Assembly (NCBI GenBank): GCA_000002445.1 | Contig: CM000208.1 | Coordinates: 1,728,001-1,792,000, forward strand | Origin: Trypanosoma brucei | Taxonomy: Eukaryota | Reading direction: 5' to 3' | Length of the DNA stretch: 64,000 bases | Part shown: positions 1 to 64,000 of the stretch, piece by piece | Layout of the letters: each line of letters opens with the position of its first letter | How positions within the stretch are numbered: the first letter of the stretch is position 1 | The notes under the pieces: generated by a model | What the model was told of the DNA's origin: nothing | Database searches by the model: none | The model's input: the letters and a program-made list of their open reading frames with translations, nothing else | Made by a program: the position numbers and the translations under genes

Positions 1-362
1 CAAACAATACCCTCCAGGAAAATTAAAGCGGCGGGAGATTATAGCTAAGTGACTTCACAGAGGCACCAAAGGATGCCGTTAGCACAAAAAAACAGATTTC
101 ATATGTACTACATGTCACACGAAAAAAAAAGAGAGTTAATTTCAGGAGTAGTATACTAAAAGAGCAGCCAAAAAACCAGAATAAAATGAGGAAACTTTTG
201 ATACAAACACAAGAAAAAGTTTGTACGCCATTATTTGCTTAAATTTATCAAACATCAGATACAACCCGTTAGTATTAAACCCAGCCTGCGACAATTGCAA
301 CACAACATTTAAAAATGTTCTCTCCTTATTTCATAACGAAAAGTGAAGTGCACAACACAGCA

Positions 363-682
363 CCAACGCTGATAGAACATCAGGCAGCAAGGGTGACGCT
401 ACTGCCAAATGCGCCATAAGTGATGCCTACACGAGGAGTGCCATTAAGGCTTTTGCCTCCAACTTTCCAGAGGAACTGAACCGCGTTTTCATAGCCCATG
501 GGTTGCTTGACGAGAACGTTCACTTCTGTCACACGAGCGTTGTGGTTAATGCCATGATCGACGCGGGCAAACCGTGCTGCAGCGTTGTTTACCCTGGTGA
601 GCGCCACTCCCTTCGGAAGAAGAAGGCATCGCGACTACACCATGACGCGATGCTCGCAAAGACACTTATGGAGGTGCTTTAA
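363..682 (+). pseudogene. Truncated 3'-terminal fragment (last ~107 codons plus stop) of the S9/DPP8-like serine peptidase gene. It duplicates 10098..10417 and has no 5' part. The preceding 1..362 is AT-rich and non-coding.
   Basis: Near-identical nucleotide match to 10098..10417, with one A/G difference at 377 versus 10112. The fragment encodes ...GLLDENVHFCHTSVVVNAMIDAGKPCCSVVYPGERHSL... and ends at the same TAA. The upstream 362 bp shows no similarity to the peptidase body. Confidence 0.8.
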
Positions 683-948
683 TTGTGGACTACTTGCGTT
701 GTGTAGTGTACTGGTAGCGGTTGCTTAATTACGAGGGAAACATGCTTGTTGCACATCTGTGTGGCTGGGGATGTGCTTGACCAATAATGATGATAACATC
801 TGCGGCAGTGCTCGCGTGCACTTTAATTTATTTTTGTATGGGAAGAGTCACACACCATTTCTACCTTCCCTGCCTTCCGTGCTACAGTAGTTGTACCCGT
901 TTCCGCTGTGCTGCAACCAATATGTTCATTTCACTATGCATTTCCAAT

Positions 949-964
949 ACACACACACACACAT
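949..964. repeat. (AC)8 microsatellite, duplicated at 10684..10699 within the segmental duplication. Other dinucleotide microsatellites: (AT)n at 20633..20647, (TG)10 at 44708..44726, (CA)10 at 48689..48709.
   Basis: Seen directly. Confidence 0.9.
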
Positions 965-3605
965 GCACATACATTTTCCTTCTAGTATATGTACCGTAGC
1001 ACCACAACGAATGCCCACCACCCTTGTGAGAATGATGAGATTGCCATCATACTATTGGAAGACGAGTCTGAACCCTGATGCATTTTATCATGCGGCACTG
1101 ACGATCTTACATTGCGGTTAGTTGTGATCCCCTTGCCCATGTGTTTTTGTATGCTGCTTGCAGGAACGTGGCAGGCCACCGAGGTCACACTCGTGCTTCG
1201 CGTGGTTCAACAACATGGTCCCAGATTGTAGGTTCTTTGTTACTGGTGTGTATGATGAGAAACCTATTTTTATGTAACTCGGGAGAACTGAGCATATTAC
1301 CTGATGAGTAAACAATCAATCGTTAGATAGTAGCACTGATGTTACCTCTTGGTTTTATGTGTGTTGTAACTTTCCACTGTTGTCATTATCATCCCCTTTA
1401 ATAGCGAGTGGTCTTTGTGTGCATCTCCGCAAACCACTCGTCTACACCGGGGGAAAGATAAACGAGTGGAATGTTGTTAGTGTTGTGTGTCTGTGTCCGT
1501 CGTACTAGTAAAGGATGATGAGGATGCGGCCACCCCACGCGACGTGATGCGGTGTGTTGTTGACACTGCAGGCGTGTAGTTTCCCCTCCGCTGCCGTTGC
1601 AAAAGCAAACCCATTTTGGGCAACATACGCAGCCGCGCGCCACAAGACGCCTCCACCGCTCGACGGGGTGCCGCCATGACGCGGGTCCCGAGCCAAAGTC
1701 CCTCGCCCGAATTTCCGAAGGCAGTGAGTGCCTCGCGTGGGGAGACCTGCGCGCAGTAAAACCTCGTGCCGCTGGCGGTGCGGGGGCCACCGGCTGTGGT
1801 GGTTGATCCCCTCTGGTGGATCCCACAGCAGCAACTACGCGGGCCGTACTTTCGTCGGTGCGAGACTCCCCACCCGGTGGTATGAATGGCGGGCACCACT
1901 GAGTACACGTATAGCCATGAGCGGCATGTGCAGAAGAGGGCTTACAAAGGAGGCAGCGCGAGCGAGCGAATGGGTAACACTGGCGCGCTGCAGAGAAAGC
2001 AGCATCATTTCACCGCATCCGTTTGCGGGCGTGTGGTGCGCACCCGCTGACTCGCATATGCGTTCACATTCACCTCCTCCTTCTTTTCTCATTTTTATCC
2101 CCTACTTGAGAACAGATACAAACTACCCCACCTTGCCATACCCCTTCACACACCTATTATGTATTGTACCTGCACCATCACGTGATGAGCATTCAATTCA
2201 CATCGCGACACACCGATGATTCAAATGAGTGAGCTACGAATGGAATAAATTAAATCGAGAAAGAACAGCTGAGATGCCTACGTGCTTGTGCGCTTGTGCT
2301 ACTTCCCCTCTTGTAGTCCCCCTTCTATACCTGTGTCGTCGTCATTCCATCTTAATCGAAGGTGATGTCTGTTCCTGATGACGAGCACTCATTTCAAGCT
2401 GCGCGAGCATAAGCGTGTTGCTCCGTGGTCGGGTGACGTGCGAGACACCGCTCACACCCTATTACTGTGATGGGTGCCCACTAGCCTTGTGAGAATGATG
2501 AGATTGCCATCATACTATTGGAAGACGAGTCTGAACCCTGATGCATTTTATCATGCGGCACTGACGATCTTACATTGCGGTTAGTTGTGATCCCCTTGCC
2601 CATGTGTTTTTGTATGCTGCTTGCAGGAACGTGGCAGGCTACCGAGGTCACACTCGTGCTTCGCGTGGTTCAACAACATGGTCCCAGATTGTAGGTTCTT
2701 TGTTACTGGTGTGTATGATGAGAAACCTATTTTTATGTAACTCGGGAGAACTGAGCATATTACCTGATGAGTAAACAATCAATCGTTAGATAGTAGCACT
2801 GATGTTACCTCTTGGTTTTATGTGTGTTGTAACTTTCCACTGTTGTCATTATCATCCCCTTTAATAGCGAGTGGTCTTTGTGTGCATCTCCGCAAACCAC
2901 TCGTCTACACCAGGGGAAAGATAAACGAGTGGAATGTTGTTAGTGTTGTGTGTCTCTGTGCTTTGAGTTGCCTCCGGTGTTCTTAACCTCAGACTCTGCT
3001 CTTACAGTTTCCGGTTTATCGTTTTTTTTCCTTTTGCCTTCATGTAAATATCTTTTTTTTTATCCTCTTGTGTGAACTTTGTACGGATGCTTTCCATCAC
3101 GGTACAACATAAGTGAGGTGTGTATTTTGTGATGTAATGTGGTTCTCGCGAGTGACGACTGGCCGTTGACCGGTTTGATCATAATAGCGAGTACATTAGC
3201 GCTTCATGATGTTTGTCTTTGCCCTGACGGTGTGGCACTGCAGAACGGGACAAGCTAACGTATCTGTGCTATGTTTTTGTCTGTACGTGCATATAAGATT
3301 TGTTTACCCGACGTTATATATTTGTTTGTGTTCGTTATTGTACACGTGTCTCTTCGCTGCTTGCACGATCCTCTTGCTACAAGAGCGGACGACCGTAGCT
3401 GCATCGGTAATAACTCCAACTGCTTTACCTCACTTTTCTGTTCCTTGTGTGGTAAGCAAACTGGCAAAGGTCTTAGCGGTTCGTGTGATTAGCAACGAAT
3501 CAGTAGCGATAGCCACCACCGTATCGTTTCGAATAGACACACGGCGAAAGGTGAAGGGACGTGTGTTACATTGAGTAAAATTGCAGAGGCACAGTATCGT
3601 TGATT

Positions 3606-4685
3606 ATGTCGGCCGGATCTCGTGGCCCACTTTCCCTGCTCATTGCCCGTGAACGTGATGCCAATGGTGTGAATGGCGATGTGAATGCAACGGCTGGACG
3701 CCTGCGTGACCGATACGATGGGAAGGGTGCCTCCGCCAGTGAGCGACGGCAGGATGCGACATCGCTGACCAACGAGTACTACGATATCGTTACAGATTTC
3801 TATGAATACGGTTGGGGGCAAAACTTCCACTTTGCTCCTCGGTACATGAATGAGACGTTCTACGAATCACTCGCACGGTATGAGTACTTTCTTGCGTACC
3901 ATGCTCAGTTCAAACCGACGGACACTGTGCTAGACGTTGGCTGCGGGATTGGTGGGCCAGCACGAAACATGGTACGGTTCACATCGTGCAACGTGATGGG
4001 TGTAAATAATAATGAGTATCAAATAAATCGCGCGCGGCAGCACGATTCCCGCTACGGGATGAGCGGTAAAATTAACTACACTAAGACCGACTTCTGTAAC
4101 ATGTGCTTTGGCGACAACGAGTTCGACGGAGCATACGCCATCGAGGCGACATGCCACTCAGAGAGTAAGGTAAAGTGCTATAGTGAAGTGTTTCGCGCTA
4201 TCAAACCTGGTGCCTACTTTATGCTGTACGAGTGGTGTTTGACGGACCTGTATGACCCGGCAAATGAGGAACACCAGCGTGTCCGGCATGGTATCGAACT
4301 TGGCGACGGTCTTCCTGAACTCGACACGATGCGGCAGGTTGTCGCAGCGGTAAAGGCCGCCGGTTTCGTTGTGGAAGAGAGCTTTGACATGGCGGAACGA
4401 TTCGAAAGTGGCGAGCCGAAGAGCGTCCCGTGGTATGAGCCACTGCAGGGGAGTTACACGTCGCTGAGTGGACTTCGGGCGACCCCTGCAGGGCGCTGGT
4501 TGACGAGTGTAACATGTCGTTTGCTCGAGGCTGTGCGCCTCGCACCGGCAGGTACATGTAAGGCGACAGAGATCCTCGAAGAAGGAGCGGTGAACCTTGT
4601 CAAGGGGGGCGAACTTGGGATATTCACGCCATCCTTCTTTGTGAAGGCGCGTAAACCGCGTCTTGGGGAAGAGCTGTCGTGCTAA
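3606..4685 (+). CDS. SMT: Sterol 24-C-methyltransferase (SAM-dependent; ERG6/SMT family).
   Basis: The track ORF starts at TTG 3600; the first ATG is 3606 (MSAGS...). The protein carries the SAM-binding motif VLDVGCGIGGP and the conserved YEYGWGQNFHF and EATCHSE motifs. It aligns along its full length with kinetoplastid SMT (about 360 aa). Confidence 0.93.
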   Translation: MSAGSRGPLSLLIARERDANGVNGDVNATAGRLRDRYDGKGASASERRQDATSLTNEYYDIVTDFYEYGWGQNFHFAPRYMNETFYESLARYEYFLAYHAQFKPTDTVLDVGCGIGGPARNMVRFTSCNVMGVNNNEYQINRARQHDSRYGMSGKINYTKTDFCNMCFGDNEFDGAYAIEATCHSESKVKCYSEVFRAIKPGAYFMLYEWCLTDLYDPANEEHQRVRHGIELGDGLPELDTMRQVVAAVKAAGFVVEESFDMAERFESGEPKSVPWYEPLQGSYTSLSGLRATPAGRWLTSVTCRLLEAVRLAPAGTCKATEILEEGAVNLVKGGELGIFTPSFFVKARKPRLGEELSC

Positions 4686-6147
4686 CTGTGGCCGGGGACT
4701 ATTGGTGTTTTCTTTAGAGGGTAGCAGTCTCATTTGCTCCATATGTGAGAGTGCCCTTCAGCTTCATCTCGGCACAGAGGCCGCACGCTGTGAAGTAGTG
4801 CTTGTTTGGCAGGAAGGGGAGCGGTCAGTTTTGTTGCGGTCGACGTGGTGGTGGGTGTAACCGCTGTACGTATCAGTTAGCGTATTTTTAACCATATATT
4901 CCCCCTATTTCTCTATACTGTGAAGCACACACGTGCGCGGACACACTAATTATTATACGCACGCATATACGAGGCGTTACGGTGTATCGCGTTCCACCAC
5001 TTGCGCGTGACGGGACCCTTTGATCGTATTTAAATGCTGGTGTCTTCCACATACTCCTTCCTTCAGTCTGCCTTCAACTCCGGTGAGGCGGCTGTGACTT
5101 GCGTGAATGCGAGTGAGAGTGTGTTATGAACAGCAACGGACGGAATGAAGTTACTTGCATCCTGGTCAATACTGGACAGATGTGTGCCGATGTTCCGGCC
5201 TCGCCCCGGGTGTGGGTCGTTGACGGCACGAGTGGACGGGCGTGCCGCCGCCATTTGCGTGTCTTCCTTGTTCTTAATTTTCTCCGTTATTTTATATTTA
5301 TTTGTTAGCAATGGATTTCGGTGGTGATCGGTACGCGCGCGAACGAATATGTAATCCGCTGTTATTATTTGTTTTTGTTTTCGTTTTATTTTACCGGACG
5401 CACGGTGAGAGTGGTATGGCTGCGTTCTACACCCCACGATGTGTGAAAACGATATGCAGACCTGAACAGCTTTGCGGTGCGAAGTCCTGCAGCTCACCTA
5501 TGACTGTTGGTAGGCGTACGCACGGTTGTAAAAGTGTCACAAGGTTTGTTTATCGTGGCGGAGTCGATGGTAGAACGACCGCAGCGTGCCTTCGGCCATT
5601 TGCGTCATTGTGCATGCTTGGGTGGGCATGAGAGGTGTGAGTCCTCTTGGGGAGACGTGTGCTTGGCAGAGGCCTCTCTGCAATGAATTTACCAACAGTG
5701 TTATTTTCCCGTAGGTTTTGAGCCCTGTTGCACTTCTCTGACCGGCTTTCATCCCCTTAACCGCTACCCTCTTCCGTTTTGTAACTGAATCAGTATGTGT
5801 GCAGCACCATCTACATGGATCTGGTGTCTGTATATTCACACATATGCTTCCTTCCTCCTAATTGTTGATTGTTCTTCCGTTTGCGGGGTGGCATTTGGCT
5901 ATTGGGTGTGAAACACCGTGCCCGCAAGTATGTTGCTGATTTTTTCCCAACTACCTGCACCCTATTCAAACTGTTCTTTTCTGTTACTTTTCCATATGCT
6001 CCCTTTGTAGCCATTGAACGGTAAGCGTAAACAGCGTTGGCGCGTGCTTCCTCCAGAATCATTTATCTAATAAGGTCGGGGGTGTGAAGAAACATAAGTG
6101 GTTACTGACCCTTAACGCAGTGTCTTTGCAGTGAGCCTCACTGAAGC

Positions 6148-7110
6148 ATGGTAACACCCGAGCAAGCTGCCCTTATCGAGGGGGCGTTCCGTTCGATGGA
6201 CCGTGACGGTACGGGGCTGGTGCGACTTGAGGATATTTTCCGTGTCTTCGATGACTCGAGACATCCTCGTGTTCGCGACGGTGAGCTGGCTCCAGCAGCG
6301 ACGCGTGACATGCTGATGCACCAGTTTGGCGCAACCGCGCAGGCACACGGTGGCGTCTCGTTTGATGTGTTCATGCGCTTCCACGAACGTATGGCCGAAG
6401 ATGCAGCTGTTGCGAAGGTGAATGATAAAGAGTTGTTCCTCACGGACACCATAATTGGTGTCTGGCGCCTGGGCACGCTCCTTCAACCGACCCTCATTCG
6501 ACCTCTCTTTCCCGTTAATGTTCGTCCAAGCGGATTATACGCAACTCAGTACATGTCACTTGTGTGGGTAGACGAAGTCGCTGGTCCGGGGTCGTTCGTT
6601 GTACACGTCGTTCGCGATGTTGTGCGGCCGATATTCTCCCGGGGTGACCTACCGCCACAGTTACGTGGCATGTTCGCCTACCCGACAGAACTTGCAGGCA
6701 TGAAGATTATCGAGGAGCGCTTGCAGATCGCCACCCAACGATGGCTGGACTTTGTGTGGGAATACGAAGAAGGCAAGCACGCTGCCGTTCCTGGCATTAT
6801 ATCGGCTCGCGTCGATCCCGATACGCTTCCACAGTACCTCCGTGACATGATTGTGGAACATGATGTGGCAAAAGCGATACCTTCGCTGTTCTTTGTGCCA
6901 ACATCTGTGGCTGTTAACCCCATGTACAAGCGTTCAAGCGAGGAGTATGGCTACGGAGTTCCTGAAGAAGTAAAGCGTATGAGCAGGTGGAAGGACCTTA
7001 CCTATTCTGGTCAGGCGTGTGGGCTGATATACCATGGCCGCGTGGGAAAGTTCACAAGGGAACGGCTGAACGCGCCCGTACAGGATGTGGCTAGTGCAAT
7101 GAACATTTGA
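6148..7110 (+). CDS. Hypothetical protein, 320 aa, with an N-terminal EF-hand-like calcium-binding loop (DRDGTGLVRLED).
   Basis: ATG verified at 6148. A long ORF in a T. brucei-like codon context; one canonical EF-hand loop near the N-terminus; no other recognisable domain. Confidence 0.6.
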   Translation: MVTPEQAALIEGAFRSMDRDGTGLVRLEDIFRVFDDSRHPRVRDGELAPAATRDMLMHQFGATAQAHGGVSFDVFMRFHERMAEDAAVAKVNDKELFLTDTIIGVWRLGTLLQPTLIRPLFPVNVRPSGLYATQYMSLVWVDEVAGPGSFVVHVVRDVVRPIFSRGDLPPQLRGMFAYPTELAGMKIIEERLQIATQRWLDFVWEYEEGKHAAVPGIISARVDPDTLPQYLRDMIVEHDVAKAIPSLFFVPTSVAVNPMYKRSSEEYGYGVPEEVKRMSRWKDLTYSGQACGLIYHGRVGKFTRERLNAPVQDVASAMNI

Positions 7111-7864
7111 GGGACGCAATTCCGCTTTCCAACGTTTTGTTGCTTATGTATATGCTGGTTGCGGTGGTGTGTGTAATTTCCATTCGCTTATACACGGGCC
7201 GCTTGGTTGCTTTGGGAGAGACGGTTGACTTTCTTTACCGTGATGTTGCCCGCCGTTATAGTAACCCTACATTTTTCAATTGTTGTACCCTTCTGTTTTT
7301 ACCCCGCCATTATTTTAGTACCCATGCTATTGAGAGTTTTACTGGAATGGGAGTAATGGGGAAGTGTAGCTTAATATTTCTATACTTTCTCAAAAAATGA
7401 TGGACGTATTTGATTGATGTAGTGTCGATTTACATTGTGCCATTGCCGCGGTTTTATGAGCTGATCACAATCCCATTGTTTGTAGGTTGTGGAAGACCAG
7501 CGGCGGTCAGACAAAGGCGGTCGATGGTGGAACTCGTGGGCATGTCTACGGGTTGTGTAGTACGTGGGTGCGCAAGTGGGCATTACTCGTTGTTCTTATA
7601 CTTTGTGTTCTACCTTTGTGAAGTATGCCCCTTAAACAGCTTACCTGTAGCTCTATGCATCTATAGCTGTCAGTTCGCCACCCTTGCCAGCTTGGTGTGA
7701 GCATCTTTTCTTACTTGCAACAGCTTGTGTCTTGCGTTTTTCCTCTAACCTCCGCATCCCTAACCCTTAATGAGTGGGTATCTACTTTTTTGTTTTTAGT
7801 AACGAGCTTCATCACCTAGAAATAGTCCACCTCACGTAGTCAGTCAGGAAGAGAGGGGTGTAAA

Positions 7865-10417
7865 ATGCCGACCTTGCCTTTGTCGAAATATATTGATGAA
7901 CTAAAAGCTCTTGAGGGGCTCCTCGCTGTAGATGGGAAGCCTCGTATGTTGAAGTTTGTTGGTGATCAGCTGTATTGGCTGCAGGGTATGGATCAGGAAC
8001 TTTACAGTGTAAATATTGCAGATCACAACGCAACCCCGAGTCGCGTCATTGATCGCTGTCGGAAAGGTTGCACAGCTGCAGAAGGCAAGGAAGGTTCCAC
8101 TGTTGAGACAAAGGAGGAGGAGTTGCTGCGGGAGCGGCTGCGATCTCGCGTGACGGGCATCAGCAGCTACCGTGTACGGTGCAGGGACGGTGCTGTTTTC
8201 TTCACAAGTGGAGCAAACATATTTCTATACCGCCCCGCAAGCGGCAAACCACCGCTGAAAGTACTTGACTATATCGGTGATGAGGAACTGAAGCAACGCT
8301 TCTCCTCAGAGAAGAAACCATTTCTCTGCATTGAATACTTTTCCCACTTGGCGAATGATGCGGGTGCATGTGATTCAACCAAGGAGCGTGCCGACGTGAT
8401 CTCTTTTGTGTACAGCAATAACTTGTATATTGCGACCGTTGTGGAAGGTAGTGGTGAGGCCAGCCACTCAAGGGAACCACCCTTGAGGGTGAATGTGGAA
8501 TGCGTGACAACTTTCGGCGACGAGTTACACAGTTGTGGGGACGCCGACTACATTATCCAGGAGGAATTCGGTCGTTACACCGGGCACTACGCCACAGCTG
8601 AATATGTGCTGTTCAGCTATACAGACGTGTCCATGCTGCGCGAGGTGATGCTAATTGACGGTTCGACTGACTCTGGTGTGGAAAAGATGCCGTACTGCCG
8701 TGTTGGTGACCCGAATGCCCGCACTGTGCTCGTAGTGTACGAAAGGCGGACAAAGCGTTATCGTGTTGTCCCGAGCAGTGCTATTGCAGCCATTGCACCG
8801 TGGGCGGAGTACATGCCTCGGTTTGGGTTTAAGGACGAACACACCATTTACTTTTCTGTTCTCAGTCGCACGCAGGAGAAAATGTCTCTCCTTTCGTGCC
8901 GTATTAACTCTCTACCTGTTGTTGATGCGGAAGCACTTGCATCGTGCTTTTCCGAAGCAGCGCGTGACACTGATGTCGCAGCGGTGGCTGCAGGAACAAC
9001 ACTGGCTACCCGTGCGGCGACAGTCAATCTCACCACAGAGTGGCACCAGCATATACCGTGGGCATGGGTAGATGTCCAACCCGGTGTCGCACTTCACCTT
9101 TGCGGCAAGTATGAAGTGCTCGTTCGCCACGCCAATGAGAGTGAGAGTGCGCACAGTCATGTGTACGCCCGTGCTCAAGGGGGTGATGAGGGTTCGTGGC
9201 GACCACTTACCTGTGGCGCTTGGAACGTGAGAGCTGGAGGCCTTATAGTGAAGGACGACAGGGTTTTCTTCCTTGCTAATGCAAGAAACAGGCTGGAGAG
9301 TGTGCTATACAGCGTTGTGATAAACCTGGATGCAGGTCCTGTTTCTGCCGAGGAGCTGACACAGCTAACACCCTCCGGCGAGCACGTGTACTCTTTCGCA
9401 GTGTTGAACAATACACTTTGCTATGTGTCGAGCACTGCGACCACACCAGCAGAGCTTCACATCTCCTCAATAAACAACCCTGGAAGCCGCTGGGTCGTTC
9501 CGACGCGGCATCTGTGGGATGATACCAGCGAAAAGGCAGTCACCCCACGTACAACGCTCGAGGGACTCACCGTCCCGCACATTATCAACATCGTGAACCG
9601 CCGTGGTGTTCCACTCAGTGGCCGACTGTTTGTATCTCCTCACGCGGCACTAGGTAAGCTGAACCCTTTAGCAATGTATATCTATGGTGGTCCCCACGCA
9701 CAACTCGTGTACGACAGTGACTTCGACGGTGCCTGCAAGCCAATTTTCCAGATGCTGGCGAGCTTTGGTATATCCGTACTTGTCGCTGACGGTCAAATGA
9801 GCAATGCGAATGGCCTACGGGACCATAGCATCTGCAAGCACAGCATGGGGAGCTTTGAGACCTCCGATTACGTGGATTGGGTGCGGCACATGACAAACTG
9901 CAAGGAACTACCGTGTGGGTTTTGTGCGGATCCTGAACGGGTTGCCATCTTCGGCTGGTCGTATGGAGGTTATGCAACACTGCTTGCAATGTCGCAGGCT
10001 CCAGATGTGTTTAAGATAGGGTTTGCAGGGGCACCTGTGGGGGATTGGACTCTCTATGACACTGGATACACAGAGCGCTATATGGGTCTGCTGCACACCA
10101 ACGCTGATGGAACATCAGGCAGCAAGGGTGACGCTACTGCCAAATGCGCCATAAGTGATGCCTACACGAGGAGTGCCATTAAGGCTTTTGCCTCCAACTT
10201 TCCAGAGGAACTGAACCGCGTTTTCATAGCCCATGGGTTGCTTGACGAGAACGTTCACTTCTGTCACACGAGCGTTGTGGTTAATGCCATGATCGACGCG
10301 GGCAAACCGTGCTGCAGCGTTGTTTACCCTGGTGAGCGCCACTCCCTTCGGAAGAAGAAGGCATCGCGACTACACCATGACGCGATGCTCGCAAAGACAC
10401 TTATGGAGGTGCTTTAA
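7865..10417 (+). CDS. Serine peptidase, clan SC family S9 (dipeptidyl-peptidase 8-like / prolyl oligopeptidase fold), 850 aa.
   Basis: ATG at 7865. The C-terminal alpha/beta-hydrolase domain carries the catalytic Ser in GWSYGGY, the Asp in HGLLDENVHF and the His in GERHSL. The N-terminal region matches a beta-propeller in length. Confidence 0.88.
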   Translation: MPTLPLSKYIDELKALEGLLAVDGKPRMLKFVGDQLYWLQGMDQELYSVNIADHNATPSRVIDRCRKGCTAAEGKEGSTVETKEEELLRERLRSRVTGISSYRVRCRDGAVFFTSGANIFLYRPASGKPPLKVLDYIGDEELKQRFSSEKKPFLCIEYFSHLANDAGACDSTKERADVISFVYSNNLYIATVVEGSGEASHSREPPLRVNVECVTTFGDELHSCGDADYIIQEEFGRYTGHYATAEYVLFSYTDVSMLREVMLIDGSTDSGVEKMPYCRVGDPNARTVLVVYERRTKRYRVVPSSAIAAIAPWAEYMPRFGFKDEHTIYFSVLSRTQEKMSLLSCRINSLPVVDAEALASCFSEAARDTDVAAVAAGTTLATRAATVNLTTEWHQHIPWAWVDVQPGVALHLCGKYEVLVRHANESESAHSHVYARAQGGDEGSWRPLTCGAWNVRAGGLIVKDDRVFFLANARNRLESVLYSVVINLDAGPVSAEELTQLTPSGEHVYSFAVLNNTLCYVSSTATTPAELHISSINNPGSRWVVPTRHLWDDTSEKAVTPRTTLEGLTVPHIINIVNRRGVPLSGRLFVSPHAALGKLNPLAMYIYGGPHAQLVYDSDFDGACKPIFQMLASFGISVLVADGQMSNANGLRDHSICKHSMGSFETSDYVDWVRHMTNCKELPCGFCADPERVAIFGWSYGGYATLLAMSQAPDVFKIGFAGAPVGDWTLYDTGYTERYMGLLHTNADGTSGSKGDATAKCAISDAYTRSAIKAFASNFPEELNRVFIAHGLLDENVHFCHTSVVVNAMIDAGKPCCSVVYPGERHSLRKKKASRLHHDAMLAKTLMEVL

Positions 10418-12345
10418 TTGTGGACTACTTGCGTTGTGTAGTGTACTGGTAGCGGTTGCTTAATTACGAGGGAAACATGCTTGTTGCACATCTGTGTGGC
10501 TGGGGATGTGTTTGACCAATAATGATGATAACATCTGCGGCAGTGCTCGCGTGCACTTTAATTTATTTTTGTATGGGAAGAGTCACACACCATTTCTACC
10601 TTCCCTGCCTTCCGTGCTACAGTAGTTGTACCCGTTTCCGCTGTGCTGCAACCAATATGTTCATTTCACTATGCATTTCCAATACACACACACACACATG
10701 CACATACATTTTCCTTCTAGTATATGTACCGTAGCACCACAACGAATGCCCACCACCCTTGTGAGAATGATGAGATTGCCATCATACTATTGGAAGACGA
10801 GTCTGAACCCTGATGCATTTTATCATGCGGCACTGACGATCTTACATTGCGGTTAGTTGTGATCCCCTTGCCCATGTGTTTTTGTATGCTGCTTGCAGGA
10901 ACGTGGCAGGCTACCGAGGTCACACTCGTGCTTCGCGTGGTTCAACAACATGGTCCCAGATTGTAGGTTCTTTGTTACTGGTGTGTATGATGAGAAACCT
11001 ATTTTTATGTAACTCGGGAGAACTGAGCATATTACCTGATGAGTAAACAATCAATCGTTAGATAGTAGCACTGATGTTACCTCTTGGTTTTATGTGTGTT
11101 GTAACTTTCCACTGTTGTCATTATCATCCCCTTTAATAGCGAGTGGTCTTTGTGTGCATCTCCGCAAACCACTCGTCTACACCGGGGGAAAGATAAACGA
11201 GTGGAATGTTGTTAGTGTTGTGTGTCTGTGTCCGTCGTACTAGTAAAGGATGATGAGGATGCGGCCACCCCACGCGACGTGATGCGGTGTGTTGTTGACA
11301 CTGCAGGCGTGTAGTTTCCCCTCCGCTGCCGTTGCAAAAGCAAACCCATTTTGGGCAACATACGCAGCCGCGCGCCACAAGACGCCTCCACCGCTCGACG
11401 GGGTGCCGCCATGACGCGGGTCCCGAGCCAAAGTCCCTCGCCCGAATTTCCGAAGGCAGTGAGTGCCTCGCGTGGGGAGACCTGCGCGCAGTAAAACCTC
11501 GTGCCGCTGGCGGTGCGGGGGCCACCGGCTGTGGTGGTTGATCCCCTCTGGTGGATCCCACAGCAGCAACTACGCGGGCCGTACTTTCGTCGGTGCGAGA
11601 CTCCCCACCCGGTGGTATGAATGGCGGGCACCACTGAGTACACGTATAGCCATGAGCGGCATGTGCAGAAGAGGGCTTACAAAGGAGGCAGCGCGAGCGA
11701 GCGAATGGGTAACACTGGCGCGCTGCAGAGAAAGCATCATCATTTCACCGCATCCGTTTGCGGGCGTGTGGTGCGCACCCGCTGACTCGCATATGCGTTC
11801 ACATTCACCTCCTCCTTCTTTTCTCATTTTTATCCCCTACTTGAGAACAGATACAAACTACCCCACCTTGCCATACCCCTTCACACGCCTATTATGTATT
11901 GTACCTGCACCATCACGTGATGAGCATTCAATTCACATCGCGACACACCGATGATTCAAATGAGTGAGCTACGAATGGAATAAATTAAATCGAGAAAGAA
12001 CAGCTGAGATGCCTACGTGCTTGTGCGCTTGTGCTACTTCCCCTCTTGTAGTCCCCCTTCTATACCTGTGTCGTCGTCATTCCATCTTAATCGAAGGTGA
12101 TGTCTGTTCCTGATGACGAGCACTCATTTCAAGCTGCGCGAGCATAAGCGTGTTGCTCCGTGGTCGGGTGACGTGCGAGACACCGCTCACACCCTATTAC
12201 TGTGATGGGTGCCCACTAGCCTTGTGAGAATGATGAGATTGCCATCATACTATTGGAAGACGAGTCTGAACCCTGATGCATTTTATCATGCGGCACTGAC
12301 GATCTTACATTGCGGTTAGTTGTGATCCCCTTGCCCATGTGTTTT
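10098..12345. repeat. Segmental duplication, copy 2 (the parental copy): the 3' end of the intact peptidase gene plus its downstream region. It contains 1.09 tandem copies of the ~1.47-kb unit (10743..12218, then a partial unit at 12219..12345).
   Basis: Matches 363..2953 (see copy 1). The internal repeat 12219..12345 equals 10743..10869. Confidence 0.9.
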
Positions 12346-12382
12346 ATCTCTTTGTGTTTTTTTTTGACATTAGTTTGTACGC

Positions 12383-12937
12383 ATGTCGTCTTTAGACTCT
12401 GTTAGAGAAGATATCCTCGATGTTTTTCATATTTTTGATGAAGACGGATCGGGCAGCATTACTATGCAAGAGCTCAAAAGGGCAATTTACACAATAACTG
12501 GAATTCGTATATCGCGTATTGATCTTTCCATACTGGTTCGGACATGTAAAGAAGAGATGTTGAAGGAGTCTGCCAGGAAATCGGAAGCTGGTGCTAATGT
12601 AGCTGGAAAAGCGGGGGAAAAGTTGTGGACACCTGAACCGGAGTCTGAGGTGAACACTGTTGATCCTCAGTTGTTTGCAGCTGTTGTGTTGAAGACGTTG
12701 AATAGACGAACGCAGGAGCAGGAACTGCTTTTTACCTTCCGTCTTCTCGAAGATAAGGATTATCCAGGTTTTATTACGAAAGATAGTTTGAAACGGGCAT
12801 CTGCAGATATTGACGAGCATTTGACAGATCAGGAGGTGAATGAGATGTTTGACAAACTTGTCACCGGGGTGTCCGCTGCTGCAATCGATTTTGTAACTTT
12901 TTCTTCGCTGATGGAAACACTACGAAAGTCGATTTAG
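12383..12937 (+). CDS. EF-hand domain protein (calmodulin/centrin-like), 184 aa.
   Basis: ATG at 12383. Canonical EF-hand loop DEDGSGSITMQEL; a second degenerate loop DKDYPGFITKDS. Confidence 0.7.
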   Translation: MSSLDSVREDILDVFHIFDEDGSGSITMQELKRAIYTITGIRISRIDLSILVRTCKEEMLKESARKSEAGANVAGKAGEKLWTPEPESEVNTVDPQLFAAVVLKTLNRRTQEQELLFTFRLLEDKDYPGFITKDSLKRASADIDEHLTDQEVNEMFDKLVTGVSAAAIDFVTFSSLMETLRKSI

Positions 12938-13534
12938 TTGCCGGAGTTTGTGTCTGCTTCTGTTGCGTGCAGCTTTTGTGGTGCTTCTTATTTATATTTC
13001 ATTGAGGTTGGGTCGCGCCCGTGAAAGTGCTCTGCTCTGACATATTTGTATATGTTTCTAATAGTTTTAGCTTGTTGCTTCATTCCTTCGCATTGTTGGG
13101 TGGCAGCAACGGAGAGGCTCCGTTTTTCATCTCTTTCTGCTCTTTTGCAGTGTTCTACCGGATGCTGCTGGATGTTATTTTCGTCTGTTTGTTTGTTTGT
13201 TTTTTCGTTCCCCTGTTTGCTTTCTCGAGAATTGATGGATGTACATGTGTGTTCTTTCTTTCGTTGGAGTATGTCATGTCAGAGGTTGGAGGTATTCTTT
13301 TCTCAAGGACGCTTGGATGAGGCTGATTCTTTTTTTTGTCACTTTTCACGCCCTTTGGTTAGCTTAGTCACTGTCTCATAAGGAGGGAAGGGGGTCACGT
13401 AAGGAGGGGTCGGCGACAGCAAGGATAACAGAACAAAAACTGCTGCGGGGTGAAAGCAAAAAGTCCTCTTGTTTTATAGTAAAAAAAAAAAAAGAAGAGG
13501 TGTAGAACCGTTGTCTCCCCCACAAAAGTTTGCA

Positions 13535-13981
13535 ATGACTGGCAATTCGCATTGTGTCTTGTGTAAGCGTTCCTTTGGCATTTTTTTGTGGAAACACAAA
13601 TGTGCGAAGTGTAATAGAAATGTCTGCGACGATTGTGCACCGAAAGTGAGTGGAGTGAGAAAATGTGAAGAGTGTTCCGCAGTGAAACCGGCTGACAGTA
13701 GCGCAAAGACCCCAGCGAACCAACCGCGTGTTCAGGGGTCAGAGGAAAATCCCGTCCTTGAAGCTGCCATGCGCCGCAGACAACAACACATGCTCGGAGT
13801 GGGGCCAAATACTGTTAACTCAGAGGAAAAAATTAGGCTGCTAACAGAGATTACTACAATCCTGAAACAGCGTGGAGAAGACGAACCGTTCGGTCTTCGC
13901 TCTATGGACGAAACAAAGCTGCGTGTTTACCTTCGGCATATTCGAGAAAAATACGGGATTACGGCTGTTAAACAATCATAG
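13535..13981 (+). CDS. Small FYVE-type zinc-finger protein (~148 aa).
   Basis: The track ORF starts at TTG 13469, inside a poly(A) tract; the first ATG is 13535. Cys pattern CVLCKRSFGIFLWKHKCAKCNRNVCDDC...CEEC. It resembles the FYVE consensus C-x2-C...(R/K)HHC-x-x-CG...C-x2-C, including the basic WKHKC patch. Confidence 0.6.
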   Translation: MTGNSHCVLCKRSFGIFLWKHKCAKCNRNVCDDCAPKVSGVRKCEECSAVKPADSSAKTPANQPRVQGSEENPVLEAAMRRRQQHMLGVGPNTVNSEEKIRLLTEITTILKQRGEDEPFGLRSMDETKLRVYLRHIREKYGITAVKQS

Positions 13982-15356
13982 GACCAGCAGCGATACGATG
14001 CGCATTTCCCAGACCATTTTTTGTACCCCATTGATGAGGATGTGGGAAAAGAAAAAGATGAATACAGTGCGGCTGCCAGACGTATGTGCCTCTTAATTGC
14101 ACGCAGCAATGTGCGCATTTTGTAGTCTGCTCCGTAATGACTTGTTTGATATTTCTTACGAGTTGTGGCAGCCTGCGACTTAACACGCTTGTGGTAACAC
14201 CCAGACCATATCATGCGCGGGAGTTGGTGGCAAACAGTCCGTCGTTGCCTCCCTAAATATTTTTTTTTGTGTCAGCTCCCTTTCTTTCAGTAATGGAAAG
14301 GACATGTTTAAACGAAATGTGAGGTGAATAATTGCATTGCCGTTTTGAAGGTGTGTGTTTTTCTCCCCGCTGGTGATCTGGCAACGCCAGGACCAATGAC
14401 AGTTCTCGTGTGATGTCATGATGATTGAAACCGGGTCGTGTAAGTGCGTAAAATCATCATCGAGTGTATCGCGGGCTCACAGGATCCAATCAATGGGGGA
14501 GAGGAGAAAATATTGATTTGATTGCAGGAATTAAAGTGTGACACCGCCCCGGTGCTGGAGAGAGATAGAGAAGTCGTGGAGATATTATGAATTCTGTAAT
14601 GGAATATCTTTTCTCTTGCGCAAACTCCTCCAGGACGGAAAGGCGACAGTTGTGTTTTGTTTGCTTTGTGAGGTATTTGGTGTTGGTGTCTGTTTACAAT
14701 GGAATAAAGGGAGAAAAGGTTGGGTGCATCAAAAAGCATCTGAAGGAAGGCAGTGGACATTTTCGAGAATGTAGGAAAAGAGAGATATCCATACTTTTTT
14801 TTCTTTTACCTTGTGCCGTGGATGGTGCCGAATTGTGGAGGTATTCTATTTTCTTTTGTACCTTTATATAATATGTAGGATGGGCAGTTATCATTATTAG
14901 CGTCCGGAGATTTTTAAAACGTTACTTTGTGTGTGTCGAACATTTTTGGGGGAACACAGTATTTATTGTTTTTTTCCGTCGGGGCGGTTGGTCGTTTTGT
15001 GAATGCAGCTTCCCGGTTATTTTCAAGTTCGTTTCCGAATATGTCACGTGGAGTTGAACGCTATGTGGCAGTGTTAACGTTGTTCGCGTGGCATTTCGTA
15101 AGCATGATGTGTTCAGTTTCCAGAAACTTGTGCATATATATATATATCCTATATTATTTTCTGCAAAATGCCTTCATTCACATTTACCATTCACCGTCGC
15201 CGTTTCCTTTTTTCTCTGGAAGCCGAGTGGCATCCTGCACTCGCCAAAACCAGTAATAGAAAAGAAAGTAGGGTACTCATAGCGAACTGCGTAAGCGCCG
15301 GCGTGTGCGCTTCGCAGAACATAGAGAAGTTGTGGAAGGCGCGCTGTAGGTTTGAC

Positions 15357-16355
15357 ATGAAGACAGTATACATTGTAGCGATGTGCGCAGGCGGTGGCGG
15401 ACTTCTTTGTATCCTCTTGGTAATCACCATATGCGTCCTCCGCAAGCGAACGAAGACGAGCAATACCGACGACGACGACAGCGCCGCGCAAAGTGGATGT
15501 GCACTTCACTACATAGATATGTCCGGTAATGAACGCGTCCTTGATGTGAACGCATTGGGTGCCAGAGACGGAATCACACTGTTGGCCACTATTGCTAATC
15601 ACTGCGGCGTGCAAGACTCTTCGGCGATTGCACTCACGTATGTGAATGATGCTCGTCGGTGTGTTGAAGTCGATCCTGATCTTCTGCTCCGAAGCGATGG
15701 GGAGTTGTCCGACCGGCTGATGCAGAGCAAGTTTTTCCCACTAAGGCTGGGATGGCGTGTGAAGCCACCACAACCAGAACAGAAAAGGCACCAAAAACAG
15801 CGTGTCGATGAGGACGCTAAGGCTTGTAGTGCTGAGGAAAGCCGTATTGCAACAAGAATCCACGAATGCCCTCAAGAGATGGCGAATGGCAGCTACAAGG
15901 ATGTAGTTGGCTCCACCCCGCTTCCACTTATTCTACCAACCAACTCGCACATCACATCCAGCAACCCCATAACAATTACTGCGGCACAGTACACCGTTGA
16001 AGGCTCTAACTACGTGCTGGATGTGAACACTGTCGTCGCGATGCAAGAGGCGTTACGTCAGCATACGCCCCGGTCCATTTTACTGGAAGATGGCTCAGTT
16101 ATACTTGTCGACCCCGCGAGGCGAACGGTGTGCTTGAGAACTCCTCAAGGCAATCAATGCGCGGTAACGGAGCATCCAGCTGGTGAACTCAAATATACCA
16201 TTGATAACAAGGGCGCTGGCCAGTGGTACCCATATAGATGTCCCATATATTTGCCACCCGGGCGGTGGTGTGTGAGGGCGGAGGCTTCGAGTGCGGATCA
16301 TCGTCGCGTTCGAACAACCTCCCGAGTTTTCACAGTAGATGTTGTTGAGAAATGA
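15357..16355 (+). CDS. Hypothetical membrane protein, 332 aa, with an N-terminal signal-anchor or transmembrane segment (MKTVYIVAMCAGGGGLLCILLVITICVLRKR).
   Basis: The long ORF nominally starts at ATG 15168. A polypyrimidine tract plus AG acceptor at ~15190-15226 lies inside that extension, so the first ATG after the acceptor (15357) is the likely start. The hydrophobic helix is followed by basic residues. Confidence 0.55.
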   Translation: MKTVYIVAMCAGGGGLLCILLVITICVLRKRTKTSNTDDDDSAAQSGCALHYIDMSGNERVLDVNALGARDGITLLATIANHCGVQDSSAIALTYVNDARRCVEVDPDLLLRSDGELSDRLMQSKFFPLRLGWRVKPPQPEQKRHQKQRVDEDAKACSAEESRIATRIHECPQEMANGSYKDVVGSTPLPLILPTNSHITSSNPITITAAQYTVEGSNYVLDVNTVVAMQEALRQHTPRSILLEDGSVILVDPARRTVCLRTPQGNQCAVTEHPAGELKYTIDNKGAGQWYPYRCPIYLPPGRWCVRAEASSADHRRVRTTSRVFTVDVVEK

Positions 16356-17094
16356 TAGATCACATACCGAGAGGTGATACTACGCAACGATAGCGAGATA
16401 AGCGGATATAATTTTCATTTGTCGTCGTCAATGTTGTTGTTGTTGTTGTTTTGGTTCTAATTTTTTTTTTTTTGGTGCGAGCGCTACTTCATTGTCTATG
16501 TGGAAAGCACCCAGTTCAGTGGTTTGACTTGTGCCACTGTTACCACCGGTTATTTATTTATTGTCTTACCCCTTTATTTTCTACTTGAACATGTATTTCA
16601 AACTTCTTGTGTTCCTGTGAGTATTCCCCCAAACCGGGTTCCCAATTACGCATATTTTTGATGGTGATGATGATGATATGTTGTATCCTAACATAAATAA
16701 GTTGGCTCGAAAGAAGTGGAAATATATAAATGAACAACGAATGTTAAGAGCGGGGAATCTGTCGGTAATTAACGTCTTTGGTATCGTTGGGTGCGTCTGT
16801 ATTGATATGTAGAACGAAATGTCCCTCTGCAAACAGATTTCTTACGGTAAACACCTTCCGTTTCGGACCGAAAAGTTGTTGGATTTTTTGTCTTTGTTTT
16901 TTTTTTCTTGCTTGGGCGGCTATCATATTCCGATACGGCTCTTTATTATTATTTCTCGCCCTTTTTTTTCTCTGCAGACTCCTTTGTTCCCACCTCGCCC
17001 GTGTATTGCGCTTCCCGTGGGGGGTAAAGGGGTAAGAAGGTGGCGGCACATAGCTGTTCAGGTGAAAAAAAAAGAGGAAAACGAAAGTGTTGCA

Positions 17095-18735
17095 ATGAAC
17101 ATTTCTGATATCGTGGGAGAGGTGATAACTGATGCAGTGGACGACAGACACTACTCGCACCTGGAGGCATTACTTGAGCATAACATTGATGAATTAATTA
17201 GGCGGTACCATGTCCTTGTGGGGCCCCTCAAAACATTAATGGAGATGGAATGCGGAGAGGCTGCTGCAGTGAATGGACCCTCACCCAAGAGCCACACGGG
17301 TGGGTCCGAGTTTCCGCAATGCTTCGCCATGGGCATGACATATTTCAGCCTTGCCATCATGCGAGGGCATGCTGCGGGAGGGATCGAAGATAGTGAAATC
17401 TCCTCTTTGATACTAACACTTGTGGAGCAGCATCTGTTATCACAGACATCAGGGGCATATAAACAACTCCGAGGTCATGCGCACGCGCTTCAACGCTTCG
17501 GGCAGTTGCTGAAGGGATATGTTGATCTTCTAGATCACAGCGATGTTGGGAATCACCTCCGTAAGCTTAGTTATCTTCAGAGTGCGGTGACGCTCTTTTC
17601 CCCATCAACTAACCATCTCACCGTTGCTCACCCACTTCTGGTGCGGGAGGCGGCGCGCAGTAACTGTCCAGCCCCTGCTCTGACTGTCATGCGGCAGCCA
17701 ATATTAGAATTATCGTGTGGAGAAACTGGCGCTGGACTCGCTTGTTGTTGTTCTTATTATTACGAGGGCGGCCTCTTGCTAGCCGCTATGCAGTGTTGGG
17801 AGTCGTCGGTTTCGTGGCTGCGAAACTCTCTGTCATTAGTGAAGGTTGTGTCGCGTGTGGGGAGTCCAGAACTTAAGGTAGTTTCCGCGACACCTTCTCT
17901 TTCTCCGGATGATACCGGTAACATCATAGTGTCTGCAACAAAAGCGTTCGTTCTCCTCTGCATTAGTGTCTACGGGGATTGGGGTGACGCTGCAGATCAC
18001 ATGAGAGTTCAGCAAGTTATTCAGCAGTATCGAAATAGCAATGTGGGATCGTACGTACGCCTGCTGGTGGCTGCGCAACGCCGTGATTTTGGGCAGTGGC
18101 ACACAATCAAAAGAAACTTTTCACCTGTTTGGGAACAGGATGGAACCGTGTCTCTTCTCGCCACAGCTGAATCACGACTGCAGCGGCACGTTGTCCTTGA
18201 TATCGCGAAAGTTTACAGTCGTGTGCGTCTCTCGACCATCGCGTCGGCGCTTCGTGTGTGTTGTCTCAGCGAGACAGAAGGTGGCGGCAACACATCAAGT
18301 GGTAGTGGTGACTCTGGGGAAAGCACACAAGGGAAAATTAACGCCGTTGAGCTGCTTTTATCAATGCGGGAAGATGGGGAACTCATCGCATCAGTCGAGC
18401 ATGTGCCTCGTAGGGAAGAGAGTGAAGAAGAAGCAGAGTTGAGTGAAGCGGAGGAAACGGCAGGTGATATTTCTGCGCAGCAACAGCATCTGGCTGTCAG
18501 GCTCGCTATTCCACCGAGGCGGATTCCTGCTGAGTTAGGTGAGAGTTGCAAAGTGTTCCATGATTTATACAGGCAGGGTGGAGAAAACCAGCACGTCATA
18601 GATGCGAAGATACAAGGAGTGTTGCACGGCGAAATTGAGCGGTGCAAGAGGGCGTATGCGGCACTGATGAAGGTGGCAATGGGTTCACGCGGCGTGGTGC
18701 CACCAGAATGTGAAGAAGCCCAAGTGATCGTGTGA
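17095..18735 (+). CDS. Hypothetical protein, 546 aa, no recognisable domain.
   Basis: The long ORF's 5' 90 codons (16819..17094) overlap a T-rich polypyrimidine tract and an AG acceptor at ~16975. The first downstream ATG is 17095 (MNISDIVGEV...). Confidence 0.6.
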   Translation: MNISDIVGEVITDAVDDRHYSHLEALLEHNIDELIRRYHVLVGPLKTLMEMECGEAAAVNGPSPKSHTGGSEFPQCFAMGMTYFSLAIMRGHAAGGIEDSEISSLILTLVEQHLLSQTSGAYKQLRGHAHALQRFGQLLKGYVDLLDHSDVGNHLRKLSYLQSAVTLFSPSTNHLTVAHPLLVREAARSNCPAPALTVMRQPILELSCGETGAGLACCCSYYYEGGLLLAAMQCWESSVSWLRNSLSLVKVVSRVGSPELKVVSATPSLSPDDTGNIIVSATKAFVLLCISVYGDWGDAADHMRVQQVIQQYRNSNVGSYVRLLVAAQRRDFGQWHTIKRNFSPVWEQDGTVSLLATAESRLQRHVVLDIAKVYSRVRLSTIASALRVCCLSETEGGGNTSSGSGDSGESTQGKINAVELLLSMREDGELIASVEHVPRREESEEEAELSEAEETAGDISAQQQHLAVRLAIPPRRIPAELGESCKVFHDLYRQGGENQHVIDAKIQGVLHGEIERCKRAYAALMKVAMGSRGVVPPECEEAQVIV

Positions 18736-19265
18736 GCAGGTTTTGACCGTGAGTCATGACTGAAATGTGTAAACAGTAACAGGATATGTTTGCGTTGGTA
18801 TACAAAATGTTTTGGACACGATTTTCATTTTACACGCTGCACTTGATTCTGTACTGGCCCTGAGCGGTCGCCCAACACCACTTAGTGAGTGTTTCCACTT
18901 TTTCATCTTTATCGGTGGCTGCTGGGCGTGCCCTTCCCCTTGGTGGTTGTTTGAAGTTGTTCGTTGATGTGCTTCTGTTTTCGTAATCCCTTTCTTTTTT
19001 TCGTTTCCATCGGTAGGTTGTGAAACACGAGGTCGAGAAGGCGCAACATTCACATATGTACCCACGGAGTAGGGTCGCCCACTAAAGTGACGGAACACTA
19101 AAAGAACTGGGGCTCCTTGCAGAAGAGAAAGAGGGCAGGTGCATACTGAAGGTCTTGTGTCCGTGTATTTGTGAAGAGCCCACATTCTTGAGTAATAACA
19201 CACACAGTAGTTTACCTTTTCAATTTTTTTTTATAAAAAATATGTTCCTTTTGCCAAGGGAAGTA

Positions 19266-20549
19266 ATGAGGAAGTACGCCATATTTTCCTTAGCAATCAT
19301 ACTGTTGCTATTTACAGTAGTGAGCAGTGAGCCTGGTGAGCGCGATGCGGAGTCCGGGGTGAAGAGAGGGGACGAAAAGCAGAACCTCGTCCTCACTAAG
19401 CTAATTGTTCTCAACCGTCATGGTCACCGCGCCCCTAACGCCCCCTACTGGTCCATGTGCCCCAACGACAGAAAAAACCGCCGCAAGTACAACGTTGGCG
19501 CGGAGGACCTTACGGCGCGCGGCATGAAGGAGGAGTATGAATTGGGGGAGTATTTACGGAACGCGTATCGCGACTTTATTGGACCTCGCTTCAACCGAAG
19601 TCGGCACTTCCTGCGCGCCGTGGGCGAACCCCGAATTCTGCAGTCCGCTCAGGCGGTTGCCCAAGGGCTCTTTCCTGATGGTTATGGGCCCGGTGGCTAT
19701 CTTCCGCGACAACCTCAGTTTGTGCCCGTATTTTCTGATATGGATACTCATGAATATCTTCTCGACGACGTACCGTGCTTCCGCCGCGCTGAGAGGGATA
19801 TGCGCAGATGGTTGAACACTAGCTTGAGTGACTTCATTGCTGACCCTAAAGTCAGCGAGGTGTTAAACTATATGAAACGGATGTGTGGGGTGTCTGAGAA
19901 GGACATGCCACCCGTATATGCTTTTCTGAAAACTGTAGCCGACGGGATGACATTCAATGCCGATTTCGGACTGAGCGTGTGCCATGGGAAGGTAACACCC
20001 GAAATGCTCTTCAAAATACGCAAAGTATCACTACGACTTCTTATGGCGCGACTTTATCACACTGACGAGCAACAAACCTACACCTCTGTAGATTTACCAT
20101 ACCGGATACTCTATATGCTAAATCGGTCAACCTCCCCAGGTGCGAAGGGAGTGAACGATTACTCCGACACAGAGCAGGAAGCCATCCTGTATTTTATGCA
20201 TCGCGAGGCCCTGTACGCTGTTGGAGAGTTCTTTGGTTTCACATTTAATGTCCCAGGTCTGCCGCACGGGGAGCTGCCAGTGGCTTCTACAATTGTATGG
20301 GAGCGGTTGGTTCCTGAGAAGAGCGTCGGGGAAGAGATTGTGCCATCAAGAACGTACGTGCGTCTCATACTATGGACACCAAAGGATGGTACAGCCACGG
20401 TTGCCATACCGCACTGCAGAACACCCCAGCTTTGCACACTCAAAGAACTTCAGGATATATACAGTGCGCGGGTGAAGCGCACTGGATCGTGGTTGAAGCT
20501 GTGCAACTTCACAATCACAGAATTAGACCATGACACGGACATTCGTTAG
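19266..20549 (+). CDS. Histidine acid phosphatase (branch-2 histidine phosphatase superfamily), probably secreted or lysosomal. It has a signal peptide and no C-terminal TM.
   Basis: The track start at 19155 is TTG; the first ATG is 19266 (MRKYAIFSLAIILLLFTVVSS, a signal peptide). Catalytic RHGxRxP motif in LIVLNRHGHRAPN; HD-like motif downstream. Confidence 0.8.
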   Translation: MRKYAIFSLAIILLLFTVVSSEPGERDAESGVKRGDEKQNLVLTKLIVLNRHGHRAPNAPYWSMCPNDRKNRRKYNVGAEDLTARGMKEEYELGEYLRNAYRDFIGPRFNRSRHFLRAVGEPRILQSAQAVAQGLFPDGYGPGGYLPRQPQFVPVFSDMDTHEYLLDDVPCFRRAERDMRRWLNTSLSDFIADPKVSEVLNYMKRMCGVSEKDMPPVYAFLKTVADGMTFNADFGLSVCHGKVTPEMLFKIRKVSLRLLMARLYHTDEQQTYTSVDLPYRILYMLNRSTSPGAKGVNDYSDTEQEAILYFMHREALYAVGEFFGFTFNVPGLPHGELPVASTIVWERLVPEKSVGEEIVPSRTYVRLILWTPKDGTATVAIPHCRTPQLCTLKELQDIYSARVKRTGSWLKLCNFTITELDHDTDIR

Positions 20550-21483
20550 CCTAGTTTCCACACTGACAACCAGCCAGCAGACGTTCTGGAGTTCATCCGT
20601 CAATGGCACTGGTATTGTTAAGGGAATATACATATATATATATATATAGTACGTGTGTATGTCGGGGGGATGCAGCGAGGCAGGATCGGATAGATTATTA
20701 CGAGGACAAGAGCAGAGCGACGTGCATCCTGCTTCGTGAGAGAGGACGACAAAAGAAAGAAATTAAAGAATTGAAGGGAGGAAATCCCACAGACACGCAC
20801 GTAACAAACACTGGCAGTCACAACGTGCCATCATACAAGTTCGTTTCTGACAAAGCAATAATCACAGGAGAGCGTGGTCGGGGGGGGGGTCAGCCCGCAT
20901 CCAAATGCCCCTATTCATGTCCCAATGCTCACATGCATATATGAATTTAATCTATAATTTGCCAGATGGAGAACCATCGGCACGTTGGGGGGAGAAGGTC
21001 GTTGAGAAATACTACAGATATTTCCTATTTTACCTGTAAAGTTCTCTCCTCCTCTCCCCTTACTCCCCCTTTCCAGTATTTCAATAAGGATCCGGCACCT
21101 ATTGGTTCCCTTTGAAAAGGGAAGGGTGAGACAACTGTGGTGTATTTTTTCTGGGGACTGGACACCTGATACGTTGTTGCTGGTGGGCTGTGATGCGGCC
21201 CTTCCGTGTTTTACAACTATGACCCTCCATGCCTTATTCTGATATAATTTGTTCAATCGTTGTCGTTCCCCTTTGTCTCTCCTTCTACGGTGCCGGTGCA
21301 GAAGCAGAATAACGAAACAATAAAAGTGTGACCGCTCGCTTCACCCAAGTCGACCACGGAAAACGTCACGCTTGTACTGTACGCGGGTTCTGGTGCATGG
21401 ACTGAGTTTTGATCGCGTTATTTTGTTTTAACTGTCATAACTGCTCAGGACAAACGACCAAGAGGAAATATAATACTTGCCTC

Positions 21484-22290
21484 ATGGATCCATCGAAGCG
21501 CATATGCCTGAAGAATATCCCACCCGAATGCACAAAACGTGAGATTGCGGAGTTCATCCGCAATCGCACCGGAGGCCAACCACACAGCATTGACCTCGGG
21601 CTTGACAGCAACGGCCGTGTGCGCCGCTACGCACATTTCTCAGTTGAAGGGGCGAAAAATGTCGTCTCAGCACTCACGGGGGCCACGTGGAAAGGTGTCA
21701 CAGTGAGTGCACTCCACGCCAATCCTCATTATACCTACCGTCTGGCCGAGTCACGACGGCGGCGCGAGCACTTGGAATCAGAGGAGAAGCAACAGAGAGA
21801 AGAATTATTGAGGAGAAAAACGGAGCGATGGCTTGCGAAGACGGGTGGTGAATTACCAAAGGGAAGGCCACCAAAACCTTTTTTCGCGTCGAGACAACGT
21901 TACGCAGAGGTGGCCTCTGAAATAGCGAAAAAGAGCAGAGAAGAACACAGGGCAAAGCGCTTGCAGGGTCGTATGCAACAAACTGTCGGAGGCCCCAGTC
22001 GACGGTGGGCTAGAGAGAGTCTAATAGATAAAGCAACGAGTGGACCAGTGCAACCCGGGGTGTCCTTTTCTAATTATTTGCGAAGCAGTTCGCATTGTGA
22101 GCACGAGGGTGGAAGTACAGACCCCAACTCAAGGGTTCTAAAACGTCAGAAGACGGAACGTGCGGGAAACCCGGCCATGAAACCGGTTCAGCAGCAGGAA
22201 ACACCGCAGACAGTCGGACCCACAAGGGAAGAAAGGAAATTGAGTGGTCTAAAGGCGAAACTGGAGGCGTTACGCGCCAAAATGAAGTAA
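21484..22290 (+). CDS. Putative RNA-binding protein with one RRM-like domain and a basic/acidic low-complexity C-terminus (268 aa).
   Basis: The track start at 21409 is TTG; the first ATG is 21484 (MDPSKRICLKNIPPE). RNP2-like ICLKNIP and RNP1-like RRYAHFSVEG; RE/K-rich tail. Confidence 0.5.
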   Translation: MDPSKRICLKNIPPECTKREIAEFIRNRTGGQPHSIDLGLDSNGRVRRYAHFSVEGAKNVVSALTGATWKGVTVSALHANPHYTYRLAESRRRREHLESEEKQQREELLRRKTERWLAKTGGELPKGRPPKPFFASRQRYAEVASEIAKKSREEHRAKRLQGRMQQTVGGPSRRWARESLIDKATSGPVQPGVSFSNYLRSSSHCEHEGGSTDPNSRVLKRQKTERAGNPAMKPVQQQETPQTVGPTREERKLSGLKAKLEALRAKMK

Positions 22291-22732
22291 AGGTTGGGGC
22301 AACTGCTGTGTGCGTGACACGGTAGTCCAACCCACCACCCAGGAAAGACACTAGGTGCGAATCTTCACATTTTCAGTTTTCTGGTAGCTTTGAACCGTGT
22401 TGAGGGGATGGCAGTTTGATTGGGTCGGCCACAGTGAAACTCTTCTCCCGAGAACCTTCTCAGTACTCCCTTACAAGGAAGTGAAGGTCGAATGATCACG
22501 CGCCTACATGGCCCGGTGACGCTGTGTGATAACGCCGTCAGGTGCGGAAACACTGAAGAAAGATAAAACAAGGTGGTATTAACATTTCGCGTGGTTTTCA
22601 AAGAATTATTGCCCCTAAACGCAGTTGCTTTCCACCTCGTAAAAGGTTACAAGTTAAACTTGGGAGGGAAGGGCGCAGCGAGACGGTGGAATGCCCATAT
22701 GCGCTCGTGGTAGCTTCTGGTGTATTTCTTAT

Positions 22733-22757
22733 CTGCGGGGGGCAGGGGGGGGGGGGG
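22733..22757 (+). repeat. G-tract: GGGGG-CA-G13 on the coding (sense) strand, between the RRM gene and the next gene. It has potential to form a G-quadruplex or slipped structure.
   Basis: Seen directly. Other G/C homopolymers: G10 at 20880..20889, C11 at 25265..25275, G10 at 37339..37348. Confidence 0.9.
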
Positions 22758-23006
22758 TTACCGCGTCGGTCACACTGCAATGTTCTCTTTTTTATGCATG
22801 CGGTACGTGAACGGAGAAACGTTGCGGGACGAAAGTAAGCAGCATCAAAGTAAAGTTTGGCTATTCAACCTTTGAGTGCCGTCATTCTTAGTAACTTTTC
22901 CTGCACCGCCGCTGGGGCACAGGGATCGTTGAAGCTACAAAAAGATTAGTTAAAGTGGGGCGACCCAATGATGAATTGATCCTTTCTCTCATCTACTTTT
23001 TATTTG

Positions 23007-24419
23007 ATGCGCTGCTTCTACCTGGCTGATGTAGATAGGATGGTGGGTTGCAGAAGGTTGTGGACAGGCGCTCTGTCAACTTTTCGGGTAATCGTCCGTC
23101 ACGCGACAGACGTAGTGGGCCGTCTCTCTAACAGTGCTGCCGAACGCTGCATTCTGTGGAACTATGGACTGGACGGGAAAACCCCACCGGAATGCCGTTT
23201 CCACCAGCAGGAAACACCTGAGGAACCGCATCACAGGTGTGAGGTGGTAGCACTCGTTTTCTTGGGGCAGTGCTTAACTTCTTTCATGAATGGATCTTAC
23301 CAGCCAACACTGATCACCATCTACGGCAGTGTTGTATCTTCCCTCACTCCATTCAAACGCCATCTGGAGCAGTTTGCAGAAAATGTGCAGTTCTATCGTC
23401 TGTTTCTTCAAGGCTCGGGCACTCTAGTGTGCGGTGCATGTGATGCTCCCCTTTTGGTGTGGCTGGTAATGCCGTGGGAGAAAGATGGACCAGCCATACA
23501 TAAGTTCGTTATCAGGCTTGCTCAGTCATTGCGTTGCAATGCGCTGGTCGTAGCAGTGCCCCTCAATGGCTCATGTGGGCAGAAAGAGACTGTAAAGCGC
23601 CTTTCTGTCTTGCTAGAGTTGGGAAGGCAAAGAGCGCGCGCACAGCGGGTTGTCCTTGGCGGAAGTAACCTAGCAGGGATGTTTGTTTTACTATACCTAC
23701 AGGAACGATACAGCTCCCTACGCTTAGGTCCTTACGCCGCGGCAGCGCCCGAAACGGCACACCGCGCGGTGTGCTGCAGTGTGATTCTCGTTGATCCGTT
23801 TGTTGGGTGGGAAGTTGCCCATCTCTTTCACACCAACGCACCCCAACGTTCTGCGTTTCAGGGAGTGTCGGATGCGAACCGAGATTCGATACCGCCAAAC
23901 CCACCACAAGCGTACTCCGCTCGTTCCCCACCATCCACCCCGATTTCTGTAAAGGATCGTTTCAAACATGCCGTGATGATGGCGAGTGGCTCCCGCGTCC
24001 GAAAGTGGTTTCCTCCGGCCATCGCGTACGAGGCACCGCCGATGGTTTTGCTTGGGAAGGAGTCCGGAATGTGGATAGAAGAGCTGCGTGACTTCAATGC
24101 GAAGGTGGATCGGTTTTGTGTCGAGGAGAACAGGCACAGGGTGCTTTTCTTCCCATATTCCATTAGAACCACAGCCGCAGGTATGCTGGTATCGGTGAAC
24201 TGCCGTGTGGAATTGGAGCGGATGCTGCGTATGGTGGAGGGTTTCATCATCCGGCACCTTTCACGAGACGGTTGGTGTGCGGGTGTCCGACATTCCAACA
24301 CTCCATTCAACTGGGGAGAGCCAATGGAAAGGCAACGGTCCCCAGCTGGGGAAGTAACGATATGGGCAGCGTTGCCGCCGTCACAGAGAGGAGTAGTTGA
24401 GACATCGGGGAGAAGATGA
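23007..24419 (+). CDS. Hypothetical protein (~470 aa).
   Basis: The track start at 23004 is TTG; the first ATG is 23007. The start could instead be ATG 23040 (MVGCRRLW) if the AG acceptors at ~23033-23037 are used. No recognisable domain. Confidence 0.55.
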   Translation: MRCFYLADVDRMVGCRRLWTGALSTFRVIVRHATDVVGRLSNSAAERCILWNYGLDGKTPPECRFHQQETPEEPHHRCEVVALVFLGQCLTSFMNGSYQPTLITIYGSVVSSLTPFKRHLEQFAENVQFYRLFLQGSGTLVCGACDAPLLVWLVMPWEKDGPAIHKFVIRLAQSLRCNALVVAVPLNGSCGQKETVKRLSVLLELGRQRARAQRVVLGGSNLAGMFVLLYLQERYSSLRLGPYAAAAPETAHRAVCCSVILVDPFVGWEVAHLFHTNAPQRSAFQGVSDANRDSIPPNPPQAYSARSPPSTPISVKDRFKHAVMMASGSRVRKWFPPAIAYEAPPMVLLGKESGMWIEELRDFNAKVDRFCVEENRHRVLFFPYSIRTTAAGMLVSVNCRVELERMLRMVEGFIIRHLSRDGWCAGVRHSNTPFNWGEPMERQRSPAGEVTIWAALPPSQRGVVETSGRR

Positions 24420-25663
24420 AACAGGGGGAGCGAAGTTGGGCAGAGAAAGTGGAAAAGTCGACAATGCCACGTGGATCTACTTCACATCCCAACGTTGCCC
24501 GTGTTTATAAGTTGGCCCTCAACTTATTATCGACCTTCTTTTCGCGCACAGGTGTAACTTACTGGTGCGATATCGGTGTCTCTCTACTTCCCTTCTCTCC
24601 GTCTAACATATATATTAAGTGATTAGGTCCATTTTATTTTATTTTATTGCTCATCTATTTGTTCTGTTCCCCTCGCTCATTTGGTTCGTTACGAATGTCG
24701 TGATCTTTATTTTTTTTTTCAGAATATATGATCGTCAATTGAAACACACAAACAACGATGACAACAGTGAGACAGAGCACATGATTGTTGCTTGGTTTCT
24801 TCACTCCCATAATTTGTGGACCCACATCATATACGTATGTGGGGAACCATATGTATATCTATTTGCTCCTTTACACATGTGTATATCTGTGTGTGTGTGT
24901 ATTTTTATTTTATTCTACCTACCTACTTACTTTAAACAATCCACACACTCCCAAGAAAAAAAAGGGGGCCTTGCGATGGTGTGTGCATATGTTTGTGCGT
25001 AACATCCTCTGCGAATGTGGACTCTCAACCCTGTGATCAAGAAGAAAGGAGAAAAAAGAATTGAAGTGTTGGGTAATAGCTCCAAAAGGGGGGAAAGTAG
25101 GTAAGACTTTCGACCCGCGCGAAAAAGTGGATCTCCATCGTTTTGCTTTTTTTTTTGTTTTTTTTTTTGCAGTTGCCATTGCATTTTGTTGTTATACCCA
25201 CTATCTCTTTCCTTCAAGCGCACTCCGGCATCGCGGTGTGTCTTACTCTAAAGGCATACCCCAACCCCCCCCCCCAAAAAAAAGATACAAAGCGGATTGA
25301 CACTAACGTCTCGCAGCAATCATTTTCTTCGTTGGTGTGTAAAAGAAAGAGAGAGGAAGAAAAAAAATGTGTAGATGTGCATCTGCCTTTGGGATGTGTG
25401 GCGCGCACTTTGAATTTATCAGATGCAGGAGCTGAGGCAAAAAGGGGGGAGTGATGCATTTGGTTCCTATCGTTCCTTTTCCTATCTCGTTTGTTTTTTT
25501 TTTTTGGTTACAAGCTCTCTTTTTGTGATTGTCATGAATTTTTTTTTGCTTGTTTTGTCCCTCCGAGTGATATAAGTGCTGATCTTCCGTTCATCTCATT
25601 TTTCGCACTTACCTTTTTGCCATTTATTTACGTGCATATGCAAGTTTTAGGTGTCGCACGCAA

Positions 25664-27316
25664 ATGGCAACATCCATTCAGCAAAATCCATTGCGGGTGC
25701 GCACGCTAGAAGTCCTGTGGCATTGGAGGGAAATCGACGATGAGGCGCTGCAGTTTGGTCTCCAGGGAGGTAGTATCGAAGGTATTGTTTCTATAGATTA
25801 CAATCGAGTAGAAGATCGCATAGTTACTTCAGGTGGCGACAGATACATACGCCTATGGAACCTCAATATCGCTGCAATTGACCGGTGGCTTAAAAATAGT
25901 GAGAGCGGCATGGAAGATTGCGTTCAGTTTATATGTGGTGGGGTAACACCGTGGATGCCTTTGACCGCACGGTGGGCACCAAACGGCCGTCTTATCGCCT
26001 CGGGCCACTGTGATGGAAAAATATGCCTGTGGTGGAAGGAGAGCAGTAGAGATGGTGAGCCTGAGCAATGGAAGGATTATAGACATCTTTCCGGACACGT
26101 GATTGATGTGCACGATGTGTGCTTCTCGCCAGACTCGCGTTACCTCCTCAGTGCCGGTGGTGATGGGACGGTTGTGCTGCACGATCTTGAGGGAAGCACC
26201 ATGCCGGTGGTGCAGCTTCAGGAGGCACACAGCAAGTTTTGTCGTGGTGTGGCGTGGGATCCTTGGATGCACTATGTTGCTAGTTGCGGCAGTGGGCCAG
26301 CGTTGTATATTATGCAAGGGCCGAAGCACGGAGCGAAGCGAGCCTCTCTGGTATCCCAGCGAAAGGCACAGGGAGATTTTATTGGCGAGTCGTGTAGTGC
26401 ATCATATCGACGCCTTGCATGGTCGCCGGATGGTGCGATTCTTGCGGTACCGTACGGTAAAGTTTCGCAACACAAACACTCACGTTCCGCTTGCAGTGGT
26501 GGTGGGTCGGAAGATGCGACAGCTGGAGCCGCTGCGGGAGAGGACCGTTGGAAGAATTCTATGGTACATTGCGTTTACATGTACATACGTAACGCTCCGG
26601 ATAAAGTTGCAGCCCGCTTAACGGTGCGGGGTGATGCGGAGGTGCGAGGTGTACAATGGGCCCCGTGTTTCCTGGAACCCATAGATGAAATAACGTGTAA
26701 TGAAGAACAAAACGACACGACTGCAGCTGAGGTAAGCAACCAAGCGAGAAAAAGTGGACCCACAGCAGAAGAAAAAGGTTCGTGGGGCCCCGCTGATTAC
26801 CGCATGGCATTAGCAGTATGGACTGCAGATGCTGTCATGGTATATACCACAGACAGTGAAGTTCGGCACAGTGACTTCACGGATTTACATATGCGCAGCA
26901 TCTACGATGTGGCATGGAGCCCTGACGCATCTTACCTTTTAACGGCTGGACTTGATGGTTACATTACCGTCATATCAACTGGCGGTTCTCTCGGTGTTGC
27001 CCACCGTTTGCCTTTGTTCTCCAAGAAACCAACGACAAGGAGGTTGTGCACCGTGTTGCAGAATGTGAAAACGGAAAGTGAAACGTTGGGACCAGGGAGA
27101 GGAGCAACAAAAACGACTAATGCAGCAACGAAAAAGGAACCCGTTGGTGGTGAAGAGGCGGAAAACGCGAGCAGTAACACTGTCGTGCACGCGCCGGTGA
27201 AAAAGAAAAAGAAGTTAGAGCCACAAGCGCAGGAAATGTATCCGGCAAAAGAGGAACCAGATACTGCTGTGAGCCTTGGTGAGCTTTCCAAACTTATGGA
27301 TAACCTCAACGATTAA
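25664..27316 (+). CDS. WD40-repeat protein resembling chromatin assembly factor 1 subunit B (CAF-1 p60/CAC2-like), 550 aa.
   Basis: ATG at 25664. Several WD repeats (GHxxxV...SGGDRYIRLW, ASGHCDGKICLWW, LSGHVIDVHDVCFSPDSRYLLSAGGDGTVVLHDL, VAWSPDASYLLTAGLDGYITV). The N-terminal architecture is like CAF-1B/HIRA. The tail is acidic and lysine-rich. Confidence 0.65.
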   Translation: MATSIQQNPLRVRTLEVLWHWREIDDEALQFGLQGGSIEGIVSIDYNRVEDRIVTSGGDRYIRLWNLNIAAIDRWLKNSESGMEDCVQFICGGVTPWMPLTARWAPNGRLIASGHCDGKICLWWKESSRDGEPEQWKDYRHLSGHVIDVHDVCFSPDSRYLLSAGGDGTVVLHDLEGSTMPVVQLQEAHSKFCRGVAWDPWMHYVASCGSGPALYIMQGPKHGAKRASLVSQRKAQGDFIGESCSASYRRLAWSPDGAILAVPYGKVSQHKHSRSACSGGGSEDATAGAAAGEDRWKNSMVHCVYMYIRNAPDKVAARLTVRGDAEVRGVQWAPCFLEPIDEITCNEEQNDTTAAEVSNQARKSGPTAEEKGSWGPADYRMALAVWTADAVMVYTTDSEVRHSDFTDLHMRSIYDVAWSPDASYLLTAGLDGYITVISTGGSLGVAHRLPLFSKKPTTRRLCTVLQNVKTESETLGPGRGATKTTNAATKKEPVGGEEAENASSNTVVHAPVKKKKKLEPQAQEMYPAKEEPDTAVSLGELSKLMDNLND

Positions 27317-27770
27317 ATATTCACCTCCATCATTCCCCCTAAACTATAATTTGGCCAAATCTTTGGTCTTAGAAAAAGTTATCACACACAAATAGAAAAA
27401 GGATAAGAGGTATATTACTCAGTCAGATGCTAGCATTTGTTATTGTCGTTGGTATTTAATTTTTCCCATGTCTTCAACCGCCTATAACTTACGTTTGTAC
27501 TGACGAATTTGTGCAAATGCGCCGCCTCAATAAGCCACGTAGCGGCGGATCGGGACGGGTGCGTGAAGTTGGTTGTGTGCCATTAACTTTTTAAACTAGT
27601 ACTCCTGCTCTTCCCTGTAAACTCCACTCTCACTCTGCACCAGACGCAACAGAAGAAAGGAAAAGGTAAAATAAAGGGAAACTAATATTGAGGAATATTT
27701 CTCCTTTTTTTCATATTAAGTTTTGTTAAGGGCGGCAGTGCAACTGGGGGCGGGTGGGGTCGTAATTTAA

Positions 27771-30422
27771 ATGATGTCCATCCCAAACCTCACGGATGCA
27801 CCAGGTGGAATACTCATAGCGCACAGCCACAACCAGTCAACGAGCGCCGTGCCTTCTGGCGGTTCAGTGGATCCTAACAATGATGTCCGCGGTAACATAA
27901 CGCGCCTTACTGCGCGCGCAAGGCAACTGTTGGTTAGCGACATAGACACGCGAGTTGTCCGAAACGGCCTCAGCACATACGAAATGTCGCGCAAAACAGC
28001 CACGGATGCACGGTTGTGGGCACAGGTAGCTGGTCAAGCAACCTCTTCACAGGCATCAGTAGAACTCTTTATGGCAAGCCTCGGTTTCAACCTTCAGGAG
28101 CAGCTGCGTCTCCTTCATCAATTACACACCAACCAACTGCCTATTGTAGGGAGAAACCAGTTGGATAGCCTCGATGCACCGTGGGATACACAAGCGAGTG
28201 ACGAACTGGGCACCGCACTGGAGGTGTTTGTGGCGAACCGTCGTCACGAGATCATGCAACGGAGTGTAGACGAGATGCACCAACGCGTAGGTGAGATGAT
28301 GCAAGAGCGCTCGGAGGCCATCATACGCTCTTCGTGGGAAAAGTACAGTGTTGAAATTGCAGATGTTTTTGAAACCGCTTCATTAAAGGCTGGAAGCGGT
28401 GGTGGCAGGGGAGGAAACAGCAGGAACAGCATCAGCAACGGCCAGTTGATGCATGCTAGTACACTTGGGGGGGCAGTTAACGGTGTAGCCGCTGCGGGCA
28501 CCGCGTTGCAGTCTCATGCAGGTGTTGTAGCGCTGCTAAACGGTCGTGACACCGCATCGACGAAGGCCCTCGCCAAAGTTTCTGCCTTTGCGCACATCGT
28601 TCACACTCAGCCGCCGCAAAAATGGAGTTCACACTTTACCAATCACGTTGTTGACGACACTCCAAATTCAGTGGAGGAGGTGGCCGTTCTGTGGACCACC
28701 GTTGGGCACATCTTGCAGCCCATAATAGAACGTGGCTCTGCAGCGACATCAATAACTTACGTCAGCTCCAGCCGGCGGGTGATGGAACGGAAGGCTTTGG
28801 CGGCGGTTTTCTCCATCATGCTGAAGGTCGAGTCAGATCGCCTCTCTGATATGGAAAACATGCACGCAACCCGCTTCATCGGCGTTGTGGAGCGCTACAC
28901 TTCTTCATCTAATCCGTGGGCACACATATTTACCTCGATGCGCTGCGGCCGCTACGATGCGGCGGCAGCCATTGCGGCTGCTGCTGGTTTCGGTTTAGTG
29001 GAAAAGACTCTTAGTTCCTATGCCTCGGGGAACGTGATGGAACAGTACACACCGTCTTGCCCGTTAGAACTTCGTGCTCTTTATTCAGAGGATTGCACAC
29101 GCTCAGATCCCTACAGACATACTGTTCTCTTTCTGTTGCTTGCGGGGAAAACTGGGGAGAGCAATGAGGTGGTTCAATCGACAGTAGCGTCATTGTCGTC
29201 AAAGGTTGCCCGGTCGCTGGAAGACACGTTATGGATACGACTTTTTTGTCTCCACACCGTTGATGCAAATAACAGTGAGAAGATACAGTCCTTGTCAGAT
29301 ATGCAGCGGTTACTGTTAGATGATATGCAGGATCTGGTCGCACTGACACGCGGTAATGTTGTTCGTTTGGCGTCTTTAATGTTCCATGCATTATTGCCGT
29401 CCTCGGGGGTTCGACTGCTGACGGAAAATGACTCCACATACGTCGATGGTGTCCACCTCGCGATGTGCTTTCACAACAGCAAGATGCTCCAATGCAGTGA
29501 TGCGGAGGTTCCACTCGACCTTAGCCGTGCCATACAGCAGTACTGCTCCATCGCACTACTCGACGCCGACAGACGTCGGATGAATGCTTCCCAAGTAGGA
29601 CCAGCCATTTTCTGGTACTTCTTTCGCACTGGTCTTATTGACACGTTTGTGGACTACTGCAGTAACGAATTGGTGTGTGCGAAGCTATTTGGTCAGCGTG
29701 CTGGTGGTGGCAGTAACGATGGTGCGCTCTTTCAACACGGGGGTGTACCCCCCAACGAACTTTTGGATGCAATGGTGCGCATCGCTGAGGACGCAATCGC
29801 ACGGGGAAAGACAGAGCTTGCGGTACATGTACTAACGGTGTTGGACCATGCTGCCACACTCGTTTCGGATGACGCTCGATCAGGGTATGCACTCAGCCGC
29901 GCTGTGCAGAAGATTTGCCCAGCACTCGCACAGGCATTTCACAATGAACCTACGAGTGAAAGTGCAAATCTCTTCGTGCACGCCGCCGTTCTTCGGGAGC
30001 GGTTGGCGCAAACGAAATGTGTAATTCCATCGGCCCAGACGGACACTTTCCACCTGCTGTGCCGGATGGGCGAAGTGCACGCTAACGCCGTGCGCGGTAA
30101 CGCCGAGATGGCAGTACGATGCTTCTGTAACCTTCCTTTTGTCCCGGCAAGTCCCGCCGATGTTGAGCGGTGTGCAGAACTTTTTGATACAGCACCAGAC
30201 ACCGTGGCAACTGCGGCGCCACCGATCATTATCCACGCACTGCGGCAGTTGTTGCGTCTTGTGAAAGAGCAGAGGGCGTTGCATGATGGGGCGAGTGACG
30301 AACTGCTGTTGCAACGAAATCAGGCACAGCAAATTATTGCATGGGTGCGTCGCTGGAAGAGGCATATGAACCGCTCTCTCTTAGATGAGCTAATCGTTCT
30401 AGAGCGGTTGTTTGTGCAGTGA
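27771..30422 (+). CDS. Hypothetical alpha-helical protein, 883 aa (~97 kDa). Possibly a Nic96/Nup93-family nucleoporin, by size and predicted helical composition only.
   Basis: ATG at 27771. A long ORF with no catalytic motifs, an N-terminal predicted coiled-coil stretch and a largely helical composition. The nucleoporin suggestion is inference and was not verified. Confidence 0.4.
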   Translation: MMSIPNLTDAPGGILIAHSHNQSTSAVPSGGSVDPNNDVRGNITRLTARARQLLVSDIDTRVVRNGLSTYEMSRKTATDARLWAQVAGQATSSQASVELFMASLGFNLQEQLRLLHQLHTNQLPIVGRNQLDSLDAPWDTQASDELGTALEVFVANRRHEIMQRSVDEMHQRVGEMMQERSEAIIRSSWEKYSVEIADVFETASLKAGSGGGRGGNSRNSISNGQLMHASTLGGAVNGVAAAGTALQSHAGVVALLNGRDTASTKALAKVSAFAHIVHTQPPQKWSSHFTNHVVDDTPNSVEEVAVLWTTVGHILQPIIERGSAATSITYVSSSRRVMERKALAAVFSIMLKVESDRLSDMENMHATRFIGVVERYTSSSNPWAHIFTSMRCGRYDAAAAIAAAAGFGLVEKTLSSYASGNVMEQYTPSCPLELRALYSEDCTRSDPYRHTVLFLLLAGKTGESNEVVQSTVASLSSKVARSLEDTLWIRLFCLHTVDANNSEKIQSLSDMQRLLLDDMQDLVALTRGNVVRLASLMFHALLPSSGVRLLTENDSTYVDGVHLAMCFHNSKMLQCSDAEVPLDLSRAIQQYCSIALLDADRRRMNASQVGPAIFWYFFRTGLIDTFVDYCSNELVCAKLFGQRAGGGSNDGALFQHGGVPPNELLDAMVRIAEDAIARGKTELAVHVLTVLDHAATLVSDDARSGYALSRAVQKICPALAQAFHNEPTSESANLFVHAAVLRERLAQTKCVIPSAQTDTFHLLCRMGEVHANAVRGNAEMAVRCFCNLPFVPASPADVERCAELFDTAPDTVATAAPPIIIHALRQLLRLVKEQRALHDGASDELLLQRNQAQQIIAWVRRWKRHMNRSLLDELIVLERLFVQ

Positions 30423-31043
30423 AGCGTTATATTTCGATACTGGTGAACACTCCCTCCCCCCTTCTCTAGTGAGTTGAATGACCGAATAGGGGAACAAATG
30501 GGAGGACACGAAATCAGTTGGGTCTTGCTGAACAGTTGGGGAAGCTTGAAAGAATAAAGGTAGGGTTAGGGAGGCAAGTTTTCTGACGGGGGAATATGAG
30601 GTGTGTTGAAGTGATTCTGTTGGTACCAGACCTGAAGGCAGAAAATAGCAAAATACAAAGCAAAGAGGAAGAGAAGGTCGACCGGAGCGATCTCTTGTCA
30701 TTTTTCTAGCACCTTCTTTAACACGCTATACATGGTTTTGGCTATGGTTCTCGCCTGGAGCTTTAGAGGGGGCGGTAACTTGTTGATTGGGTGAAGGAGG
30801 GAGGTGAACGTTAAAAGAAGACTGAAATCATATGATGGGTGGACACATCGTGCCCTCTTGTGCCGCCAGGCGCCAGTCTACCTAATGTGCTTGCGGTAAA
30901 CTGTCTCACCACGCTTTATATGGCGTGAACGCCGTGAAAGTCGTGCTGTAAGACCTTCAGATGTAACTTATCTTCTCGACATCACAACTATTAGGGCAGA
31001 AGTGTTGTTTAGCTCCCCAGAAAGGGGGAAGGGTGTTACTCCC

Positions 31044-31748
31044 ATGCAGCAGCGTCTTGTTCTCATTGCTACTGACTTTGTAACGCTCTACCAAGAGGCC
31101 CTCAGCCGACAACTACTAACTCCCGCTGCGTTGACACCCGATGCGTTCAAGGATCTCTTTGATCGTATTAACGTAGAATATATGCACTATGCAGGTGCCG
31201 GTGCGACGCAGCCATACTTCGAAGATGTTGTGGAGAATCTGTTGCAGCTTGCTGCAGCGTACATCACACTGCCGCCCGACGCTGCTCCTAACAGCCGAGC
31301 CTTTGGGGTTTATTTGACCTTTTTCCTGTATGCCACGCAGCCAGCCATCGAAACATCACCAGTAAAGGTGCAAATTTCTCTGGGAACTCTACAAAGGTAC
31401 GTGGAAGATATAGATTCCACAGCACGAGACAACCAGGGAGTGATAACAAGCCTCGGTTGCCGCGTGTCAGACGGCGAAAAGCGGCTCCTGTTGGCGCTAC
31501 ACAAGTCTGGGGCCCTGAAGGTCATGCCCTTTATCGATGACTCGCTCTACGTGCGTACTCTAATTGAAGTGCATGAGCAAGCGGGTCTTCCACTACTCAC
31601 ATGTGTGGCTCCCCAGCGGTCAAATCCAAGTCCACACATTGCATTGGAGGGGGGAACATGTGTAGACGATGATCTATCAAATCAACTCCATGCATACAGG
31701 GAAATGAGGCGTCGCATTAACACTGAAAGTCTGCTGAAGCGTAAATGA
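31044..31748 (+). CDS. Hypothetical protein, 234 aa. It shows weak resemblance to the SNAPC1 (SNAP43) domain of the snRNA-activating protein complex.
   Basis: The track start at 31002 is GTG; the first ATG is 31044 (MQQRLVLIATDF). The segment FGVYLTFFLYATQP...ISLGTLQRYVED has a pattern similar to the SNAP43 core (GGLYLLYLLWAAQP...). Low-confidence inference. Confidence 0.4.
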   Translation: MQQRLVLIATDFVTLYQEALSRQLLTPAALTPDAFKDLFDRINVEYMHYAGAGATQPYFEDVVENLLQLAAAYITLPPDAAPNSRAFGVYLTFFLYATQPAIETSPVKVQISLGTLQRYVEDIDSTARDNQGVITSLGCRVSDGEKRLLLALHKSGALKVMPFIDDSLYVRTLIEVHEQAGLPLLTCVAPQRSNPSPHIALEGGTCVDDDLSNQLHAYREMRRRINTESLLKRK

Positions 31749-32249
31749 GTGTAATGCTTCGGTGCTGTTTGCAGTTGCAGTTGCAGATGCAGATGTGCCA
31801 GTCGCTCTTAATGAAATATTCCATTCTTGTTTTGATAAGTACTGTTCTTGGTTACTTCTTCGCTGTTTAAACGTAACTGCTCGTATTTTTTTTTTATTTC
31901 CTGGTGTAAACACGTAAATCGGCATGGTTGCGACACAACACGATTAGGCGGAACTAGGTGGCTTACTCACCTTTACACAAATACGTGGAGAGGAGGAGGG
32001 AGCGATTGAGAAGCGGGGCAAACAACTTGTCTGCGCACAAGTTGAGACAAAGCCACCGCAAAGCCTGATGAGGCGCTTCGCGAGGCGTCTGCACACCCCA
32101 TTGATTCTGCGCAAGACGAGGGATACGCCTGTCACTCCGCTTCGCTTCTGCAGTGCTTCCACAAATAATGCCACAAGTGAAGTTGCCCTCAATCATGGTC
32201 GCAATCCACTGGATTTGGTTGATGTGCTGGGTGGTGGTGAAAGACCCCT

Positions 32250-34133
32250 TTGGAAAGGAATTGTGAGGCGACAGGGGCGGCCAACCTTTCCAAGGTAACA
32301 TTGAGGCAGATTGTGCGGGATGTTGCGGCAACTACAGGCGCACACCACAACTCCGATCGCGGCGTTGGAAATTACGAAAATGATACTGGCATTAGCGGTA
32401 GCAGCGGATTAAGTGGCGAAACGAACGCTGGTTGCGTAGAGGAGTCACCCTACAAGGTAGCAATTGCGGATCGGTACGGCATGCCCGCGGAGCTTCCCCC
32501 TTCTGCACCACAGTTTTTTAAAGATCTAGCCGAGCTGTGTCCAAGTGAGACTCTGAGGCGACAGTTGCTGGAGCTTCAGCGGACTCGCAATTGGAATGAC
32601 ATGACAGCCGTGCAGCGCGCGGCAATCCCTCTTGCGTTGGAGCATCGGGATATTCTTTGCATCGCACCCACCGCAACAGGCAAAACGTTCGGTTATTTGT
32701 TTCCGTCTATGCTACGTTTGGCGATGTACGCCGGAACAGATGGTAGTTCGAACCTCACAGGCAGTGTTAGTGAAGACTTGAATAGACCCAACATCGAAAA
32801 GCTTATGCAAGACAAAATGGAAAAAGGTGAAGTGTGTCGTTATTGTGAGTTGTCGGTGACAGAGGTGAGAGTTTGTCCCCTGACTGGGCAACCGCACCCG
32901 GACCCCGTTCCAGAGGATGCAGCGAAGCAGCAGCGGTCTCCCATGTGGGTGAGTGAGCTGTCATCCGTGGCCGAGCCCCTCCTTCTTGTACTCGTTCCTA
33001 CTTCCCAACTCGTCATGCAGGTATATCATCTTTGCAAGAAGTTAGATGCAGACTTCCGCGTTAAGTTTCTCGTTCGCGCCTCCAGTGCGGAGGAGCAGAA
33101 GCGCCACCTGAACGCACTTGAGGGATGTGATGTGTTAATCACCACACCGGAGACCATGCTTCCTGCCCTGTACAAACGCAAGTTATCGCTGAAGCGAGTT
33201 AAAGTGCTTGTTTTAGATGAGGTTGACGACCTATTATCTACCAATCACTTCGAGAAAGTAAAGATCATACTTGGTGCACTTCCCAAAGGTCCGCAGCGTC
33301 CTCAGCGACTGCTCTTCGGTGCCTCGCTTCCCCCATCTGTGTACCAGATGATTAAGGAACAGATGCTTCTTCCATCTCACCGTTTCGTTTTGGTTGATGT
33401 GAAAACTGATAAGCTCGGGCACCCGATTGCTCCCGCCCCTGGTTCCATATGTGGAGCTGCGGTTTGCGCATCCATAACGCATGTTGTTTTTATGGTTTCG
33501 CAAGCAGAGAAGATCAGCAGGTTGGCTTGGCTCTACAGCAGCGGTAAGTTGCGTAAGGATCAGCGAACCCTCATATTCTGTAATTCGCGCCATAATGTGG
33601 CGTACGTGTGTGAGCGGTTGCAAAACCTTGTACCCGGTCTGCGTGTGACGACACTCACATCCCACTCGTCCGCCACGGGGAAAACAGGTACGATGAAACT
33701 GTTCAGCAGAGGTGCCTCCACTTGTCTCATATGCACGGATATTCTCAGTCGTGGCATTGACTTTGCTGATGTGATATATGTTGTCCATTATGACGTACCA
33801 ACTGAGTTCGAGACGTGGGTGCATCGCAGTGGCCGTTGCGGAAGGCGAGGGCTGCGGGGTTACTGTTACACGTTCTTCCAACCGGAGAATGTACGGTTGG
33901 CGAAGCCACTTGTAGCACATCTGCGACAAACACAGCAACTGATTCCGCCAAAACTTCAGGAATATGCGCGACAATCCCTCATCGATGTGTTTAAAACTTC
34001 TTTATTTTACCATCCGACACGCCGATATCGACCGAGGGACCCGCAGCAGCAGGCCCCTGTTCTGGGACGCGCAACACCCCGCTTCCCGGATTATAAGCAA
34101 GACAGGCTGAACAAGAACTTTAGGCCTCTTTGA
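32250..34133 (+). CDS. DEAD-box (DEVD variant) ATP-dependent RNA helicase. The frame-0 body is open from 32250 but has no ATG before 32481. An upstream frame-1 ORF (ATG 32068..32298) encodes a mitochondrial-presequence-like leader that overlaps it; see findings.
   Basis: Q motif TAVQRAAIP; motif I APTATGKT; motif II VLDEVDDLL; motif III SAT; motif V/VI TDILSRGIDF and HRSGRCGRRG. The track start at 32250 is TTG. Confidence 0.8.
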   Translation: MERNCEATGAANLSKVTLRQIVRDVAATTGAHHNSDRGVGNYENDTGISGSSGLSGETNAGCVEESPYKVAIADRYGMPAELPPSAPQFFKDLAELCPSETLRRQLLELQRTRNWNDMTAVQRAAIPLALEHRDILCIAPTATGKTFGYLFPSMLRLAMYAGTDGSSNLTGSVSEDLNRPNIEKLMQDKMEKGEVCRYCELSVTEVRVCPLTGQPHPDPVPEDAAKQQRSPMWVSELSSVAEPLLLVLVPTSQLVMQVYHLCKKLDADFRVKFLVRASSAEEQKRHLNALEGCDVLITTPETMLPALYKRKLSLKRVKVLVLDEVDDLLSTNHFEKVKIILGALPKGPQRPQRLLFGASLPPSVYQMIKEQMLLPSHRFVLVDVKTDKLGHPIAPAPGSICGAAVCASITHVVFMVSQAEKISRLAWLYSSGKLRKDQRTLIFCNSRHNVAYVCERLQNLVPGLRVTTLTSHSSATGKTGTMKLFSRGASTCLICTDILSRGIDFADVIYVVHYDVPTEFETWVHRSGRCGRRGLRGYCYTFFQPENVRLAKPLVAHLRQTQQLIPPKLQEYARQSLIDVFKTSLFYHPTRRYRPRDPQQQAPVLGRATPRFPDYKQDRLNKNFRPL

Positions 34134-34480
34134 ACCCCTGAAAGGAGGTGAAAGTTGGCTTTCCCTACGGCTCATGTCAGTGCTTTAAAAGCCTTTGGCT
34201 TAGCTGGTTGCTCAACCCCTATTAATCACGCGATCGAGATTAATTACTGCCTTTGCACCACCTTTCCCTCTCCCCTTCACCCCACAAACGCGATGTATTT
34301 TTCCCCGATATTGCGTTTATCTGTTAAATGTGTTCACCTTTCCTTTATATACTCACTACAGAGGTAATATCTTGACACCAAGAGCAAAAAAGAAAAAAAA
34401 ACCTTTGCCATACGAAAAGAAATACAACATTAAGTGACCACAATACATCCAGACAAATTTTAAAACTACATCCTTGAGGA

Positions 34481-35470
34481 ATGTTTCGTAACCACGCATC
34501 GAGGATCACTGCCGCAGCTGCGCCTTGGGTGCTCCGGACGGCTTGCCGCCAGAAGTCTGACGCCAAAACACCTGTGTGGGGACACACTCAACTGAACCGT
34601 CTCAGTTTTTTGGAAACCGTGCCTGTCGTTCCTTTGCGTGTTTCCGATGAAAGCAGTGAGGACCGCCCCACCTGGAGCCTTCCCGATATTGAGAATGTGG
34701 CCATAACGCACAAGAAGCCAAACGGCCTCGTTGATACACTCGCCTACCGCAGCGTCCGCACCTGCCGCTGGTTATTTGACACATTCTCTCTCTACCGTTT
34801 CGGTTCCATCACGGAGAGCAAAGTCATCAGCCGCTGCCTTTTTCTTGAAACTGTTGCCGGTGTCCCGGGGATGGTCGGTGGAATGTTGCGCCACCTTTCA
34901 TCATTGCGGTACATGACGCGCGACAAGGGTTGGATTAACACTCTTCTTGTTGAAGCAGAGAATGAGCGCATGCACCTCATGACGTTCATTGAACTTCGCC
35001 AACCAGGGCTCCCCCTACGCGTTTCCATCATTATTACGCAAGCCATTATGTACCTCTTCCTCCTGGTCGCCTATGTGATTTCCCCCCGTTTTGTACACCG
35101 CTTTGTCGGTTACCTTGAAGAGGAAGCCGTCATTACATACACCGGCGTTATGAGAGCAATTGACGAAGGAAGGCTGCGCCCTACCAAAAATGATGTTCCC
35201 GAAGTGGCTCGCGTGTACTGGAACCTCAGCAAAAATGCCACATTCCGCGACCTCATCAACGTGATCCGAGCTGACGAGGCGGAGCACCGTGTCGTTAACC
35301 ACACATTTGCTGACATGCACGAAAAACGCCTGCAAAACAGTGTCAACCCCTTCGTTGTTCTGAAGAAGAACCCAGAGGAAATGTACTCCAACCAACCAAG
35401 TGGTAAGACAAGGACGGATTTTGGAAGCGAAGGCGCCAAAACTGCGAGTAATGTAAACAAACACGTGTAA
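34481..35470 (+). CDS. TAO: Trypanosome alternative oxidase (mitochondrial ubiquinol oxidase, di-iron carboxylate protein), 329 aa.
   Basis: ATG at 34481. N-terminal mitochondrial presequence (MFRNHASRITAAAAPWVLRTACRQ). Di-iron ligand motifs LETVAGVPGMVGG, EAENERMHL, LEEEAVITY and RADEAEHR. Its length and sequence match T. brucei TAO. Confidence 0.95.
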   Translation: MFRNHASRITAAAAPWVLRTACRQKSDAKTPVWGHTQLNRLSFLETVPVVPLRVSDESSEDRPTWSLPDIENVAITHKKPNGLVDTLAYRSVRTCRWLFDTFSLYRFGSITESKVISRCLFLETVAGVPGMVGGMLRHLSSLRYMTRDKGWINTLLVEAENERMHLMTFIELRQPGLPLRVSIIITQAIMYLFLLVAYVISPRFVHRFVGYLEEEAVITYTGVMRAIDEGRLRPTKNDVPEVARVYWNLSKNATFRDLINVIRADEAEHRVVNHTFADMHEKRLQNSVNPFVVLKKNPEEMYSNQPSGKTRTDFGSEGAKTASNVNKHV

Positions 35471-38400
35471 GAGCTGACATTACCTTTGATGGAGTTCCGC
35501 CTTTCAGAGTGATTTGAATGCATGCATTTGTGTTTCTTTTTTTTTTTGGCTCAATATTGTGTTCATGTGTGTGTGTGTGTGTGTGTGTGGTGCGTGTGGA
35601 TTGTGGGGATGGGGGCGGGGGAAATTATGAAATAATCGGCAGAGGGCAGGGTCAAATGAGAGGGAAAGAGGAATATATAAATATATATTTATTTATATTT
35701 ATATTTCTACTCGCTTATTTGTGCTTGGATGCCATCAGTGAAAATTATATGCGTCCTCGAACTCACCGGATGTAAGGAAGCGCGCAGGTTTACTCACGTT
35801 ACAGTGAAAATGTGTAACGCAAGAAAAAACAAAAAGGCTTGTGAGCAAAAAAGAGGAGGAAGGAGGAGAAGGTTAAAAAGAGGAGAGATGCAAAAAAAAA
35901 AAAGGTGAAACAGGAGCAAGAAAAGGTACAGATGTTCAAACAGAGGCAACAAAAAGAGAGACACAAAGTCATAAAATATATTTAGTGATCTATTGAAAGT
36001 GATTTGAGATATTTCAAAAAAAAAAATAAGTGACAACGATGGGAACAATTTTTAATATTAAAAAGAAAAGGGGAAAAAACTATTTTTCCCAACGTGGATT
36101 TTTTTTGTTTTTTCTCCCCTTTTCTTTTCCCACGTCTTTATCCTCTATCCCGTTGGCTGCTTTCCTTTTTTTGTTGTTGTTTTTTTTTTACTGTTTGTTT
36201 TTTGTTCCGTCCATTATTGATCGATTACTGAAGTTTTCGTATCATATGAAATATTTGCTTCTGTTTTGTTGTATAAATAAATATAAATTATTTTTCTTTT
36301 AATCTCTCTTTCCTACTCCTCTTTCATTTGACCTCGCTGTTTTGCCGTCATTTGCTTCCGGTTTTGTTTGGGATGTTTTATGTTAAGTTGTGTTGTGTTA
36401 TATTTTCCTCCTCGACATTATGCGAGAGGGAGAAATGACGGAGTGAAAGAAAGGGGGGAAAAAATGAAAAATAAAAATAAAAAAAAGATGGAACGGTACG
36501 GTGCCCCCAATGAAACCGATATGATTAAATGAGTGAACTGAAAGATTTGGTTTGTATTTTGTTGTGTTATGTTGTGTTATGTGGCGATGCCTTCCCCTGT
36601 GGAGGAGCAACAATAAAAGCAGTGCCTTGGGAATAATAAAAAGAAGAGAGAGAGAGAGAAGAGTAATGTGAAGGGCTGCACAAACATAGTTTTTTTTTCC
36701 CACACACACACACACACACGCACACTTTGGTTTGTTTCGTTTTGTGTTCTTTATTGTGTGCATGAGACTGTCATTAAAAAGAAAAAGAAATAAAAAGAGA
36801 GAAAACATAAAAGAATACGAAATGACGGTGACTTCATACAAGCGTATACGCATGAATATAATAAATATATTTAAATCATGGGTATATGTATTTATATTTA
36901 TATTTGTATGAAGTTGCTAGTGTTCGTGTGCATGTGTTTGGGTGGTGGGGAGAAGCAAGTGACTGAAATGAAAAAAAAAGGAAAGAGGTTATAAAAACAA
37001 TTATGATAATAATAATATACGCGTTGCTTTAGAAATACAGAATGTTTTTTTTTAAAAAAAAATAAATAAAACAGTGGACGGGAAGTGAGATATGTTTTCC
37101 TTTGTTACTATAACAAAACAACAACAACAATAATAATAATAACAATAGCAGTAACGGTAACGATAACGATAATTATAAGAGTAATTTAGAAAGTAAAAGC
37201 AACAAATATTTAATTATTCATTTATGTGGTAGAGAAAGAGAGAGAGAGAGTAAAAGGGGAAAAGGTAGGAATAGGAATAACATTGTTTGTGTTTGTGCTT
37301 TTTTTTCTTTTTTTTCTTTTTTTTCATGTGTGTGTGTTGGGGGGGGGGAACTTCTTTAATTCAACCACTTGTACAACAAAACTTCCAGTAATCGAAGGGT
37401 AAAATCAAATGAGAAGCGGGGGAAAATGTTTTTTTTTGTTTGTTTGTTTGTTTAATGAAAGGAGAAGTATATATGTATATTTATATATACGAATATGTGC
37501 ATCTTTTAAATATTTTAGGTCATCTTCAATATCCTTTCTTCTTTTTTTTTGTGTGTGTGAGAGAGGGAGAGAGAGATTTTTTTTTGTTCGCTTTGTGGCT
37601 CTGACGTGTTCGGCAATCCCATTAGAGAAAAGAAAAAGTTTAGGTATTTTTTTTTATTTAAAAAAAAAAAAGCGTCGTAAGATTTGCGGTCCCCGTATGC
37701 ACATGGCGGTTGCATCTCGTATGTTTTCTCCATTTTTTTTCTTTTTTATTCAGTTATCAACAGTTTCCTTTCTATCTTTTTTTTCTTTTTTTTCTTTATT
37801 ATAATAATTATTGTTCCTTTTCTTTTCATTTTACCTTTTTCTTTTCTGTTTTTGTGTCGTTTATGCTGTTAAAAGAAAAAAAAATGAAAGAAGGGAAAAA
37901 ATAAAAGGAGTGAAGGAGGGACGGACTGGCGGGTGGGAAAAGAAAAGAAAAGAAAAAAACAAAAAAAAGGAAAAGGAAAAAGGAATATATTTTACGATTC
38001 GAAGCAGCCAAAATGAAGTTGTGGTCAGTTAGACGGGGTGAAAGTTTTTTTTTAATTCTTTTCTTTTTCCACTGTTTTTACTCCCTTTCCCCCTTTTCTC
38101 TCCCGTCCTTATCATTATTATTATCATCATCATCCGCTTTGTTTTGTTATATTTTATTCATTTTTCATTTATATCCTTCAGATTCTTCTTTTGGTTGTTG
38201 TAATGACGATGGGTCTGTAGTTGTTTTTTTTTGTTTTTTTTGTCCCAAACTTTAACCAACCTTAAGTTTGAGGATCATTCAAAACGCATCAACTGGTGGA
38301 AAATACGGGGAAAGGGTTAATGGGCGAGAAAAAGAAAAAAATGAAACAACAGCAACAAATAAAAAAAGAGAGAGAGAACAAAAAAAAAAAAAAATATATA

Positions 38401-39594
38401 TATATATAAGAGAAACGGAAGGACAAAGTTGATAGTTATGATGTTTTTAAAAAAAAAAGAAAAGTTAACTTTCCTCCGTTTATTTCATATTTACACAAAT
38501 GACCATTATGCACCAGTTATACAGCATCAGAAAGAGAAAAGGGGAAAGGAAATAAATAAGGAAGGGAGGTACTCATGTCTGTTTTATGTTTTGTGCATTT
38601 GTATGTATGACTGTGCGTAGTTGCACACATTTTCTTCCTCCTTTCTTTCTTTTTATTTATTTGTTTGTTTCTTTCTTTCTCATCATTTGAATGGTGGTAA
38701 GAAGGTTATATGGGGGAGGAAAACAAAAAAATATATTTATATCTACATCCATACCTATATTTATTAAATTCCACATGCAGACACATATGTATATATAAAA
38801 ATGAGAGTGTTTAGAGACGGCGCATTTGTCACTGATCTCTCACGCTCTGATTTGAGATATGTTTTGCTTTTCATCTTCTCGCCTCTTCGTCCTTCTTTTC
38901 CTTGTTTTGTCTCTATCTTCTATCTTAATATCATTGTTTTTTTGTTTTTTTTTTAGAAATGAAGCCTTCAAAACAAAACAAAAAGCAATGATTATGTTAT
39001 GTTCTAACTTAGTTTCATTTAGATGAATATACGCGACATGTTCACAACGCATGGAAAAGTTGCTGAAGTAAACAGCATGGAAATCATGTGTATAATCGCG
39101 GAGGCGAAGTTGCGCGGAGGGAACAAGGGAAATGCATTGAATTAATATTATAAAAGCAACAGGAGATGTAAAAATATTTAAAAAAAAAAAGAAACAAAGT
39201 CACCAGTGAAATGGTTCTGATGCATGACGTTAAGGTGGATTTCATCACTCACAGGCTGTGTTAGTTTGTGTTATTTATCTTTAGATTTCAGGAATTATTT
39301 TCACTGAGAAGTCGAGTAAAATGAATGAATGACTTAATGAAAAGAGCTGGACTTCAATTCTCCCTCCAACCCTTAATGTTTTCAGTACTATTTCCTTTCG
39401 TTCTCTTCCTGCTGCTGCTATGCCCTTTTTTTTTAATTTTCTTGAACCTTCGTTTTGGATCAATCTATTTAAGCGAAAGACTTTCTCTAAGGTGGGACGC
39501 GTTTCCTATAAAAAGAAATAAAATTAACGAAAATAAAAAGAAGGAGGGTTGCGTGGTCTAAAGGTTCAGAAAAGGGGAAATTAAGGCATAGCAA
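35471..39594. repeat. A 4.1-kb AT-rich, low-complexity region with no genes. It is packed with homopolymer runs, (GT)n, (CA)n, (GA)n and (AAT/TTG)n microsatellites, and alternating homopurine/homopyrimidine blocks.
   Basis: Seen directly: (GT)12 at 35566..35589, (GA)8 at 36644..36659, (CA)10 at 36700..36719, and G10 at 37339..37348. All ORFs called here are F/L/K-rich low-complexity artefacts. Confidence 0.85.
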
Positions 39595-40860
39595 ATGAGT
39601 TCGGTAAAGAGTAAAGGTTCAAGTTGTTCCACAGCTGATGTTGTGCGCATCGATGGAATATATTACGATACGGCAAAACTTGCAGCAATTCATTGCGGTG
39701 GCCCAACGATGGTAAATATGGCAAATGGTACGGATTGCACACGTGTATTCCTCAGCTACCACCGTCGTCGGTTTCCCCACGAAAAATACAAGTCGCTGCA
39801 GGTTTCACCTTCGGATGTGTTGGATGGTGCGGTCACCGATGAACCCGACACTACAAACTTTGATAAATATTTGGACTTGTGCTCACTGATACGTCCCGTC
39901 ATTGCCCCGACTGGAGGCTTTGCACCATGGCATTATTTCATCAAGACGTTATTTTGGTGCAGTCTTGTTTTCTTCTTGGATATTTATGCCATATTTGCCT
40001 TTAGGTCCTTATACCTCACTATCATCCAATCATTAGCCATGGCAATGGTGGGACTTAATGTGCAGCATGATGCCAATCACGGCGCTATTAGCCGCTACCC
40101 GCTCATTAACACAATTTTTGGACTCACTCAAGACATATTGGGTGGAAGCCGCATCAGTTGGATCATTCATCATGATTTCATTCATCACGTGTACACAAAC
40201 GAACCTCATCATGACTTGGATCTGGATATTCCCTTATTGAGACTTCATCGCTTCGTTCCCAAGCGGCTGTGTTATGCATTTCAGCATATTTATTTTCTTC
40301 TTCTAGAGGCCGTGTTTGGGCCTGTTCATGTTATATCCAGCATGAAATTTGTTTGGCAGGGTCCCACTACGAAACAGCGGTTCCTGCAGCGAGAGTGGAC
40401 AATGAGCCGAATTTTGACACTTATTCCACCACTGCGTCTTGCCCTTAACATTCTTCACGCGCCAACGCTCCTCCATGCATTAATCTCGACATTCCTGCAA
40501 TATGCAATTGGCGGAATGTACCTCGCTTTCTTTTTCCTCATTTCCCACAACTTCCATGGAGTGAGGAAAGACGGAACTGAGGTGGGGGAGTGTTTTGTGA
40601 AGGCGCAAGTGGAAACAAGTAGTAGTGTTGGTGGTTGGTGGCTGGCACAGCTTAATGGTGGGCTAAACTACCAAATAGAACATCATTTATTCCCCCGTGT
40701 GCACCATAGTTATTACCACTACCTTGCTCCTATTGTGCGGGATTACTGTACGAAACTCGGTATTTCGTACACACGCTTCGATACCGTGTTGGATAACGTC
40801 GTGAGCACCTCTAAACACCTCGCCCAGTTCGGAAAAGGCATAGAAGACAAACGGTTGTGA
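39595..40860 (+). CDS. Front-end-type membrane fatty-acid desaturase (delta-4/5/6-like, QxxHH third histidine box), 421 aa, with an N-terminal cytochrome-b5-like region.
   Basis: ATG at 39595. Histidine boxes HDANHG, HHDFIHH and QIEHHLFP. Several predicted TM helices. Confidence 0.8.
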   Translation: MSSVKSKGSSCSTADVVRIDGIYYDTAKLAAIHCGGPTMVNMANGTDCTRVFLSYHRRRFPHEKYKSLQVSPSDVLDGAVTDEPDTTNFDKYLDLCSLIRPVIAPTGGFAPWHYFIKTLFWCSLVFFLDIYAIFAFRSLYLTIIQSLAMAMVGLNVQHDANHGAISRYPLINTIFGLTQDILGGSRISWIIHHDFIHHVYTNEPHHDLDLDIPLLRLHRFVPKRLCYAFQHIYFLLLEAVFGPVHVISSMKFVWQGPTTKQRFLQREWTMSRILTLIPPLRLALNILHAPTLLHALISTFLQYAIGGMYLAFFFLISHNFHGVRKDGTEVGECFVKAQVETSSSVGGWWLAQLNGGLNYQIEHHLFPRVHHSYYHYLAPIVRDYCTKLGISYTRFDTVLDNVVSTSKHLAQFGKGIEDKRL

Positions 40861-41649
40861 TTACTGGTGAGCTAACTCTCAGAGCTTTAAGGAATGTAAC
40901 ACATAACACGAACTTAACTTAAATTAACCTTTTGTTTGAATAAAACAGTTGCTTGCCCACATTGCCGAATGGCTGTTGTGGACAAGTGACGACACGAAAT
41001 GGAAGTTGAAGCGTGTCACAAAATAAACTAGAGGGGGTGACGGGAGGCGTAAAAACATCTTTCGTACCACTGAACGGAGCGCCGTTGGCGTTGTGTACAT
41101 TGCATTTTCCACTGGTAATTATGTGCTTCAGCTCTTTTAAACATACATGTGGACGACATGAGGGAATGTTTTCTTGGCTTTTTTTTTTCCTTTTACTATT
41201 TACTGCTGCAGTTATTATTATTATTTTTTTTTTTTATGTAATCGGTTCTGTGCGGGTATGCTGTTTTGTTGGCTAAATTTTTGTATTACCTCATGCCATG
41301 TGTTTGTGAGTTTGTCCTGTTAGCAACCCTCTTCACCCACTTGTACACTTCCCGCTACTTTCTGTTTAAAATGTGTTGATATCCATTCTTCATTTCCTTT
41401 CACTTAATTTATGTGTACGCATTTAGCAGCATCAGCTCCGTATCGAAGGCTCCATCTTGGCTTGCTCTACACCTTAAGCGGGAGGGAGAAAGAAATAATA
41501 ATAATAATAATAGTAACTAATTTTTTTTTTAAAAAAAAAGAGGAAACGAATAGCCAAAGAACGAGAGATCGACTATCGCTAGAGGGGAATAAAAATAAAA
41601 AGTGAAAGCGAAAGGAGAGGAGAGTTCCTGAAGATTCGTGTTGTGGTAC

Positions 41650-43236
41650 ATGCCAGCCGTCCGTACGAAAAGTGGCCATGGCGTGGAGTACACAGACGAA
41701 GCCATCACCGCAACGTATAGTTACAACACAACACGTGTGGAGAAGGAAGCAAATGGTGATGTGACTGTACAACCAATCCAACTCCACCTGAAGTTCCGCA
41801 CCCAACGCAAAGTACAACGCACAGGTGTTATGTTAATTGGATGGGGTGGAAACAATGGCACCACCGTGACGGCCGCTCTTATGGCTCATAAACACGGAGT
41901 CTCGTGGCGCACCAAAACTGGAACGAAACAACCGGATTATCTCGGCTCCATCACGCAGTCAAGCACGATGAGCGTAGGTCTTACAAGTGAAATGGAGGAG
42001 GTCTTCGTGCCCATGAAGGCTCTGGTACCAATGATAAATCCAGCCGAACTCGTAATTGGCGGTTGGGACTGCAGTGGTATGAATATTGCTGATGCCATGC
42101 GTCGGGCACAAGTTCTAGATGTCACGCTACAAGATGCCTTGTACAACTATTTGAAGGATATGCATCCGCTTCCCGCTGCATTCGACCTCGACTTTGTCGC
42201 GGAGAATCAACTCAGTCGTGCGGATAACATCATGCAGACAAAGAATAAGTGGGAGTCGGTGGAGCAGCTGCGGGCGGATATCCGCAACTTCAGGGAAAAG
42301 AATTCTCTTGAAGAAGTTATCGTACTTTGGACAGCGAACACCGAACGCTTCTCAGAGCATATCACCGGGGTTCATGACACTGCTGATCATTTGATCGATG
42401 CCATACGGCGGAATGAGAATGAAATTGCCCCTTCCGTACTGTATGCAACAGCAGCTATTATGGAAGGCTGCAGTTATATCAACGGAGCTCCACAAAATAC
42501 CTTATGTACTGGCCTTATAGAGCTTGCCCGTAGGCATGGTGTGTTTGTTGTTGGGGATGACTTTAAAAGTGGTCAAACAAAGGTGAAAAGTGGCCTGGTG
42601 GAGTTCTTCATGGATGCCGGTATTAAACCCGAGTGCATAGCCAGCTACAACCATCTTGGCAATAATGACGGATATAACTTGGCAGCCCCAAAGCAGTTTC
42701 GTTCGAAGGAGGTTACGAAAGGCGGTGTGCTGGACGATATGGTATCGTCAAACAGTATTCTTTACCCACCAGGAAGCCGAGGCCCTGATCACTGCATTGT
42801 TATTAAGTACCTCCCGTATGTGGGTGACAGCAAACGTGCATTGGATGAGTACAACTTCTCAATATTTATGGGAGGTGAACAAACAGTGGTGCTCCATAAC
42901 ACATGCCAGGACTCGTTGCTGGCTGCACCACTTATCATTGATTTGGTTGTGCTAACTGAGTTGATGCACCGTGTCACCGTGACGCAATGCGATGGGGAAG
43001 GTTGTTGTGACAAGAAGGAAAAAATGACATCATATACGCATATGGAAACGGTGCTTTCACTTTTATCTTACTTGCTGAAGGCTCCACGTGTGCCGGAGGG
43101 AACACCTGTGGTGAATGGACTAAATCGACAGGGGCAAGCCATTAAGAATGTATTGCGTGCACTCGTTGGACTTCCACCGGATAACAATATGCAACTGGAA
43201 TGCCGACTGCCTTTCCTTCGCGGCGTGGGAAGTTGA
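41650..43236 (+). CDS. INO1: myo-Inositol-1-phosphate synthase.
   Basis: The track start at 41638 is GTG; the first ATG is 41650 (MPAVRTKSG). NAD-binding motif GWGGNNGTT and conserved SYNHLGNNDG. Full-length similarity to eukaryotic INO1. Confidence 0.93.
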   Translation: MPAVRTKSGHGVEYTDEAITATYSYNTTRVEKEANGDVTVQPIQLHLKFRTQRKVQRTGVMLIGWGGNNGTTVTAALMAHKHGVSWRTKTGTKQPDYLGSITQSSTMSVGLTSEMEEVFVPMKALVPMINPAELVIGGWDCSGMNIADAMRRAQVLDVTLQDALYNYLKDMHPLPAAFDLDFVAENQLSRADNIMQTKNKWESVEQLRADIRNFREKNSLEEVIVLWTANTERFSEHITGVHDTADHLIDAIRRNENEIAPSVLYATAAIMEGCSYINGAPQNTLCTGLIELARRHGVFVVGDDFKSGQTKVKSGLVEFFMDAGIKPECIASYNHLGNNDGYNLAAPKQFRSKEVTKGGVLDDMVSSNSILYPPGSRGPDHCIVIKYLPYVGDSKRALDEYNFSIFMGGEQTVVLHNTCQDSLLAAPLIIDLVVLTELMHRVTVTQCDGEGCCDKKEKMTSYTHMETVLSLLSYLLKAPRVPEGTPVVNGLNRQGQAIKNVLRALVGLPPDNNMQLECRLPFLRGVGS

Positions 43237-44838
43237 TGGTGCAAAGGAAAAAAAAAAAAGAAAAGCGACTTTGACTGAACAAAGTGGGCATGTGCAGTTT
43301 GTTTAAGCGTGCGCATGTGCATGTGTGTACACACAGAAGGTAGCTGAATGTAACCGTCTACTTCGTTCCGCATATTTTGACTTAATAGCGGTAGTGTTGC
43401 GATTCCGCGCCTGTACGATAATAAAGGCAATTCAAACGCACAGCCGCGGTTTGTAATGACATATGCAACACGTGTGTATATTACTCCAAAGATGGTGGTA
43501 AAATAGAGGAGGCATGTGTGTGGAGGGAGGGGCGAAGAGATCGGGAACGGGATTGGGGGAACCACGTGTGTTATTATCCACATGGCTCCATTAATCAATC
43601 GGATTTGTGAGGGTTCTCTTCATTCCCCGATGTTTTCTTTTCATTTATCTATTCGTGTGCGTGTGAAAAGGTTTAAAAAAAGATAGGGAAGAAGCGTTAC
43701 ATCCCTATCAAAAAGAAAAAAAGAAAATTGAGTTTTTTCTACCTTATTTTGTGTTGACAAAAATCAATACATTCCTTCATATTCGGGCTCGTCTCCATTA
43801 TGACTTCCTCCATACGTGCTAAGAGGAAATGGAGAAGGCATGTGAAGCTGGTTTAGCGTTTGTTCTTTTTGTGTTGTTGTTGTTGTTTTCGCAAAATGGA
43901 AGGAACGAAATTTGAGCCCGCTCACAAACCCTCAGTTACAACCGATGGAGGTCGCGTGTTTCAGCAGCCAGCGAATGCGCTCATCAAAGGCAAAGTTTCC
44001 CTTGGGAAAATTAGTTACGTTTGAATAATAGCACCTGTCGCCCGAAACTCCATGGGAAGGATTCAGTGAGTTTATACCCTAATAATTACCCTTTTCTATG
44101 AGGAGCGTTGCCCTCCCGTCTTCTTAATTATCGCTTGTTTCCTCCGCAACGGGCCGTGAGGACAAAAACACAACGCTTTTTCCCCCCCTTTTGGAGGAAC
44201 TTGGCATGGTCTAGCAGGGTCCGTTTGTTTGTTGGGTGTTTTGTTTTGAATACTTTTTTCGTGCAACTCTCCGTTAACTCACGTCGTTGTGGGGTTGTAA
44301 AAAAGAAAGAAAAGATGTCACTGTCCCACTCGACTGTAGCGGTGGGAAAAAAAAAAACATTACTTTCGCGTGCATCAGCAGACGGTCAGGCGTCTGACGC
44401 GCCCACAGCTCTGTTCTTTTCCTCTTCTCGCCCTCAAACATATGCCTTTTTTTTTTCGGGTGTTTGTTTGCTTGCCTGCTCACTTTAAATTGCTTTTCCA
44501 CTCCCCTTTCCCGTTTGCATTCTACTTTGGTATTTTATTTCGTTTGGATACCCTCTCTGTTAACCTCGGAAAAAGTAAATTAACACAATATAGAATCCAC
44601 AAAAGGCGTGAAGTGAAGGAAGTGGTGGAGAGGGTGGGCACACCAGTAGTAACAGGGACGACAAAACAGACTCAGTTGCCTCTGCTATTGTTCCTTTGCA
44701 CCATTTCGTGTGTGTGTGTGTGTGTTTGAGTGCAAAGAAAAGAAAGAAAGGAAAAGGAGTGCGAGGGAAAGGGAAAGGGATACATCAAGGTTGAGTTGTA
44801 TATAAACTTACACTTTTACTTTCGCTAGGAACCGCGGG

Positions 44839-45816
44839 ATGCCTTTAAGGACCGATTACGCTCGCTATCCGCGTGATGTGCGTGAAAAACAGAACGTGAC
44901 GCGGCCCGCCGGGGAGCGGCGCCTGGCGGATCTTCACCTCACCGCATACCCCAGTGTTCTCAACAGTAATGCACTGGCGGCAGCAGATTCATCTGAAACC
45001 CCGCCAAAGCCCGTTGCGCAGAACAAACCGTACATGGAGAAACCTCCAGTGGAGCTGATGACAACAAATCAGTTGACCGCGCTCCTCAGTAAAATGGCGA
45101 AAGAGGAGGCACTCAAGGACACAACGAAGGGTACGCCACTCGGTGGCGTGGAGTGTACGGAACTGGATCGCAAAACAACCTACCGACTCGATTATTGCAA
45201 CAAGGACGTGCCGGGATTTCACACACGGCAGCGGGTTATACCAGACTACATGAAGAACTGGACTGAGACAGAGAAGGATGATATCCGAGAAGCCAGGAAG
45301 TATCCTTATCTCTCTATCCCGCAGAGTGTGCTTAATTGTCGACCAACTACGTACCGCCGTGATTACATTCCGACAGCACAGCCCAACGAATACAGGACTC
45401 TCTCTCACAAGACAAACCTCCAGGATATGCCTCCATCCTTCGCGTACTCAACGTATGCACTGGATGATCCACGGCGCATCATTAAGTACGACGAGGTTGT
45501 GGCCGCGTGCAGCAAACCAAAATGCATGCTGTGGAAGAGTTATAGTCCGCGCGATTCTTTCCGTGCGAAGACAGGAGTTGCAAAGGACGTTGCCGAGGAG
45601 TTGAGACTACTGCAAGAGTTGCGAGGGCCATCGAATCGATCGTCGGAATCGAGCTCCGTGGCTGGGAAACAGAGGGAAAGCAGTGTTGAATGCAAGAAAC
45701 CGATTCTCTTGCCAGGGTTGCGTGGAATGGGATATCGTATGGCACCGGGTGATGGCAAGGAGTACATTTGGCTTCCTCGAGATCACTTTTGTCATCGAAT
45801 CGTATATGACTACTAG
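44839..45816 (+). CDS. Hypothetical protein, 325 aa, with two copies of a TTYRxDY module (TTYRLDY, TTYRRDY).
   Basis: ATG at 44839. The short internal repeats are reminiscent of modules found in axonemal and microtubule-associated proteins. No firm family assignment. Confidence 0.55.
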   Translation: MPLRTDYARYPRDVREKQNVTRPAGERRLADLHLTAYPSVLNSNALAAADSSETPPKPVAQNKPYMEKPPVELMTTNQLTALLSKMAKEEALKDTTKGTPLGGVECTELDRKTTYRLDYCNKDVPGFHTRQRVIPDYMKNWTETEKDDIREARKYPYLSIPQSVLNCRPTTYRRDYIPTAQPNEYRTLSHKTNLQDMPPSFAYSTYALDDPRRIIKYDEVVAACSKPKCMLWKSYSPRDSFRAKTGVAKDVAEELRLLQELRGPSNRSSESSSVAGKQRESSVECKKPILLPGLRGMGYRMAPGDGKEYIWLPRDHFCHRIVYDY

Positions 45817-46426
45817 AACTTCTGCCAGCAGTTTGTTCGTGTAACAACTGTCATCTGACTTACACTGATTGGCACTGAGACAAAAGGATATGGTTGACGT
45901 ATGTAGAGATTTTATATGAAAATTGTGTGTTCCTACAATTGGCTTGAGCAGGTCCCTATTCCAATGGAATCTGTACTATATGTCCGCAGGGGTGTGGATG
46001 CCTTTCCACCTCCCCAGGCGAATGAAGGGAACGCAAGAGAGCCCTCTCTCGTGTACAGAAAAAGAAAAGGGGGGAAGAAGAAAGAAAGAGAGGTGTTTGG
46101 CATTATGTGGGTATGCATGACTCTTCTCTCGCTCTCTCTCTCCCTCTCTTACCTTGTACATTTTCTTTTTTGTGTGCCGTCCCTCCTCCTTCGCCTGATG
46201 AGCACAACCTCACTGCTATTATTAACTTCATCACCATGACACTTCCGGCAAATCCTGTTAGGGTCACACTGGCACGGGTAAAGCACATTTTGCCCATGTT
46301 TACATAACTCTATCTTTAATTTCATTTCTTCGTGTTTTGCCTTCCTTCCACCCCCGCACCGCCCCACGTACGCACGTGCGCCGTGTTCCTAAGGTAACAC
46401 AAGGAACATAAATCAAGCGATTACAC

Positions 46427-48667
46427 ATGGCTTCCGACTTGCAGAAGTCGCGGAACACAGTAAGCGCTGTGCGGAAAATGTTAGTCGGCGACCTTAAGGA
46501 CAACCCTGACGAGCGCCTGAAGGTGTACAACATGCTTGCCGACACTCCATTTAAAGGCACGGGAAAGTCGCCATCGGATCACTGGGTTTCCATGATGTTA
46601 AAGGCGGTGCAGGATCCCTGGTCTCGCATCCGCAAGTTAGGGAGACAATGTCTTCTACGCATCGCCTCCACGCAAACAGGCGTGCAAAAAAAGCGCTATA
46701 TCAAGCAGCTATTAAATCTCGTGCGGGACAGGTGGCCGCGAGTTAGAAATTGGTATGAAAAAGAGGGATTGCTCCTTCTGTTGCTCGATGTGCTTAGCTT
46801 CGCGGAGCCTACCTCGTTAGAGGAAGGTTTGTTAGCAAATATGCTGCTTCTATTGGTTCTACCGTCGGTGTCCGATCCTCAGTTACCGGTAAGTGACGCT
46901 GCGGTTGAGGTGGCACTTCTTGTCACACAGCGTAGTGAAAACCTCGCTTCCTTCACAGTAGATTACAACGTGGTAGCACTCAGAAAGACATGTATCTTTG
47001 ACAAAACCGGTGTTTCGGATCCTCTCACTACTGCTGGACATCTCGGCTGTTTGGCAAAGCTCCTGGCGCTGCATGCAGGGTTGTATACCACCCGTTTGAT
47101 GGCAGACCTGCATCCAATTCTCCAGCAGTTGTCTGCTTATCCTGCTGCTAGTCTTCGCCAACAGGTAGCTCGAGTATGGGCGCTACGCTCCGTAGAAAAC
47201 TTTGACATGGCTCTTACCACAATGGTTGAGAAGGCACACGCCCCCTCAGATAGTGATGAGTGGTGGTGCGTGGTAGAGACACTTCTCATGGCACTGCAGG
47301 AACAATTAACGTATTACCTGTGCTTCCCGGAGAAGGCAAGGGCGCTAAAGCAAATGGCACGCGGAACCATCGTTAAGTCACTTTACGCAGTTCTGGTCCT
47401 GATTGAGGCAAAGCAGTTCGAGGTGGCTCGCATGGCGAAGCAGGTTTTGCCTCTGCTCACGCAGTTTGTGGTTCGATTTACGGAATCCCTCGCATTCCTG
47501 GGGGAGTTGTTGGGTAAAGAAGCCGCACGATTTCAGGAGCGCACGAACTTTGCTTTCCCTTTCCTGTCTGATTTAGTCTGGTTTTTGGTAATTCGACGGT
47601 ATGTGCGGCCCGCTGGGGAGGCAACAGCAGTGCAGAAGGCCGTGATGCAATACCTGATTCCGAGCCTTGTTGGGGAAGGAGATGTGAGCGGCAACATCGA
47701 CACAGAAGGCGTAGCAGCAACCCGGGGGCATGTCGACGACCCACTGTCTGTCATACTTGTCTGCACTTACTTTCCCGAATGCTTAAAGGAACCCGCCGGC
47801 AAAAGACTTTTGAAGTTTGCCATTGATGAGGCGGCGTGGCGGAAGGCATTTTCATGTTTCGGGAATGTTGTCCAATACGCATCAGATTTCACACTTTTAA
47901 TCAGGCAGGAGGAAGTGTCAGCGGGGCAGCTGTTGCCGTTATGGTTCAATTGGCTAGCTGGAGCGTATACACATCAGCAGTGCTTGATACTGGATGCAAT
48001 AAAGGTTGCTATCGCCCCAAAGGAGCAGTTAGTAGGACGAAAGCGCCTCTCATTTGCATATCACTCGGCTTTCTACGCGCCCACAATGAAAGATGAAGGG
48101 GAGGAAGTACCGCTCGGCTTCCACTGGCTGAAGCAGCGCTTCCCAAGCGAGGAGTTGCTGCCAGAGACGCAGCCGGTGCCTATGAATAATATGGAGGGGG
48201 TGGAAGATGTCTTGGGCGACCTCCACAACGTGGTATACCGAAAACTGTACGCCTACAAAGGCACGGAACCATCAGTCCTTAATGCGGTGCGTTCCTTAAT
48301 GATGGCGGAGTGTGGGGCTATGCCACAGCATAAAACACTTGCCGCTGTCGTCTCCGCCGTTGTCACACGCTTGGACAGTGTGGCACCCGAGTGGCGCGGT
48401 GTGTTGGTAACGCAGGGTGCAAAATCGGTCGGCGAAACCACCGCCGCCACGTCCAGGACGGGGGATGCACCATCTGGTGGTTGCAACAATTGGGATGATT
48501 CCGACAGTGAGGAAAACGTCGCAGGTGTAAGTCCGGATGAAGAGATACGGAATGCACGAACAACCCTGTCTGCATTAGTTTACACACATTTTGATGGGAG
48601 GGAAGAGGCTTTTATTCAAGCTGTTTGTGCCACGGGTTCTGAGGATGTGAGGAAGTTGCTGCGCTAA
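46427..48667 (+). CDS. Hypothetical protein, 746 aa, predicted alpha-helical (ARM/HEAT-like) with an acidic C-terminal region.
   Basis: ATG at 46427. A long uninterrupted ORF with no catalytic motifs. Confidence 0.55.
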   Translation: MASDLQKSRNTVSAVRKMLVGDLKDNPDERLKVYNMLADTPFKGTGKSPSDHWVSMMLKAVQDPWSRIRKLGRQCLLRIASTQTGVQKKRYIKQLLNLVRDRWPRVRNWYEKEGLLLLLLDVLSFAEPTSLEEGLLANMLLLLVLPSVSDPQLPVSDAAVEVALLVTQRSENLASFTVDYNVVALRKTCIFDKTGVSDPLTTAGHLGCLAKLLALHAGLYTTRLMADLHPILQQLSAYPAASLRQQVARVWALRSVENFDMALTTMVEKAHAPSDSDEWWCVVETLLMALQEQLTYYLCFPEKARALKQMARGTIVKSLYAVLVLIEAKQFEVARMAKQVLPLLTQFVVRFTESLAFLGELLGKEAARFQERTNFAFPFLSDLVWFLVIRRYVRPAGEATAVQKAVMQYLIPSLVGEGDVSGNIDTEGVAATRGHVDDPLSVILVCTYFPECLKEPAGKRLLKFAIDEAAWRKAFSCFGNVVQYASDFTLLIRQEEVSAGQLLPLWFNWLAGAYTHQQCLILDAIKVAIAPKEQLVGRKRLSFAYHSAFYAPTMKDEGEEVPLGFHWLKQRFPSEELLPETQPVPMNNMEGVEDVLGDLHNVVYRKLYAYKGTEPSVLNAVRSLMMAECGAMPQHKTLAAVVSAVVTRLDSVAPEWRGVLVTQGAKSVGETTAATSRTGDAPSGGCNNWDDSDSEENVAGVSPDEEIRNARTTLSALVYTHFDGREEAFIQAVCATGSEDVRKLLR

Positions 48668-49248
48668 TTGTGGATGGCCGACACGCGCACACACACACAC
48701 ACACACACAACGTCGCGGCCCACCCTTCAGGCTTTCTCCAGTCCCACGGGGAATTAACGTTTGTTGTTCGTTTAGCTCGCCGTCCCATCGGAGTTGACAC
48801 GGGTTTTGTGTGCGTAGCGTCGGTCCGACATGCACTAGGTTACAGTTTGCGTGAAACCAGCAGTGGTGGGGAAGCGGAGGGGCGTGCTGCGCAGCTGAGG
48901 CTCCTAAAGGGCCGTTACGCCTCTGCGCCATCTATGCTACCCGGGTGGGCTCCTGTAAGGCACTTTGTCCACTCCCCTTTTTGACTGACGTTGTTTGTTG
49001 TATACATGATGTTTCGTGGCCAACTGCCGCATTTCTCCACTTTTTGGCTCTGTCTTCTCCGTGCAGCAGCCTCACATCGGTCAGCGCCCAACGTGTAACA
49101 ATTTAAATGTCAGACGAGTTTCTTGCTTTGTTTTGTGAGTTCTACGTTTACCCTCTTTAGTGTTCCCATATCTGTTTTCTACCCTCCACTAATACCTTCG
49201 GAACACTACTTCCAGGAAACGATAAAGGACAAAACAGGTGCCGAGGCG

Positions 49249-50754
49249 ATGCCTTACGCCTGCCTCCATGGCGGTTCTCTGTGCTTGTTGATATCGCTGC
49301 TTTCGTGCCTCGGTGCCCAGGCAGTACAAACCCTACACCTTGTGCAGCTTGTCCACCGTCACGGAGCGCGGTCTCCCAAGGTAAAACACAATCAAAGTCA
49401 AATATGCGGTGAGGTGCCGTGTGGGTATCTGAACGCTGCCGGGAAGATGATGCTAGTCAATGCAGGTGAATTTCTTAGGAATCACTACAACAGTAACGCA
49501 TCTGAGCCTTTCTTCCCGGAGGAGAGTTACAACTCCTGTGTGACCTACTCGCGTTCCACAGATGTCCCGCGTACGCTGCAGAGCGCTGGGTGTCTTCTGC
49601 GCGGAATGTTCCCCAATGCGTCGGAATTCTTTCCAGCTATACACACTGCAGATGTGAGTACCGATTGGCTACTGCGTTACGACGTGATACCTCAAGCATA
49701 CGCCTTCAGTCATTTAGATGAGCATTGGTGGAGAAATGTGTGTAACCCAAAGCTGGACACGCTTATCGACACCAACACGTTGTTATCCGTTTCGCGGGAG
49801 GTGTTCAGTGAAGGGTTCTGCGCTGATCCACAAAACCGGTGCCATTGCGCGGCGACGCTGTTCGACATTGGTGTCGCCATGCAGTCCGACGGTCGCATCG
49901 ATAAACACCCACTTTTGAGGGAAAATCTCGGCCGGTTGCGCGATATCAAGTTCTTTGAGGATTCTCACCGATTTGTTTACAACGCCTCTGATCGTACGCA
50001 CGCAAAGATGGGGAGTTTGGGGCAGCACCTTGCTCAGGAAATTTTGAAAAATGCGGAGAATCATATGAATGGACTAACGTCGTACAAACTCTATCACTAC
50101 AGCGCACATGACACAACGATAGCACCACTGGCTGCGACACTCGGGGACAGCACAACCACTGGAATCACGCCACCTTACGGTCAGCTGTATGCTTTTGAAC
50201 TGCTGTACGACCACGAAGTTAAAGGGTATATTATTCGGATAAGGCGCGGTGCGCCAGGTCAGAAACCCGAGGAAGGCTATGCATTTAGTTGGGGAGAGTT
50301 TCAGATGAAATGCATGAACGAAAACCACACTGTTTACACAGCTGAGGACAACAAGTGCCCTTACCACGACTTCCGGCGGTTCGTGAAATCCACCAAACCG
50401 CATGATCCCGCGGGACTTTGTTATCTCAACCGGAGGTACCGCGAGCTTTTCCACTGCCCGGGAAATGTTGGAAAACCACCTAATAAGCAGTGCAAAGTCT
50501 TTCGGCGTGTGTGTCCAGCGTGGTCCTGCGAAGAAGGTTACACGTTGAACAGTGTTACCTTAGAGTGCGTGTGCAGTTCCAGGAAATGTATGGAGAATCG
50601 TGACCTGAGCATCAGCACTGACACACTTGGCAGGAATCTTTTCACCATCTTCATCTTTGTGCTCTTGGCACTTCTCATCCCTATTTTTTCCGTATTCGTG
50701 TGCATCGGTAAAAAATTGCGGGCACGAACCCGCAGAACGAGGGCGAAGGGCTAG
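49249..50754 (+). CDS. Membrane-bound histidine acid phosphatase (type I membrane protein: signal peptide, luminal phosphatase domain, C-terminal TM plus a short basic tail).
   Basis: The track start at 49123 is TTG; the first ATG is 49249 (MPYACLHGGSLCLLISLLSCLGAQA). RHGxRxP motif in LVHRHGARSPK. C-terminal TM LFTIFIFVLLALLIPIFSVFVCIG followed by KKLRARTRRTRAKG. It is a paralogue of the 19266 gene. Confidence 0.8.
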   Translation: MPYACLHGGSLCLLISLLSCLGAQAVQTLHLVQLVHRHGARSPKVKHNQSQICGEVPCGYLNAAGKMMLVNAGEFLRNHYNSNASEPFFPEESYNSCVTYSRSTDVPRTLQSAGCLLRGMFPNASEFFPAIHTADVSTDWLLRYDVIPQAYAFSHLDEHWWRNVCNPKLDTLIDTNTLLSVSREVFSEGFCADPQNRCHCAATLFDIGVAMQSDGRIDKHPLLRENLGRLRDIKFFEDSHRFVYNASDRTHAKMGSLGQHLAQEILKNAENHMNGLTSYKLYHYSAHDTTIAPLAATLGDSTTTGITPPYGQLYAFELLYDHEVKGYIIRIRRGAPGQKPEEGYAFSWGEFQMKCMNENHTVYTAEDNKCPYHDFRRFVKSTKPHDPAGLCYLNRRYRELFHCPGNVGKPPNKQCKVFRRVCPAWSCEEGYTLNSVTLECVCSSRKCMENRDLSISTDTLGRNLFTIFIFVLLALLIPIFSVFVCIGKKLRARTRRTRAKG

Positions 50755-51532
50755 TGCATTGTTGTTTTGTGTTTGTGTGTATGTGTTTCCGTTTGGGGAT
50801 GACGGGGCATTTGTAGACCAGGGAAGCCGCAGTATGATACTGGTATCTGACTGTTCTGATGCATGTGGTTTGTCCGCTGCTTTCCTCCGTTTAGTCCGGC
50901 TCCGTTCGACCTCAAGCTCCTCATGCAAAGAACGTAACTGCCGAATACCGTAGACGCTTAGTTCCTCCGGTGGATGCAGTGTAAAAATCGGACCAACAAC
51001 CAGTGATATAACAAATCCCCACCATCTTCCTCTGGGACTGGCCTGTTGTAAATAAGTTTGTTTGCGTGAATTTTTTTGACCTTGTGCGGTAATCACGTGA
51101 GGCCCTGGGAGAAGGGTGACCCTTCCTCTACACCCTCAGGCCTGAAAGAAAGTGCTCTCCTGAAGGGCAAATTGCTCGCACTAAGCACATAAAACCCTCT
51201 GTTTGCGTTTTCTCACTGTGCATAAAGTGGAAGGGATATGTGTTCAGCGAAGTGATGAGACTTCGCCAATGTTTGGGCGTATGTTTGATATGTGTTGCTC
51301 GGGCCCCTCCCCCCACGGTGCTGGCCGGTCATTTTTTTTTGTTGGCGGACGCCAGCACTGCAGCGGAGAGGTGCCGATGCGCTGTATCTCTTTTGTGCGG
51401 CTTCATGGAAGTTACGACCGAAATAACCGGAAAGGAAACTCCAACTCACCGCCGTCGCGTTGGCCGCAAGACGGTCGTGTCGTGTTTCTCCTAACATTCG
51501 CGTCTCGGTACTATCGGCGGGGCAGCCGGCGC
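50755..51532. promoter_or_regulatory. Convergent strand-switch region. The + cluster ends at 50754 and the - cluster ends at 51533, so this is the presumptive Pol II termination zone.
   Basis: Gene orientation flips here. There is no long ORF, and no tRNA gene was detected in or near it. Confidence 0.7.
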
Positions 51533-51754
51533 TCATGCATGTAGCCTCGCAACTCCACGGAGCAGTTGGACTTCCTCGAGTTTTCTGTCAGCCTCCATGA
51601 GTTTCTGCTCGACGAAACCGTGCACAGCCTTTAGTTTTTTTGAGGTATTACATAACGCTTTTATTGCGGACAATTTCAAAGCTGCCCCAGCGTCCGCATG
51701 ATGACAACAACCACTTACTAACGCCACTACTAAAAATGCCACTGTTCTTCGCAT
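51533..51754 (-). pseudogene. Truncated copy B of a signal-peptide protein gene (73 codons from ATG: MRRTVAFLVVALVSGCC..., then a stop). It is paralogous to the decayed copy A upstream.
   Basis: The ATG at 51754-51752 was verified. Its N-terminal region aligns with copy A: CCHHADAGAALKLSAIKALCNTSKKLKAVHGFVEQK against CHFAFADSGALSLSGAAEALRNASGKLKSVYAFVQAK. Confidence 0.6.
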
Positions 51755-51806
51755 TTGCTGAAGAAAACAAAAGATGCCTGGCACCTGCAACCCACTAAGT
51801 TTTCCC

Positions 51807-53000
51807 TTAAACCACACAAACTAAGAAATACGAATTTAAAACAACCAAAAATAACAACGCGAGGGTCCTCCTGAGAGAGTCAGCCCTGCCAACACCACAT
51901 ATCGCCATCTCCTCCAACAGCTTCTCCTCTTGCACCGTTTCTCTGTTCCCGAGCACGACGAATGACTTCCCACTATCCTCATCTACCACTACTGTGCTTT
52001 TATTTCCGTGGGTGCCCGTGTTCACAATAGCTTGCGCGTATTCCCAGTTCCAGTGTGCGCCGGTTTCGTGCGCCAGCTCTTCGATGTGAGTATACAAGTT
52101 CACAAATTTGCGAAGCTCTCGGTAGGCGTTTCTAAGAACGGGGACGTTGTTAACGGGGTCTTCCTCCCAAGTTACATCGTGTATTAGAACCTCTGCACGG
52201 GTTTTTCCTGTCCCCCCAACGAATCCTCTTCCACTTCGTTTAAGGGAAATAATTCTATCTCCCCAGAGTATTCCTCTGGAGGTGCTGTTTTCGGAGAGGT
52301 AGCCGCCCCCGGACGGGTGTTTGTTAGGTGGCAGTTTGCGCTGTGGACGTAGCGTTCCAAGGGGTTTCCACCGCCACCAGTGAGCCTAAGCAATTCGTTC
52401 ATACTCTCCCGTGTCATGTTCATTTCCTCCACCCTTTCCATGCGGTGCATACCCCCCAAAGAAATAAATTCATCCTTCTCCGAGTCACTTAAATAGCAAT
52501 TCAACAACTGATTCCGCGTCGCGTGGTGCTCGCTATTTCCTACGCAAAAATCCCCTTTCCCACTGGAATACGCGCGCCGCCACACATTTATCATTTCATC
52601 CAACCTCCCCGCCGCTATCCCTGCTGCCCCTACCGCTGAGTATCCAAGATATCTCAACCTCTTCAATTCTCTCCTCTTCACCCTATTCACTTTACTCCCC
52701 ACACGTTTCAAAAACTTCGCGATCCCCGTGCACGAGGTCCAATTGCTATTTCCCCCTTCATTTCCCCTAACCTTCACAATCTTCAACCTCACCAACTCCA
52801 CCATATCCTCAAACTCCCTCACCTTCTCGGTTGCATACTTAGTTTTCGCTTGGACGAAGGCATACACCGATTTCAACTTCCCCGACGCATTACGGAGCGC
52901 TTCCGCAGCTCCACTCAAACTCAGTGCGCCACTGTCCGCAAAAGCAAAATGACAAAGAGAAAAATACAACGACTAGCGCATCCACGCGTCGATGAACTTT
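51807..53000 (-). pseudogene. Decayed copy A of the same gene. A signal-peptide-like segment (HRRVDALVVVFFSLSFCFC, no ATG) sits in one frame. The 261-codon body (52969..52184) sits in a second frame. A 98-codon segment (52103..51807) ending in a hydrophobic C-terminal tail (LALLFLVVLNSYFLVCVV) sits in a third. This is the layout of a secreted or GPI-anchored surface-protein relic.
   Basis: The track 'M' starts are TTG or GTG, and no ATG precedes the signal peptide. Three frames are needed to read it through, so there are at least two frameshifts. Confidence 0.55.
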
Positions 53001-56000
53001 ACTCTTGGCGGAAGGGGCGGGGGAAGGGGAAGTGAATAAGTTGTTAGTGGGCCTGTGAAGAAAAAAAATCAGTAATTTGACATGCCTTCTTTCCAGAACC
53101 GGCTGGCTTGTCTTTTCATATGGCGGTGCAACTACCGCGGCAATATTGGTGGGGGAGGGGAGATGCAATGAGATTGTTATTCCACTTTCAAACTTGGTGC
53201 ACAACCCTCGCAAGAAAACCTGGTTCCGCCTTACCAAAGCTGGGCACGGCATGCTCGACACAAAGACTAGTGATAATCGGCACGGGTGTGAATCGGTGCG
53301 GTGAGGTGTTGAGTCCGCTCACTCGCCCACATCGCGCAGTTGAATGCGGCGTGAAATGGCACTTTGATGGGGAAATGGGACTTCCCAACGTCAGAAGCCG
53401 AAATAAGATTATCAGAACAGAAATTATTCCACTCGGGCGTAGCAGTGCACGGGGGATGCAACGCACCCTTATGGATCTTGAAACAGACAACGGTCAACCA
53501 GCAGCGGGCCGCCTCCAACGTATGGATCGGAGTGTGCGTCAACAGAATTTACTTGTGCCATTACGAGCTTAGATCGCCCGCGTAAGGGGGAAATTGTTGG
53601 GAAATTTGCCCACAAATACGTACCCGCGGGCTTCGGAGGGGATCTTATCGCCTCCTAAGAGGTGGGACGTTATGGATGAATCCCTTCGGGAGCCGAATAG
53701 CGTGGCTGTGGCGGTGGAAAACCCACGGTGGAAACGGGCTGCCGCCACATCTCTGGGGACGAGCCTTGCAAGGCGCGTGGGTTACGGGAGATAAAGATTG
53801 CCAAGCCGAAAAGGGCGCACAGAAACAGTGCCATATGGCGGTGGGTGGTGCGGAACCTCGAAACCAAAAGCGGCCGAATCAGCAGGTTAGAATTTGACAC
53901 AGTGCTTACTCCAAGCTCTCTTAAACTTGATTGCAGTACCCGACAAACAACCGTTAGCAGGGAGGCATCAGGGGAATTGCCCTTCAGGGATGAGCAGCGC
54001 GAAGCCCGAAAACATGCCGAAAGATCCAATGATGGAACCACCGGGAACGGGGAATCGTAAGCCGAAGCCCTTGGCCTTGGCCTTAGGGAGGGGGGGGTTA
54101 AAGTTAACGGTAAATGAATTTTGTACAGGAGCCGCGCCCTTGGGAAATATACACTAAGGGGATTTGCAGAAGGTCTGTGGGAAAGGGAGGCTGCGCTTGC
54201 TGGGCTTTGTGACCACCTCACCGAAAGCACTGTCACACAATGAAAAGCGGGAGATGGTCATTATAATGCCAATCTTGGTGTCAAAACATGATGAAACGCC
54301 AATAGCAACCTGCAGTGGCCCTCGGCAGCACCATCCAAGGCGCGTCCCACAGCAATGCCCAGTGCGGCACGCCCATCCACTTCAAATATCACCTATCGCT
54401 AAGAGTGGCGGGATACCGTCACCAAATGTTTCCACCACTCCTAAAATACTGTGTTGCGATTTCGAAGTGGGGCAGCCAAGCAAGCGTTGAAGATATATCG
54501 ATGGAAAAAAGAAAGGGGCGTCGGCGGTTAGGTGATGTCCGCTACCGCAGCGCCCACGGCATCCGAGGGGAAGCGCAGTTGCCACAACCACGGCGCACGA
54601 CTCCGCGTAGTTCAATCCGACCTCTGAACATTCCACTATGTGCCAGGGGCAAGTGGGGGTAAAAAAGATACCAAGGACGACAGAGTAACCTGGATATGCC
54701 TGAATCCCTTCCCTAAACGCGCAAACTGACTGTGCAGTCCTGAAAACAGCAACACCGCACACGCCACGCACGGAGGAACGCAACACCACCCCAGGTTGGT
54801 TGATCAAACAAACAGGAAAGCAACATTCCGGGTGTTCGAAAGGAAAGCGAGAGAGCGACCACCAACTGGCGCCAAGGCTGCCGGAGAACAACAAAATCTC
54901 TCCGGGTTGTTAAAGCAGTTGGGGTGGAAGCAATAGTGAGAGGCGATACCGGAAGTGCTAGGCCCTTAAAGAATCCGGTACTATCCGAACAACAGGTTGC
55001 AGGAAATAACGGAAATTGGTGCACGAATGTGGCTGGCGGAATGGGGAACATATCTGCATGCAGATACGGATGCTGCACACCAAAAATAGATGGCCGAGCA
55101 ACACACCGCCACCAAATACATAGAACGCAAGCATGGCCACAACCTACAAAAGCAGCGCAACTCCCTTAAGTTTGAGTCCGAGGAATTTTCTCTACACCTT
55201 CCCCCGCTCCAACTCCCAAGGGCATTGCATGCAGAATGTGAAGTGGATACCGTCGTAACAGTTGGAATTAGTAGCTCAGGAGGGTTATCAAAGTTGAATA
55301 ATGATCACCCGCGATGATTTTGCAAGCCATTCCGTTGTATTGATCCCACCAAAACTGTCGGTGTGAGCAATGCCGTACCAACGCATTGGTCTATACACTA
55401 TACCTTCACTTTCCAACATATATTAAAAGGGCCAAGAAAAATTAGGCGCAGAGTGGGGGGATTTTTCCCACGACGGAAACTCCAACTGAACCACCATACA
55501 AGCGGTTGCACGAAAAGTGCGACGTGTGAAGCAGAGGCGACGGTTGCAGCACCAGCACGCATGGGCGACGCTGAAGTCTTCGGTTATCACTCGTTTGTGT
55601 TTACCCGTAAAGCGCCAAGCAGATTATAGGGGTTAAGTTTCTATTTCCCGATGTTCCCCCCACTAAACCGCTCACTGGCCCCCAAATTGAAAACTTTCCC
55701 TCCTTAATTACATGTTGCATCTATCGTGTTTTAGGGTTCTCAGCAGGGTCAATGCCGCTTGCGAAAACTACTTCATCAGTCTAAATACGGTACGCTTCAG
55801 AGAAAACACGATGACACAGACAAACTATGGTCTAAAAATATTTAGAAAAAAGGATAAAGAATAAGGGCTTCTGGAATGACGACGGCAGTGGAGCGTTCTC
55901 CTATTTTCCAACAAACACTCGGCCAAAAGTGAAATTATTCCCGCAATAGTTGAAATTGCTCACGAAGAATCATATGTTTGTAAAAGAAAAAATGTATGTA

Positions 56001-56393
56001 TATATATAGATAAATATAATTATTGTTATTCATACGTGCGCACTCGTACATAAATGTACTGCTAATACCTACAACACATCCAAACAGAAATGCAATAATC
56101 CCAACTCGAGTACGAAGCGGAGCAACGCTCACACAACTTCGTCCCCCATACCGTTTGTGGGAACCAGTGGCACGTCACATGTGTTCACTCCCTGTTCTGT
56201 ACATGCAGAACTGTTAAATCTCAATGAGTACATGTTTACCTGATGAAAAGAAAAAACTGGGCTCAAAGACTACGAAAAAAAAATAGGTAAATAAACTCCC
56301 TCCCGATCGATCACAACATAATAAATCTTCGAAAAAAAAAACTTTCCCCCTTACCGGTCCCCTTTCATCCGGTTAAAACAAAAAACTATAGCT

Positions 56394-59300
56394 TTACGGT
56401 TTCGCTTCATCTGAGGATTGAGTTACGGGTACGGCAAAAGATGCATCAGATAAGCATCGTGGCACCTCCTCCATCATAACCTCGTTGTCGCATATGACAA
56501 CCGCGTTCTGGCGTTCCCTTCCCAAAAATAAAACTGCCGACAGCCCCACCGCCAGTAACAAAAACGTGGAACCAACCAAAAGCAGCAATCCCGCACTGAC
56601 GCTCGATCCTTTCCCCTTTGCATTCGAGAACTTGGGGGAATCCTCAGTAGAGCATCCATCACAGAATGCAACAAGCTTTAACGAACACGAAGATTTCAAG
56701 AACATTCCGTCAGTCCCGTCCGCTGCATCGCTTACCTCCGTATCATTGCAGTCACCTGTGATGTCGCAATCATCAGTTTCATTGCAGTCACCTGTGATGT
56801 TGCAATCATCAGTTTCATTGCAGTCACCTGTGATGTCGCAATCATCGGTTTCATTGCAGTCACCTGTGATGTTGCAATCATCGGTTTCATTGCAGTCACC
56901 TGTGATGTTACAATCATCGGTTTCATTGCAGTCACCTGTGATGTCGCAATCATCGGTTTCATTGCAGTCACCTGTGATGTTGCAATCATCGGTTTCATTG
57001 CAGTCACCTGTGATGTTACAATCATCGGTTTCATTGCAGTCACCTGTGATGTCGCAATCATCGGTTTCATTGCAGTCACCTGTGATGTTACAATCATCGG
57101 TTTCATTGCAGTCACCTGTGATGTTGCAATCATCGGTTTCATTGCAGTCACCTGTGATGTTGCAATCATCGGTTTCATTGCAGTCACCTGTGATGTTGCA
57201 ATCATCGGTTTCATTGCAGTCACCTGTGATGTTGCAATCATCGGTTTCATTGCAGTCACCTGTGATGTCGCAATCATCGGTTTCATTGCAGTCACCTGTG
57301 ATGTTGCAATCATCGGTTTCATTGCAGTCACCTGTGATGTCGCAATCATCGGTTTCATTGCAGTCACCTGTGATGTTACAATCATCGGTTTCATTGCAGT
57401 CACCTGTGATGTCGCAATCATCGGTTTCATTGCAGTCACCTGTGATGTCGCAATCATCAGTTTCATTGCAGTCACCTGTGATGTTGCAATCATCGGTTTC
57501 ATTGCAGTCACCTGTGATGTTGCAATCATCGGTTTCATTGCAGTCACCTGTGATGTTACAATCATCGGTTTCATTGCAGTCACCTGTGATGTCGCAATCA
57601 TCGGTTTCATTGCAGTCACCTGTGATGTTGCAATCATCGGTTTCATTGCAGTCACCTGTGATGTCGCAATCATCGGTTTCATTGCAGTCACCTGTGATGT
57701 CGCAATCATCAGTTTCATTGCAGTCACCTGTGATGTTGCAATCATCGGTTTCATTGCAGTCACCTGTGATGTTGCAATCATCGGTTTCATTGCAGTCACC
57801 TGTGATGTTACAATCATCGGTTTCATTGCAGTCACCTGTGATGTTGCAATCATCGGTTTCATTGCAGTCACCTGTGATGTTGCAATCATCGGTTTCATTG
57901 CAGTCACCTGTGATGTTGCAATCATCAGTTTCATTGCAGTCACCTGTGATGTTGCAATCATCAGTTTCATTGCAGTCACCTGTGATGTTGCAATCATCAG
58001 TTTCATTGCAGTCACCTGTGATGTTGCAATCATCAGTTTCATTGCAGTCACCTGTGATGTTGCAATCATCAGTTTCATTGCAGTCACCTGTGATGTTGCA
58101 ATCATCGGTTTCATTGCAGTCACCTGTGATGTTGCAATCATCGGTTTCATTGCAGTCACCTGTGATGTTGCAATCATCAGTTTCATTGCAGTCACCTGTG
58201 ATGTCGCAATCATCAGTTTCATTGCAGTCACCTGTGATGTCGCAATCATCGGTTTCATTGCAGTCACCTGTGATGTTGCAATCATCAGTTTCATTGCAGT
58301 CACCTGTGATGTCGCAATCATCGGTTTCATTGCAGTCACCTGTGATGTTGCAATCATCGGTTTCATTGCAGTCACCTGTGATGTTGCAATCATCAGTTTC
58401 ATTGCAGTCACCTGTGATGTCGCAATCATCGGTTTCATTGCAGTCACCTGTGATGTTACAATCATCGGTTTCATTGCAGTCACCTGTGATGTCGCAATCA
58501 TCGGTTTCATTGCAGTCACCTGTGATGTCGCAATCATCGGTTTCATTGCAGTCACCTGTGATGTTGCAATCATCGGTTTCATTGCAGTCACCTGTGATGT
58601 TGCAATCATCGGTTTCATTGCAGTCACCTGTGATGTTGCAATCATCAGTTTCATTGCAGTCACCTGTGATGTTGCAATCATCAGTTTCATTGCAGTCACC
58701 TGTGATGTCGCAATCATCGGTTTCATTGCAGTCACCTGTGATGTTGCAATCATCGGTTTCATTGCAGTCACCTGTGATGTTGCAATCATCAGTTTCATTG
58801 CAGTCACCTGTGATGTCGCAATCATCGGTTTCATTGCAGTCACCTGTGATGTTGCAATCATCGGTTTCATTGCAGTCACCTGTGATGTCGCAATCATCAG
58901 TTTCATTGCAGTCACCTGTGATGTTGCAATCATCAGTTTCATTGCAGTCACCTGTGATGTTGCAATCATCAGTTTCATTGCAGTCACCTGTGATGTCGCA
59001 ATCATCAGTTTCATTGCAGTCACCTGTGATGTCGCAATCATCGGTTTCATTGCAGTCACCTGTGATGTTGCAATCATCAGTTTCATTGCAGTCACCTGTG
59101 ATGTCGCAATCATCGGTTTCATTGCAGTCACCTGTGATGTCGCAATCATCGGTTTCATTGCAGTCACCTGTGATGTTACAATCATCGGTTTCATTGCAGT
59201 CACCTGTGATGTCGCAATCATCGGTTTCATTGCAGTCACCTGTGATGTTGCAATCATCAGTTTCATTGCAGTCACCTGTGATGTCGCAATCATCGGTTTC

Positions 59301-59840
59301 ATTGCAGTCACCTGTGATGTTGCAATCATCAGTTTCATTGCAGTCACCTGTGATGTCGCAATCATCGGTTTCATTGCAGTCACCTGTGATGTTGCAATCA
59401 TCAGTTTCATTGCAGTCACCTGTGATGTCGCAATCATCGGTTTCATTGCAGTCACCTGTGATGTTACAATCATCGGTTTCATTGCAGTCACCTGTGATGT
59501 CGCAATCATCGGTTTCATTGCAGTCACCTGTGATGTTGCAATCATCGGTTTCATTGCAGTCACCTGTGATGTTGCAATCATCGGTTTCATTGCAGTCACC
59601 TGTGATGTTACAATCATCAGTTTCATTGCAGTCACCTGTGATGTTACAATCATCGGCGTAACCCGTAGCGTTCTTGTAGTCGAAGAAGAAATCATCATGT
59701 ACGGCATCAGCAGGGGGTGTGGCTACCTCAGCATTTGATTCTTCAAAGATTGGACCTGCCTCGTTAGCCATGCCAGGCACACACGCGGTGCTGGTGAATA
59801 AGACGGTCATAAACAAAGGAATGTAGTATTTGGCGGACAT
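56394..59840 (-). CDS. CRAM: CRAM: cysteine-rich, acidic, repetitive type-I membrane protein, a procyclic-stage flagellar-pocket putative lipoprotein receptor. It has a signal peptide, about 81 copies of a 12-aa repeat, a TM and a cytoplasmic tail.
   Basis: ATG at 59840-59838. N-terminal MSAKYYIPLFMTVLFTSTACVPG. The repeat CNETDDC(N/D)ITGD is 36 bp per unit. C-terminal TM AGLLLLVGSTFLLLAVGLSAVLFLG followed by a ~40-aa acidic tail. This matches the published description of T. brucei CRAM. Confidence 0.9.
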   Translation of the reverse strand: MSAKYYIPLFMTVLFTSTACVPGMANEAGPIFEESNAEVATPPADAVHDDFFFDYKNATGYADDCNITGDCNETDDCNITGDCNETDDCNITGDCNETDDCNITGDCNETDDCDITGDCNETDDCNITGDCNETDDCDITGDCNETDDCNITGDCNETDDCDITGDCNETDDCNITGDCNETDDCDITGDCNETDDCNITGDCNETDDCDITGDCNETDDCNITGDCNETDDCDITGDCNETDDCDITGDCNETDDCNITGDCNETDDCDITGDCNETDDCDITGDCNETDDCNITGDCNETDDCNITGDCNETDDCDITGDCNETDDCNITGDCNETDDCDITGDCNETDDCNITGDCNETDDCNITGDCNETDDCDITGDCNETDDCNITGDCNETDDCNITGDCNETDDCNITGDCNETDDCNITGDCNETDDCDITGDCNETDDCDITGDCNETDDCNITGDCNETDDCDITGDCNETDDCNITGDCNETDDCNITGDCNETDDCDITGDCNETDDCNITGDCNETDDCDITGDCNETDDCDITGDCNETDDCNITGDCNETDDCNITGDCNETDDCNITGDCNETDDCNITGDCNETDDCNITGDCNETDDCNITGDCNETDDCNITGDCNETDDCNITGDCNETDDCNITGDCNETDDCNITGDCNETDDCNITGDCNETDDCNITGDCNETDDCNITGDCNETDDCDITGDCNETDDCDITGDCNETDDCNITGDCNETDDCDITGDCNETDDCNITGDCNETDDCNITGDCNETDDCNITGDCNETDDCDITGDCNETDDCDITGDCNETDDCNITGDCNETDDCDITGDCNETDDCNITGDCNETDDCDITGDCNETDDCNITGDCNETDDCNITGDCNETDDCNITGDCNETDDCNITGDCNETDDCNITGDCNETDDCDITGDCNETDDCNITGDCNETDDCNITGDCNETDDCDITGDCNETDDCNITGDCNETDDCNITGDCNETDDCDITGDCNETDDCNITGDCNETDDCDITGDCNDTEVSDAADGTDGMFLKSSCSLKLVAFCDGCSTEDSPKFSNAKGKGSSVSAGLLLLVGSTFLLLAVGLSAVLFLGRERQNAVVICDNEVMMEEVPRCLSDASFAVPVTQSSDEAKP
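56745..59655. repeat. A 36-bp tandem repeat array of ~81 units that encodes the CRAM 12-aa repeat. The units differ at a few positions (aac/gac giving N/D; atcggt/atcagt silent).
   Basis: Seen directly: near-perfect periodicity of 36 bp over ~2.9 kb. Confidence 0.95.
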
Positions 59841-60374
59841 TGCCCTGTTTAAGAATAGCGTTAACTTGTGTCGCGAAAGCTCCTTGGGATGAGGAGGTAG
59901 GGGAAAGGAGAGATTTAGAACATTGGAGAGGACGCAAAGTGAATTCGGGCTTCAAGAGGCGCAGGATGGAAAAAAGAGTCAGAACATCGAGCGACAGCAT
60001 GGTGGTGAAATCTTTCAAACAAACTCACCCTTTTAAGGCACATACCTTATCCGTTTCTTCCCCCACCGTTGAGGCCACTGAAGCTTCTCCGCACTGCCAC
60101 ACTTGCAACAAAGGTGCCGTACACAAAACAAGTTGAAGGGAGAATTGACCGTGGACCACAAAAAATGTCTGAGAATTCCAATCGATGTGGCTCACGTCGA
60201 ACCCCAACACCGGAAGAAACGATCCCCAAAGAGAAGCCTAGCAGGCAAAGTCTTTTTATCAACCCCCATCCGGCCAGCTCTTCAATCAGTCTGAGAATAT
60301 GAGGTATATTTATCTGCTGAGCATGCGACAGGAGGATTGTGGAAGCACCACGCGGTACTGACGCTTGACGAGTG

Positions 60375-60830
60375 TCACTTATTTCGGCTGTCCAGCACAA
60401 GCGTCACTGGGCCATCGTTGGTCATATTGATATTCATGTAGGATTGGAATCGCCCTGTCGATATTTTGTGAGCCGCATAGTCCCTGCAAAGAGCCTCACG
60501 CAAGTTGTTAAACAGTTCAGATGCTCTCTCTGGCTTCATTGCCAGGTGGAAGTCGGGTTTATTTCCCTTAAGTACGTGCATGAGAGTAAATTGTGACACG
60601 AGAAGAATTCCGCCGTCCACCTGCTTCACATTACGGTCCCACGTTTTCTGCCCATCCTCACTACGCCATATGCGAAGCGACAGCAGTTTGTGGGCAATGT
60701 AGTCCACATCGCTCATATCATCTTCGTGGTGTATGCCCACCAACGCCACAATTCCACGCCCAACACTACCAACAACCTCCTCACCAACCGTTACGGCACC
60801 CTCCAGAACACGCTGAACGACAACTCTCAT
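60375..60830 (-). CDS. DTD: D-aminoacyl-tRNA (D-tyrosyl-tRNA(Tyr)) deacylase.
   Basis: ATG at 60830-60828. 151 aa with the MRVVVQRV N-terminus, the SQFTL motif and the NDGPVT C-terminal motif characteristic of DTD. Confidence 0.88.
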   Translation of the reverse strand: MRVVVQRVLEGAVTVGEEVVGSVGRGIVALVGIHHEDDMSDVDYIAHKLLSLRIWRSEDGQKTWDRNVKQVDGGILLVSQFTLMHVLKGNKPDFHLAMKPERASELFNNLREALCRDYAAHKISTGRFQSYMNINMTNDGPVTLVLDSRNK

Positions 60831-61671
60831 ACGTGACGCTTAAAACACGCCCCACATATACACCCCAATACACGTCCGCACATTTGAAAGGGGGAAAAAA
60901 GCAGAAGTGCACATTTCACACACGATTTAGTGGCAGGGAAGGAGGAAAAATAAAATCAACTACATACACATATAGCCATGTGAAACCCGTTTTAATATTG
61001 AGAATAATATCAACAATAATAATGGTAACAAATAGTAGTAGTGATGAAAATGGCCCCTCGCCGTCATGCATCGGCGAAACCTCTCATTGATATCCCAATG
61101 GGTTAACTCCCTTACCACCGGTGACGGAAAAGCAATTTCCCCACGCAAGTTTCAGACCAGCTGCAGACGAGGCCAACCCCTTCCTTAATCCTCAGTTCAA
61201 TCAGTGAAATCAGTTCACCGTTGCGTACCAAACCAGTAGAATTAAGAATCGCCACTGACCAAAACACGCACACAAAAAACCCAAATGGTTTGAGCGGCCG
61301 GCAGTGAGTGAGCCAACAAGAGGTCTCTGTGGATAATGCAAGCGCGCGAAAACCACCAATCAGATTAAGAGGTTGCGCCCATACCGTCAGCTGGGCTCTA
61401 CTCCGCCTCCCTCTATAGGTCCATAGTTGATAGTGTGGAAAGGGAATCTGTCACAGTGCCTCGGGTTTCCCGCAACACCAAACACGCACCTACGCTTAGG
61501 TGTAGTTGCGCTCAACCGCACCTCACACGGAACCGAAACGTGAGAAGAGGAACAGTCAACACATGATGGGGAATTTCCAAAGAAAACGGAGAGATCAGAT
61601 ACGGTAAATGCCCACAATAGCAACAGCAGCAATCAGGGATGAAGCCAATGGTGGTCCACGAGCTCCAAATC

Positions 61672-64000
61672 CTACGAAGCCTGCTGCTGTTCAAGCACGG
61701 CATGGAGCGTCTCAAAACCCTTCAGTTCGCGCAGTCGCTCCCGCTGCGACTCCACCGTGCAGCAACGGGACAATGCGATAGCAACGTTCTTCTGTGCTGC
61801 ACGCGCATGGCACCACTGCGGTGTACCATTTTTTCCTTCATGCTCCAACGAAAACAGGGACGCCCGCACCTTACGAAGGCTCTCCAACAAAACATCGACG
61901 CCGCGAAGTGCCACGTAGTGCTCACATCCTGCAGGTGGAACAAAGGAACAAATAAGAGCAGCATTACCAACCGCCACCGCGTGTCGGTCTCCCCCCAGTT
62001 GGACGACACGCAGCAAAGCGCGAACCCGCTCGAGCTCCCATAAGCCTTCCACACTCGAGAGAAGCTTCTTTGAATAGAACCCCGCAAGCAACGTTGTGGT
62101 GTGCTCCACAACTTCCCATAGCGCAGACGGTTTAGCCTCCGAACCCTCGCTGTCCACTGCGAGTCCATCCCTTTTCGCTTCAGCTTCATATATCTCCACT
62201 GCGTCGCCTCCAAGTATGGAGAGCGCGGAATCGAGCATCGACCACAGCGTACCTTCATCCTTCAATATGGCATCACGGAGTGAGTCGTCGAAAGGAGAAA
62301 ACTTTGAAAGAACCCCCGTCATTTTAGAACAAACGGTCGCTCTCTCCGTCGAGACTCCACCGGATTGGGCTCGGTCGCGCAGCACGTACCAAGCACAGAG
62401 TGCAAAGTGCATTTTGCCATTACCAGTTTCAACCATCGTGTCGCACCATTGCTTCACATAATCTCGCCGAGACTCCGCCTGCAGGAACAAATTGTACACA
62501 AGAGCAAATAACCCCTCTTCCGCCCGAGCTGACAAAGGGGCTGACGCACAAACCTTTGGGGGCGGCAGCATTTGAGCGAGAGCACACGTGAAACTGGACG
62601 TGGACATCGCTTTTGCGCACGTATGGTTTGTACATGACACACGGACGGCCAGTGACAGTCCTACTTCCTTCAGCAGCGTGGGCCCTGCCGTGAGAGCTGC
62701 GTCAACCACACGCACGCCAATTTTTTCTAGCGTCGGTGTCATTGCTTTTGCGACGACCTCTACTTTTAGGAGCGCCTCTAGAAGCCCACAAAGAAAGTAG
62801 AGTGGCTGCGGAGCAGGACGACCCCCTCTCAACACACTTTCCGATATTTTCTCCATTACTGGACCACAAGGAGTGTGAACTTCATTGGGAAAGCGCGTGG
62901 CTAAGCCTTCCAGAGCCTGGAGCAACCCAGACACAAGCGATAAACAAGTCTCTATATTTACCCCTCGAGCTGCTCCCTTGTCCATGCCTTCAACAGCTTC
63001 AACTAAAACTGCCGTTAGGTTGTTTGCCATTTCGTGAATACTTGAAGGCTCCAACTCATCTGCACATGCCTCACTTCCAACCAAAACAAGAGACAAGAGT
63101 CGAAGGGAAGCAAACAAGACCATTCCCTCAGGCGACATGTCTTTGGCACCCGCGGCACAAACAACACCGAAACGTTCTTCTGCACTACCAGAAAGCAGAC
63201 CGAGAATCAGCTCCGTCAACGAGTCCATTCCATCACGGAGAGCGAACAGGACCGCTGCGCCGAGATGAAAACACTGAACGACTTTCAGGCAGCGGCAGAC
63301 GGCCTTCAAAACCCGTATCATACACTTCCTCTTACGACCTTGCTTTTCCGCAACATTTTCTCTGTTTTCCTCACTACTCGCCTCACTCACATTCGGTAAC
63401 TCCTTCACGGCGGCAATGAGATCACATGTCGCATTAGACAGCTGTTCCGCGTCTCCTGAATAATGATGCTGGAAGGCAGCACAGCGTTCATGTTCACTCT
63501 TTATTCGCCGCAACCACTGAGCAAGATCCGCTGCCTCTTGATTTGAAACATCTTTCTGGAGCGCCGCTTCAGCATCTCGCAGCGCATCCAGCGGCCTGCG
63601 CAGATGTCTTAGCGCTGTGGCGCGCCGCAACAGAGCCTTCACATTCGTTGGCTCCTCGCGTAAAACATAGCTTGCGTCTTCCACAGCATCCAAGTAGCGT
63701 TTCAACTTCAGCTGAACAAGAGCGCGGTTGTTGTGCAGCGTAACCTGCAGTGACGCATCCACCACATTCAACCCAATGGCATTGGAGTACAATTTAAAGG
63801 CAGTTTCCCAATCAGAAGCTCTCACAGCCTTCGCCGCCTCCTCCTTCATTCGTAGTGCCTCATCCAAAGAGACCCTTTCCGCCCGGCTAAATAATGCTTC
63901 ATCCTTATTACAGTTCTTGCCTTTACCCTTGCAAGTGGGACCATCGGTTTCTTTCAACAGTGTATCAATAAATTCATCGTTCTCAAAACGCGAGTAGTAA
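61672..64000 (-). CDS. TPR-repeat protein. It is 5'-truncated by the window edge: the reading frame stays open through 64000, and the track start at 63957 is TTG.
   Basis: TPR-like helical repeats near the N-terminal end (AFKLYSNAIGL...HNNRALVQLKLKRYLDAVEDASYVLREEPTNVKALLRRATALRHL). A long ORF of more than 760 codons. Confidence 0.6.
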   Translation of the reverse strand, partial: YYSRFENDEFIDTLLKETDGPTCKGKGKNCNKDEALFSRAERVSLDEALRMKEEAAKAVRASDWETAFKLYSNAIGLNVVDASLQVTLHNNRALVQLKLKRYLDAVEDASYVLREEPTNVKALLRRATALRHLRRPLDALRDAEAALQKDVSNQEAADLAQWLRRIKSEHERCAAFQHHYSGDAEQLSNATCDLIAAVKELPNVSEASSEENRENVAEKQGRKRKCMIRVLKAVCRCLKVVQCFHLGAAVLFALRDGMDSLTELILGLLSGSAEERFGVVCAAGAKDMSPEGMVLFASLRLLSLVLVGSEACADELEPSSIHEMANNLTAVLVEAVEGMDKGAARGVNIETCLSLVSGLLQALEGLATRFPNEVHTPCGPVMEKISESVLRGGRPAPQPLYFLCGLLEALLKVEVVAKAMTPTLEKIGVRVVDAALTAGPTLLKEVGLSLAVRVSCTNHTCAKAMSTSSFTCALAQMLPPPKVCASAPLSARAEEGLFALVYNLFLQAESRRDYVKQWCDTMVETGNGKMHFALCAWYVLRDRAQSGGVSTERATVCSKMTGVLSKFSPFDDSLRDAILKDEGTLWSMLDSALSILGGDAVEIYEAEAKRDGLAVDSEGSEAKPSALWEVVEHTTTLLAGFYSKKLLSSVEGLWELERVRALLRVVQLGGDRHAVAVGNAALICSFVPPAGCEHYVALRGVDVLLESLRKVRASLFSLEHEGKNGTPQWCHARAAQKNVAIALSRCCTVESQRERLRELKGFETLHAVLEQQQAS

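What the first reader, a model, noticed from the sequence alone, without database searches (positions are those of the whole stretch)
363..12345. Segmental duplication: a truncated copy of the peptidase 3' end and its downstream flank sits upstream of SMT
The last 107 codons of the S9 peptidase gene, its stop, and ~1.9 kb of downstream sequence (10098..12345) recur at 363..2953 at about 99% identity. The upstream copy lacks the entire 5' 2.2 kb of the gene: 1..362 is unrelated AT-rich DNA. It therefore looks like a breakpoint left by unequal crossover or a partial tandem duplication. The duplication now brackets SMT and a 320-aa EF-hand gene. Both duplicate blocks are followed by a gene that opens with an EF-hand (6148 and 12383), which may be a trace of an ancestral repeat [peptidase - flank - EF-hand gene] into which SMT now falls. 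The few differences (A/G at 377 versus 10112; GGLPRS versus GSLPRS in the internal unit) show that the 2477..2953 partial unit is closer to copy 2 than to its own neighbour. That points to gene conversion or a recent origin.
Basis: seen in the sequence. Interest (0 to 1): 0.62.

Follow-up and report, generated by a model that had tools for sequence, protein, structure and literature searches.

The report
Repeated snoRNA/MRP cluster, collapsed trypanosome locus
The repeat is real, but it is a known Trypanosoma brucei small-RNA gene cluster dragging along the tail of a peptidase gene, and it sits next to the sterol methyltransferase gene here most likely because this old chromosome 10 assembly leaves out about 17.6 kb that lies between two copies of the repeat.

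Summary
The duplication is confirmed. Window 361-2610 equals 10096-12345 (2250 bp, 5 mismatches, no gaps). A second, partial 1463-bp unit follows at 2475-2959.

The "flank" is non-coding. It is the TB10Cs1 snoRNA cluster: H/ACA snoRNAs H1, H2 and H3, three C/D-like snoRNAs, and the RNase MRP RNA gene. A 2010 supplement lists two MRP copies on Tb927_10_v4 that are 9735 bp apart, which is exactly this offset.

The window is T. b. brucei TREU927 chromosome 10 as held in GenBank. Its protein accessions run GAPDH, SMT, EF-hand, DPP8, caltractin (EAN78101-78105).

In T. b. equiperdum and T. b. gambiense the same truncated junction sits upstream of the base-J glucosyltransferase gene (JGT), not SMT. 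The order there is JGT, SMT, EF-hand, cullin-F, then a full-length DPP8 and its cluster. Equiperdum then has a second, cullin-less unit identical in layout to window 361-14686.

TREU927 itself holds the missing genes, first as separate records Tb10.v4.0246-0249 and later as Tb927.10.6900-6940.

So the truncated relic is real and shared across the subgenus. Its position beside SMT is most likely an assembly collapse (about 17.65 kb omitted). A real deletion haplotype is less likely.

This is ordinary and already known. Interest is low.

The parts
1..360 (+). A-rich sequence downstream of the cytosolic GAPDH gene (called 'X' here). It forms the left side of the truncation junction.
   Evidence: It aligns to equiperdum L001 2958-3314 and gambiense L003 4396-4755. 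In L003 GAPDH ends at 4145, so window base 1 is 251 bp past the GAPDH stop. GC is 36%.
361..682 (+). Truncated DPP8-like S9 peptidase relic: codons 744-850 plus the stop. It is a pseudogene fragment.
   Evidence: Identical to 10096-10417 except at 374. The frame opens only at 347 and there is no in-frame ATG before the fragment. The nucleophile motif GWSYGG (aa 697) lies upstream of the breakpoint. The same junction occurs in equiperdum and gambiense.
683..1011 (+). Sequence 3' of DPP8, a duplicate of 10418-10746.
1012..2474 (+). One full 1463-bp TB10Cs1 unit. Contents in order: C/D-like snoRNA 1032-1101; H/ACA H3 1154-1225; C/D-like 1252-1341; H/ACA H1 1390-1460; RNase MRP RNA; C/D-like 2182-2273; H/ACA H2 2384-2446. 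The MRP RNA has a conserved core at 1588-1969 and would span about 1478-1998 if the window starts at chr10 v4 base 1,728,001.
   Evidence: Rfam gives 87-97 bits against gathering scores of 45-50. Islands are conserved with the T. cruzi cluster, and C and D boxes sit at the island ends. The MRP coordinates come from PMC3091756 supplementary file 2.
2475..2959 (+). Partial second unit (485 bp): C/D-like 2495-2564, H3 2617-2688, C/D-like about 2715-2804, H1 2853-2923.
2960..3021 (+). A 55-bp 'tail' shared by repeat copies Ra and Rb of equiperdum, followed by the junction into the polypyrimidine region upstream of SMT. In Ra the tail runs instead into JGT upstream sequence.
   Evidence: The tail has no significant similarity to the JGT-SMT spacer.
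3606..4685 (+). Sterol 24-C-methyltransferase (EAN78102.1), the copy belonging to the cullin-less second unit.
   Evidence: Tb927.10.6910 and Tb927.10.6950 are both annotated as SMT (PMC3957582).
6148..7110 (+). 320-aa EF-hand protein (EAN78103.1) carrying the unit-2 C-terminal signature RERLN..A.
   Evidence: The separate TREU927 record Tb10.v4.0248 carries the unit-1 signature RERRD..G.
7358..7395 (+). A unique 38-bp filler at the place where unit 1 holds the 4.5-kb cullin-F block.
7865..10417 (+). Full-length DPP8-like S9 peptidase (EAN78104.1 / XP_822932.1).
10096..12345 (+). Copy 2 of the repeat, at the ancestral position of the cluster. It comprises the DPP8 3' end, a full unit at 10747-12209 (H3 10889-10960, H1 11125-11195, H2 12119-12181, MRP core 11323-11704), and a 136-bp partial unit at 12210-12345 holding one C/D-like snoRNA (12230-12299).
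   Evidence: T. cruzi has the cluster between DPP8 and the 188-aa EF-hand gene.
12383..12937 (+). Caltractin-like 184-aa EF-hand gene (EAN78105.1), the ancestral right-hand neighbour of the cluster.

Best explanation
The repeated block is the last 107 codons of the DPP8-like peptidase gene followed by the TB10Cs1 small-RNA cluster. That cluster is made of tandem 1463-bp units, each holding three H/ACA snoRNAs, about three C/D snoRNAs and the RNase MRP RNA gene.

The ancestral home of the cluster is between DPP8 and the caltractin-like gene, which is copy 2 here.

In the T. brucei group the complete locus carries this block three times. The order is:
1. GAPDH, then X, then Ra (the truncated relic).
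2. JGT, SMT, EF-hand-320, cullin-F, DPP8 with Rb.
3. SMT, EF-hand-320, DPP8 with Rc.
4. Caltractin.

The window is the GenBank TREU927 chromosome 10 record. In it the path jumps from Ra into Rb. These two blocks are about 2.65 kb long and about 99% identical. The roughly 17.65 kb between them (JGT, SMT-1, EF-hand-1, cullin-F, the 5' part of DPP8-1) is left out.

The truncated relic is therefore genuine, but its position directly upstream of SMT is most likely an assembly collapse.

Shown: the anatomy, the RNA genes, the three-copy layout in another assembly, and that TREU927 holds the omitted genes elsewhere.

Inferred:
- That the omission is an artefact rather than a second haplotype.
- That the extra cluster copies are expressed because they lie in the same polycistronic unit.
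- That the blocks act as substrates for unequal homologous recombination. This would explain the differences in unit number (one in gambiense, two in equiperdum and TREU927) and in cluster-unit number (0.33, 1.09 or 1.33).
For: (1) Repeat coordinates and identity.

(2) Rfam hits to TB10Cs1H1, H2 and H3 in every copy at 87-97 bits.

(3) MRP RNA. PMC3091756 supplementary file 2 lists MRP on Tb927_10_v4 at 1729478-1729998 and 1739213-1739733. The spacing is 9735, which equals 10096 minus 361. The GC-rich core 1588-1969 is 80% identical to T. cruzi (E = 9e-91) with no codon periodicity and with frame-breaking indels.

(4) Source of the window. Its proteins are exact matches to TREU927 EAN78102-78105, and EAN78101 is cytosolic GAPDH. 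All are on a 4,054,025-bp record.

(5) Comparison with other assemblies.
- Window 1-3014 aligns to equiperdum L001 2958-5961, upstream of JGT.
- Window 361-14686 is collinear with L002 6740-21080.
- The Ra-to-Rb offset is 17,652 bp.
- Gambiense has X, Ra, JGT, SMT, EF-hand, cullin, DPP8, cluster, caltractin.
- These loci contain no Ns.

(6) TREU927 holds the omitted genes. JGT is Tb10.v4.0246 (CAJ16957), the EF-hand gene is Tb10.v4.0248 (CAJ16959) and cullin is Tb10.v4.0249 (CAJ16960). The SMT sequence also carries UniProt accession Q4FKJ2, which falls between those of Tb10.v4.0246 (Q4FKJ3) and Tb10.v4.0248 (Q4FKJ1), so it is probably Tb10.v4.0247 (inferred). Later identifiers are Tb927.10.6900 JGT.6910 SMT.6930 Cul-F and .6940/.6970 'two identical tandem copies' of DPP8.

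(7) Paralogue-specific EF-hand-320 residues place the window copy in unit 2 and Tb10.v4.0248 in unit 1.

(8) Outgroups. T. cruzi and T. vivax have EF-hand-320, cullin, DPP8. T. cruzi has two cluster units between DPP8 and EF-hand-188.
Against: - I could not read the current TREU927 chromosome (v5.1) or any sequencing reads. 'Collapse' is therefore inferred from gene identifiers, separate records and other strains.
- The Tb10.v4 records could in principle be the other haplotype of a heterozygous strain.
- SNPs in the window's Ra/Rb hybrid do not reveal a switch point.
- The equiperdum chromosome appears to be strain IVM-t1, although no tool result links GCA_003543875.1 to that strain. If it is, it was built from MiSeq reads plus very low PacBio coverage, and its chromosomes were constructed against TREU927. 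Its two-unit order is then not fully independent evidence.
- The gambiense single-unit layout may itself be collapsed.
Confidence: 0.78

Rival explanations
1. The arrangement is a real haplotype. Unequal homologous recombination between Ra and Rb deleted 17.65 kb (JGT, one SMT, one EF-hand gene, cullin-F, the 5' part of DPP8) on one TREU927 chromosome 10 homologue. The Tb10.v4 contig would then be the undeleted homologue.
For: - Ra and Rb are about 2.65 kb long and about 99% identical, so they are good recombination substrates.
- The number of SMT/DPP8 units and of cluster units differs between assemblies.
- The omitted genes were deposited as a separate TREU927 record, as is often done for divergent alleles.
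Against: - Later TREU927 gene numbering places 6900-6940 on chromosome 10 between GAPDH and SMT 6950.
- No other assembly examined shows the X - repeat - SMT adjacency.
- A repeat of this size is a classic cause of collapse in a Sanger-era assembly (general knowledge, not tested here).
Confidence: 0.12
2. The window's left part is correct, but the unit order is reversed. The true order would be X, repeat, cullin-less unit, repeat, JGT unit, repeat, caltractin. The omitted 17.65 kb would then belong after copy 2 rather than before copy 1.
For: With three near-identical blocks, the pairing of what enters and what leaves each block is ambiguous for short reads. That ambiguity is a general property of assembly graphs, not something measured here.
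Against: - Gambiense and equiperdum both join X and Ra to JGT.
- Gambiense Ra is only about 1.2 kb, which read pairs can easily span.
- The block in front of caltractin has the distinctive 136-bp partial unit in every assembly and follows a DPP8 gene.
- TREU927 numbering puts JGT (6900) before SMT 6950.
Confidence: 0.05
3. One reading: a partial tandem duplication formed in place and brackets SMT. It would be a trace of an ancestral repeat [peptidase - flank - EF-hand gene], with SMT inserted later and gene conversion between copies.
For: - Both blocks are followed, at some distance, by a gene with an N-terminal EF-hand.
- One SNP is shared between the partial unit and copy 2.
Against: - The two EF-hand proteins are not homologous beyond one loop (E = 0.1).
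- In T. cruzi SMT is already upstream of EF-hand-320, cullin, DPP8, cluster and EF-hand-188. T. vivax has EF-hand-320, cullin, DPP8.
- In complete loci the truncated copy sits in front of JGT, not SMT.
Confidence: 0.03

Closest known systems
TB10Cs1 snoRNA cluster of T. brucei (Rfam RF01522, RF01523, RF01524; C/D members C1-C4 studied in PMC6411936)
   Same: It has the same RNA genes, tandem-unit organisation and position on chromosome 10. Trypanosomatid snoRNA clusters are transcribed polycistronically and processed (PMC6562600).
   Different: Nothing differs in kind. What this analysis adds is that each locus copy drags the DPP8 3' end with it and that one copy is a relic cut off from its gene.
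T. brucei RNase MRP RNA gene (Barth et al. 2008, as listed in PMC3091756 supplementary file 2)
   Same: Two copies are listed on Tb927_10_v4, on the + strand, 521 nt each and 9735 bp apart. That is exactly the offset of this duplication.
   Different: The Rfam RNase_MRP model does not recognise it (8.8 bits against a gathering score of 50, E = 3.3). The complete locus in equiperdum holds three full units (Ra, Rb, Rc) and gambiense Ra holds none. The copy number in the literature therefore reflects this assembly version.
The tandem gene pairs Tb927.10.6910/6950 (SMT) and Tb927.10.6940/6970 (DPP8) of the current TREU927 annotation
   Same: This is the same locus. Window 361-14686 is the second unit.
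   Different: The window lacks the first unit. The second unit lacks JGT and cullin-F and has a 38-bp filler where cullin-F would be.
Adjacent tandem SMT gene pairs in other trypanosomatids (T. cruzi seen here; Leishmania from my own recollection, where recombination between the copies has been linked to amphotericin B resistance)
   Same: SMT is duplicated and flanked by sequence that can recombine.
   Different: In T. cruzi the two SMT genes are direct neighbours. In T. brucei they are 14.2 kb apart in separate multi-gene units. The duplications therefore look independent.

Membership tests
TB10Cs1 H/ACA snoRNAs (RF01522, RF01523, RF01524) | A match to the curated covariance model above its gathering score | tested here: met
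   Eight hits at 87.3-97.2 bits against gathering scores of 45-50, all full length. The same families are found in the equiperdum, gambiense and T. cruzi loci.
Box C/D snoRNAs of the cluster | C box (RUGAUGA) near the 5' end, D box (CUGA) at the 3' end, and conservation across species | tested here: met
   1032-1101, 1252-1341 and 2182-2273 carry the boxes at their ends. They coincide with islands conserved with T. cruzi at about 71-86% identity. Which one corresponds to the published C1-C4 was not determined.
RNase MRP RNA | Published gene coordinates for this strain | tested here: met
   The two listed copies are 9735 bp apart on the + strand of Tb927_10_v4, the same as the repeat offset. 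The exact window coordinates depend on the assumed window start.
RNase MRP RNA | A match to Rfam RF00030 above its gathering score | tested here: not met
   There is only an 8.8-bit local match (E = 3.3) at 1695-1732 to model positions 71-101. Trypanosomatid MRP RNA is reported to be very divergent (PMC3091756).
RNase MRP RNA | A conserved, non-coding, structured RNA | tested here: inconclusive
   It is 80% identical to T. cruzi over 393 aligned columns, with no codon periodicity (mismatches 24/30/23) and with indels. The folding z-score is only -0.30 in this GC-rich sequence.
Functional S9 (DPP8-like) peptidase gene, for 361-682 | A complete open reading frame with the Ser-Asp-His triad | tested here: not met
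   There is no start codon, the frame opens only at 347, and the Ser nucleophile motif GWSYGG (aa 697) lies before the breakpoint at aa 744.
Ordinary tandem multi-gene duplication | A full-length upstream paralogue next to the repeat copy | tested here: met
   This is met in T. b. equiperdum, where DPP8 (L002 4509-7061) is followed by the cluster and then SMT. It is also met in the TREU927 literature. It is not present in the window itself, where X precedes the repeat.
Assembly collapse across a repeat | The omitted segment exists in the same strain, the flanking repeats are long and near-identical, and a later version restores the segment | tested here: met
   Tb10.v4.0246, 0248 and 0249 are TREU927 records. 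The repeats are 2.65 kb at 99% identity. Identifiers Tb927.10.6900-6940 are in use. The v5.1 sequence itself was not seen.
Assembly collapse across a repeat | Read-level evidence (depth, spanning reads) | not testable with these tools
   No reads or later assembly version were available.
Retroposed / processed pseudogene | A poly(A) tail, loss of intergenic sequence, target-site duplication | tested here: not met
   The copy carries about 2.3 kb of downstream non-coding sequence and cluster DNA. No poly(A) tail and no flanking direct repeat are present at the junctions.

The most novel reading that the evidence does not exclude
The GenBank arrangement is a genuine TREU927 haplotype. Recombination between two copies of the MRP/snoRNA-cluster block would have deleted 17.65 kb, including the base-J glucosyltransferase, one SMT copy and cullin-F, on one homologue. 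If so, these small-RNA cluster repeats would drive copy-number variation of drug- and epigenetics-relevant genes in natural T. brucei populations.
Probability: 0.12. Interest if true: 0.4.

Novelty: already known. Interest (0 to 1): 0.15.

Why it matters
The value is mainly practical. Anyone using the GenBank/RefSeq TREU927 chromosome 10 record will miss several genes at this locus:
- JGT (Tb927.10.6900);
- one SMT copy;
- one EF-hand gene;
- cullin-F;
- one DPP8 copy.

They will also under-count the copies of the snoRNAs and of the MRP RNA. The 2010 list of MRP genes gives two copies, which matches this assembly version.

Biologically, the locus is a tidy example of near-identical small-RNA cluster blocks acting as likely substrates for unequal recombination. 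Unit numbers differ between gambiense, equiperdum and brucei assemblies. None of this is unexpected for trypanosome tandem arrays.

Tried and rejected
- **Lister 427 label.** I first took GCA_003543875.1 for Lister 427. The protein names show it is T. brucei equiperdum, and I corrected this.
- **Exact-protein look-ups.** Searches for the window's DPP8 and EF-hand-320 in the contig collection found nothing. The source was identified through cluster membership instead.
- **Recombination switch point.** I looked for a switch point in the window's upstream block using paralogue-specific SNPs. The sites are too few and are homogenised within strains.
- **Origin of the 55-bp tail.** I tested whether the tail (2960-3014) derives from the JGT-SMT spacer, which would order the duplication events. 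The local score was 17, against a shuffle mean of 16. The order of events remains unresolved.
- **Origin of the 38-bp filler.** I searched the locus for a source of the filler at the cullin position. It is unique.
- **Coding potential of the GC-rich block.** The ORFs at 1728-2219 (+ strand) and 1477-1908 (- strand) were rejected as genes because the block shows no periodicity and has frame-breaking indels against T. cruzi.
- **RNA folding.** The folding z-score of the MRP region was uninformative.
- **Retroposition and mobile elements.** Both were considered for the X junction and rejected: there is no poly(A) tail and no target duplication.
- **tRNA genes.** None were found in the window.
Full report

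Yes. A self-comparison of the window gives 361-2610 = 10096-12345: 2250 bp, 5 mismatches, no gaps, 99.78% identity (seeds).

The offset is 9735 bp. The copy begins at the third base of codon His744 of the 850-aa peptidase (7865-10417). It therefore holds 107 codons and the stop, at 361-682.

Bases 1-360 are A-rich (36% GC) and unrelated to the peptidase.

Inside each copy there is a 1463-bp periodicity: 1012-1496 = 2475-2959 = 10747-11231.
- Copy 1 has one full unit plus 485 bp of a second.
- Copy 2 has one full unit plus 136 bp (12210-12345).

The A/G difference is at 374/10109.

**2. What is the 'flank'?**

It is not anonymous DNA and not coding. Rfam places the H/ACA snoRNAs as follows, at 87-97 bits against gathering scores of 45-50:
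- TB10Cs1H3 at 1154-1225, 2617-2688 and 10889-10960.
- TB10Cs1H1 at 1390-1460, 2853-2923 and 11125-11195.
- TB10Cs1H2 at 2384-2446 and 12119-12181.

Three further islands are conserved with the orthologous T. cruzi cluster: 1032-1101, 1252-1341 and 2182-2273. Each begins with a C box and ends with a D box. C/D members C1 and C4 of this cluster are studied in PMC6411936.

The most conserved part is the GC-rich block 1588-1969. It is 80% identical to T. cruzi (E = 9e-91). Its substitutions show no codon periodicity (24/30/23) and it has frame-breaking indels, so the long ORFs there are spurious.

The supplement of PMC3091756 lists the T. brucei RNase MRP RNA gene (Barth et al. 2008) on Tb927_10_v4 at 1729478-1729998 and 1739213-1739733, + strand. 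The spacing is 9735 bp, identical to the repeat offset. If the window starts at base 1,728,001, these copies fall at 1478-1998 and 11213-11733, over the GC-rich block.

Rfam's own RNase_MRP model gives only an insignificant local match at 1695-1732. The folding z-score is uninformative.

**3. Where does the window come from?**

Its proteins are exact matches to T. b. brucei TREU927 entries on a 4,054,025-bp record:
- EAN78102 (SMT)
- EAN78103 (320-aa EF-hand protein)
- EAN78104 (DPP8-like peptidase)
- EAN78105 (caltractin)
- EAN78107 (395-aa hypothetical protein) and EAN78113 (NUP93), further downstream

EAN78101 is cytosolic GAPDH. In that record, therefore, GAPDH is followed directly by SMT. 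This fits window base 1 lying 251 bp past the GAPDH stop, judged against gambiense.

**4. The same locus elsewhere**

In T. b. equiperdum (GCA_003543875.1) the order is as follows:
- GAPDH, X, Ra (truncated relic plus cluster)
- JGT (655 aa, PF20691)
- SMT, EF-hand-320, cullin (1166 aa)
- DPP8 with Rb
- SMT, EF-hand-320, DPP8 with Rc
- caltractin

How the window maps onto this:
- Window 1-3014 matches X plus Ra, upstream of JGT.
- Window 361-14686 is collinear with the second unit.
- Ra and Rb are 17,652 bp apart.

Compared with unit 1, unit 2 lacks a 3451-bp JGT block and a 4512-bp cullin block. The cullin block is replaced by a unique 38-bp filler, at window 7358-7395.

T. b. gambiense DAL972 has the same X|relic junction in front of JGT and, in that assembly, a single unit. 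Its Ra holds only the 485-bp partial cluster unit.

The truncated junction is therefore genuine and shared across the subgenus. In these assemblies, however, it never abuts SMT.

**5. Ancestral state**

T. cruzi has SMT, SMT, EF-hand-321, cullin, DPP8, two cluster units (H3, H1, H2 twice, period about 1419 bp), then EF-hand-188. T. vivax has EF-hand-320, cullin, DPP8.

From this:
- The cluster downstream of DPP8 (copy 2 here) is ancestral.
- The relic upstream of JGT and the cullin-less unit are derived in the T. brucei lineage.

The two EF-hand genes are not paralogues (E = 0.1). This removes the proposed ancestral repeat.

**6. Why does the window differ?**

TREU927 does hold the omitted genes.
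- JGT, the EF-hand gene and the cullin exist as separate records: Tb10.v4.0246, 0248 and 0249 (CAJ16957, CAJ16959, CAJ16960).
- The literature uses Tb927.10.6900 for JGT.6910 and .6950 for SMT, and .6930 for cullin-F.
- It describes .6940 and .6970 as 'two identical tandem copies' of DPP8.

Counting genes from SMT to the alternative oxidase fits Tb927.10.6950 to .7090 without a cullin in between. This rests on my own knowledge of those two identifiers.

Paralogue-specific residues of the EF-hand-320 protein give a further check:
- The signature RERRD..G occurs in the copy next to cullin in gambiense and T. equiperdum OVI. It also occurs in the lower-numbered equiperdum gene, which I take to be the unit-1 copy.
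- The signature RERLN..A occurs in the higher-numbered equiperdum gene, taken as the unit-2 copy.
- The window copy carries the unit-2 signature, and Tb10.v4.0248 carries the unit-1 signature.

The simplest reading is that the old chromosome record passes from Ra into Rb, which are about 2.65 kb long and about 99% identical. This omits about 17.65 kb.

I cannot exclude that the record shows a real deletion haplotype. No reads or later sequence were available, and SNPs give no switch point.

The equiperdum chromosome appears to be strain IVM-t1, although I could not link GCA_003543875.1 to that strain. If it is, it was built with little long-read data and ordered against TREU927. The region has no gaps.

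**7. How it works (inferred)**

Trypanosomatid snoRNA clusters are transcribed polycistronically and processed (PMC6562600). The snoRNA and MRP copies next to the relic sit in the same transcription direction as their neighbours. They are identical or nearly so to the ancestral copies. They are therefore probably expressed and simply add gene dosage.

The DPP8 fragment is dead. It has no start codon and lacks the Ser nucleophile.

The blocks are likely substrates for unequal homologous recombination. This would account for the varying numbers of units and cluster repeats among assemblies.

Alleles are shared by all copies within a strain but differ between strains. At window sites 1977, 2072, 2077, 2162, 2177 and 2223, both window copies carry one base and all three equiperdum copies the other. 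This points to concerted evolution.

How the relic first arose is unresolved. The junction shows no useful microhomology and the 55-bp tail has no traceable source.

**8. Verdict**

The feature is a known locus: the tandem DPP8 and SMT pairs, the TB10Cs1 cluster and the MRP RNA copies are all in the literature. Its odd appearance here most likely comes from the assembly version.

Interest is low. The practical point is that the GenBank TREU927 chromosome 10 record lacks JGT, cullin-F and one copy each of SMT, the EF-hand gene and DPP8 at this position.

Noticed in passing
window 1478-2060 and 11213-11795: The RNase MRP RNA region is flanked by a C-box-like AUGAUGA (1515-1521) and a D-box-like CUGA (2047-2050). 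Both are conserved in the T. cruzi alignment. This suggests a C/D-type terminal architecture for this long RNA. Rfam's RNase_MRP model does not detect the gene.
   Followed up: partly
window 56394-59840 (- strand); repeat array 56737-59656: A 1148-aa ORF consists almost entirely of about 80 tandem copies of a 36-bp (12-aa) unit, TGDCNETDDC(N/D)I, at about 97% identity. It has a hydrophobic N-terminus and a C-terminal membrane-like segment. Such an array is itself prone to assembly collapse.
   Followed up: no
window 7358-7395: A unique 38-bp filler (GGGGAAGTGTAGCTTAATATTTCTATACTTTCTCAAAA) sits exactly where the first unit carries the 4.5-kb cullin-F block. No source for it was found in the locus.
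   Followed up: partly
L003 4755-5960 (T. b. gambiense) versus window 361-3014: The gambiense relic block holds only the 485-bp partial cluster unit (H3 and H1, with no MRP RNA and no H2). The TREU927 and equiperdum blocks hold 1.33 units. The number of cluster-unit and MRP genes therefore varies between subspecies or assemblies.
   Followed up: partly
L014 1-2388 (T. cruzi): T. cruzi has two SMT genes side by side. The two T. brucei SMT copies are 14.2 kb apart in separate multi-gene units. SMT seems to have been duplicated independently in the two lineages.
   Followed up: no
window 6148-7110 and alignment A1: The two paralogues of the 320-aa EF-hand protein carry a stable C-terminal signature across strains: RERRDAPVQDVG in one and RERLNAPVQDVA in the other. 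They therefore escape the homogenisation seen in the repeat blocks.
   Followed up: partly
window 1177 versus 2640 and 10912: A C-to-T change lies inside snoRNA TB10Cs1H3 in two of its three window copies. It lowers the Rfam score from 91.5 to 89.4. All equiperdum and gambiense copies have C.
   Followed up: partly
window about 50750-52200: Coding strand orientation switches here from + to - (a convergent strand-switch region). No tRNA genes were found anywhere in the window.
   Followed up: no

What the first reader, a model, noticed from the sequence alone, without database searches (positions are those of the whole stretch)
1008..2953. GC-rich 1.47-kb non-coding unit, tandemly repeated 1.1-1.3 times downstream of the peptidase gene: candidate ncRNA cluster or retroelement relic
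Both duplicate blocks contain a ~1469-1476-bp unit repeated head-to-tail (1008..2476 plus 477 bp of a second copy; 10743..12218 plus 127 bp). The unit is unusually GC-rich for an intergenic region (for example 1500..2050). It yields overlapping ORFs in several frames with no coding signature. It also carries snoRNA-like box motifs: AUGAUGA at ~1512, CUGAUGAG at ~1293 with CUGA ~35 nt downstream, and CCUGAUGAC at ~2383. In trypanosomes snoRNA genes occur as tandemly reiterated clusters of about this unit size, so an unannotated snoRNA or other small-RNA cluster is a real possibility. A decayed retroposon is the alternative.
Basis: partly seen in the sequence, partly recalled or inferred. Interest (0 to 1): 0.55.

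Follow-up and report, generated by a model that had tools for sequence, protein, structure and literature searches.

The report
Known trypanosome snoRNA cluster with MRP RNA

Summary
A 1463-bp unit (1012-2474) is followed by a 485-bp partial second copy. The same arrangement recurs 9735 bp downstream with a 136-bp partial copy. The middle of the unit is 62-64% GC and does not code for protein.

The interpretation "snoRNA cluster" is right; "unannotated" is wrong. Rfam hits far above threshold identify TB10Cs1H1, H2 and H3. Published Tb927 chromosome-10 coordinates minus 1,728,000 place seven annotated snoRNA genes per unit exactly on their box motifs. They also place the published RNase MRP RNA gene (Barth et al. 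2008) at 1478-1998, over the GC-rich stretch.

I tested the MRP assignment independently. The stretch is conserved in seven trypanosomatids at the same syntenic position. It carries the P4 pseudoknot sequences, a six-nucleotide CR-IV and a P8 pentaloop hairpin, and several helices show compensatory changes. The Rfam MRP model does not detect it.

The retroposon alternative has no support.

One loose end remains. In three Trypanosoma species a C-box and a CUGA, joined by a long terminal helix, bracket the MRP core. That helix extends past the published 3' end.

The parts
361..682 (+). Relic of the 3' end of the S9 (DPP8-like) peptidase gene. It marks the start of duplicated block A and copies 10096-10417.
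   Evidence: 99.8% identity to block B. (850-aa ORF at 7865-10417 with Peptidase_S9 and DPPIV_N domains). (window 1-360 has no counterpart in other T. brucei assemblies).
1028..1104 (+). TB10Cs1C4, a box C/D snoRNA. Published role: guides LSU-beta Gm552 and interacts with ITS6.
   Evidence: Coordinates from PMC3091756 Additional file 1 minus 1,728,000. C box at 1032 and D box at 1098. Function. Three-way identity of 0.82 at 1054-1102.
1160..1228 (+). TB10Cs1H3, a single-hairpin H/ACA-like snoRNA ending in AGA plus 3 nt.
   Evidence: Rfam RF01524, 91.5 bits against a gathering score of 50. Coordinates. Sequence.
1248..1342 (+). TB10Cs1C1, a box C/D snoRNA with C box at 1252, C' at 1301 and D at 1336. 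Published role: guides LSU-beta 601 and 609 and acts in LSU processing.
   Evidence: The published silencing primer maps at 1230-1249. Function.
1389..1461 (+). TB10Cs1H1, an H/ACA-like snoRNA.
   Evidence: Rfam RF01522, 97.2 bits against a gathering score of 45. Coordinates.
1478..1998 (+). RNase MRP RNA gene as published (Barth et al. 2008). This is the GC-rich part of the unit. Conserved core about 1586-1975.
   Evidence: PMC3091756 Additional file 2 lists MRP at Tb927_10_v4 1729478-1729998 and 1739213-1739733. Conservation. Structure test.
1515..1521 (+). C-box-like AUGAUGA, conserved in three Trypanosoma species 181-186 nt upstream of CR-I. Probably the basis of the name TB10Cs1C2 (inferred).
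1656..1661 (+). P2 5' strand (CCGCUC). It pairs with 1919-1924 (GAGCGG).
   Evidence: C-G in Trypanosoma changes to U-A in Leishmaniinae, a compensatory change.
1665..1691 (+). P3-like hairpin: helix, internal loop, helix. The tip is extended in Leishmaniinae.
1695..1708 (+). CR-I (AAAGUCCCUC), the P4 5' strand with a bulged U. The next four bases, GCCC, can form a P5-like stem with the GGGC in 1890-1894.
   Evidence: local Rfam RNase_MRP match to model positions 71-101. (invariant in 7 species).
1719..1733 (+). P8 hairpin AGGCA-GUGAG-UGCCU. The pentaloop is GUGAG here and GCAAG in the other six species.
1735..1752 (+). P9-like hairpin closed by a GNRA tetraloop (GAGA, GAAA or GCAA depending on species).
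   Evidence: two pairs with compensatory change.
1785..1880 (+). Specificity-domain helices. X pairs 1785-1793 with 1874-1880. Y pairs 1794-1802 with 1822-1831.
1911..1918 (+). CR-IV, AUAGCCAU. This is the six-nucleotide AGNNAU form typical of MRP RNA.
   Evidence: Criteria from PMC13184271 and PMC1796607.
1930..1944 (+). CR-V, GCAGAAGAGGGCUUA, the P4 3' strand.
   Evidence: invariant in 7 species.
2047..2050 (+). CUGA (D-box-like) at the foot of the terminal helix. It lies 103-107 nt after CR-V in three Trypanosoma species and is outside the published gene.
2178..2275 (+). TB10Cs1C3, a box C/D snoRNA. Assigned to SSU Um1652 in the literature.
   Evidence: C box at 2182, D box at 2269..
2382..2448 (+). 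TB10Cs1H2, an H/ACA-like snoRNA.
   Evidence: Rfam RF01523, 87.3 bits against a gathering score of 50. Coordinates.
2475..2959 (+). Partial second unit: C4 2491-2567, H3 2623-2691, C1 2711-2805, H1 2852-2924.
10747..12345 (+). Block B, at the ancestral position between the peptidase gene and the EF-hand gene. Contents: C4 10763-10839, H3 10895-10963, C1 10983-11077, H1 11124-11196, MRP 11213-11733, C3 11913-12010, H2 12117-12183, and a second C4 at 12226-12302.
   Evidence: MRP copies identical at 521 of 521 positions. Synteny.

Best explanation
The unit is one repeat of the T. brucei snoRNA gene cluster TB10Cs1. Each full unit encodes eight small RNAs on the + strand, the same strand as the flanking protein-coding genes. 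In order they are:
- C/D snoRNA C4
- H/ACA-like H3
- C/D snoRNA C1
- H/ACA-like H1
- the RNase MRP RNA, about 520-540 nt, which is the GC-rich part
- C/D snoRNA C3
- H/ACA-like H2

The next unit then begins.

**Shown here:**
- the identity of the genes;
- their box motifs;
- their conservation and synteny across trypanosomatids;
- the non-coding nature of the GC-rich stretch;
- the hallmark sequences and helices of the RNase P/MRP catalytic core.

**Taken from the literature:**
- C4 guides LSU-beta Gm552.
- C1 guides LSU-beta 601 and 609.
- Both C4 and C1 are needed for LSU pre-rRNA processing.
- C3 is assigned to SSU Um1652.
- MRP RNA takes part in early pre-rRNA processing.

**Inferred from established knowledge of trypanosomatid gene expression:**
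- The cluster is transcribed by RNA polymerase II as part of the polycistronic unit.
- The individual RNAs are released by nucleolytic trimming up to the bound snoRNP proteins.
- Reiteration of the unit raises gene dosage.

The two blocks exist because a 9.7-kb segment was duplicated in T. b. brucei. That segment carries the sterol methyltransferase gene, a 320-aa gene, the peptidase gene and the cluster.
For: - **Rfam.** RF01522, RF01523 and RF01524 score 87-97 bits against gathering scores of 45-50, at 8 sites.
- **Published coordinates.** Subtracting 1,728,000 from the published coordinates puts every C/D gene 4-5 nt before a RUGAUGA and 3-4 nt after a CUGA. Every H/ACA-like gene then ends in AGA plus 3 nt. 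The offset also reproduces both repeat periods.
- **Primers.** Published silencing primers for C1 and C4 map inside the unit.
- **Conservation.** All blocks conserved between T. brucei, T. cruzi and T. melophagium coincide with these genes. Spacers are 2-20% identical.
- **Synteny.** The cluster with its MRP element lies downstream of the same peptidase gene in seven trypanosomatids.
- **MRP test.**
  - A local Rfam RNase_MRP match covers CR-I plus P8.
  - On a 7-species core, 95.3% of cells pair, against 39-48% when partners are slid.
  - Five pairs show compensatory change.
  - No shuffle of 500 reaches the observed covariation score.
  - CR-IV is the six-nucleotide form and P5 directly abuts CR-I, which are the MRP-specific criteria of PMC13184271.
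- **Not coding.**
Against: - The Rfam RNase_MRP model reaches only 8.8 bits (gathering score 50) and finds no trypanosomatid copy at threshold.
- The P8 loop is GUGAG or GCAAG, not GARAR.
- P4 and P5 never vary, so covariation neither supports nor tests them.
- The single-sequence fold energy is unremarkable, z = -1.06.
- The core alignment was spliced and the helices picked by hand from the same seven sequences, which fall into only two clades. The counts therefore lean towards the model.
- I could not read Barth 2008, Liang 2005 or Rosenblad 2021.
- Transcription and processing were not examined here.
Confidence: 0.93

Rival explanations
1. The unit is a decayed retroposon (an ingi, RIME, DIRE or SLACS fragment), and the box motifs are chance.
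For: Only the general fact that such elements are common in T. brucei and that the unit is repeated. The unmatched, A-rich window 1-360 next to block A might be foreign sequence, but it lies outside the unit.
Against: - No ORF of the unit matches any Pfam family, so there is no reverse transcriptase or endonuclease remnant.
- Known RNA genes account for every conserved block of the unit.
- The unit sits at the same syntenic place in T. cruzi, T. melophagium and Leishmania. A T. brucei retroposon insertion would not.
Confidence: 0.01
2. The GC-rich stretch is a small protein-coding gene. Some assemblies call ORFs of 152-168 aa there.
For: A 163-aa ORF lies at 1728-2219. Gene callers placed a 168-aa ORF in each T. 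melophagium unit.
Against: - The ORFs of the two species do not align as proteins, best E-value 0.06 over 12 residues.
- 8-9 of the 9-10 indels per species pair break the reading frame.
- Mismatches show no third-position excess.
- No Pfam match.
- ORFs occur in several frames on both strands, as expected from a 62% GC sequence that is poor in stop codons.
Confidence: 0.01
3. The GC-rich RNA belongs to the P/MRP clan but is the RNA of a nuclear RNase P, not of RNase MRP.
For: CR-I, CR-V and the P4 pseudoknot with a bulged U are shared by RNase P and MRP RNAs. The P8 loop departs from the MRP-specific GARAR consensus.
Against: - CR-IV has six nucleotides (AGNNAU), not the eight of RNase P.
- A P5-like stem directly abuts CR-I. 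In RNase P a P7 stem lies several nucleotides downstream instead. Both criteria come from PMC13184271.
- The only local Rfam hit is to RNase_MRP.
- Euglenozoa are listed as using protein-only RNase P (table in PMC9181182).
- The literature calls this RNA MRP and links it to rRNA processing.
Confidence: 0.04

Closest known systems
T. brucei snoRNA cluster TB10Cs1 (Liang et al. 2005; GeneDB Tb10_snoRNA_0001-0017; Rfam RF01522, RF01523, RF01524)
   Same: It is the same locus. Coordinates, sequences, gene order and repeat periods all agree.
   Different: Nothing differs. The only gap is that I could not place TB10Cs1C2, which appears in one published table but not in the GeneDB list.
RNase MRP RNA of other eukaryotes (human RMRP, yeast NME1; Rfam RF00030)
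   Same: - CR-I AAAGUCCC and CR-V GGGCUUA form P4 with a bulged U.
- CR-IV has six nucleotides.
- A P5-like stem abuts CR-I.
- The P8 hairpin GGCA-pentaloop-UGCC has the same stem as the Rfam consensus.
- The order of elements is P2, P3, P8, P9.
   Different: - About twice the length of human RMRP, and far longer in Leishmaniinae. The distance from CR-I to CR-V is 548-777 nt there, against 235-244 nt in Trypanosoma.
- The P8 loop is GNRAG, not GARAR.
- Extra conserved 5' blocks are present (AAGCAAACCC, GCAGCCGC).
- It has a very long terminal helix.
- It lies inside a polycistronic snoRNA cluster rather than being a stand-alone gene.
- It is not detected by RF00030.
- From my memory of the abstract of Rosenblad et al. 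2021, which I could not read here, no P/MRP protein subunits have been found in kinetoplastids.
T. brucei telomerase RNA (TbTR), a large RNA that uses the box C/D snoRNP pathway
   Same: If the C-box/CUGA frame seen here is functional, the MRP RNA of Trypanosoma would be a second large catalytic-RNP RNA capped by a C/D motif. Flagellate telomerase RNAs bind Nop58 and Snu13 (PMC4993307).
   Different: No binding data exist for the MRP RNA. The frame is absent from Leishmaniinae. The published 3' end excludes the CUGA.
Other reiterated trypanosomatid snoRNA clusters, for example TB11Cs2 with SLA1 and snR30
   Same: Interspersed C/D and single-hairpin H/ACA-like genes in tandem repeats that also harbour rRNA-processing RNAs (PMC3273796).
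   Different: From the abstract of Barth 2008 as I remember it, MRP RNA was found in one of the snoRNA clusters; PMC3091756 lists only the two MRP sites in this window. I did not check whether any other cluster carries it.

Membership tests
TB10Cs1 H/ACA-like snoRNAs (Rfam RF01522, RF01523, RF01524) | Covariance-model score at or above the curated gathering score | tested here: met
   87.3-97.2 bits against gathering scores of 45-50, full-length matches at 8 sites, all on the + strand.
TB10Cs1 H/ACA-like snoRNAs | A single hairpin followed by an AGA box 3 nt from the 3' end | tested here: met
   H3 ends ...CCCAGAUUG, H1 ends ...AAAGAUAA and H2 ends ...GCGAGACAC. The hairpin structure appears in the Rfam alignment.
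Box C/D snoRNAs TB10Cs1C1, C3 and C4 | C box RUGAUGA near the 5' end and D box CUGA near the 3' end, with internal C'/D' boxes | tested here: met
   C4: C box 1032, D' 1068, D 1098. C1: C box 1252, D' 1288, C' 1301, D 1336. C3: C box 2182, D 2269.
Box C/D snoRNAs TB10Cs1C1, C3 and C4 | At least 10 nt of complementarity to rRNA, placing the target 5 nt upstream of D or D' | not tested
The literature reports Gm552 (C4), positions 601 and 609 (C1) and Um1652 (C3), with knock-down evidence for C4 and C1.
Annotated locus Tb10_snoRNA_0001-0017 plus MRP | Coordinates identical to the published annotation | tested here: met
   An offset of 1,728,000 fits all 17 snoRNA entries and both MRP entries, and both repeat periods.
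RNase MRP RNA (RF00030) | Rfam covariance-model score at or above the gathering score of 50 bits | tested here: not met
   Only a local hit at 1695-1732 to model positions 71-101, 8.8 bits, E = 3.2. No hit at threshold in six trypanosomatid loci. This is an operational criterion of one model, not a biological one.
RNase MRP RNA | CR-I and CR-V forming the P4 pseudoknot with a bulged U | tested here: met
   AGuCCCUC at 1702-1709 of the alignment pairs with GAGGGCU. All 7 pairs are standard in all 7 species. They never vary, so this rests on conservation, not covariation.
RNase MRP RNA | Six-nucleotide CR-IV (RNase P has eight), located just before the 3' strand of P2 | tested here: met
   A(U/C)AG(C/U)(C/A)AU is followed directly by GAGCRG, the P2 3' strand, in all 7 species. 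Criteria.
RNase MRP RNA | P8 hairpin with a GARAR pentaloop | tested here: inconclusive
   The stem GGCA/UGCC is identical to the Rfam consensus. The loop has five nucleotides but reads GUGAG in T. brucei and GCAAG in the other six. PMC1796607 lists comparable variants, for example GCGAG.
RNase MRP RNA | A short P5 stem immediately adjacent to CR-I | tested here: inconclusive
   GCCC directly after CR-I can pair with an invariant GGGC upstream of CR-IV. That gives 4 of 4 pairs in 7 species, but they never vary.
RNase MRP RNA | Helices P2 and P3 supported by comparative analysis | tested here: met
   In P2, C-G changes to U-A between Trypanosoma and Leishmaniinae. The P3 inner helix has one compensatory change and two wobble changes, and lineage-specific insertions fall at its tip.
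RNase MRP RNA | Endonuclease activity on pre-rRNA and association with Pop-type proteins | not testable with these tools
   The literature only states that MRP takes part in early pre-rRNA processing in T. brucei.
Retroposons ingi, RIME, DIRE, SLACS | Remnants of reverse-transcriptase or endonuclease ORFs | tested here: not met
   None of the five ORFs of the GC-rich part has a Pfam match at E <= 0.1.
Retroposons ingi, RIME, DIRE, SLACS | Nucleotide similarity to the element consensus | not tested
   No reference sequences were available in the collections I could search.

The most novel reading that the evidence does not exclude
In the genus Trypanosoma the RNase MRP RNA may be made as a box C/D-capped RNA.

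**What I saw.** A conserved AUGAUGA (window 1515) and a CUGA (window 2047) sit at the two feet of a long terminal helix of about 25-45 bp that encloses the whole MRP core. The span is 536-552 nt in three species.

**What it would mean.**
- The RNA's ends would be set by snoRNP-type trimming from the polycistronic cluster transcript, as for the neighbouring snoRNAs and for the trypanosome telomerase RNA.
- The true 3' end would lie about 50 nt beyond the published one.

**Support.**
- The motifs keep their distances: 181-186 nt before CR-I and 103-107 nt after CR-V.
- Each species' own minimum-energy fold contains 18-26 bp of the helix. Shuffled versions reach that in 0/150, 0/150 and 3/150 trials.
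- The two strands have drifted in sequence, to 22-30% three-way identity.

**Doubts.**
- Only three species were compared.
- Leishmaniinae lack the boxes.
- There is no clear outer stem (by eye, from the flanks printed).
- The published coordinates disagree.
- I could not check whether the primary papers already describe this.
Probability: 0.2. Interest if true: 0.5.

Novelty: already known. Interest (0 to 1): 0.12.

Why it matters
As a finding it matters little. The locus is annotated, has its own Rfam families and has been dissected experimentally.

- **Value for the scan.** The result shows that sequence reading alone picked out a real small-RNA cluster. It also shows that a GC-rich, ORF-rich, non-coding stretch inside such a cluster can be a large structured RNA.
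- **Practical point.** The Rfam RNase_MRP model misses the kinetoplastid MRP RNA entirely, so automated annotation will keep leaving this 0.5-kb gene blank, or will call spurious ORFs on it, as seen in T. melophagium.
- **Open question.** How kinetoplastid MRP RNA is processed and packaged is the part still worth pursuing. If the C/D-type frame in Trypanosoma is real, that question becomes directly testable.

Tried and rejected
- **Tandem Repeats Finder** found nothing. Its longest period is 500 bp, so I used self-BLAST instead.
- **Single-sequence folding** of 1500-2100 on both strands gave z = -1.06 and -1.07, which is uninformative.
- **Rfam at E <= 10.** Over 16 kb it gave no MRP hit. Over 646 nt it gave only a local hit. 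Over 131 nt around CR-V it gave nothing relevant.
- **Metagenome scan** with the 19-nt CR-I pattern returned 44 loci. None matched the MRP profile, so all are chance matches.
- **Primary papers.** Barth 2008, Liang 2005, Piccinelli 2005 and Rosenblad 2021 are not held.
- **Tool alignment A1** of the full-length sequences misaligned P2 and P3 between the two clades. I therefore built a spliced 178-nt core with the insertions removed.
- **P1 is unresolved.** The 7-bp candidate CGCUGCC/GGCAGCG (1589/1952) has one flip in T. cruzi but a mismatch in T. melophagium, so I do not claim it.
- **Very long duplex predictions** over 300-nt flanks are uninformative, because GC-rich flanks pair regardless of sequence. 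The 140-nt version needed shuffling controls.
- **Telomerase RNA** was considered for the GC-rich part and dropped. On reading the sequence I saw no telomere-template sequence.
- **More Trypanosoma species.** T. vivax and T. theileri contigs end just after the peptidase gene. The T. conorhini and T. grayi assemblies have almost no spacer there.
Full report
**1. The observation**

Self-comparison of the window shows a 2250-bp block at 361-2610 repeated at 10096-12345 with 99.8% identity. Inside it, 1012-1496 recurs at 2475-2959 (99.0%) and 10747-10882 recurs at 12210-12345 (98.5%). The unit is therefore 1463 bp long.

The middle of the unit is GC-rich: 62.6% at 1501-2000, against 48.1% for the whole window. 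It is full of overlapping ORFs on both strands that match no protein family.

**2. What it is**

Rfam gives full-length matches far above threshold to three families named after this very cluster, all on the + strand:
- TB10Cs1H3 at 1154-1225, 2617-2688 and 10889-10960
- TB10Cs1H1 at 1390-1460, 2853-2923 and 11125-11195
- TB10Cs1H2 at 2384-2446 and 12119-12181

The supplementary tables of Doniger et al. 2010 (PMC3091756) list every gene of the cluster with Tb927_10_v4 coordinates. Subtracting 1,728,000 converts them to window coordinates. The conversion reproduces both repeat periods. It also lands each C/D gene just before a RUGAUGA and just after a CUGA, and each H/ACA-like gene on a hairpin ending in AGA plus three bases. 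The window is therefore T. brucei TREU927 chromosome 10, positions 1,728,001-1,792,000.

The gene order in one unit is:

| Gene | Window coordinates |
|---|---|
| C4 | 1028-1104 |
| H3 | 1160-1228 |
| C1 | 1248-1342 |
| H1 | 1389-1461 |
| MRP RNA | 1478-1998 |
| C3 | 2178-2275 |
| H2 | 2382-2448 |

Published silencing primers for C1 and C4 map inside the unit. The third, at 2374, lies in a spacer that T. cruzi and T. melophagium lack.

**3. The GC-rich stretch**

The same supplementary file lists "MRP, misc RNA, Barth et al. 2008" at the two positions that correspond to window 1478-1998 and 11213-11733. I could not read that paper, so I tested the assignment myself.

*Orthologous loci.* I fetched them through the flanking S9 peptidase gene. 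The same tandem unit lies between the peptidase gene and an EF-hand gene in T. cruzi (period 1419) and T. melophagium (period 1445).

*Conservation.* In a three-species alignment the stretch 1586-1975 is as conserved as the snoRNAs, at 50-84% three-way identity per 50 nt. Spacers fall to 2-20%. Every conserved block of the unit is one of the listed genes.

*Not coding.* Eight or nine of the nine or ten indels per species pair break the frame, mismatches show no codon phase, and the ORFs of two species do not align as proteins.

*Wider distribution.* A profile of the element finds it downstream of the peptidase gene in Leishmania martiniquensis (four copies, period 2569), a second Leishmania, and two trypanosomatids from metagenomes.

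**4. Is it an RNase MRP RNA?**

The Rfam model RF00030 does not recognise it. There is only a local 8.8-bit match of 1695-1732 to model positions 71-101, and no hit at threshold in any species. That local match, however, covers the most diagnostic part of the molecule: AAAGUCCC of CR-I followed by the P8 hairpin GGCA-pentaloop-UGCC.

Eleven sequence blocks are invariant or nearly so in all seven species. Among them:
- **CR-I**, AAAGUCCCUC. [quoted passage not shown]
- **CR-IV**, in the six-nucleotide form AGNNAU, directly before the 3' strand of P2.
- **GCCC directly after CR-I**, which can form the short P5 stem.

The 2026 structural study of human RNase MRP uses the last two features, together with the P8 pentaloop, to separate MRP from RNase P (PMC13184271).

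The loop is GUGAG in T. brucei and GCAAG elsewhere. That departs from GARAR, but similar departures have been reported in other protists (PMC1796607).

I built a 178-nt core from which I had removed the lineage-specific insertions, and scored a model with P2, P3, P4, P5, P8, P9 and two specificity-domain helices:
- 95.3% of cells pair, against 39-48% when the partners are slid.
- Five pairs show compensatory changes (P2, P3, P9 twice, helix Y).
- No shuffle of 500 reaches the observed covariation score.

The caveats are plain. There are seven sequences in two clades, I chose the helices by eye from these same sequences, and P4 and P5 never vary.

Leishmaniinae carry a hairpin insertion exactly where P19 belongs, between P2 and CR-V. 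I conclude that the element is a divergent but genuine member of the P/MRP clan, of the MRP type, as published.

**5. How it works**

*Shown here:* gene identities, motifs, strand, conservation and synteny.

*From the literature:*
- C4 guides LSU-beta Gm552 and contacts ITS6.
- C1 guides LSU-beta 601 and 609 and contacts srRNA1 and ITS3.
- Knock-down of either disturbs LSU pre-rRNA processing (PMC6411936).
- C3 is assigned to SSU Um1652.
- MRP RNA takes part in early pre-rRNA processing.

*Inferred from general knowledge of trypanosomatids:* all genes lie on the same strand as the flanking protein-coding genes. The cluster is therefore probably transcribed within the polycistronic unit, and the RNAs trimmed out of the precursor.

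**6. History of the duplication**

- T. b. gambiense DAL972 has one copy of the segment: sterol methyltransferase gene, 320-aa gene, cullin-like gene, peptidase gene, cluster, EF-hand gene.
- Lister 427 has two tandem copies. The second lacks about 4.5 kb, including the cullin-like gene.
- The window matches the 427 arrangement from position 361 onward.

Block B is thus the ancestral site, as in T. cruzi, T. melophagium and Leishmania. Block A belongs to the upstream copy. Window 1-360 matches neither assembly.

**7. A loose end**

In the three Trypanosoma species an AUGAUGA lies 181-186 nt before CR-I, and a CUGA lies 103-107 nt after CR-V. The 30-45 nt after the first motif pair with the 30-45 nt before the second.

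Each species' own minimum-energy fold contains 26, 25 and 18 of these pairs. Shuffling the 5' strand gives 3-5 pairs on average and reaches the observed number in 0, 0 and 3 of 150 trials. Both strands have drifted in sequence.

Leishmaniinae lack the boxes. They do show an even longer complementarity between the 5' and 3' flanks: it is stronger than shuffled controls by 1.5 to 4.8 standard deviations, and the cognate pair is the best in all four species.

The published 3' end at 1998 would cut this helix. Either the published ends are approximate, or the helix belongs to a precursor. The name TB10Cs1C2 appears in one table but not in the gene list. By its number it must lie between C1 and C3, so it is probably the C-box-led 5' part of this RNA. 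That is inference.

**8. Verdict**

The finding is real and correctly guessed in kind, but it is an already known, annotated and experimentally studied locus. Interest is low. The only part that might be new is the C/D-like frame and terminal helix around the Trypanosoma MRP RNA, and I could not check that against the primary papers.

Noticed in passing
window 361-12345; L057 (T. brucei Lister 427) 1-22553; L058 (T. b. gambiense) 1-22553: The two blocks belong to a 9.7-kb tandem segmental duplication carrying the sterol methyltransferase gene, a 320-aa gene, the peptidase gene and the cluster. It is present in TREU927 and Lister 427. T. b. gambiense DAL972 has a single copy. The downstream copy has lost about 4.5 kb, including a cullin-like gene of 1166 aa that every other species keeps between the 320-aa gene and the peptidase gene. 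The junction is near window 7357-7395.
   Followed up: yes
window 1-360: This A-rich sequence has no counterpart upstream of the peptidase 3' end in Lister 427 or gambiense. The homology starts abruptly at 361, inside the peptidase reading frame. It could be a real truncation, possibly by an insertion, or an assembly join.
   Followed up: partly
window 1515-1565 and 2005-2050; L001 13363-13914; L003 13496-14044: A C-box-like AUGAUGA and a CUGA sit at the feet of a long terminal helix enclosing the MRP core in three Trypanosoma species. The helix extends about 50 nt beyond the published 3' end of the gene.
   Followed up: partly
L008 14235-15710; L010, L011 and L012 equivalents: The Leishmaniinae versions of the MRP RNA are much larger. 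The distance from CR-I to CR-V is 548-777 nt, against 235-244 nt in Trypanosoma. Expansions fall at the P3 tip, after CR-I, in the specificity domain and at the P19 position. The CA-rich 5' flank and GU-rich 3' flank are complementary over more than 100 nt. Unit periods are 2569 bp (L008) and 2110 bp (L011).
   Followed up: partly
window 1478-1998; L001, L003, L008, L010, L011, L012: Rfam 15 RNase_MRP (RF00030) detects none of the trypanosomatid MRP RNA genes at its gathering score. Gene callers put spurious 152-168-aa ORFs on them instead, for example L003 13496-14002.
   Followed up: yes
L004 12511-13143 (T. conorhini); L006 8783-9325 (T. grayi): These assemblies have only about 0.5-0.6 kb between the peptidase and EF-hand genes. 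T. conorhini keeps just a C4-like piece at L004 12839-12931. Either the repeated cluster collapsed in assembly or it lies elsewhere in these species.
   Followed up: no
window 56743-59656: A tandem array of a 36-bp unit, 80.9 copies at 96% identity. If translated it would give a 12-residue repeat.
   Followed up: no
It falls in a T. brucei-specific insertion that T. cruzi and T. melophagium lack, so it is most likely chance.
   Followed up: yes
window 2640 and 2912: The partial second unit differs from the first by single bases inside H3 (C to T) and H1 (G to A, at a stem position that becomes a weaker pair in the Rfam alignment). The block B copy of H3 carries the same T as the partial unit.
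   Followed up: partly

What the first reader, a model, noticed from the sequence alone, without database searches (positions are those of the whole stretch)
32068..32490. Apparent frameshift separates a mitochondrial-presequence leader ORF from the DEAD-box helicase body
The helicase reading frame (frame 0) is open from 32250, but its first ATG is 32481 (MPAELPP...), which would give no targeting signal. A frame-1 ORF begins at ATG 32068 with MRRFARRLHTPLILRKTRDTPVTPLRF..., a textbook Arg-rich amphipathic mitochondrial presequence. It runs to 32298 and overlaps the helicase frame for 49 nt (32250..32298). That stretch is rich in short homopolymers: cccc, ttt, ggggcgg. A single-base indel there would fuse them into a mitochondrial DEAD-box helicase of ~690 aa. 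So this is either a sequencing or assembly indel, a strain-specific pseudogenising frameshift, or, less likely, a real recoding event.
Basis: seen in the sequence. Interest (0 to 1): 0.6.

Follow-up and report, generated by a model that had tools for sequence, protein, structure and literature searches.

The report
One-base sequencing error splits helicase gene
The apparent frameshift is one missing C in an old archived version of the Trypanosoma brucei TREU927 chromosome 10 sequence; the real gene is an ordinary, uninterrupted 688-residue mitochondrial DEAD-box helicase, and later versions of the reference already have the extra base.

Summary
A 76-codon ORF from ATG 32068 ends at 32298 and overlaps the helicase frame, which opens at 32250 and has its first in-frame ATG at 32481. 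The window is T. b. brucei TREU927 chr10, gene Tb927.10.7080, in the 2005 GenBank version; the annotated 550-aa product starts at 32481.

The cause is a C4 run (32245..32248) that is C5 in every other source: T. b. gambiense DAL972, T. equiperdum, assembly GCA_003543875.1, and two spliced-leader-bearing RNA contigs. Adding one C gives a 688-aa protein 100% identical to T. equiperdum's.

Jensen et al. 2014 worked with strain TREU927 itself on the TriTrypDB v5 sequence. They place the two ATGs 414 nt apart (413 here), map the major trans-splice site to window 31948 (120-nt 5'UTR, the same junction I found in RNA contigs), and moved the CDS start to the upstream ATG. Peikert et al. 2017 found the protein depleted from mitochondria after ATOM40 knockdown, although the truncated model has no predicted presequence.

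So this is a reference-version artefact, already corrected and re-annotated. A genuinely heterozygous C4 allele in TREU927 remains possible (about 0.1). Recoding is not supported. Interest is low.

The parts
31886..31895 (+). Poly-T (polypyrimidine) tract upstream of the trans-splice acceptor; T10 here, T17 in T. b. gambiense
   Evidence: Its role as the polypyrimidine tract for SL addition is inferred from general trypanosome biology.
31946..31947 (+). AG trans-splice acceptor; the spliced leader is joined to base 31948
   Evidence: Logan RNA contigs L002/L003 begin with 26-27 nt of the T. brucei SL 3' end, followed by GCGGAACTAGG = window 31948 onward. Jensen 2014 Add. file 6 gives the major SL site at chr10:1780972 with 972 reads (86.9%), which maps to window 31948.
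31948..32067 (+). 5'UTR of the mature mRNA: 120 nt with no AUG, so ATG 32068 is the first AUG
   Evidence: 120 nt, no ATG. Jensen 2014 independently lists a 5'UTR length of 120.
32068..32247 (+). True start codon and codons 1-60 of the helicase. Includes the Arg-rich presequence-like leader (residues ~1-27) and the conserved LDLVDVLG motif (32209..32232).
   Evidence: 100% identical to the N-termini of the gambiense and equiperdum 688-aa proteins. Net charge +6 in the first 25 residues, first acidic residue at position 19, max hydrophobic moment 0.85; the TAO presequence control scores +5 / 27 / 0.61. Jensen 2014 moved the CDS start here.
32245..32248 (+). C4 homopolymer that should be C5: the site of the missing base
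   Evidence: This is the only indel against L001, L004, L002, L003 and L006 in the leader/junction region, and all of those have C5. Inserting a C here gives a 688-aa ORF identical to T. equiperdum P0122. The extra base in v5 must lie within ~32238..32297 for the ORF to be open.
32250..32293 (+). Hairpin with a perfect 9-bp stem (TTGGAAAGG / CCTTTCCAA) directly after the C-run
   Evidence: MFE of the 91-nt stretch is -28.1 kcal/mol, z = -1.77, and 13 of 200 shuffles fold as well. It is a possible cause of a Sanger compression at the adjacent run (inference). It is also present in the C5 strains, so it is not evidence for recoding.
32296..32298 (+). TAA that ends the 76-codon ORF; it is out of frame in the true gene
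32250..32480 (+). Codons 62-138 of the true protein, left out of the annotated 550-aa model
   Evidence: This stretch is in frame with the helicase and has no stop. It aligns to orthologues, and the conserved block SPYKVAIADRYG (from 32445) runs straight into the annotated Met.
32481..34133 (+). Annotated Tb927.10.7080 CDS (550 aa plus stop; XP_822943.1 / Q38AQ5), corresponding to residues 139-688 of the true protein. Contains the DEAD and Helicase_C domains.
   Evidence: Exact match to the TREU927 protein. Pfam DEAD 95.9 bits and Helicase_C 77.7 bits, both above the curated cut-offs.

Best explanation
The window is the 2005 GenBank/RefSeq version of T. b. brucei TREU927 chromosome 10, and in it one C is missing from a run of five (C4 at 32245..32248). 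The missing base splits one gene, Tb927.10.7080, into a 76-codon 'leader ORF' and a helicase ORF. The annotators then started the helicase at the first in-frame ATG (32481), giving a 550-aa model without its N-terminus. The real gene is trans-spliced at 31948 and translated from the first AUG of the mRNA (32068). It encodes a 688-aa DEAD-box (DEVD-variant) RNA helicase whose Arg-rich N-terminal presequence sends it into the mitochondrion through the ATOM40 translocase.

Shown: C5 in all other sources; one extra base in the later TREU927 v5 sequence; the SL site; the start-codon revision made from TREU927 ribosome-profiling and SL data; ATOM40-dependent mitochondrial abundance.

Inferred: that the extra base in v5 is the C of this run; that the original miscall was a Sanger homopolymer/compression error; and that the leader is the functional targeting signal.
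For: (1) The C4 run is the only indel against T. b. gambiense, T. equiperdum and two RNA contigs over ~600 nt. It is the only coding indel among 8 and 17 indel events in the 8-kb comparisons. Against T. equiperdum the whole mRNA region 31948..34133 has 0 SNPs.
(2) Adding one C gives a 688-aa protein 100% identical to T. equiperdum P0122 and 6 substitutions away from gambiense P0001.
(3) A fourth genome (GCA_003543875.1, L006) also has C5.
(4) Jensen 2014 (strain TREU927, TriTrypDB v5) gives the CDS start as 1781506 in v5 and 1781092 in their study, a discrepancy of -414. [quoted passage not shown]
(5) Coordinate anchoring: the v5-minus-window offset is 1,749,024 for three upstream gene starts, the SL site and ATG 32068. 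It is 1,749,025 for ATG 32481 and the TAO start. So v5 has exactly one more base between the two ATGs, and that base must lie in ~32238..32297.
(6) The SL junction in RNA contigs and in Jensen's SL-seq is the same base, giving a 120-nt UTR with no AUG. Six out-of-frame AUGs precede 32481.
(7) Orthologues across Trypanosoma have continuous N-termini. The annotated Met is internal to a conserved block.
(8) Peikert 2017 Suppl. Data 6 lists Tb927.10.7080 as a new mitochondrial candidate: 0.48-fold after ATOM40 RNAi, 4/4 replicates, p = 0.015. Its TargetP and MitoFates columns are blank for the 62-kDa model.
(9) The leader has presequence-like composition, and the 550-aa N-terminus does not (net charge -3, first acidic residue at position 4).
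Against: I could not read the v5 sequence itself, so the identity and exact position of its extra base are inferred from coordinates and from other strains. I found no document stating how chr10 v5 was corrected. If correction used short-read consensus, it reports only the majority allele, so a C4/C5 heterozygote is not excluded. No TREU927 reads or read-derived contigs covering the site could be retrieved. The importome experiment used TREU927 protein models for its searches, but I did not establish which cell line it used. No peptide from residues 1-138 has been shown.
Confidence: 0.86

Rival explanations
1. C4 is a real allele in strain TREU927, most likely heterozygous with C5. The 2005 mosaic consensus happened to capture the null allele and the later version captured the intact one. 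The C4 mRNA would yield only the 76-aa peptide.
For: Cosentino 2021 found 123 Lister 427 genes with allele-specific CDS-length differences. One is a 1-bp indel allele giving a 71-aa ORF followed by a 300-aa ORF, with only the first ORF translated and no reinitiation. Consensus polishing reports the most abundant allele. No TREU927 reads were available to me.
Against: C4 is seen in no other source. The haplotype is otherwise identical to T. equiperdum across the whole mRNA, so the mutation would have to be very recent. The later reference for the same strain has the extra base, and the TREU927 ribosome-profiling authors extended the CDS in frame. A homopolymer next to a 9-bp hairpin is a typical Sanger miscall site (inference).
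Confidence: 0.1
2. A homozygous, strain-specific pseudogenising frameshift: TREU927 has lost the mitochondrial form of this helicase.
For: The window sequence as given.
Against: There are no secondary disabling mutations: 0 other differences from T. equiperdum in 2,186 nt. The v5 sequence of the same strain is in frame. [quoted passage not shown] The gene is conserved across trypanosomatids down to Leishmania and Phytomonas.
Confidence: 0.02
3. Programmed recoding: a -1 ribosomal frameshift (or transcript slippage) at the C-run, helped by the downstream hairpin, fuses the two ORFs.
For: A perfect 9-bp stem starts one base after the run. The required shift is -1.
Against: There is no X XXY YYZ heptamer in the upstream frame (AGA CCC CTT TGG). 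The hairpin spacing is ~1 nt rather than the usual 5-9 nt (general knowledge), and its stability is unremarkable (z = -1.77). Four bases is too short for polymerase slippage (general knowledge). Every relative, including the RNA contigs' own strain, encodes the fifth C directly, so nothing is conserved as a recoding site. The later reference of the same strain has the base in the DNA.
Confidence: 0.005
4. The sequence is correct, the upstream ORF is a coincidental uORF, and the helicase really starts at ATG 32481 and is not mitochondrial.
For: This is the GenBank/RefSeq and early TriTrypDB gene model (62.1 kDa).
Against: The 'uORF' is homologous to orthologue N-termini. Conservation continues upstream of Met 139. 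Six out-of-frame AUGs precede 32481, and trypanosome ribosomes show no reinitiation after premature stops. The protein behaves as an ATOM40-dependent mitochondrial protein.
Confidence: 0.01

Closest known systems
Tb927.10.7080 orthologues: T. b. gambiense DAL972 CBH15773.1 / XP_011778037.1 and T. equiperdum SCU68805.1 (both 688 aa)
   Same: It is the same gene in the same synteny (Nup96/Nic96, SNAP subunit, helicase, TAO). After the one-base repair it is identical to T. equiperdum (0 of 688 differences) and differs from gambiense at 6 of 688 residues.
   Different: Only the missing C in this sequence version, and the truncated 550-aa model that results from it (XP_822943.1 / Q38AQ5).
Reference-genome homopolymer indel errors later fixed by re-sequencing (e.g. 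iCORN correction of Leishmania genomes)
   Same: A one-base homopolymer miscount created an internal frameshift in a conserved gene. In L. infantum, 98 such models became intact ORFs after correction. A general warning about homopolymer frameshifts appears. Assembly L006 has two other one-base deletions in this same gene.
   Different: I found no explicit record of the correction procedure for TREU927 chr10. The correction is inferred from a +1 coordinate shift between versions.
Genuine allele-specific frameshifts in T. brucei Lister 427 (Cosentino, Brink & Siegel 2021)
   Same: The layout is the same: a 1-bp indel near the 5' end gives a ~70-aa ORF followed by a long downstream ORF carrying the functional domain. 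Only the first ORF is translated.
   Different: Those alleles were phased and supported by reads. Here the C4 form appears only in one old consensus and is contradicted by a later version of the same strain's sequence.
DEAD-box RNA helicases (DBP2 / DDX5 / DDX17 / DDX3X-like cores)
   Same: It has both RecA-like domains above Pfam thresholds. Its best PDB sequence matches are DBP2 (E = 4.6e-38), DDX17 and DDX3X. Motifs Q, I, Ia, V and VI are recognisable.
   Different: Motif II is DEVD and motif III is GAS. An ~84-residue insertion (residues ~219-302) between motifs I and Ia carries a conserved Cys/His cluster and has no counterpart in the PDB matches. It also has an N-terminal mitochondrial leader. 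No close solved structure exists, and it is not among the modelled trypanosome mitoribosome assembly helicases.

Membership tests
DEAD-box RNA helicase (SF2) | DEAD/DEAH helicase core domain plus Helicase_C domain above the curated thresholds | tested here: met
   PF00270 95.9 bits (cut-off 26) and PF00271 77.7 bits (cut-off 23.5).
DEAD-box RNA helicase (SF2) | Canonical sequence motifs Q, I (AxxGxGKT), Ia, II (D-E-A-D), III (SAT), V, VI (HRxGRxGR) | tested here: inconclusive
   Q (TAVQ), I (APTATGKT), Ia (PTSQLV), V (SRGID) and VI (HRSGRCGR) are present. Motif II is DEVD and motif III is GAS. These variants are conserved in the orthologues. ATPase/helicase activity has not been tested.
Presequence-targeted mitochondrial matrix/inner-membrane proteins | N-terminal positively charged, acid-poor, amphipathic leader | tested here: met
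   Simple composition test only. The leader has net charge +6 in 25 residues, first acidic residue at position 19 and muH 0.85; TAO (positive control) scores +5 / 27 / 0.61; the annotated 550-aa N-terminus scores -3 / 4 / 0.60; none of 33 long ORFs in the window reaches net +7. TargetP and MitoFates could not be run on the 688-aa form.
Presequence-targeted mitochondrial matrix/inner-membrane proteins | Import dependent on the outer-membrane translocase; protein present in purified mitochondria | not testable with these tools
   From the literature: Peikert 2017 Suppl. Data 6 reports 0.48-fold in gradient-purified mitochondria after ATOM40 RNAi, 4/4 replicates, p = 0.015. No localisation image or N-terminal peptide was retrieved.
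Programmed -1 ribosomal frameshift site | Slippery heptamer X XXY YYZ in the upstream frame | tested here: not met
   The upstream-frame codons are AGA CCC CTT TGG.
Programmed -1 ribosomal frameshift site | Stable downstream structure at a 5-9 nt spacing | tested here: inconclusive
   A hairpin with a 9-bp stem starts ~1 nt after the run; z = -1.77, and 13 of 200 shuffles fold as well.
Programmed -1 ribosomal frameshift site | Frameshift configuration conserved in relatives | tested here: not met
   All relatives encode a continuous ORF with C5.
Pseudogene | Accumulated disabling or relaxed-constraint changes beyond the first lesion | tested here: not met
   There are 0 other differences from T. 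equiperdum across 31948..34133, and both part-ORFs are intact.

The most novel reading that the evidence does not exclude
Strain TREU927 may really be heterozygous C4/C5 at this run, carrying one natural null allele of a conserved mitochondrial DEAD-box helicase. Its mRNA would be made but would yield only a 76-aa presequence-bearing peptide. The two reference versions would then each have sampled a different allele. (A true recoding event on a C4 transcript is not strictly excluded, but I put it below 0.01.)
Probability: 0.1. Interest if true: 0.2.

Novelty: not a real feature. Interest (0 to 1): 0.07.

Why it matters
Biologically it matters very little: the gene is intact and conventional. 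The practical lesson is about data provenance. The GenBank/RefSeq TREU927 record, and the protein entries derived from it (XP_822943.1, Q38AQ5; 550 aa), still lack the first 138 residues, including the targeting signal. This has a visible consequence. In the mitochondrial importome study the protein was experimentally ATOM40-dependent but scored negative with TargetP and MitoFates. Anyone tagging the N-terminus, designing constructs from the 550-aa model, or searching mass spectra against it would mislocalise the protein or miss peptides. For a genome scan, the case is a useful negative control: a well-argued 'frameshift with presequence' call that resolves to a one-base reference error.

Tried and rejected
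(1) A PDB sequence search, to see whether the protein is one of the DEAD-box factors modelled in trypanosome mitoribosome assembly intermediates and whether residues upstream of Met139 are modelled. It returned only generic DEAD-box cores.
(2) Full-text searches for Tb927.10.7080, Tb10.6k15.3650, Q38AQ5, XP_822943 and guessed orthologue IDs gave 0 papers. The ID occurs only in supplements.
(3) TrypTag (TREU927 cells) would show C-terminal-tag localisation, but the per-gene table is not in the held supplements.
(4) The Nilsson 2010 SL-trapping supplements do not list the gene.
(5) Pyrih 2023 (sub-mitochondrial map) and Parsons 2015 (annotation by ribosome profiling) are not held.
(6) A look-up of the contig encoding the 550-aa TREU927 protein found nothing on record. 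Look-ups through TAO and the SNAP subunit returned other strains but not the NCBI TREU927 record. So I could not directly align the window to a named TREU927 record or to TREU927 reads.
(7) A search for documentation of iCORN-type correction of TREU927 found only the Leishmania precedent.
(8) I considered the 729-aa Logan 'protein' as a longer isoform and rejected it. It is a gene call that starts at the TTG inside the spliced leader and reads through the 5'UTR.
(9) I considered the hairpin as a frameshift stimulator and rejected it (see rivals).
Full report
**1. The observation**

- ATG 32068 opens a 76-codon ORF (MRRFARRLHTPLILRKTRDTPVTPLRF...GGGERPLWKGIVRRQGRPTFPR) that ends at TAA 32296..32298.
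- The helicase frame is open after TGA 32238..32240. It is listed from TTG 32250, has its first ATG at 32481, and ends at 34133.
- Pfam finds DEAD (95.9 bits) and Helicase_C (77.7 bits) in the long ORF and nothing in the short one.

**2. Where the window comes from**

- The 550-aa product from ATG 32481 is, residue for residue, T. brucei brucei TREU927 XP_822943.1 / EAN78115.1 / Q38AQ5, on a 4,054,025-bp NCBI contig.
- The gene is Tb927.10.7080, old ID Tb10.6k15.3650.
- The neighbours are a Nic96-type nucleoporin, a SNAP-complex subunit and, downstream at 34481..35470, the trypanosome alternative oxidase.

**3. What the relatives show**

- The same 90% cluster contains 688-aa proteins from T. 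b. gambiense DAL972 and T. equiperdum. They read ...GGGERPPLERNCEATGAANLSK..., which is the window's frame-1 ORF joined to its frame-0 ORF.
- At the DNA level, the only indel over ~600 nt is a C-run. It is C4 in the window (32245..32248) and C5 in gambiense (L001), T. equiperdum (L004) and two Logan RNA-seq contigs (L002, L003).
- Inserting one C yields a 688-aa ORF identical to the T. equiperdum protein and 6 substitutions from gambiense.
- In 8-kb comparisons this is the only indel inside any coding region. The other 7 (equiperdum) and 16 (gambiense) are all in intergenic low-complexity tracts. Against T. equiperdum the whole mRNA (31948..34133) shows no SNP at all.
- A fourth assembly (GCA_003543875.1, L006) also has C5. 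It carries two other one-base deletions in the same gene (at window 32323 and 33512) that truncate its gene call to 114 aa, which shows how easily assemblies generate such frameshifts.

**4. The upstream ORF is coding sequence, not a chance uORF**

- Its first 60 residues align to the N-termini of T. grayi, T. congolense and T. vivax, and share a conserved L(D/E)L(V/I)D(V/A)(L/M)G motif (32209..32232).
- Conservation in the helicase frame continues upstream of the annotated start. The block SPYxVxIADRYG-M-PAELP spans Met139, so that Met is internal.

**5. The mRNA**

- L002 and L003 begin with 26-27 nt of the T. brucei spliced-leader 3' end. I supplied the SL sequence from my own knowledge. 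It is joined to GCGGAACTAGG..., which is window 31948, directly after an AG.
- The 5'UTR is 120 nt and has no AUG, so ATG 32068 is the first AUG. Six out-of-frame AUGs lie between it and 32481.
- Cosentino et al. 2021 showed by allele-specific ribosome profiling that after a premature stop T. brucei ribosomes do not reinitiate. One of their examples has exactly this layout: a 71-aa ORF followed by a 300-aa ORF. A C4 mRNA would therefore not be expected to give the annotated 550-aa product.

**6. Evidence from strain TREU927 itself**

Jensen et al. 2014 (PMC4210626) did SL-seq, RNA-seq and ribosome profiling on TREU927 procyclic and bloodstream forms, using the TriTrypDB v5.0 sequence.
- Their Additional file 6 lists, for Tb927.10.7080, a 5'UTR start at chr10:1780972, a length of 120 nt, and 972 SL reads (86.9% of reads at that site).
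- Their Additional file 7 lists CDS start 1781506 in TriTrypDB v5 and 1781092 in their study, a discrepancy of -414.
- 414 is 138 codons. In the window the same two ATGs are 413 nt apart.

I anchored the v5 coordinates to the window:

| Anchor | v5 minus window offset |
|---|---|
| Starts of Tb927.10.7050, .7060, .7070 | 1,749,024 |
| SL site (window 31948) | 1,749,024 |
| ATG 32068 | 1,749,024 |
| ATG 32481 | 1,749,025 |
| TAO start (34481) | 1,749,025 |

- So the later sequence of the same strain has exactly one more base between the two ATGs. For the ORF to be open, that base must lie in ~32238..32297, which contains the C-run.
- Jensen's tables label chromosomes 9 and 11 'v5' and chromosomes 4 and 6 'v4'. 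Only some chromosomes were revised, which is consistent with chr10 having changed since 2005.
- I found no text describing the correction for TREU927. The GeneDB paper describes the same kind of fix for Leishmania, where 98 frameshifted L. infantum models were restored by iCORN.

**7. Function and targeting**

- The leader MRRFARRLHTPLILRKTRDTPVTPLRF has net charge +6 in its first 25 residues, its first acidic residue at position 19, and a maximum 11-residue hydrophobic moment of 0.85. The known presequence of TAO next door scores +5 / 27 / 0.61, and the annotated 550-aa N-terminus scores -3 / 4 / 0.60. This is a heuristic test, not a trained predictor.
- Experimentally, Peikert et al. 2017 (PMC5436138, Suppl. 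Data 6) list Tb927.10.7080 among new mitochondrial candidates. It is 0.48-fold in gradient-purified mitochondria after ATOM40 RNAi (4/4 replicates, p = 0.015). The TargetP and MitoFates columns are empty for the 62.1-kDa model, which is what a model lacking its presequence would give.
- The most likely mechanism is therefore conventional: translation from the first AUG, presequence-dependent import through ATOM40, and action as a mitochondrial RNA helicase. Its RNA substrate is unknown. No close solved structure exists.

**8. Rivals**

- *Real heterozygous C4 allele.* This is the only serious one. Such alleles exist in T. brucei (123 genes in Lister 427), and consensus polishing reports the majority allele. 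I could not obtain TREU927 reads, so I leave it at about 0.1.
- *Homozygous pseudogenisation.* Contradicted by the v5 sequence, by the TREU927-based start revision, and by the absence of any second lesion.
- *Recoding.* There is no slippery heptamer (AGA CCC CTT TGG). The hairpin (32250..32293) sits too close to the run and is only marginally more stable than shuffles (z = -1.77). Every relative encodes the fifth C in its DNA. The same hairpin next to a homopolymer is a plausible reason for a Sanger compression miscall, but that is my inference.

**9. Verdict**

The frameshift is an artefact of an outdated sequence version. The intact gene was already annotated in sister taxa, the base is present in the later TREU927 sequence, and the start codon was already revised in the literature. 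Novelty: not a real feature. Interest: low.

Noticed in passing
window 23040..25664: There is a second one-base register change between this window and TriTrypDB v5. The starts of Tb927.10.7030 and .7040 have offset 1,749,025, while .7050 onward have 1,749,024. So the window has one base more than v5 somewhere in the Tb927.10.7040 CDS (ORF to 24419) or the intergenic region after it. Downstream of TAO (Tb927.10.7100 and beyond) the versions differ by more than 4 nt.
   Followed up: partly
window 32721..32972 (residues ~219-302 of the 688-aa protein); Cys/His cluster 32835..32897: An ~84-residue insertion lies between helicase motifs I and Ia and has no counterpart in the best PDB matches. It contains CRYCELSVTEVRVCPLTGQPH, a C-x2-C...C...H cluster conserved in all Trypanosoma orthologues. 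It may be a small zinc-binding element.
   Followed up: no
window 33213..33230 and 33315..33329: Motif II reads DEVD rather than DEAD, and motif III reads GAS rather than SAT. Both variants are conserved in the orthologues.
   Followed up: no
L006 (GCA_003543875.1), equivalent to window 32323 and 33512: This chromosome-level assembly has C5 at the junction but two other single-base deletions in the same gene. Its gene call stops after 114 aa and the helicase is otherwise unannotated there. These look like unpolished assembly errors.
   Followed up: partly
L002 24..2213 and L003 25..2214 (protein P0123, 729 aa): The 729-aa 'protein' in the collection is a gene-calling artefact. The call starts at the TTG at the end of the spliced leader and reads through the 120-nt 5'UTR, which has no in-frame stop in that strain.
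   Followed up: yes
P0002 (T. congolense IL3000, 723 aa), residues 1-38: The T. congolense model seems over-extended at its N-terminus. Its Met39 (MRSLVRCLHSS...) aligns with Met1 of all other orthologues.
   Followed up: no
window 31924..31947: An ATG at 31924 opens a short ORF (ATG GTT GCG ACA CAA CAC GAT TAG). It lies upstream of the SL addition site, so it is absent from the mature mRNA.
   Followed up: yes
window 31886..31895: The polypyrimidine T-run ahead of the splice acceptor varies in length between strains: T10 in the window and T. equiperdum, T17 in T. b. gambiense.
   Followed up: no

What the first reader, a model, noticed from the sequence alone, without database searches (positions are those of the whole stretch)
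51533..53000. Two decayed tandem copies of a signal-peptide (possible GPI-anchored) surface-protein gene abut the convergent strand-switch region
On the - strand, copy B retains an ATG and a clean signal peptide (MRRTVAFLVVALVSGCC) but stops after 73 codons. Copy A, upstream, has a homologous N-terminus but no ATG (CAC where the start would be). It needs three reading frames to read through and ends in a hydrophobic tail typical of a GPI-addition signal. These are relics of a surface-protein family member sitting at the very end of a polycistron next to a termination zone. Lineage-specific surface-gene pseudogenes often sit in this kind of position in T. brucei.
Basis: partly seen in the sequence, partly recalled or inferred. 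Interest (0 to 1): 0.55.

Follow-up and report, generated by a model that had tools for sequence, protein, structure and literature searches.

The report
Ectopic PAG1–PAG5 copy, PAG1 disabled

Summary
The window is T. brucei brucei TREU927 chromosome 10. Both relics are real, on the − strand, at the end of the polycistron that carries CRAM, facing the MBAP2 polycistron.

They are not tandem duplicates of each other. One contiguous 1,381-bp block (window 52939–51559) is 98.4% identical to the EP/PAG1 procyclin locus. It runs from PAG1 codon 39 to its stop, through the 81-bp spacer, into roughly the first 65 codons of the next gene, inferred to be PAG5. The flanks share no homology with that locus.

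- **Copy A** is a PAG1 paralogue. Its ATG is present at 52981. In this assembly it carries three lesions: TAG at codon 3, a 1-bp deletion in a G-run, and a 1-bp insertion near the stop.
- **Copy B** is a truncated 5′ fragment, not a decayed full-length gene.
- **Other strains:** the syntenic gene is intact in T. b. gambiense DAL972 (381 aa). In T. b. equiperdum IVM-t1 it is split by a 5.25-kb ingi retroelement.

TREU927 already annotates part of copy A as "PAG1 protein, putative" (EAN78123.1). Haenni et al. 2009 described PAG-like genes at convergent strand-switch regions. Low novelty, low interest.

The parts
51559..52939 (-). 1,381-bp block copied from, or shared with, the EP/PAG1 procyclin locus. 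It covers PAG1 codon 39 to the stop, the 81-bp spacer, and about the first 65 codons of the next gene (PAG5).
   Evidence: A single blastn alignment to Logan contig L003 859–2239: 98.4% identity, 20 mismatches, 2 single-base gaps. It is the only match in the whole 64-kb window. Both boundaries are sharp.
51836..52981 (-). Copy A: a PAG1-like gene, disabled in this assembly. It starts at ATG 52981–52979, and the authentic stop TAA is at 51838–51836. Read in the shifted frame, the ORF runs on to 51807.
   Evidence: 94% identity to PAG1 EAN78417 over 97% of the repaired protein. It is collinear with the intact 381-aa T. b. gambiense gene CBH15785.1 at L001 10001–11146. Its internal 206 aa equal the annotated EAN78123.1 'PAG1 protein, putative'.
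52973..52975 (-). Lesion 1: premature TAG at codon 3. Gambiense and equiperdum have CAG (Gln).
   Evidence: Position 52975 is T in the window and C in L001 and L008.
52306..52310 (-). Lesion 2: 1-bp deletion in a G-run. The window has 5 G; gambiense, equiperdum and procyclin-locus PAG1 have 6. The frame shifts at …TNTRPG|GGYLSEN….
   Evidence: The frame change is visible.
51845..51846 (-). Lesion 3: 1-bp insertion (GG where the others have G) plus an A>G change, 3 codons before the authentic stop. It replaces …LALLFLLF* with …LALLFLVVLNSYFLVCVV*.
51755..51835 (-). 81-bp PAG1–PAG5 spacer, copied along with the genes. It ends in a pyrimidine tract and an AG (…cttttgttttcttcag) just upstream of the copy B ATG.
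   Evidence: Sequence read. It aligns to L003 1963–2043.
51533..51754 (-). Copy B: a 5′ fragment of the PAG5 gene, giving a 73-aa ORF. Homology to PAG5 ends at 51559. The last 8 codons and the stop are unrelated flank.
   Evidence: phmmer against 1.84 billion proteins: 96% identity to residues 1–71 of EAN78416.1 (370 aa), E = 4.6e-34. No PAG5 similarity lies downstream. The breakpoint and stop are the same in gambiense.
53002..53040 (-). Pyrimidine-rich tract followed by AG dinucleotides 21–24 nt upstream of the copy A ATG. This is a putative trans-splice acceptor (inferred).
   Evidence: Read directly. There is no experimental mapping here.
50755..51532 (.). Gap of the convergent strand-switch region, between the MBAP2 stop on the + strand and the end of the PAG5 fragment on the − strand.
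   Evidence: ORF map. Gene identities come from exact protein look-up. No tRNA or Rfam hits fall here.

Best explanation
This is an ectopic, partial copy of the procyclin-locus PAG array.

- **What was copied.** A 1.38-kb segment runs from just after the PAG1 signal peptide, through the PAG1 stop and the 81-bp spacer, into the first ~65 codons of PAG5.
- **How it arose.** The event was a segmental duplication or ectopic recombination. It predates the split of T. b. brucei, T. b. gambiense and T. b. equiperdum, because all three share identical breakpoints.
- **What it created.** The event produced a chimeric gene joining a new 15-residue leader (MRQSLYFSLCHFAFA) to mature PAG1, plus a dead-end PAG5 stub. 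The chimeric gene is still an open 381-aa ORF in gambiense.
- **State in TREU927.** In this assembly it is a pseudogene, with a stop at codon 3, a −1 frameshift and a +1 frameshift. It also carries 11 non-synonymous against 5 synonymous private substitutions, including loss of a cysteine. It can make no PAG1-like protein.
- **State in equiperdum.** In IVM-t1 the same gene was inactivated independently by an ingi insertion.

Shown here: homology, boundaries, lesions and strain comparison. Inferred: the direction of copying, the loss of function, and dispensability. Dispensability is consistent with the report that knocking out all PAG genes gave no obvious abnormal phenotype (Haenni 2006, as cited in PMC4288722).
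For: - The window is TREU927 chr10 by exact protein matches: EAN78113, 78117, 78120 and 78121.
- Repaired copy A is 94% identical to PAG1.
- Copy B is 96% identical to EAN78416.1, the gene next to PAG1.
- One contiguous 1,381-bp alignment at 98.4% identity joins the window to a PAG1–PAG5 contig. It is the only such match in the window. The flanks are unrelated.
- The gambiense syntenic gene is an intact 381-aa ORF next to MBAP2.
- The three lesions are private to TREU927 when compared with gambiense, equiperdum and procyclin-locus PAG1.
- Private substitutions number 11 non-synonymous and 5 synonymous, including Cys>Arg.
- An ingi element with a target-site duplication lies inside the gene in equiperdum.
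- Family placement: Pfam PF00913 above its cut-off, and ESAG7/ESAG6 of PDB 6SOY at E = 2.9e-17 and 6.7e-13.
- Literature: six annotated PAG-like genes, all at convergent strand-switch regions (PMC2731899). PAG copies occur in Pol II units on chr10 (PMC4721609).
Against: - The lesions could not be checked against independent TREU927 reads or the second haplotype (searches found no other record).
- Two of the three lesions lie in short G runs, where sequencing errors are commonest.
- Three of the 'private' substitutions (G>S, A>T, Y>H) are shared with TREU927's own PAG1 protein. Some differences therefore reflect exchange between loci or strain background, not decay.
- The name PAG5 for EAN78416 is inferred from gene order (PMC4288722). 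No record seen here gives it that name.
- The direction of transfer is inferred only from which copy is complete.
Confidence: 0.87

Rival explanations
1. One reading: a local tandem duplication of one surface-protein gene produced two copies, and both then decayed in place.
For: The two pieces are adjacent, on the same strand, and share a homologous N-terminus (40% identity over 57 aa, E = 1e-8).
Against: Each piece is 96–98% identical to a different gene of the procyclin locus. The spacer between them is also copied, all within one collinear alignment. Copy B ends at a homology breakpoint with nothing PAG-like beyond it. That is a truncation, not decay of a full copy.
Confidence: 0.03
2. Copy A is really an intact, expressed PAG1-like gene in TREU927, and the three lesions are assembly errors or belong to only one of two haplotypes.
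For: The gene is intact in gambiense, and intact apart from the ingi element in equiperdum. Two lesions are single-base length changes in G runs. A pyrimidine tract and AG precede the ATG.
Against: One lesion is a base substitution that creates TAG. The allele carries about 16 further private substitutions, mostly non-synonymous. The TREU927-type haplotype of the adjacent flank is reproduced at all 11 variable sites in an independent T. equiperdum OVI assembly, so the divergent allele is real. The reference annotators recorded only a 206-aa fragment.
Confidence: 0.1
3. The block is kept for a DNA- or RNA-level role: PAG1 ORF sequence acts as a transcription attenuator or insulator between the converging CRAM and MBAP2 units. 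Coding capacity would then be irrelevant.
For: Haenni et al. 2009 showed that the PAG1 ORF reduces Pol I-driven reporter expression in both orientations. They also noted that PAG-like sequences cluster at strand-switch regions enriched in H3V (PMC2731899). The block and its breakpoints are retained in three subspecies.
Against: The block is no better conserved than its flanks: about 1.9% against 1.3% TREU927–gambiense divergence. In equiperdum it is split by 5.25 kb of ingi. The authors state that an effect on Pol II is unknown. Most strand-switch regions lack PAG sequences.
Confidence: 0.1
4. The block is a gene-conversion patch laid over an older, diverged PAG-like gene pair that already lay at this site.
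For: The 5′ junction falls exactly at the signal-peptide/mature boundary. Signal-peptide-like hydrophobic sequence lies just upstream in two frames. After the 3′ junction, 4 of 8 residues still match PAG5 (RGVARLHA against QKVVRLKL).
Against: No significant DNA or protein similarity to PAG1 or PAG5 was found in either flank (tblastn E > 0.05; best local DNA alignment is a 35-nt pyrimidine tract). Nothing resembling the remaining 300 codons of PAG5 was found downstream.
Confidence: 0.08

Closest known systems
PAG1 (procyclin-associated gene 1; EAN78417.1 / UniProt Q01889) of the EP/PAG1 procyclin locus, T. brucei chromosome 10
   Same: From codon 39 to the stop the DNA is about 98–99% identical. 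It has the same a-VSG-like / transferrin-receptor-like fold family and the same short hydrophobic C-terminus in the intact gambiense allele.
   Different: It is not in a procyclin (Pol I) unit: the window has no EP or GPEET genes, and it lies downstream of CRAM. It lacks the PAG1 N-terminal 38 residues and the long PAG1 5′ UTR. It is disabled by three lesions in TREU927.
PAG5 (EAN78416.1, 370 aa; the gene immediately downstream of PAG1)
   Same: Copy B matches its first 71 residues at 96% identity. The 81-bp PAG1–PAG5 spacer is also present.
   Different: Only about 196 of 1,113 coding bases are present. The ORF runs into unrelated sequence and stops after 73 codons.
PAG-like genes and sequences at strand-switch regions (Haenni et al. 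2009, PMC2731899), e.g. Tb10.70.1300/1310 and the Tb11.01.6210–6220 cluster (PMC2837033)
   Same: [quoted passage not shown] The locus is annotated 'PAG1, putative'.
   Different: I could not see the paper's Supplementary Table S1, so I cannot confirm that this exact locus is listed. The other clusters described are distinct loci.
ESAG6/ESAG7 transferrin receptor (PDB 6SOY) and a-type VSG N-terminal domain (Pfam PF00913)
   Same: Detectable sequence homology across about 275 residues (E = 2.9e-17 and 6.7e-13). PF00913 scores above its cut-off. Jackson et al. 2013 place PAGs in Fam14, sister to ESAG6/7 Fam15.
   Different: It is a distant paralogue, not an ESAG. It is not in a telomeric expression site, and there is no evidence of transferrin binding.

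Membership tests
PAG family (Fam14, transferrin-receptor-like, a-VSG-derived) | Sequence homology to PAG1/2/4/5 | tested here: met
   Copy A is 94% identical at protein level and 98.4% at DNA level to PAG1. Copy B is 96% identical to EAN78416.
PAG family (Fam14, transferrin-receptor-like, a-VSG-derived) | a-type VSG N-terminal domain signature (Pfam PF00913) and similarity to ESAG6/7 | tested here: met
   PF00913 scores 30.3 bits for the intact gambiense allele, 56.6 for PAG5 and 25.1 for copy B, against a 22.1 cut-off. ESAG7 and ESAG6 of 6SOY match at E = 2.9e-17 and 6.7e-13.
Procyclin-associated gene in the strict sense | Lies downstream of EP/GPEET procyclin genes in a Pol I transcription unit | tested here: not met
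   No EP, GPEET or DP repeat coding sequence occurs anywhere in the 64-kb window. The upstream gene is CRAM. It is therefore 'PAG-like', not procyclin-associated.
Functional protein-coding gene (TREU927 allele) | Uninterrupted ORF from start to stop | tested here: not met
   TAG at codon 3, a −1 shift at 52310–52306 and a +1 shift at 51846. The ORF is uninterrupted in gambiense.
GPI-anchored surface protein | N-terminal signal peptide plus a C-terminal GPI-addition signal (omega site, spacer, hydrophobic tail) | not testable with these tools
   No signal-peptide or GPI predictor was available. The gambiense leader MRQSLYFSLCHFAFA|D fits the −3/−1 rule by eye. The authentic tail LALLFLLF has only 8 hydrophobic residues. 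The longer tail in the window is a frameshift artefact.
Local tandem duplicate pair | The two copies are each other's closest relatives | tested here: not met
   Copy A and copy B are 40% identical over 57 aa. Each is 96–98% identical to a different procyclin-locus gene.
   Database searches returned only PAG proteins and T. congolense 'transferrin receptor-like, PAG-like' proteins. Pfam gave only PF00913 above its cut-off.

The most novel reading that the evidence does not exclude
The PAG1-derived block is retained at this convergent strand-switch region because the PAG1 ORF sequence itself, on either strand, attenuates or terminates transcription. It would insulate the CRAM and MBAP2 units from each other, and coding decay would then be irrelevant. 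This extends the Pol I silencing activity shown for PAG1 by Haenni et al. 2009 to a Pol II termination zone.
Probability: 0.1. Interest if true: 0.45.

Novelty: already known. Interest (0 to 1): 0.15.

Why it matters
It matters little. The locus is already annotated as a putative PAG1 fragment in TREU927 and as a full PAG1-like gene in T. b. gambiense. The clustering of PAG-like genes at convergent strand-switch regions was published in 2009.

The additions made here are small:
- The downstream "copy" is a PAG5 stub, carried in the same 1.38-kb segment as the PAG1 copy.
- The same gene is intact in gambiense, point-mutated in TREU927 and ingi-disrupted in equiperdum.

This illustrates that the ectopic PAG copy is dispensable and turns over. 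It also gives a clean natural allelic series, should anyone wish to test whether PAG1 sequence influences termination at strand-switch regions.

Tried and rejected
- **Procyclin genes in the window:** none found, so this is not the procyclin locus itself.
- **Word-indexed protein search with copy B:** no hits. The exhaustive phmmer search was needed.
- **Fetching TREU927 DNA for PAG1, PAG5 and the annotated fragment:** no record. A Logan contig from another T. brucei run (L003) and the gambiense loci were used instead.
- **PAG homology in the flanks:**
  - tblastn of PAG1 and PAG5 gave only chance-level hits.
  - A 7-residue LIILFRL match is not supported at DNA level (15 of 21 bases).
  - The best local DNA alignment is a 35-nt pyrimidine tract.
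- **PAG 5′ UTR-like or other PAG-like sequence elsewhere in the window:** none.
The codon is CAT, the similarity is generic hydrophobicity, and the orthologue uses the ATG at 52981.
- **tRNA and Rfam scans of the strand-switch gap:** nothing there. Bacterial promoter and terminator scans are uninformative for a trypanosome.
- **Supplementary Table S1 of Haenni 2009:** not held, so listing of this exact locus is unconfirmed.
- **Old-style gene IDs for the neighbours:** only CRAM (Tb10.6k15.3510) was found.
- **T. equiperdum OVI contig:** it ends 30 bp into the block, so it cannot show whether the lesions are shared.

Full report
**Where the window comes from.**
Exact-sequence look-up of window ORFs returned T. 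brucei brucei TREU927 proteins on a 4,054,025-bp contig, chromosome 10. These are NUP93 (EAN78113), a fatty-acid desaturase (EAN78117), EAN78119, EAN78120 and membrane-bound acid phosphatase 2 (EAN78121, window 49249–50754 +). All long ORFs up to 50754 are on the + strand. From 51533 to 64000 they are on the − strand, and cumulative GC skew turns over at about 50 kb. The finding therefore does sit against a convergent strand-switch region. The gene upstream on the − strand (56394–59840) is CRAM. It has 81 copies of a 36-bp unit encoding …ITGDCNETDDC…, matching "CRAM, Tb10.6k15.3510, 80 × ITGDCNETDDC".

**Checking the observation.**
Copy B is as described. Its ATG is at 51754, it reads MRRTVAFLVVALVSGCCHHADAG…, has 73 codons, and stops at 51535–51533. 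Copy A is a broken reading frame between about 52981 and 51807.

The two N-termini are homologous: 40% identity over 57 aa, E = 1e-8 with composition correction. Copy B alone passes the Pfam gathering score for the a-type VSG domain PF00913. The similarity is therefore not low complexity.

Three details are wrong.
- There is an ATG for copy A, at 52981–52979.
- Only two frames are involved, in three segments.
- The long hydrophobic tail is partly produced by a frameshift.

**What the two pieces are.**
A crude repair of copy A is 94% identical to PAG1 of TREU927 (EAN78417.1, 405 aa) over 97% of its length. The cluster look-up showed two relevant records.
- T. b. gambiense DAL972 has a 381-aa protein, CBH15785.1, annotated next to MBAP2.

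Fetching that gambiense locus (L001) confirmed synteny: PAG1-like gene, about 1.08 kb, then MBAP2 convergent.

Copy B found nothing in the word-indexed search. An exhaustive phmmer search found one strong hit at 96% identity over residues 1–71, E = 4.6e-34. The hit is EAN78416.1, a 370-aa TREU927 protein whose accession is adjacent to that of PAG1. The published order of the locus is EP1/EP2/PAG1/PAG5/PAG2*/PAG4 (PMC4288722). By that order this gene is PAG5, which is an inference from gene order.

**One block, not two copies.**
A 3.1-kb Logan contig carrying PAG1 and the start of the next gene (L003) aligns to the window in a single collinear stretch. Window 52939–51559 (−) equals L003 859–2239, 1,381 bp at 98.4% identity.

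The block starts at PAG1 codon 39, the Ala of …SASA|DSGAL…, essentially the signal-peptide/mature boundary. It runs through the PAG1 stop and the 81-bp spacer, and ends about 65 codons into PAG5. Both edges are abrupt.
- Neither flank shows significant similarity to PAG1, PAG5 or their surroundings.
- It is the only PAG-related sequence in the 64-kb window.

Copy B therefore stops after 73 codons because homology ends 8 codons earlier, not because a full-length gene decayed. The 40% resemblance between copies A and B is the old PAG1/PAG5 paralogy.

In gambiense coordinates the two loci lie about 0.69 Mb apart on chromosome 10, in the same orientation.

**The lesions, and other strains.**
A base-by-base comparison with gambiense over 2.7 kb (98.3% identity) gives exactly three disabling differences in copy A.
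- 52975: C>T, turning CAG into TAG at codon 3.
- 52310–52306: loss of one G from a run of six.
- 51846: one extra G, three codons before the stop.

T. b. equiperdum IVM-t1 (L008) agrees with gambiense at all three sites. It also agrees at nearly all other variable sites. There, however, the gene is split at window 52457–52470 by a 5,252-bp insertion. The insertion encodes endonuclease, reverse transcriptase and RNase H, has a poly(A) end, and is flanked by a 12–14-bp target duplication. It is a full-length ingi element.

Within the block, pairwise differences are as follows.

| Comparison | Substitutions |
|---|---|
| TREU927 vs gambiense | 26 |
| TREU927 vs equiperdum | 25 |
| TREU927 vs procyclin-locus sequence (L003) | 20 |
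| gambiense vs equiperdum | 3 |
| equiperdum vs procyclin-locus sequence (L003) | 9 |
| gambiense vs procyclin-locus sequence (L003) | 10 |

Of the 16 TREU927-private coding changes, 11 are non-synonymous, including Cys>Arg in …AAEALCNAS…. This is as expected without constraint. Three of them (G>S, A>T, Y>H) coincide with TREU927's own PAG1 protein, which hints at exchange between the loci or shared strain background.

An independent T. equiperdum OVI contig carries the TREU927-type haplotype at all 11 variable flank sites. It breaks off 30 bp into the block. The divergent allele is therefore real, but that contig cannot confirm the lesions. No other record of the TREU927 products exists in the collection.

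**Mechanism and function.**
The best-supported account is an ancestral segmental duplication or ectopic recombination. It placed the PAG1(mature)–spacer–PAG5(5′) segment at the end of the CRAM polycistron.

That event created a chimeric gene joining a new leader, MRQSLYFSLCHFAFA, to mature PAG1. A pyrimidine tract and AG lie 21–24 nt upstream of its ATG (inferred to be a trans-splice acceptor). The gene is still open in gambiense, point-inactivated in the TREU927 reference, and transposon-inactivated in equiperdum.

[quoted passage not shown] The PAG5 stub has never been more than a fragment.

**Comparison with what is known.**
PAGs are transferrin-receptor-like, a-VSG-derived genes. They form Fam14, sister to ESAG6/7 Fam15 (PMC3605285).
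- The intact gambiense protein hits ESAG7 and ESAG6 of PDB 6SOY at E = 2.9e-17 and 6.7e-13.
- It scores above the cut-off for PF00913.

Haenni et al. 2009 reported six annotated PAG-like genes, all at convergent strand-switch regions enriched in H3V, plus about 30 PAG-like sequences. They showed that the PAG1 ORF reduces Pol I-driven expression in both orientations, and suggested a role in separating transcription units. Other papers note PAG copies inside Pol II units on chromosome 10 and a different PAG1/PAG2-like cluster at a convergent strand switch.

This locus is therefore a member of the PAG family by sequence, but not "procyclin-associated" by position. It belongs to an already described class. 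I could not see Supplementary Table S1, so I cannot confirm that this exact locus is listed there.

**Rivals.**
- Local tandem duplication is contradicted by the collinear 98% block.
- Assembly error cannot be fully excluded for the two G-run indels. It is unlikely given the TAG substitution and the many private changes.
- A DNA-level insulator role remains possible but is unsupported here. The block is no better conserved than its flanks (about 1.9% against 1.3% divergence), and equiperdum has 5.25 kb of ingi inserted in it.
- A conversion patch over an older PAG-like pair has no support from the flanks.

**Verdict.**
The features are real and the family guess was right, but "two decayed tandem copies" is the wrong description. 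The locus is already annotated and the phenomenon already published. Low interest.

Noticed in passing
L008 13222–18473 (T. b. equiperdum IVM-t1), insertion point = window 52457–52470: A full-length 5,252-bp ingi-type non-LTR retroelement, with endonuclease/RT and RNase H ORFs and a poly(A) end, lies inside the PAG1-like gene. It is in the same orientation as the gene and has a 12–14-bp target-site duplication (CAAAGAAATAAATT). It is absent from TREU927 and gambiense.
   Followed up: partly
window 56394–59840 (−): The CRAM gene, encoding the cysteine-rich acidic membrane protein. It has 81 copies of a 36-bp repeat at 96% identity, so long spurious ORFs appear on both strands. The gambiense assembly calls only 734 aa here, so repeat number differs between assemblies or is collapsed.
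   Followed up: partly
L010 (T. equiperdum OVI contig CZPT02001075.1), end = window 51590: This short-read contig ends 30 bp inside the duplicated PAG block, a sign that the repeat breaks assemblies. Its flank haplotype is identical to TREU927 at all 11 sites where gambiense differs.
   Followed up: yes
window 52747, 52091, 52088: Three substitutions that distinguish the TREU927 ectopic copy from gambiense, equiperdum and L003 give the same residues as TREU927's own procyclin-locus PAG1 protein (S, T, H). In the PAG5 part, four sites group TREU927 with L003 against gambiense and equiperdum. This may be a trace of gene conversion between the two loci.
   Followed up: partly
window 1154–2923 and 10889–12181 (+): Repeated cluster of H/ACA snoRNA genes TB10Cs1H1, H2 and H3: eight Rfam hits at 87–97 bits, in two groups about 9.7 kb apart.
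   Followed up: no
window 36001–40000: A markedly AT-rich stretch (GC 0.31–0.35 against about 0.5 elsewhere) just upstream of the desaturase gene. It contains only poly-T and poly-A runs and no long ORF on the + strand.
   Followed up: partly
L002 (T. b. gambiense EP/PAG locus, FN554973.1 2420299–2441585): The gambiense reference carries the EP/PAG2/PAG4-type procyclin locus, with a PAG1–PAG2 fusion of 428 aa followed by a 373-aa PAG. No PAG1 or PAG5 gene lies in the 21-kb stretch fetched around that locus. The ectopic copy next to MBAP2 is the only PAG1-type ORF I found in that assembly.
   Followed up: partly
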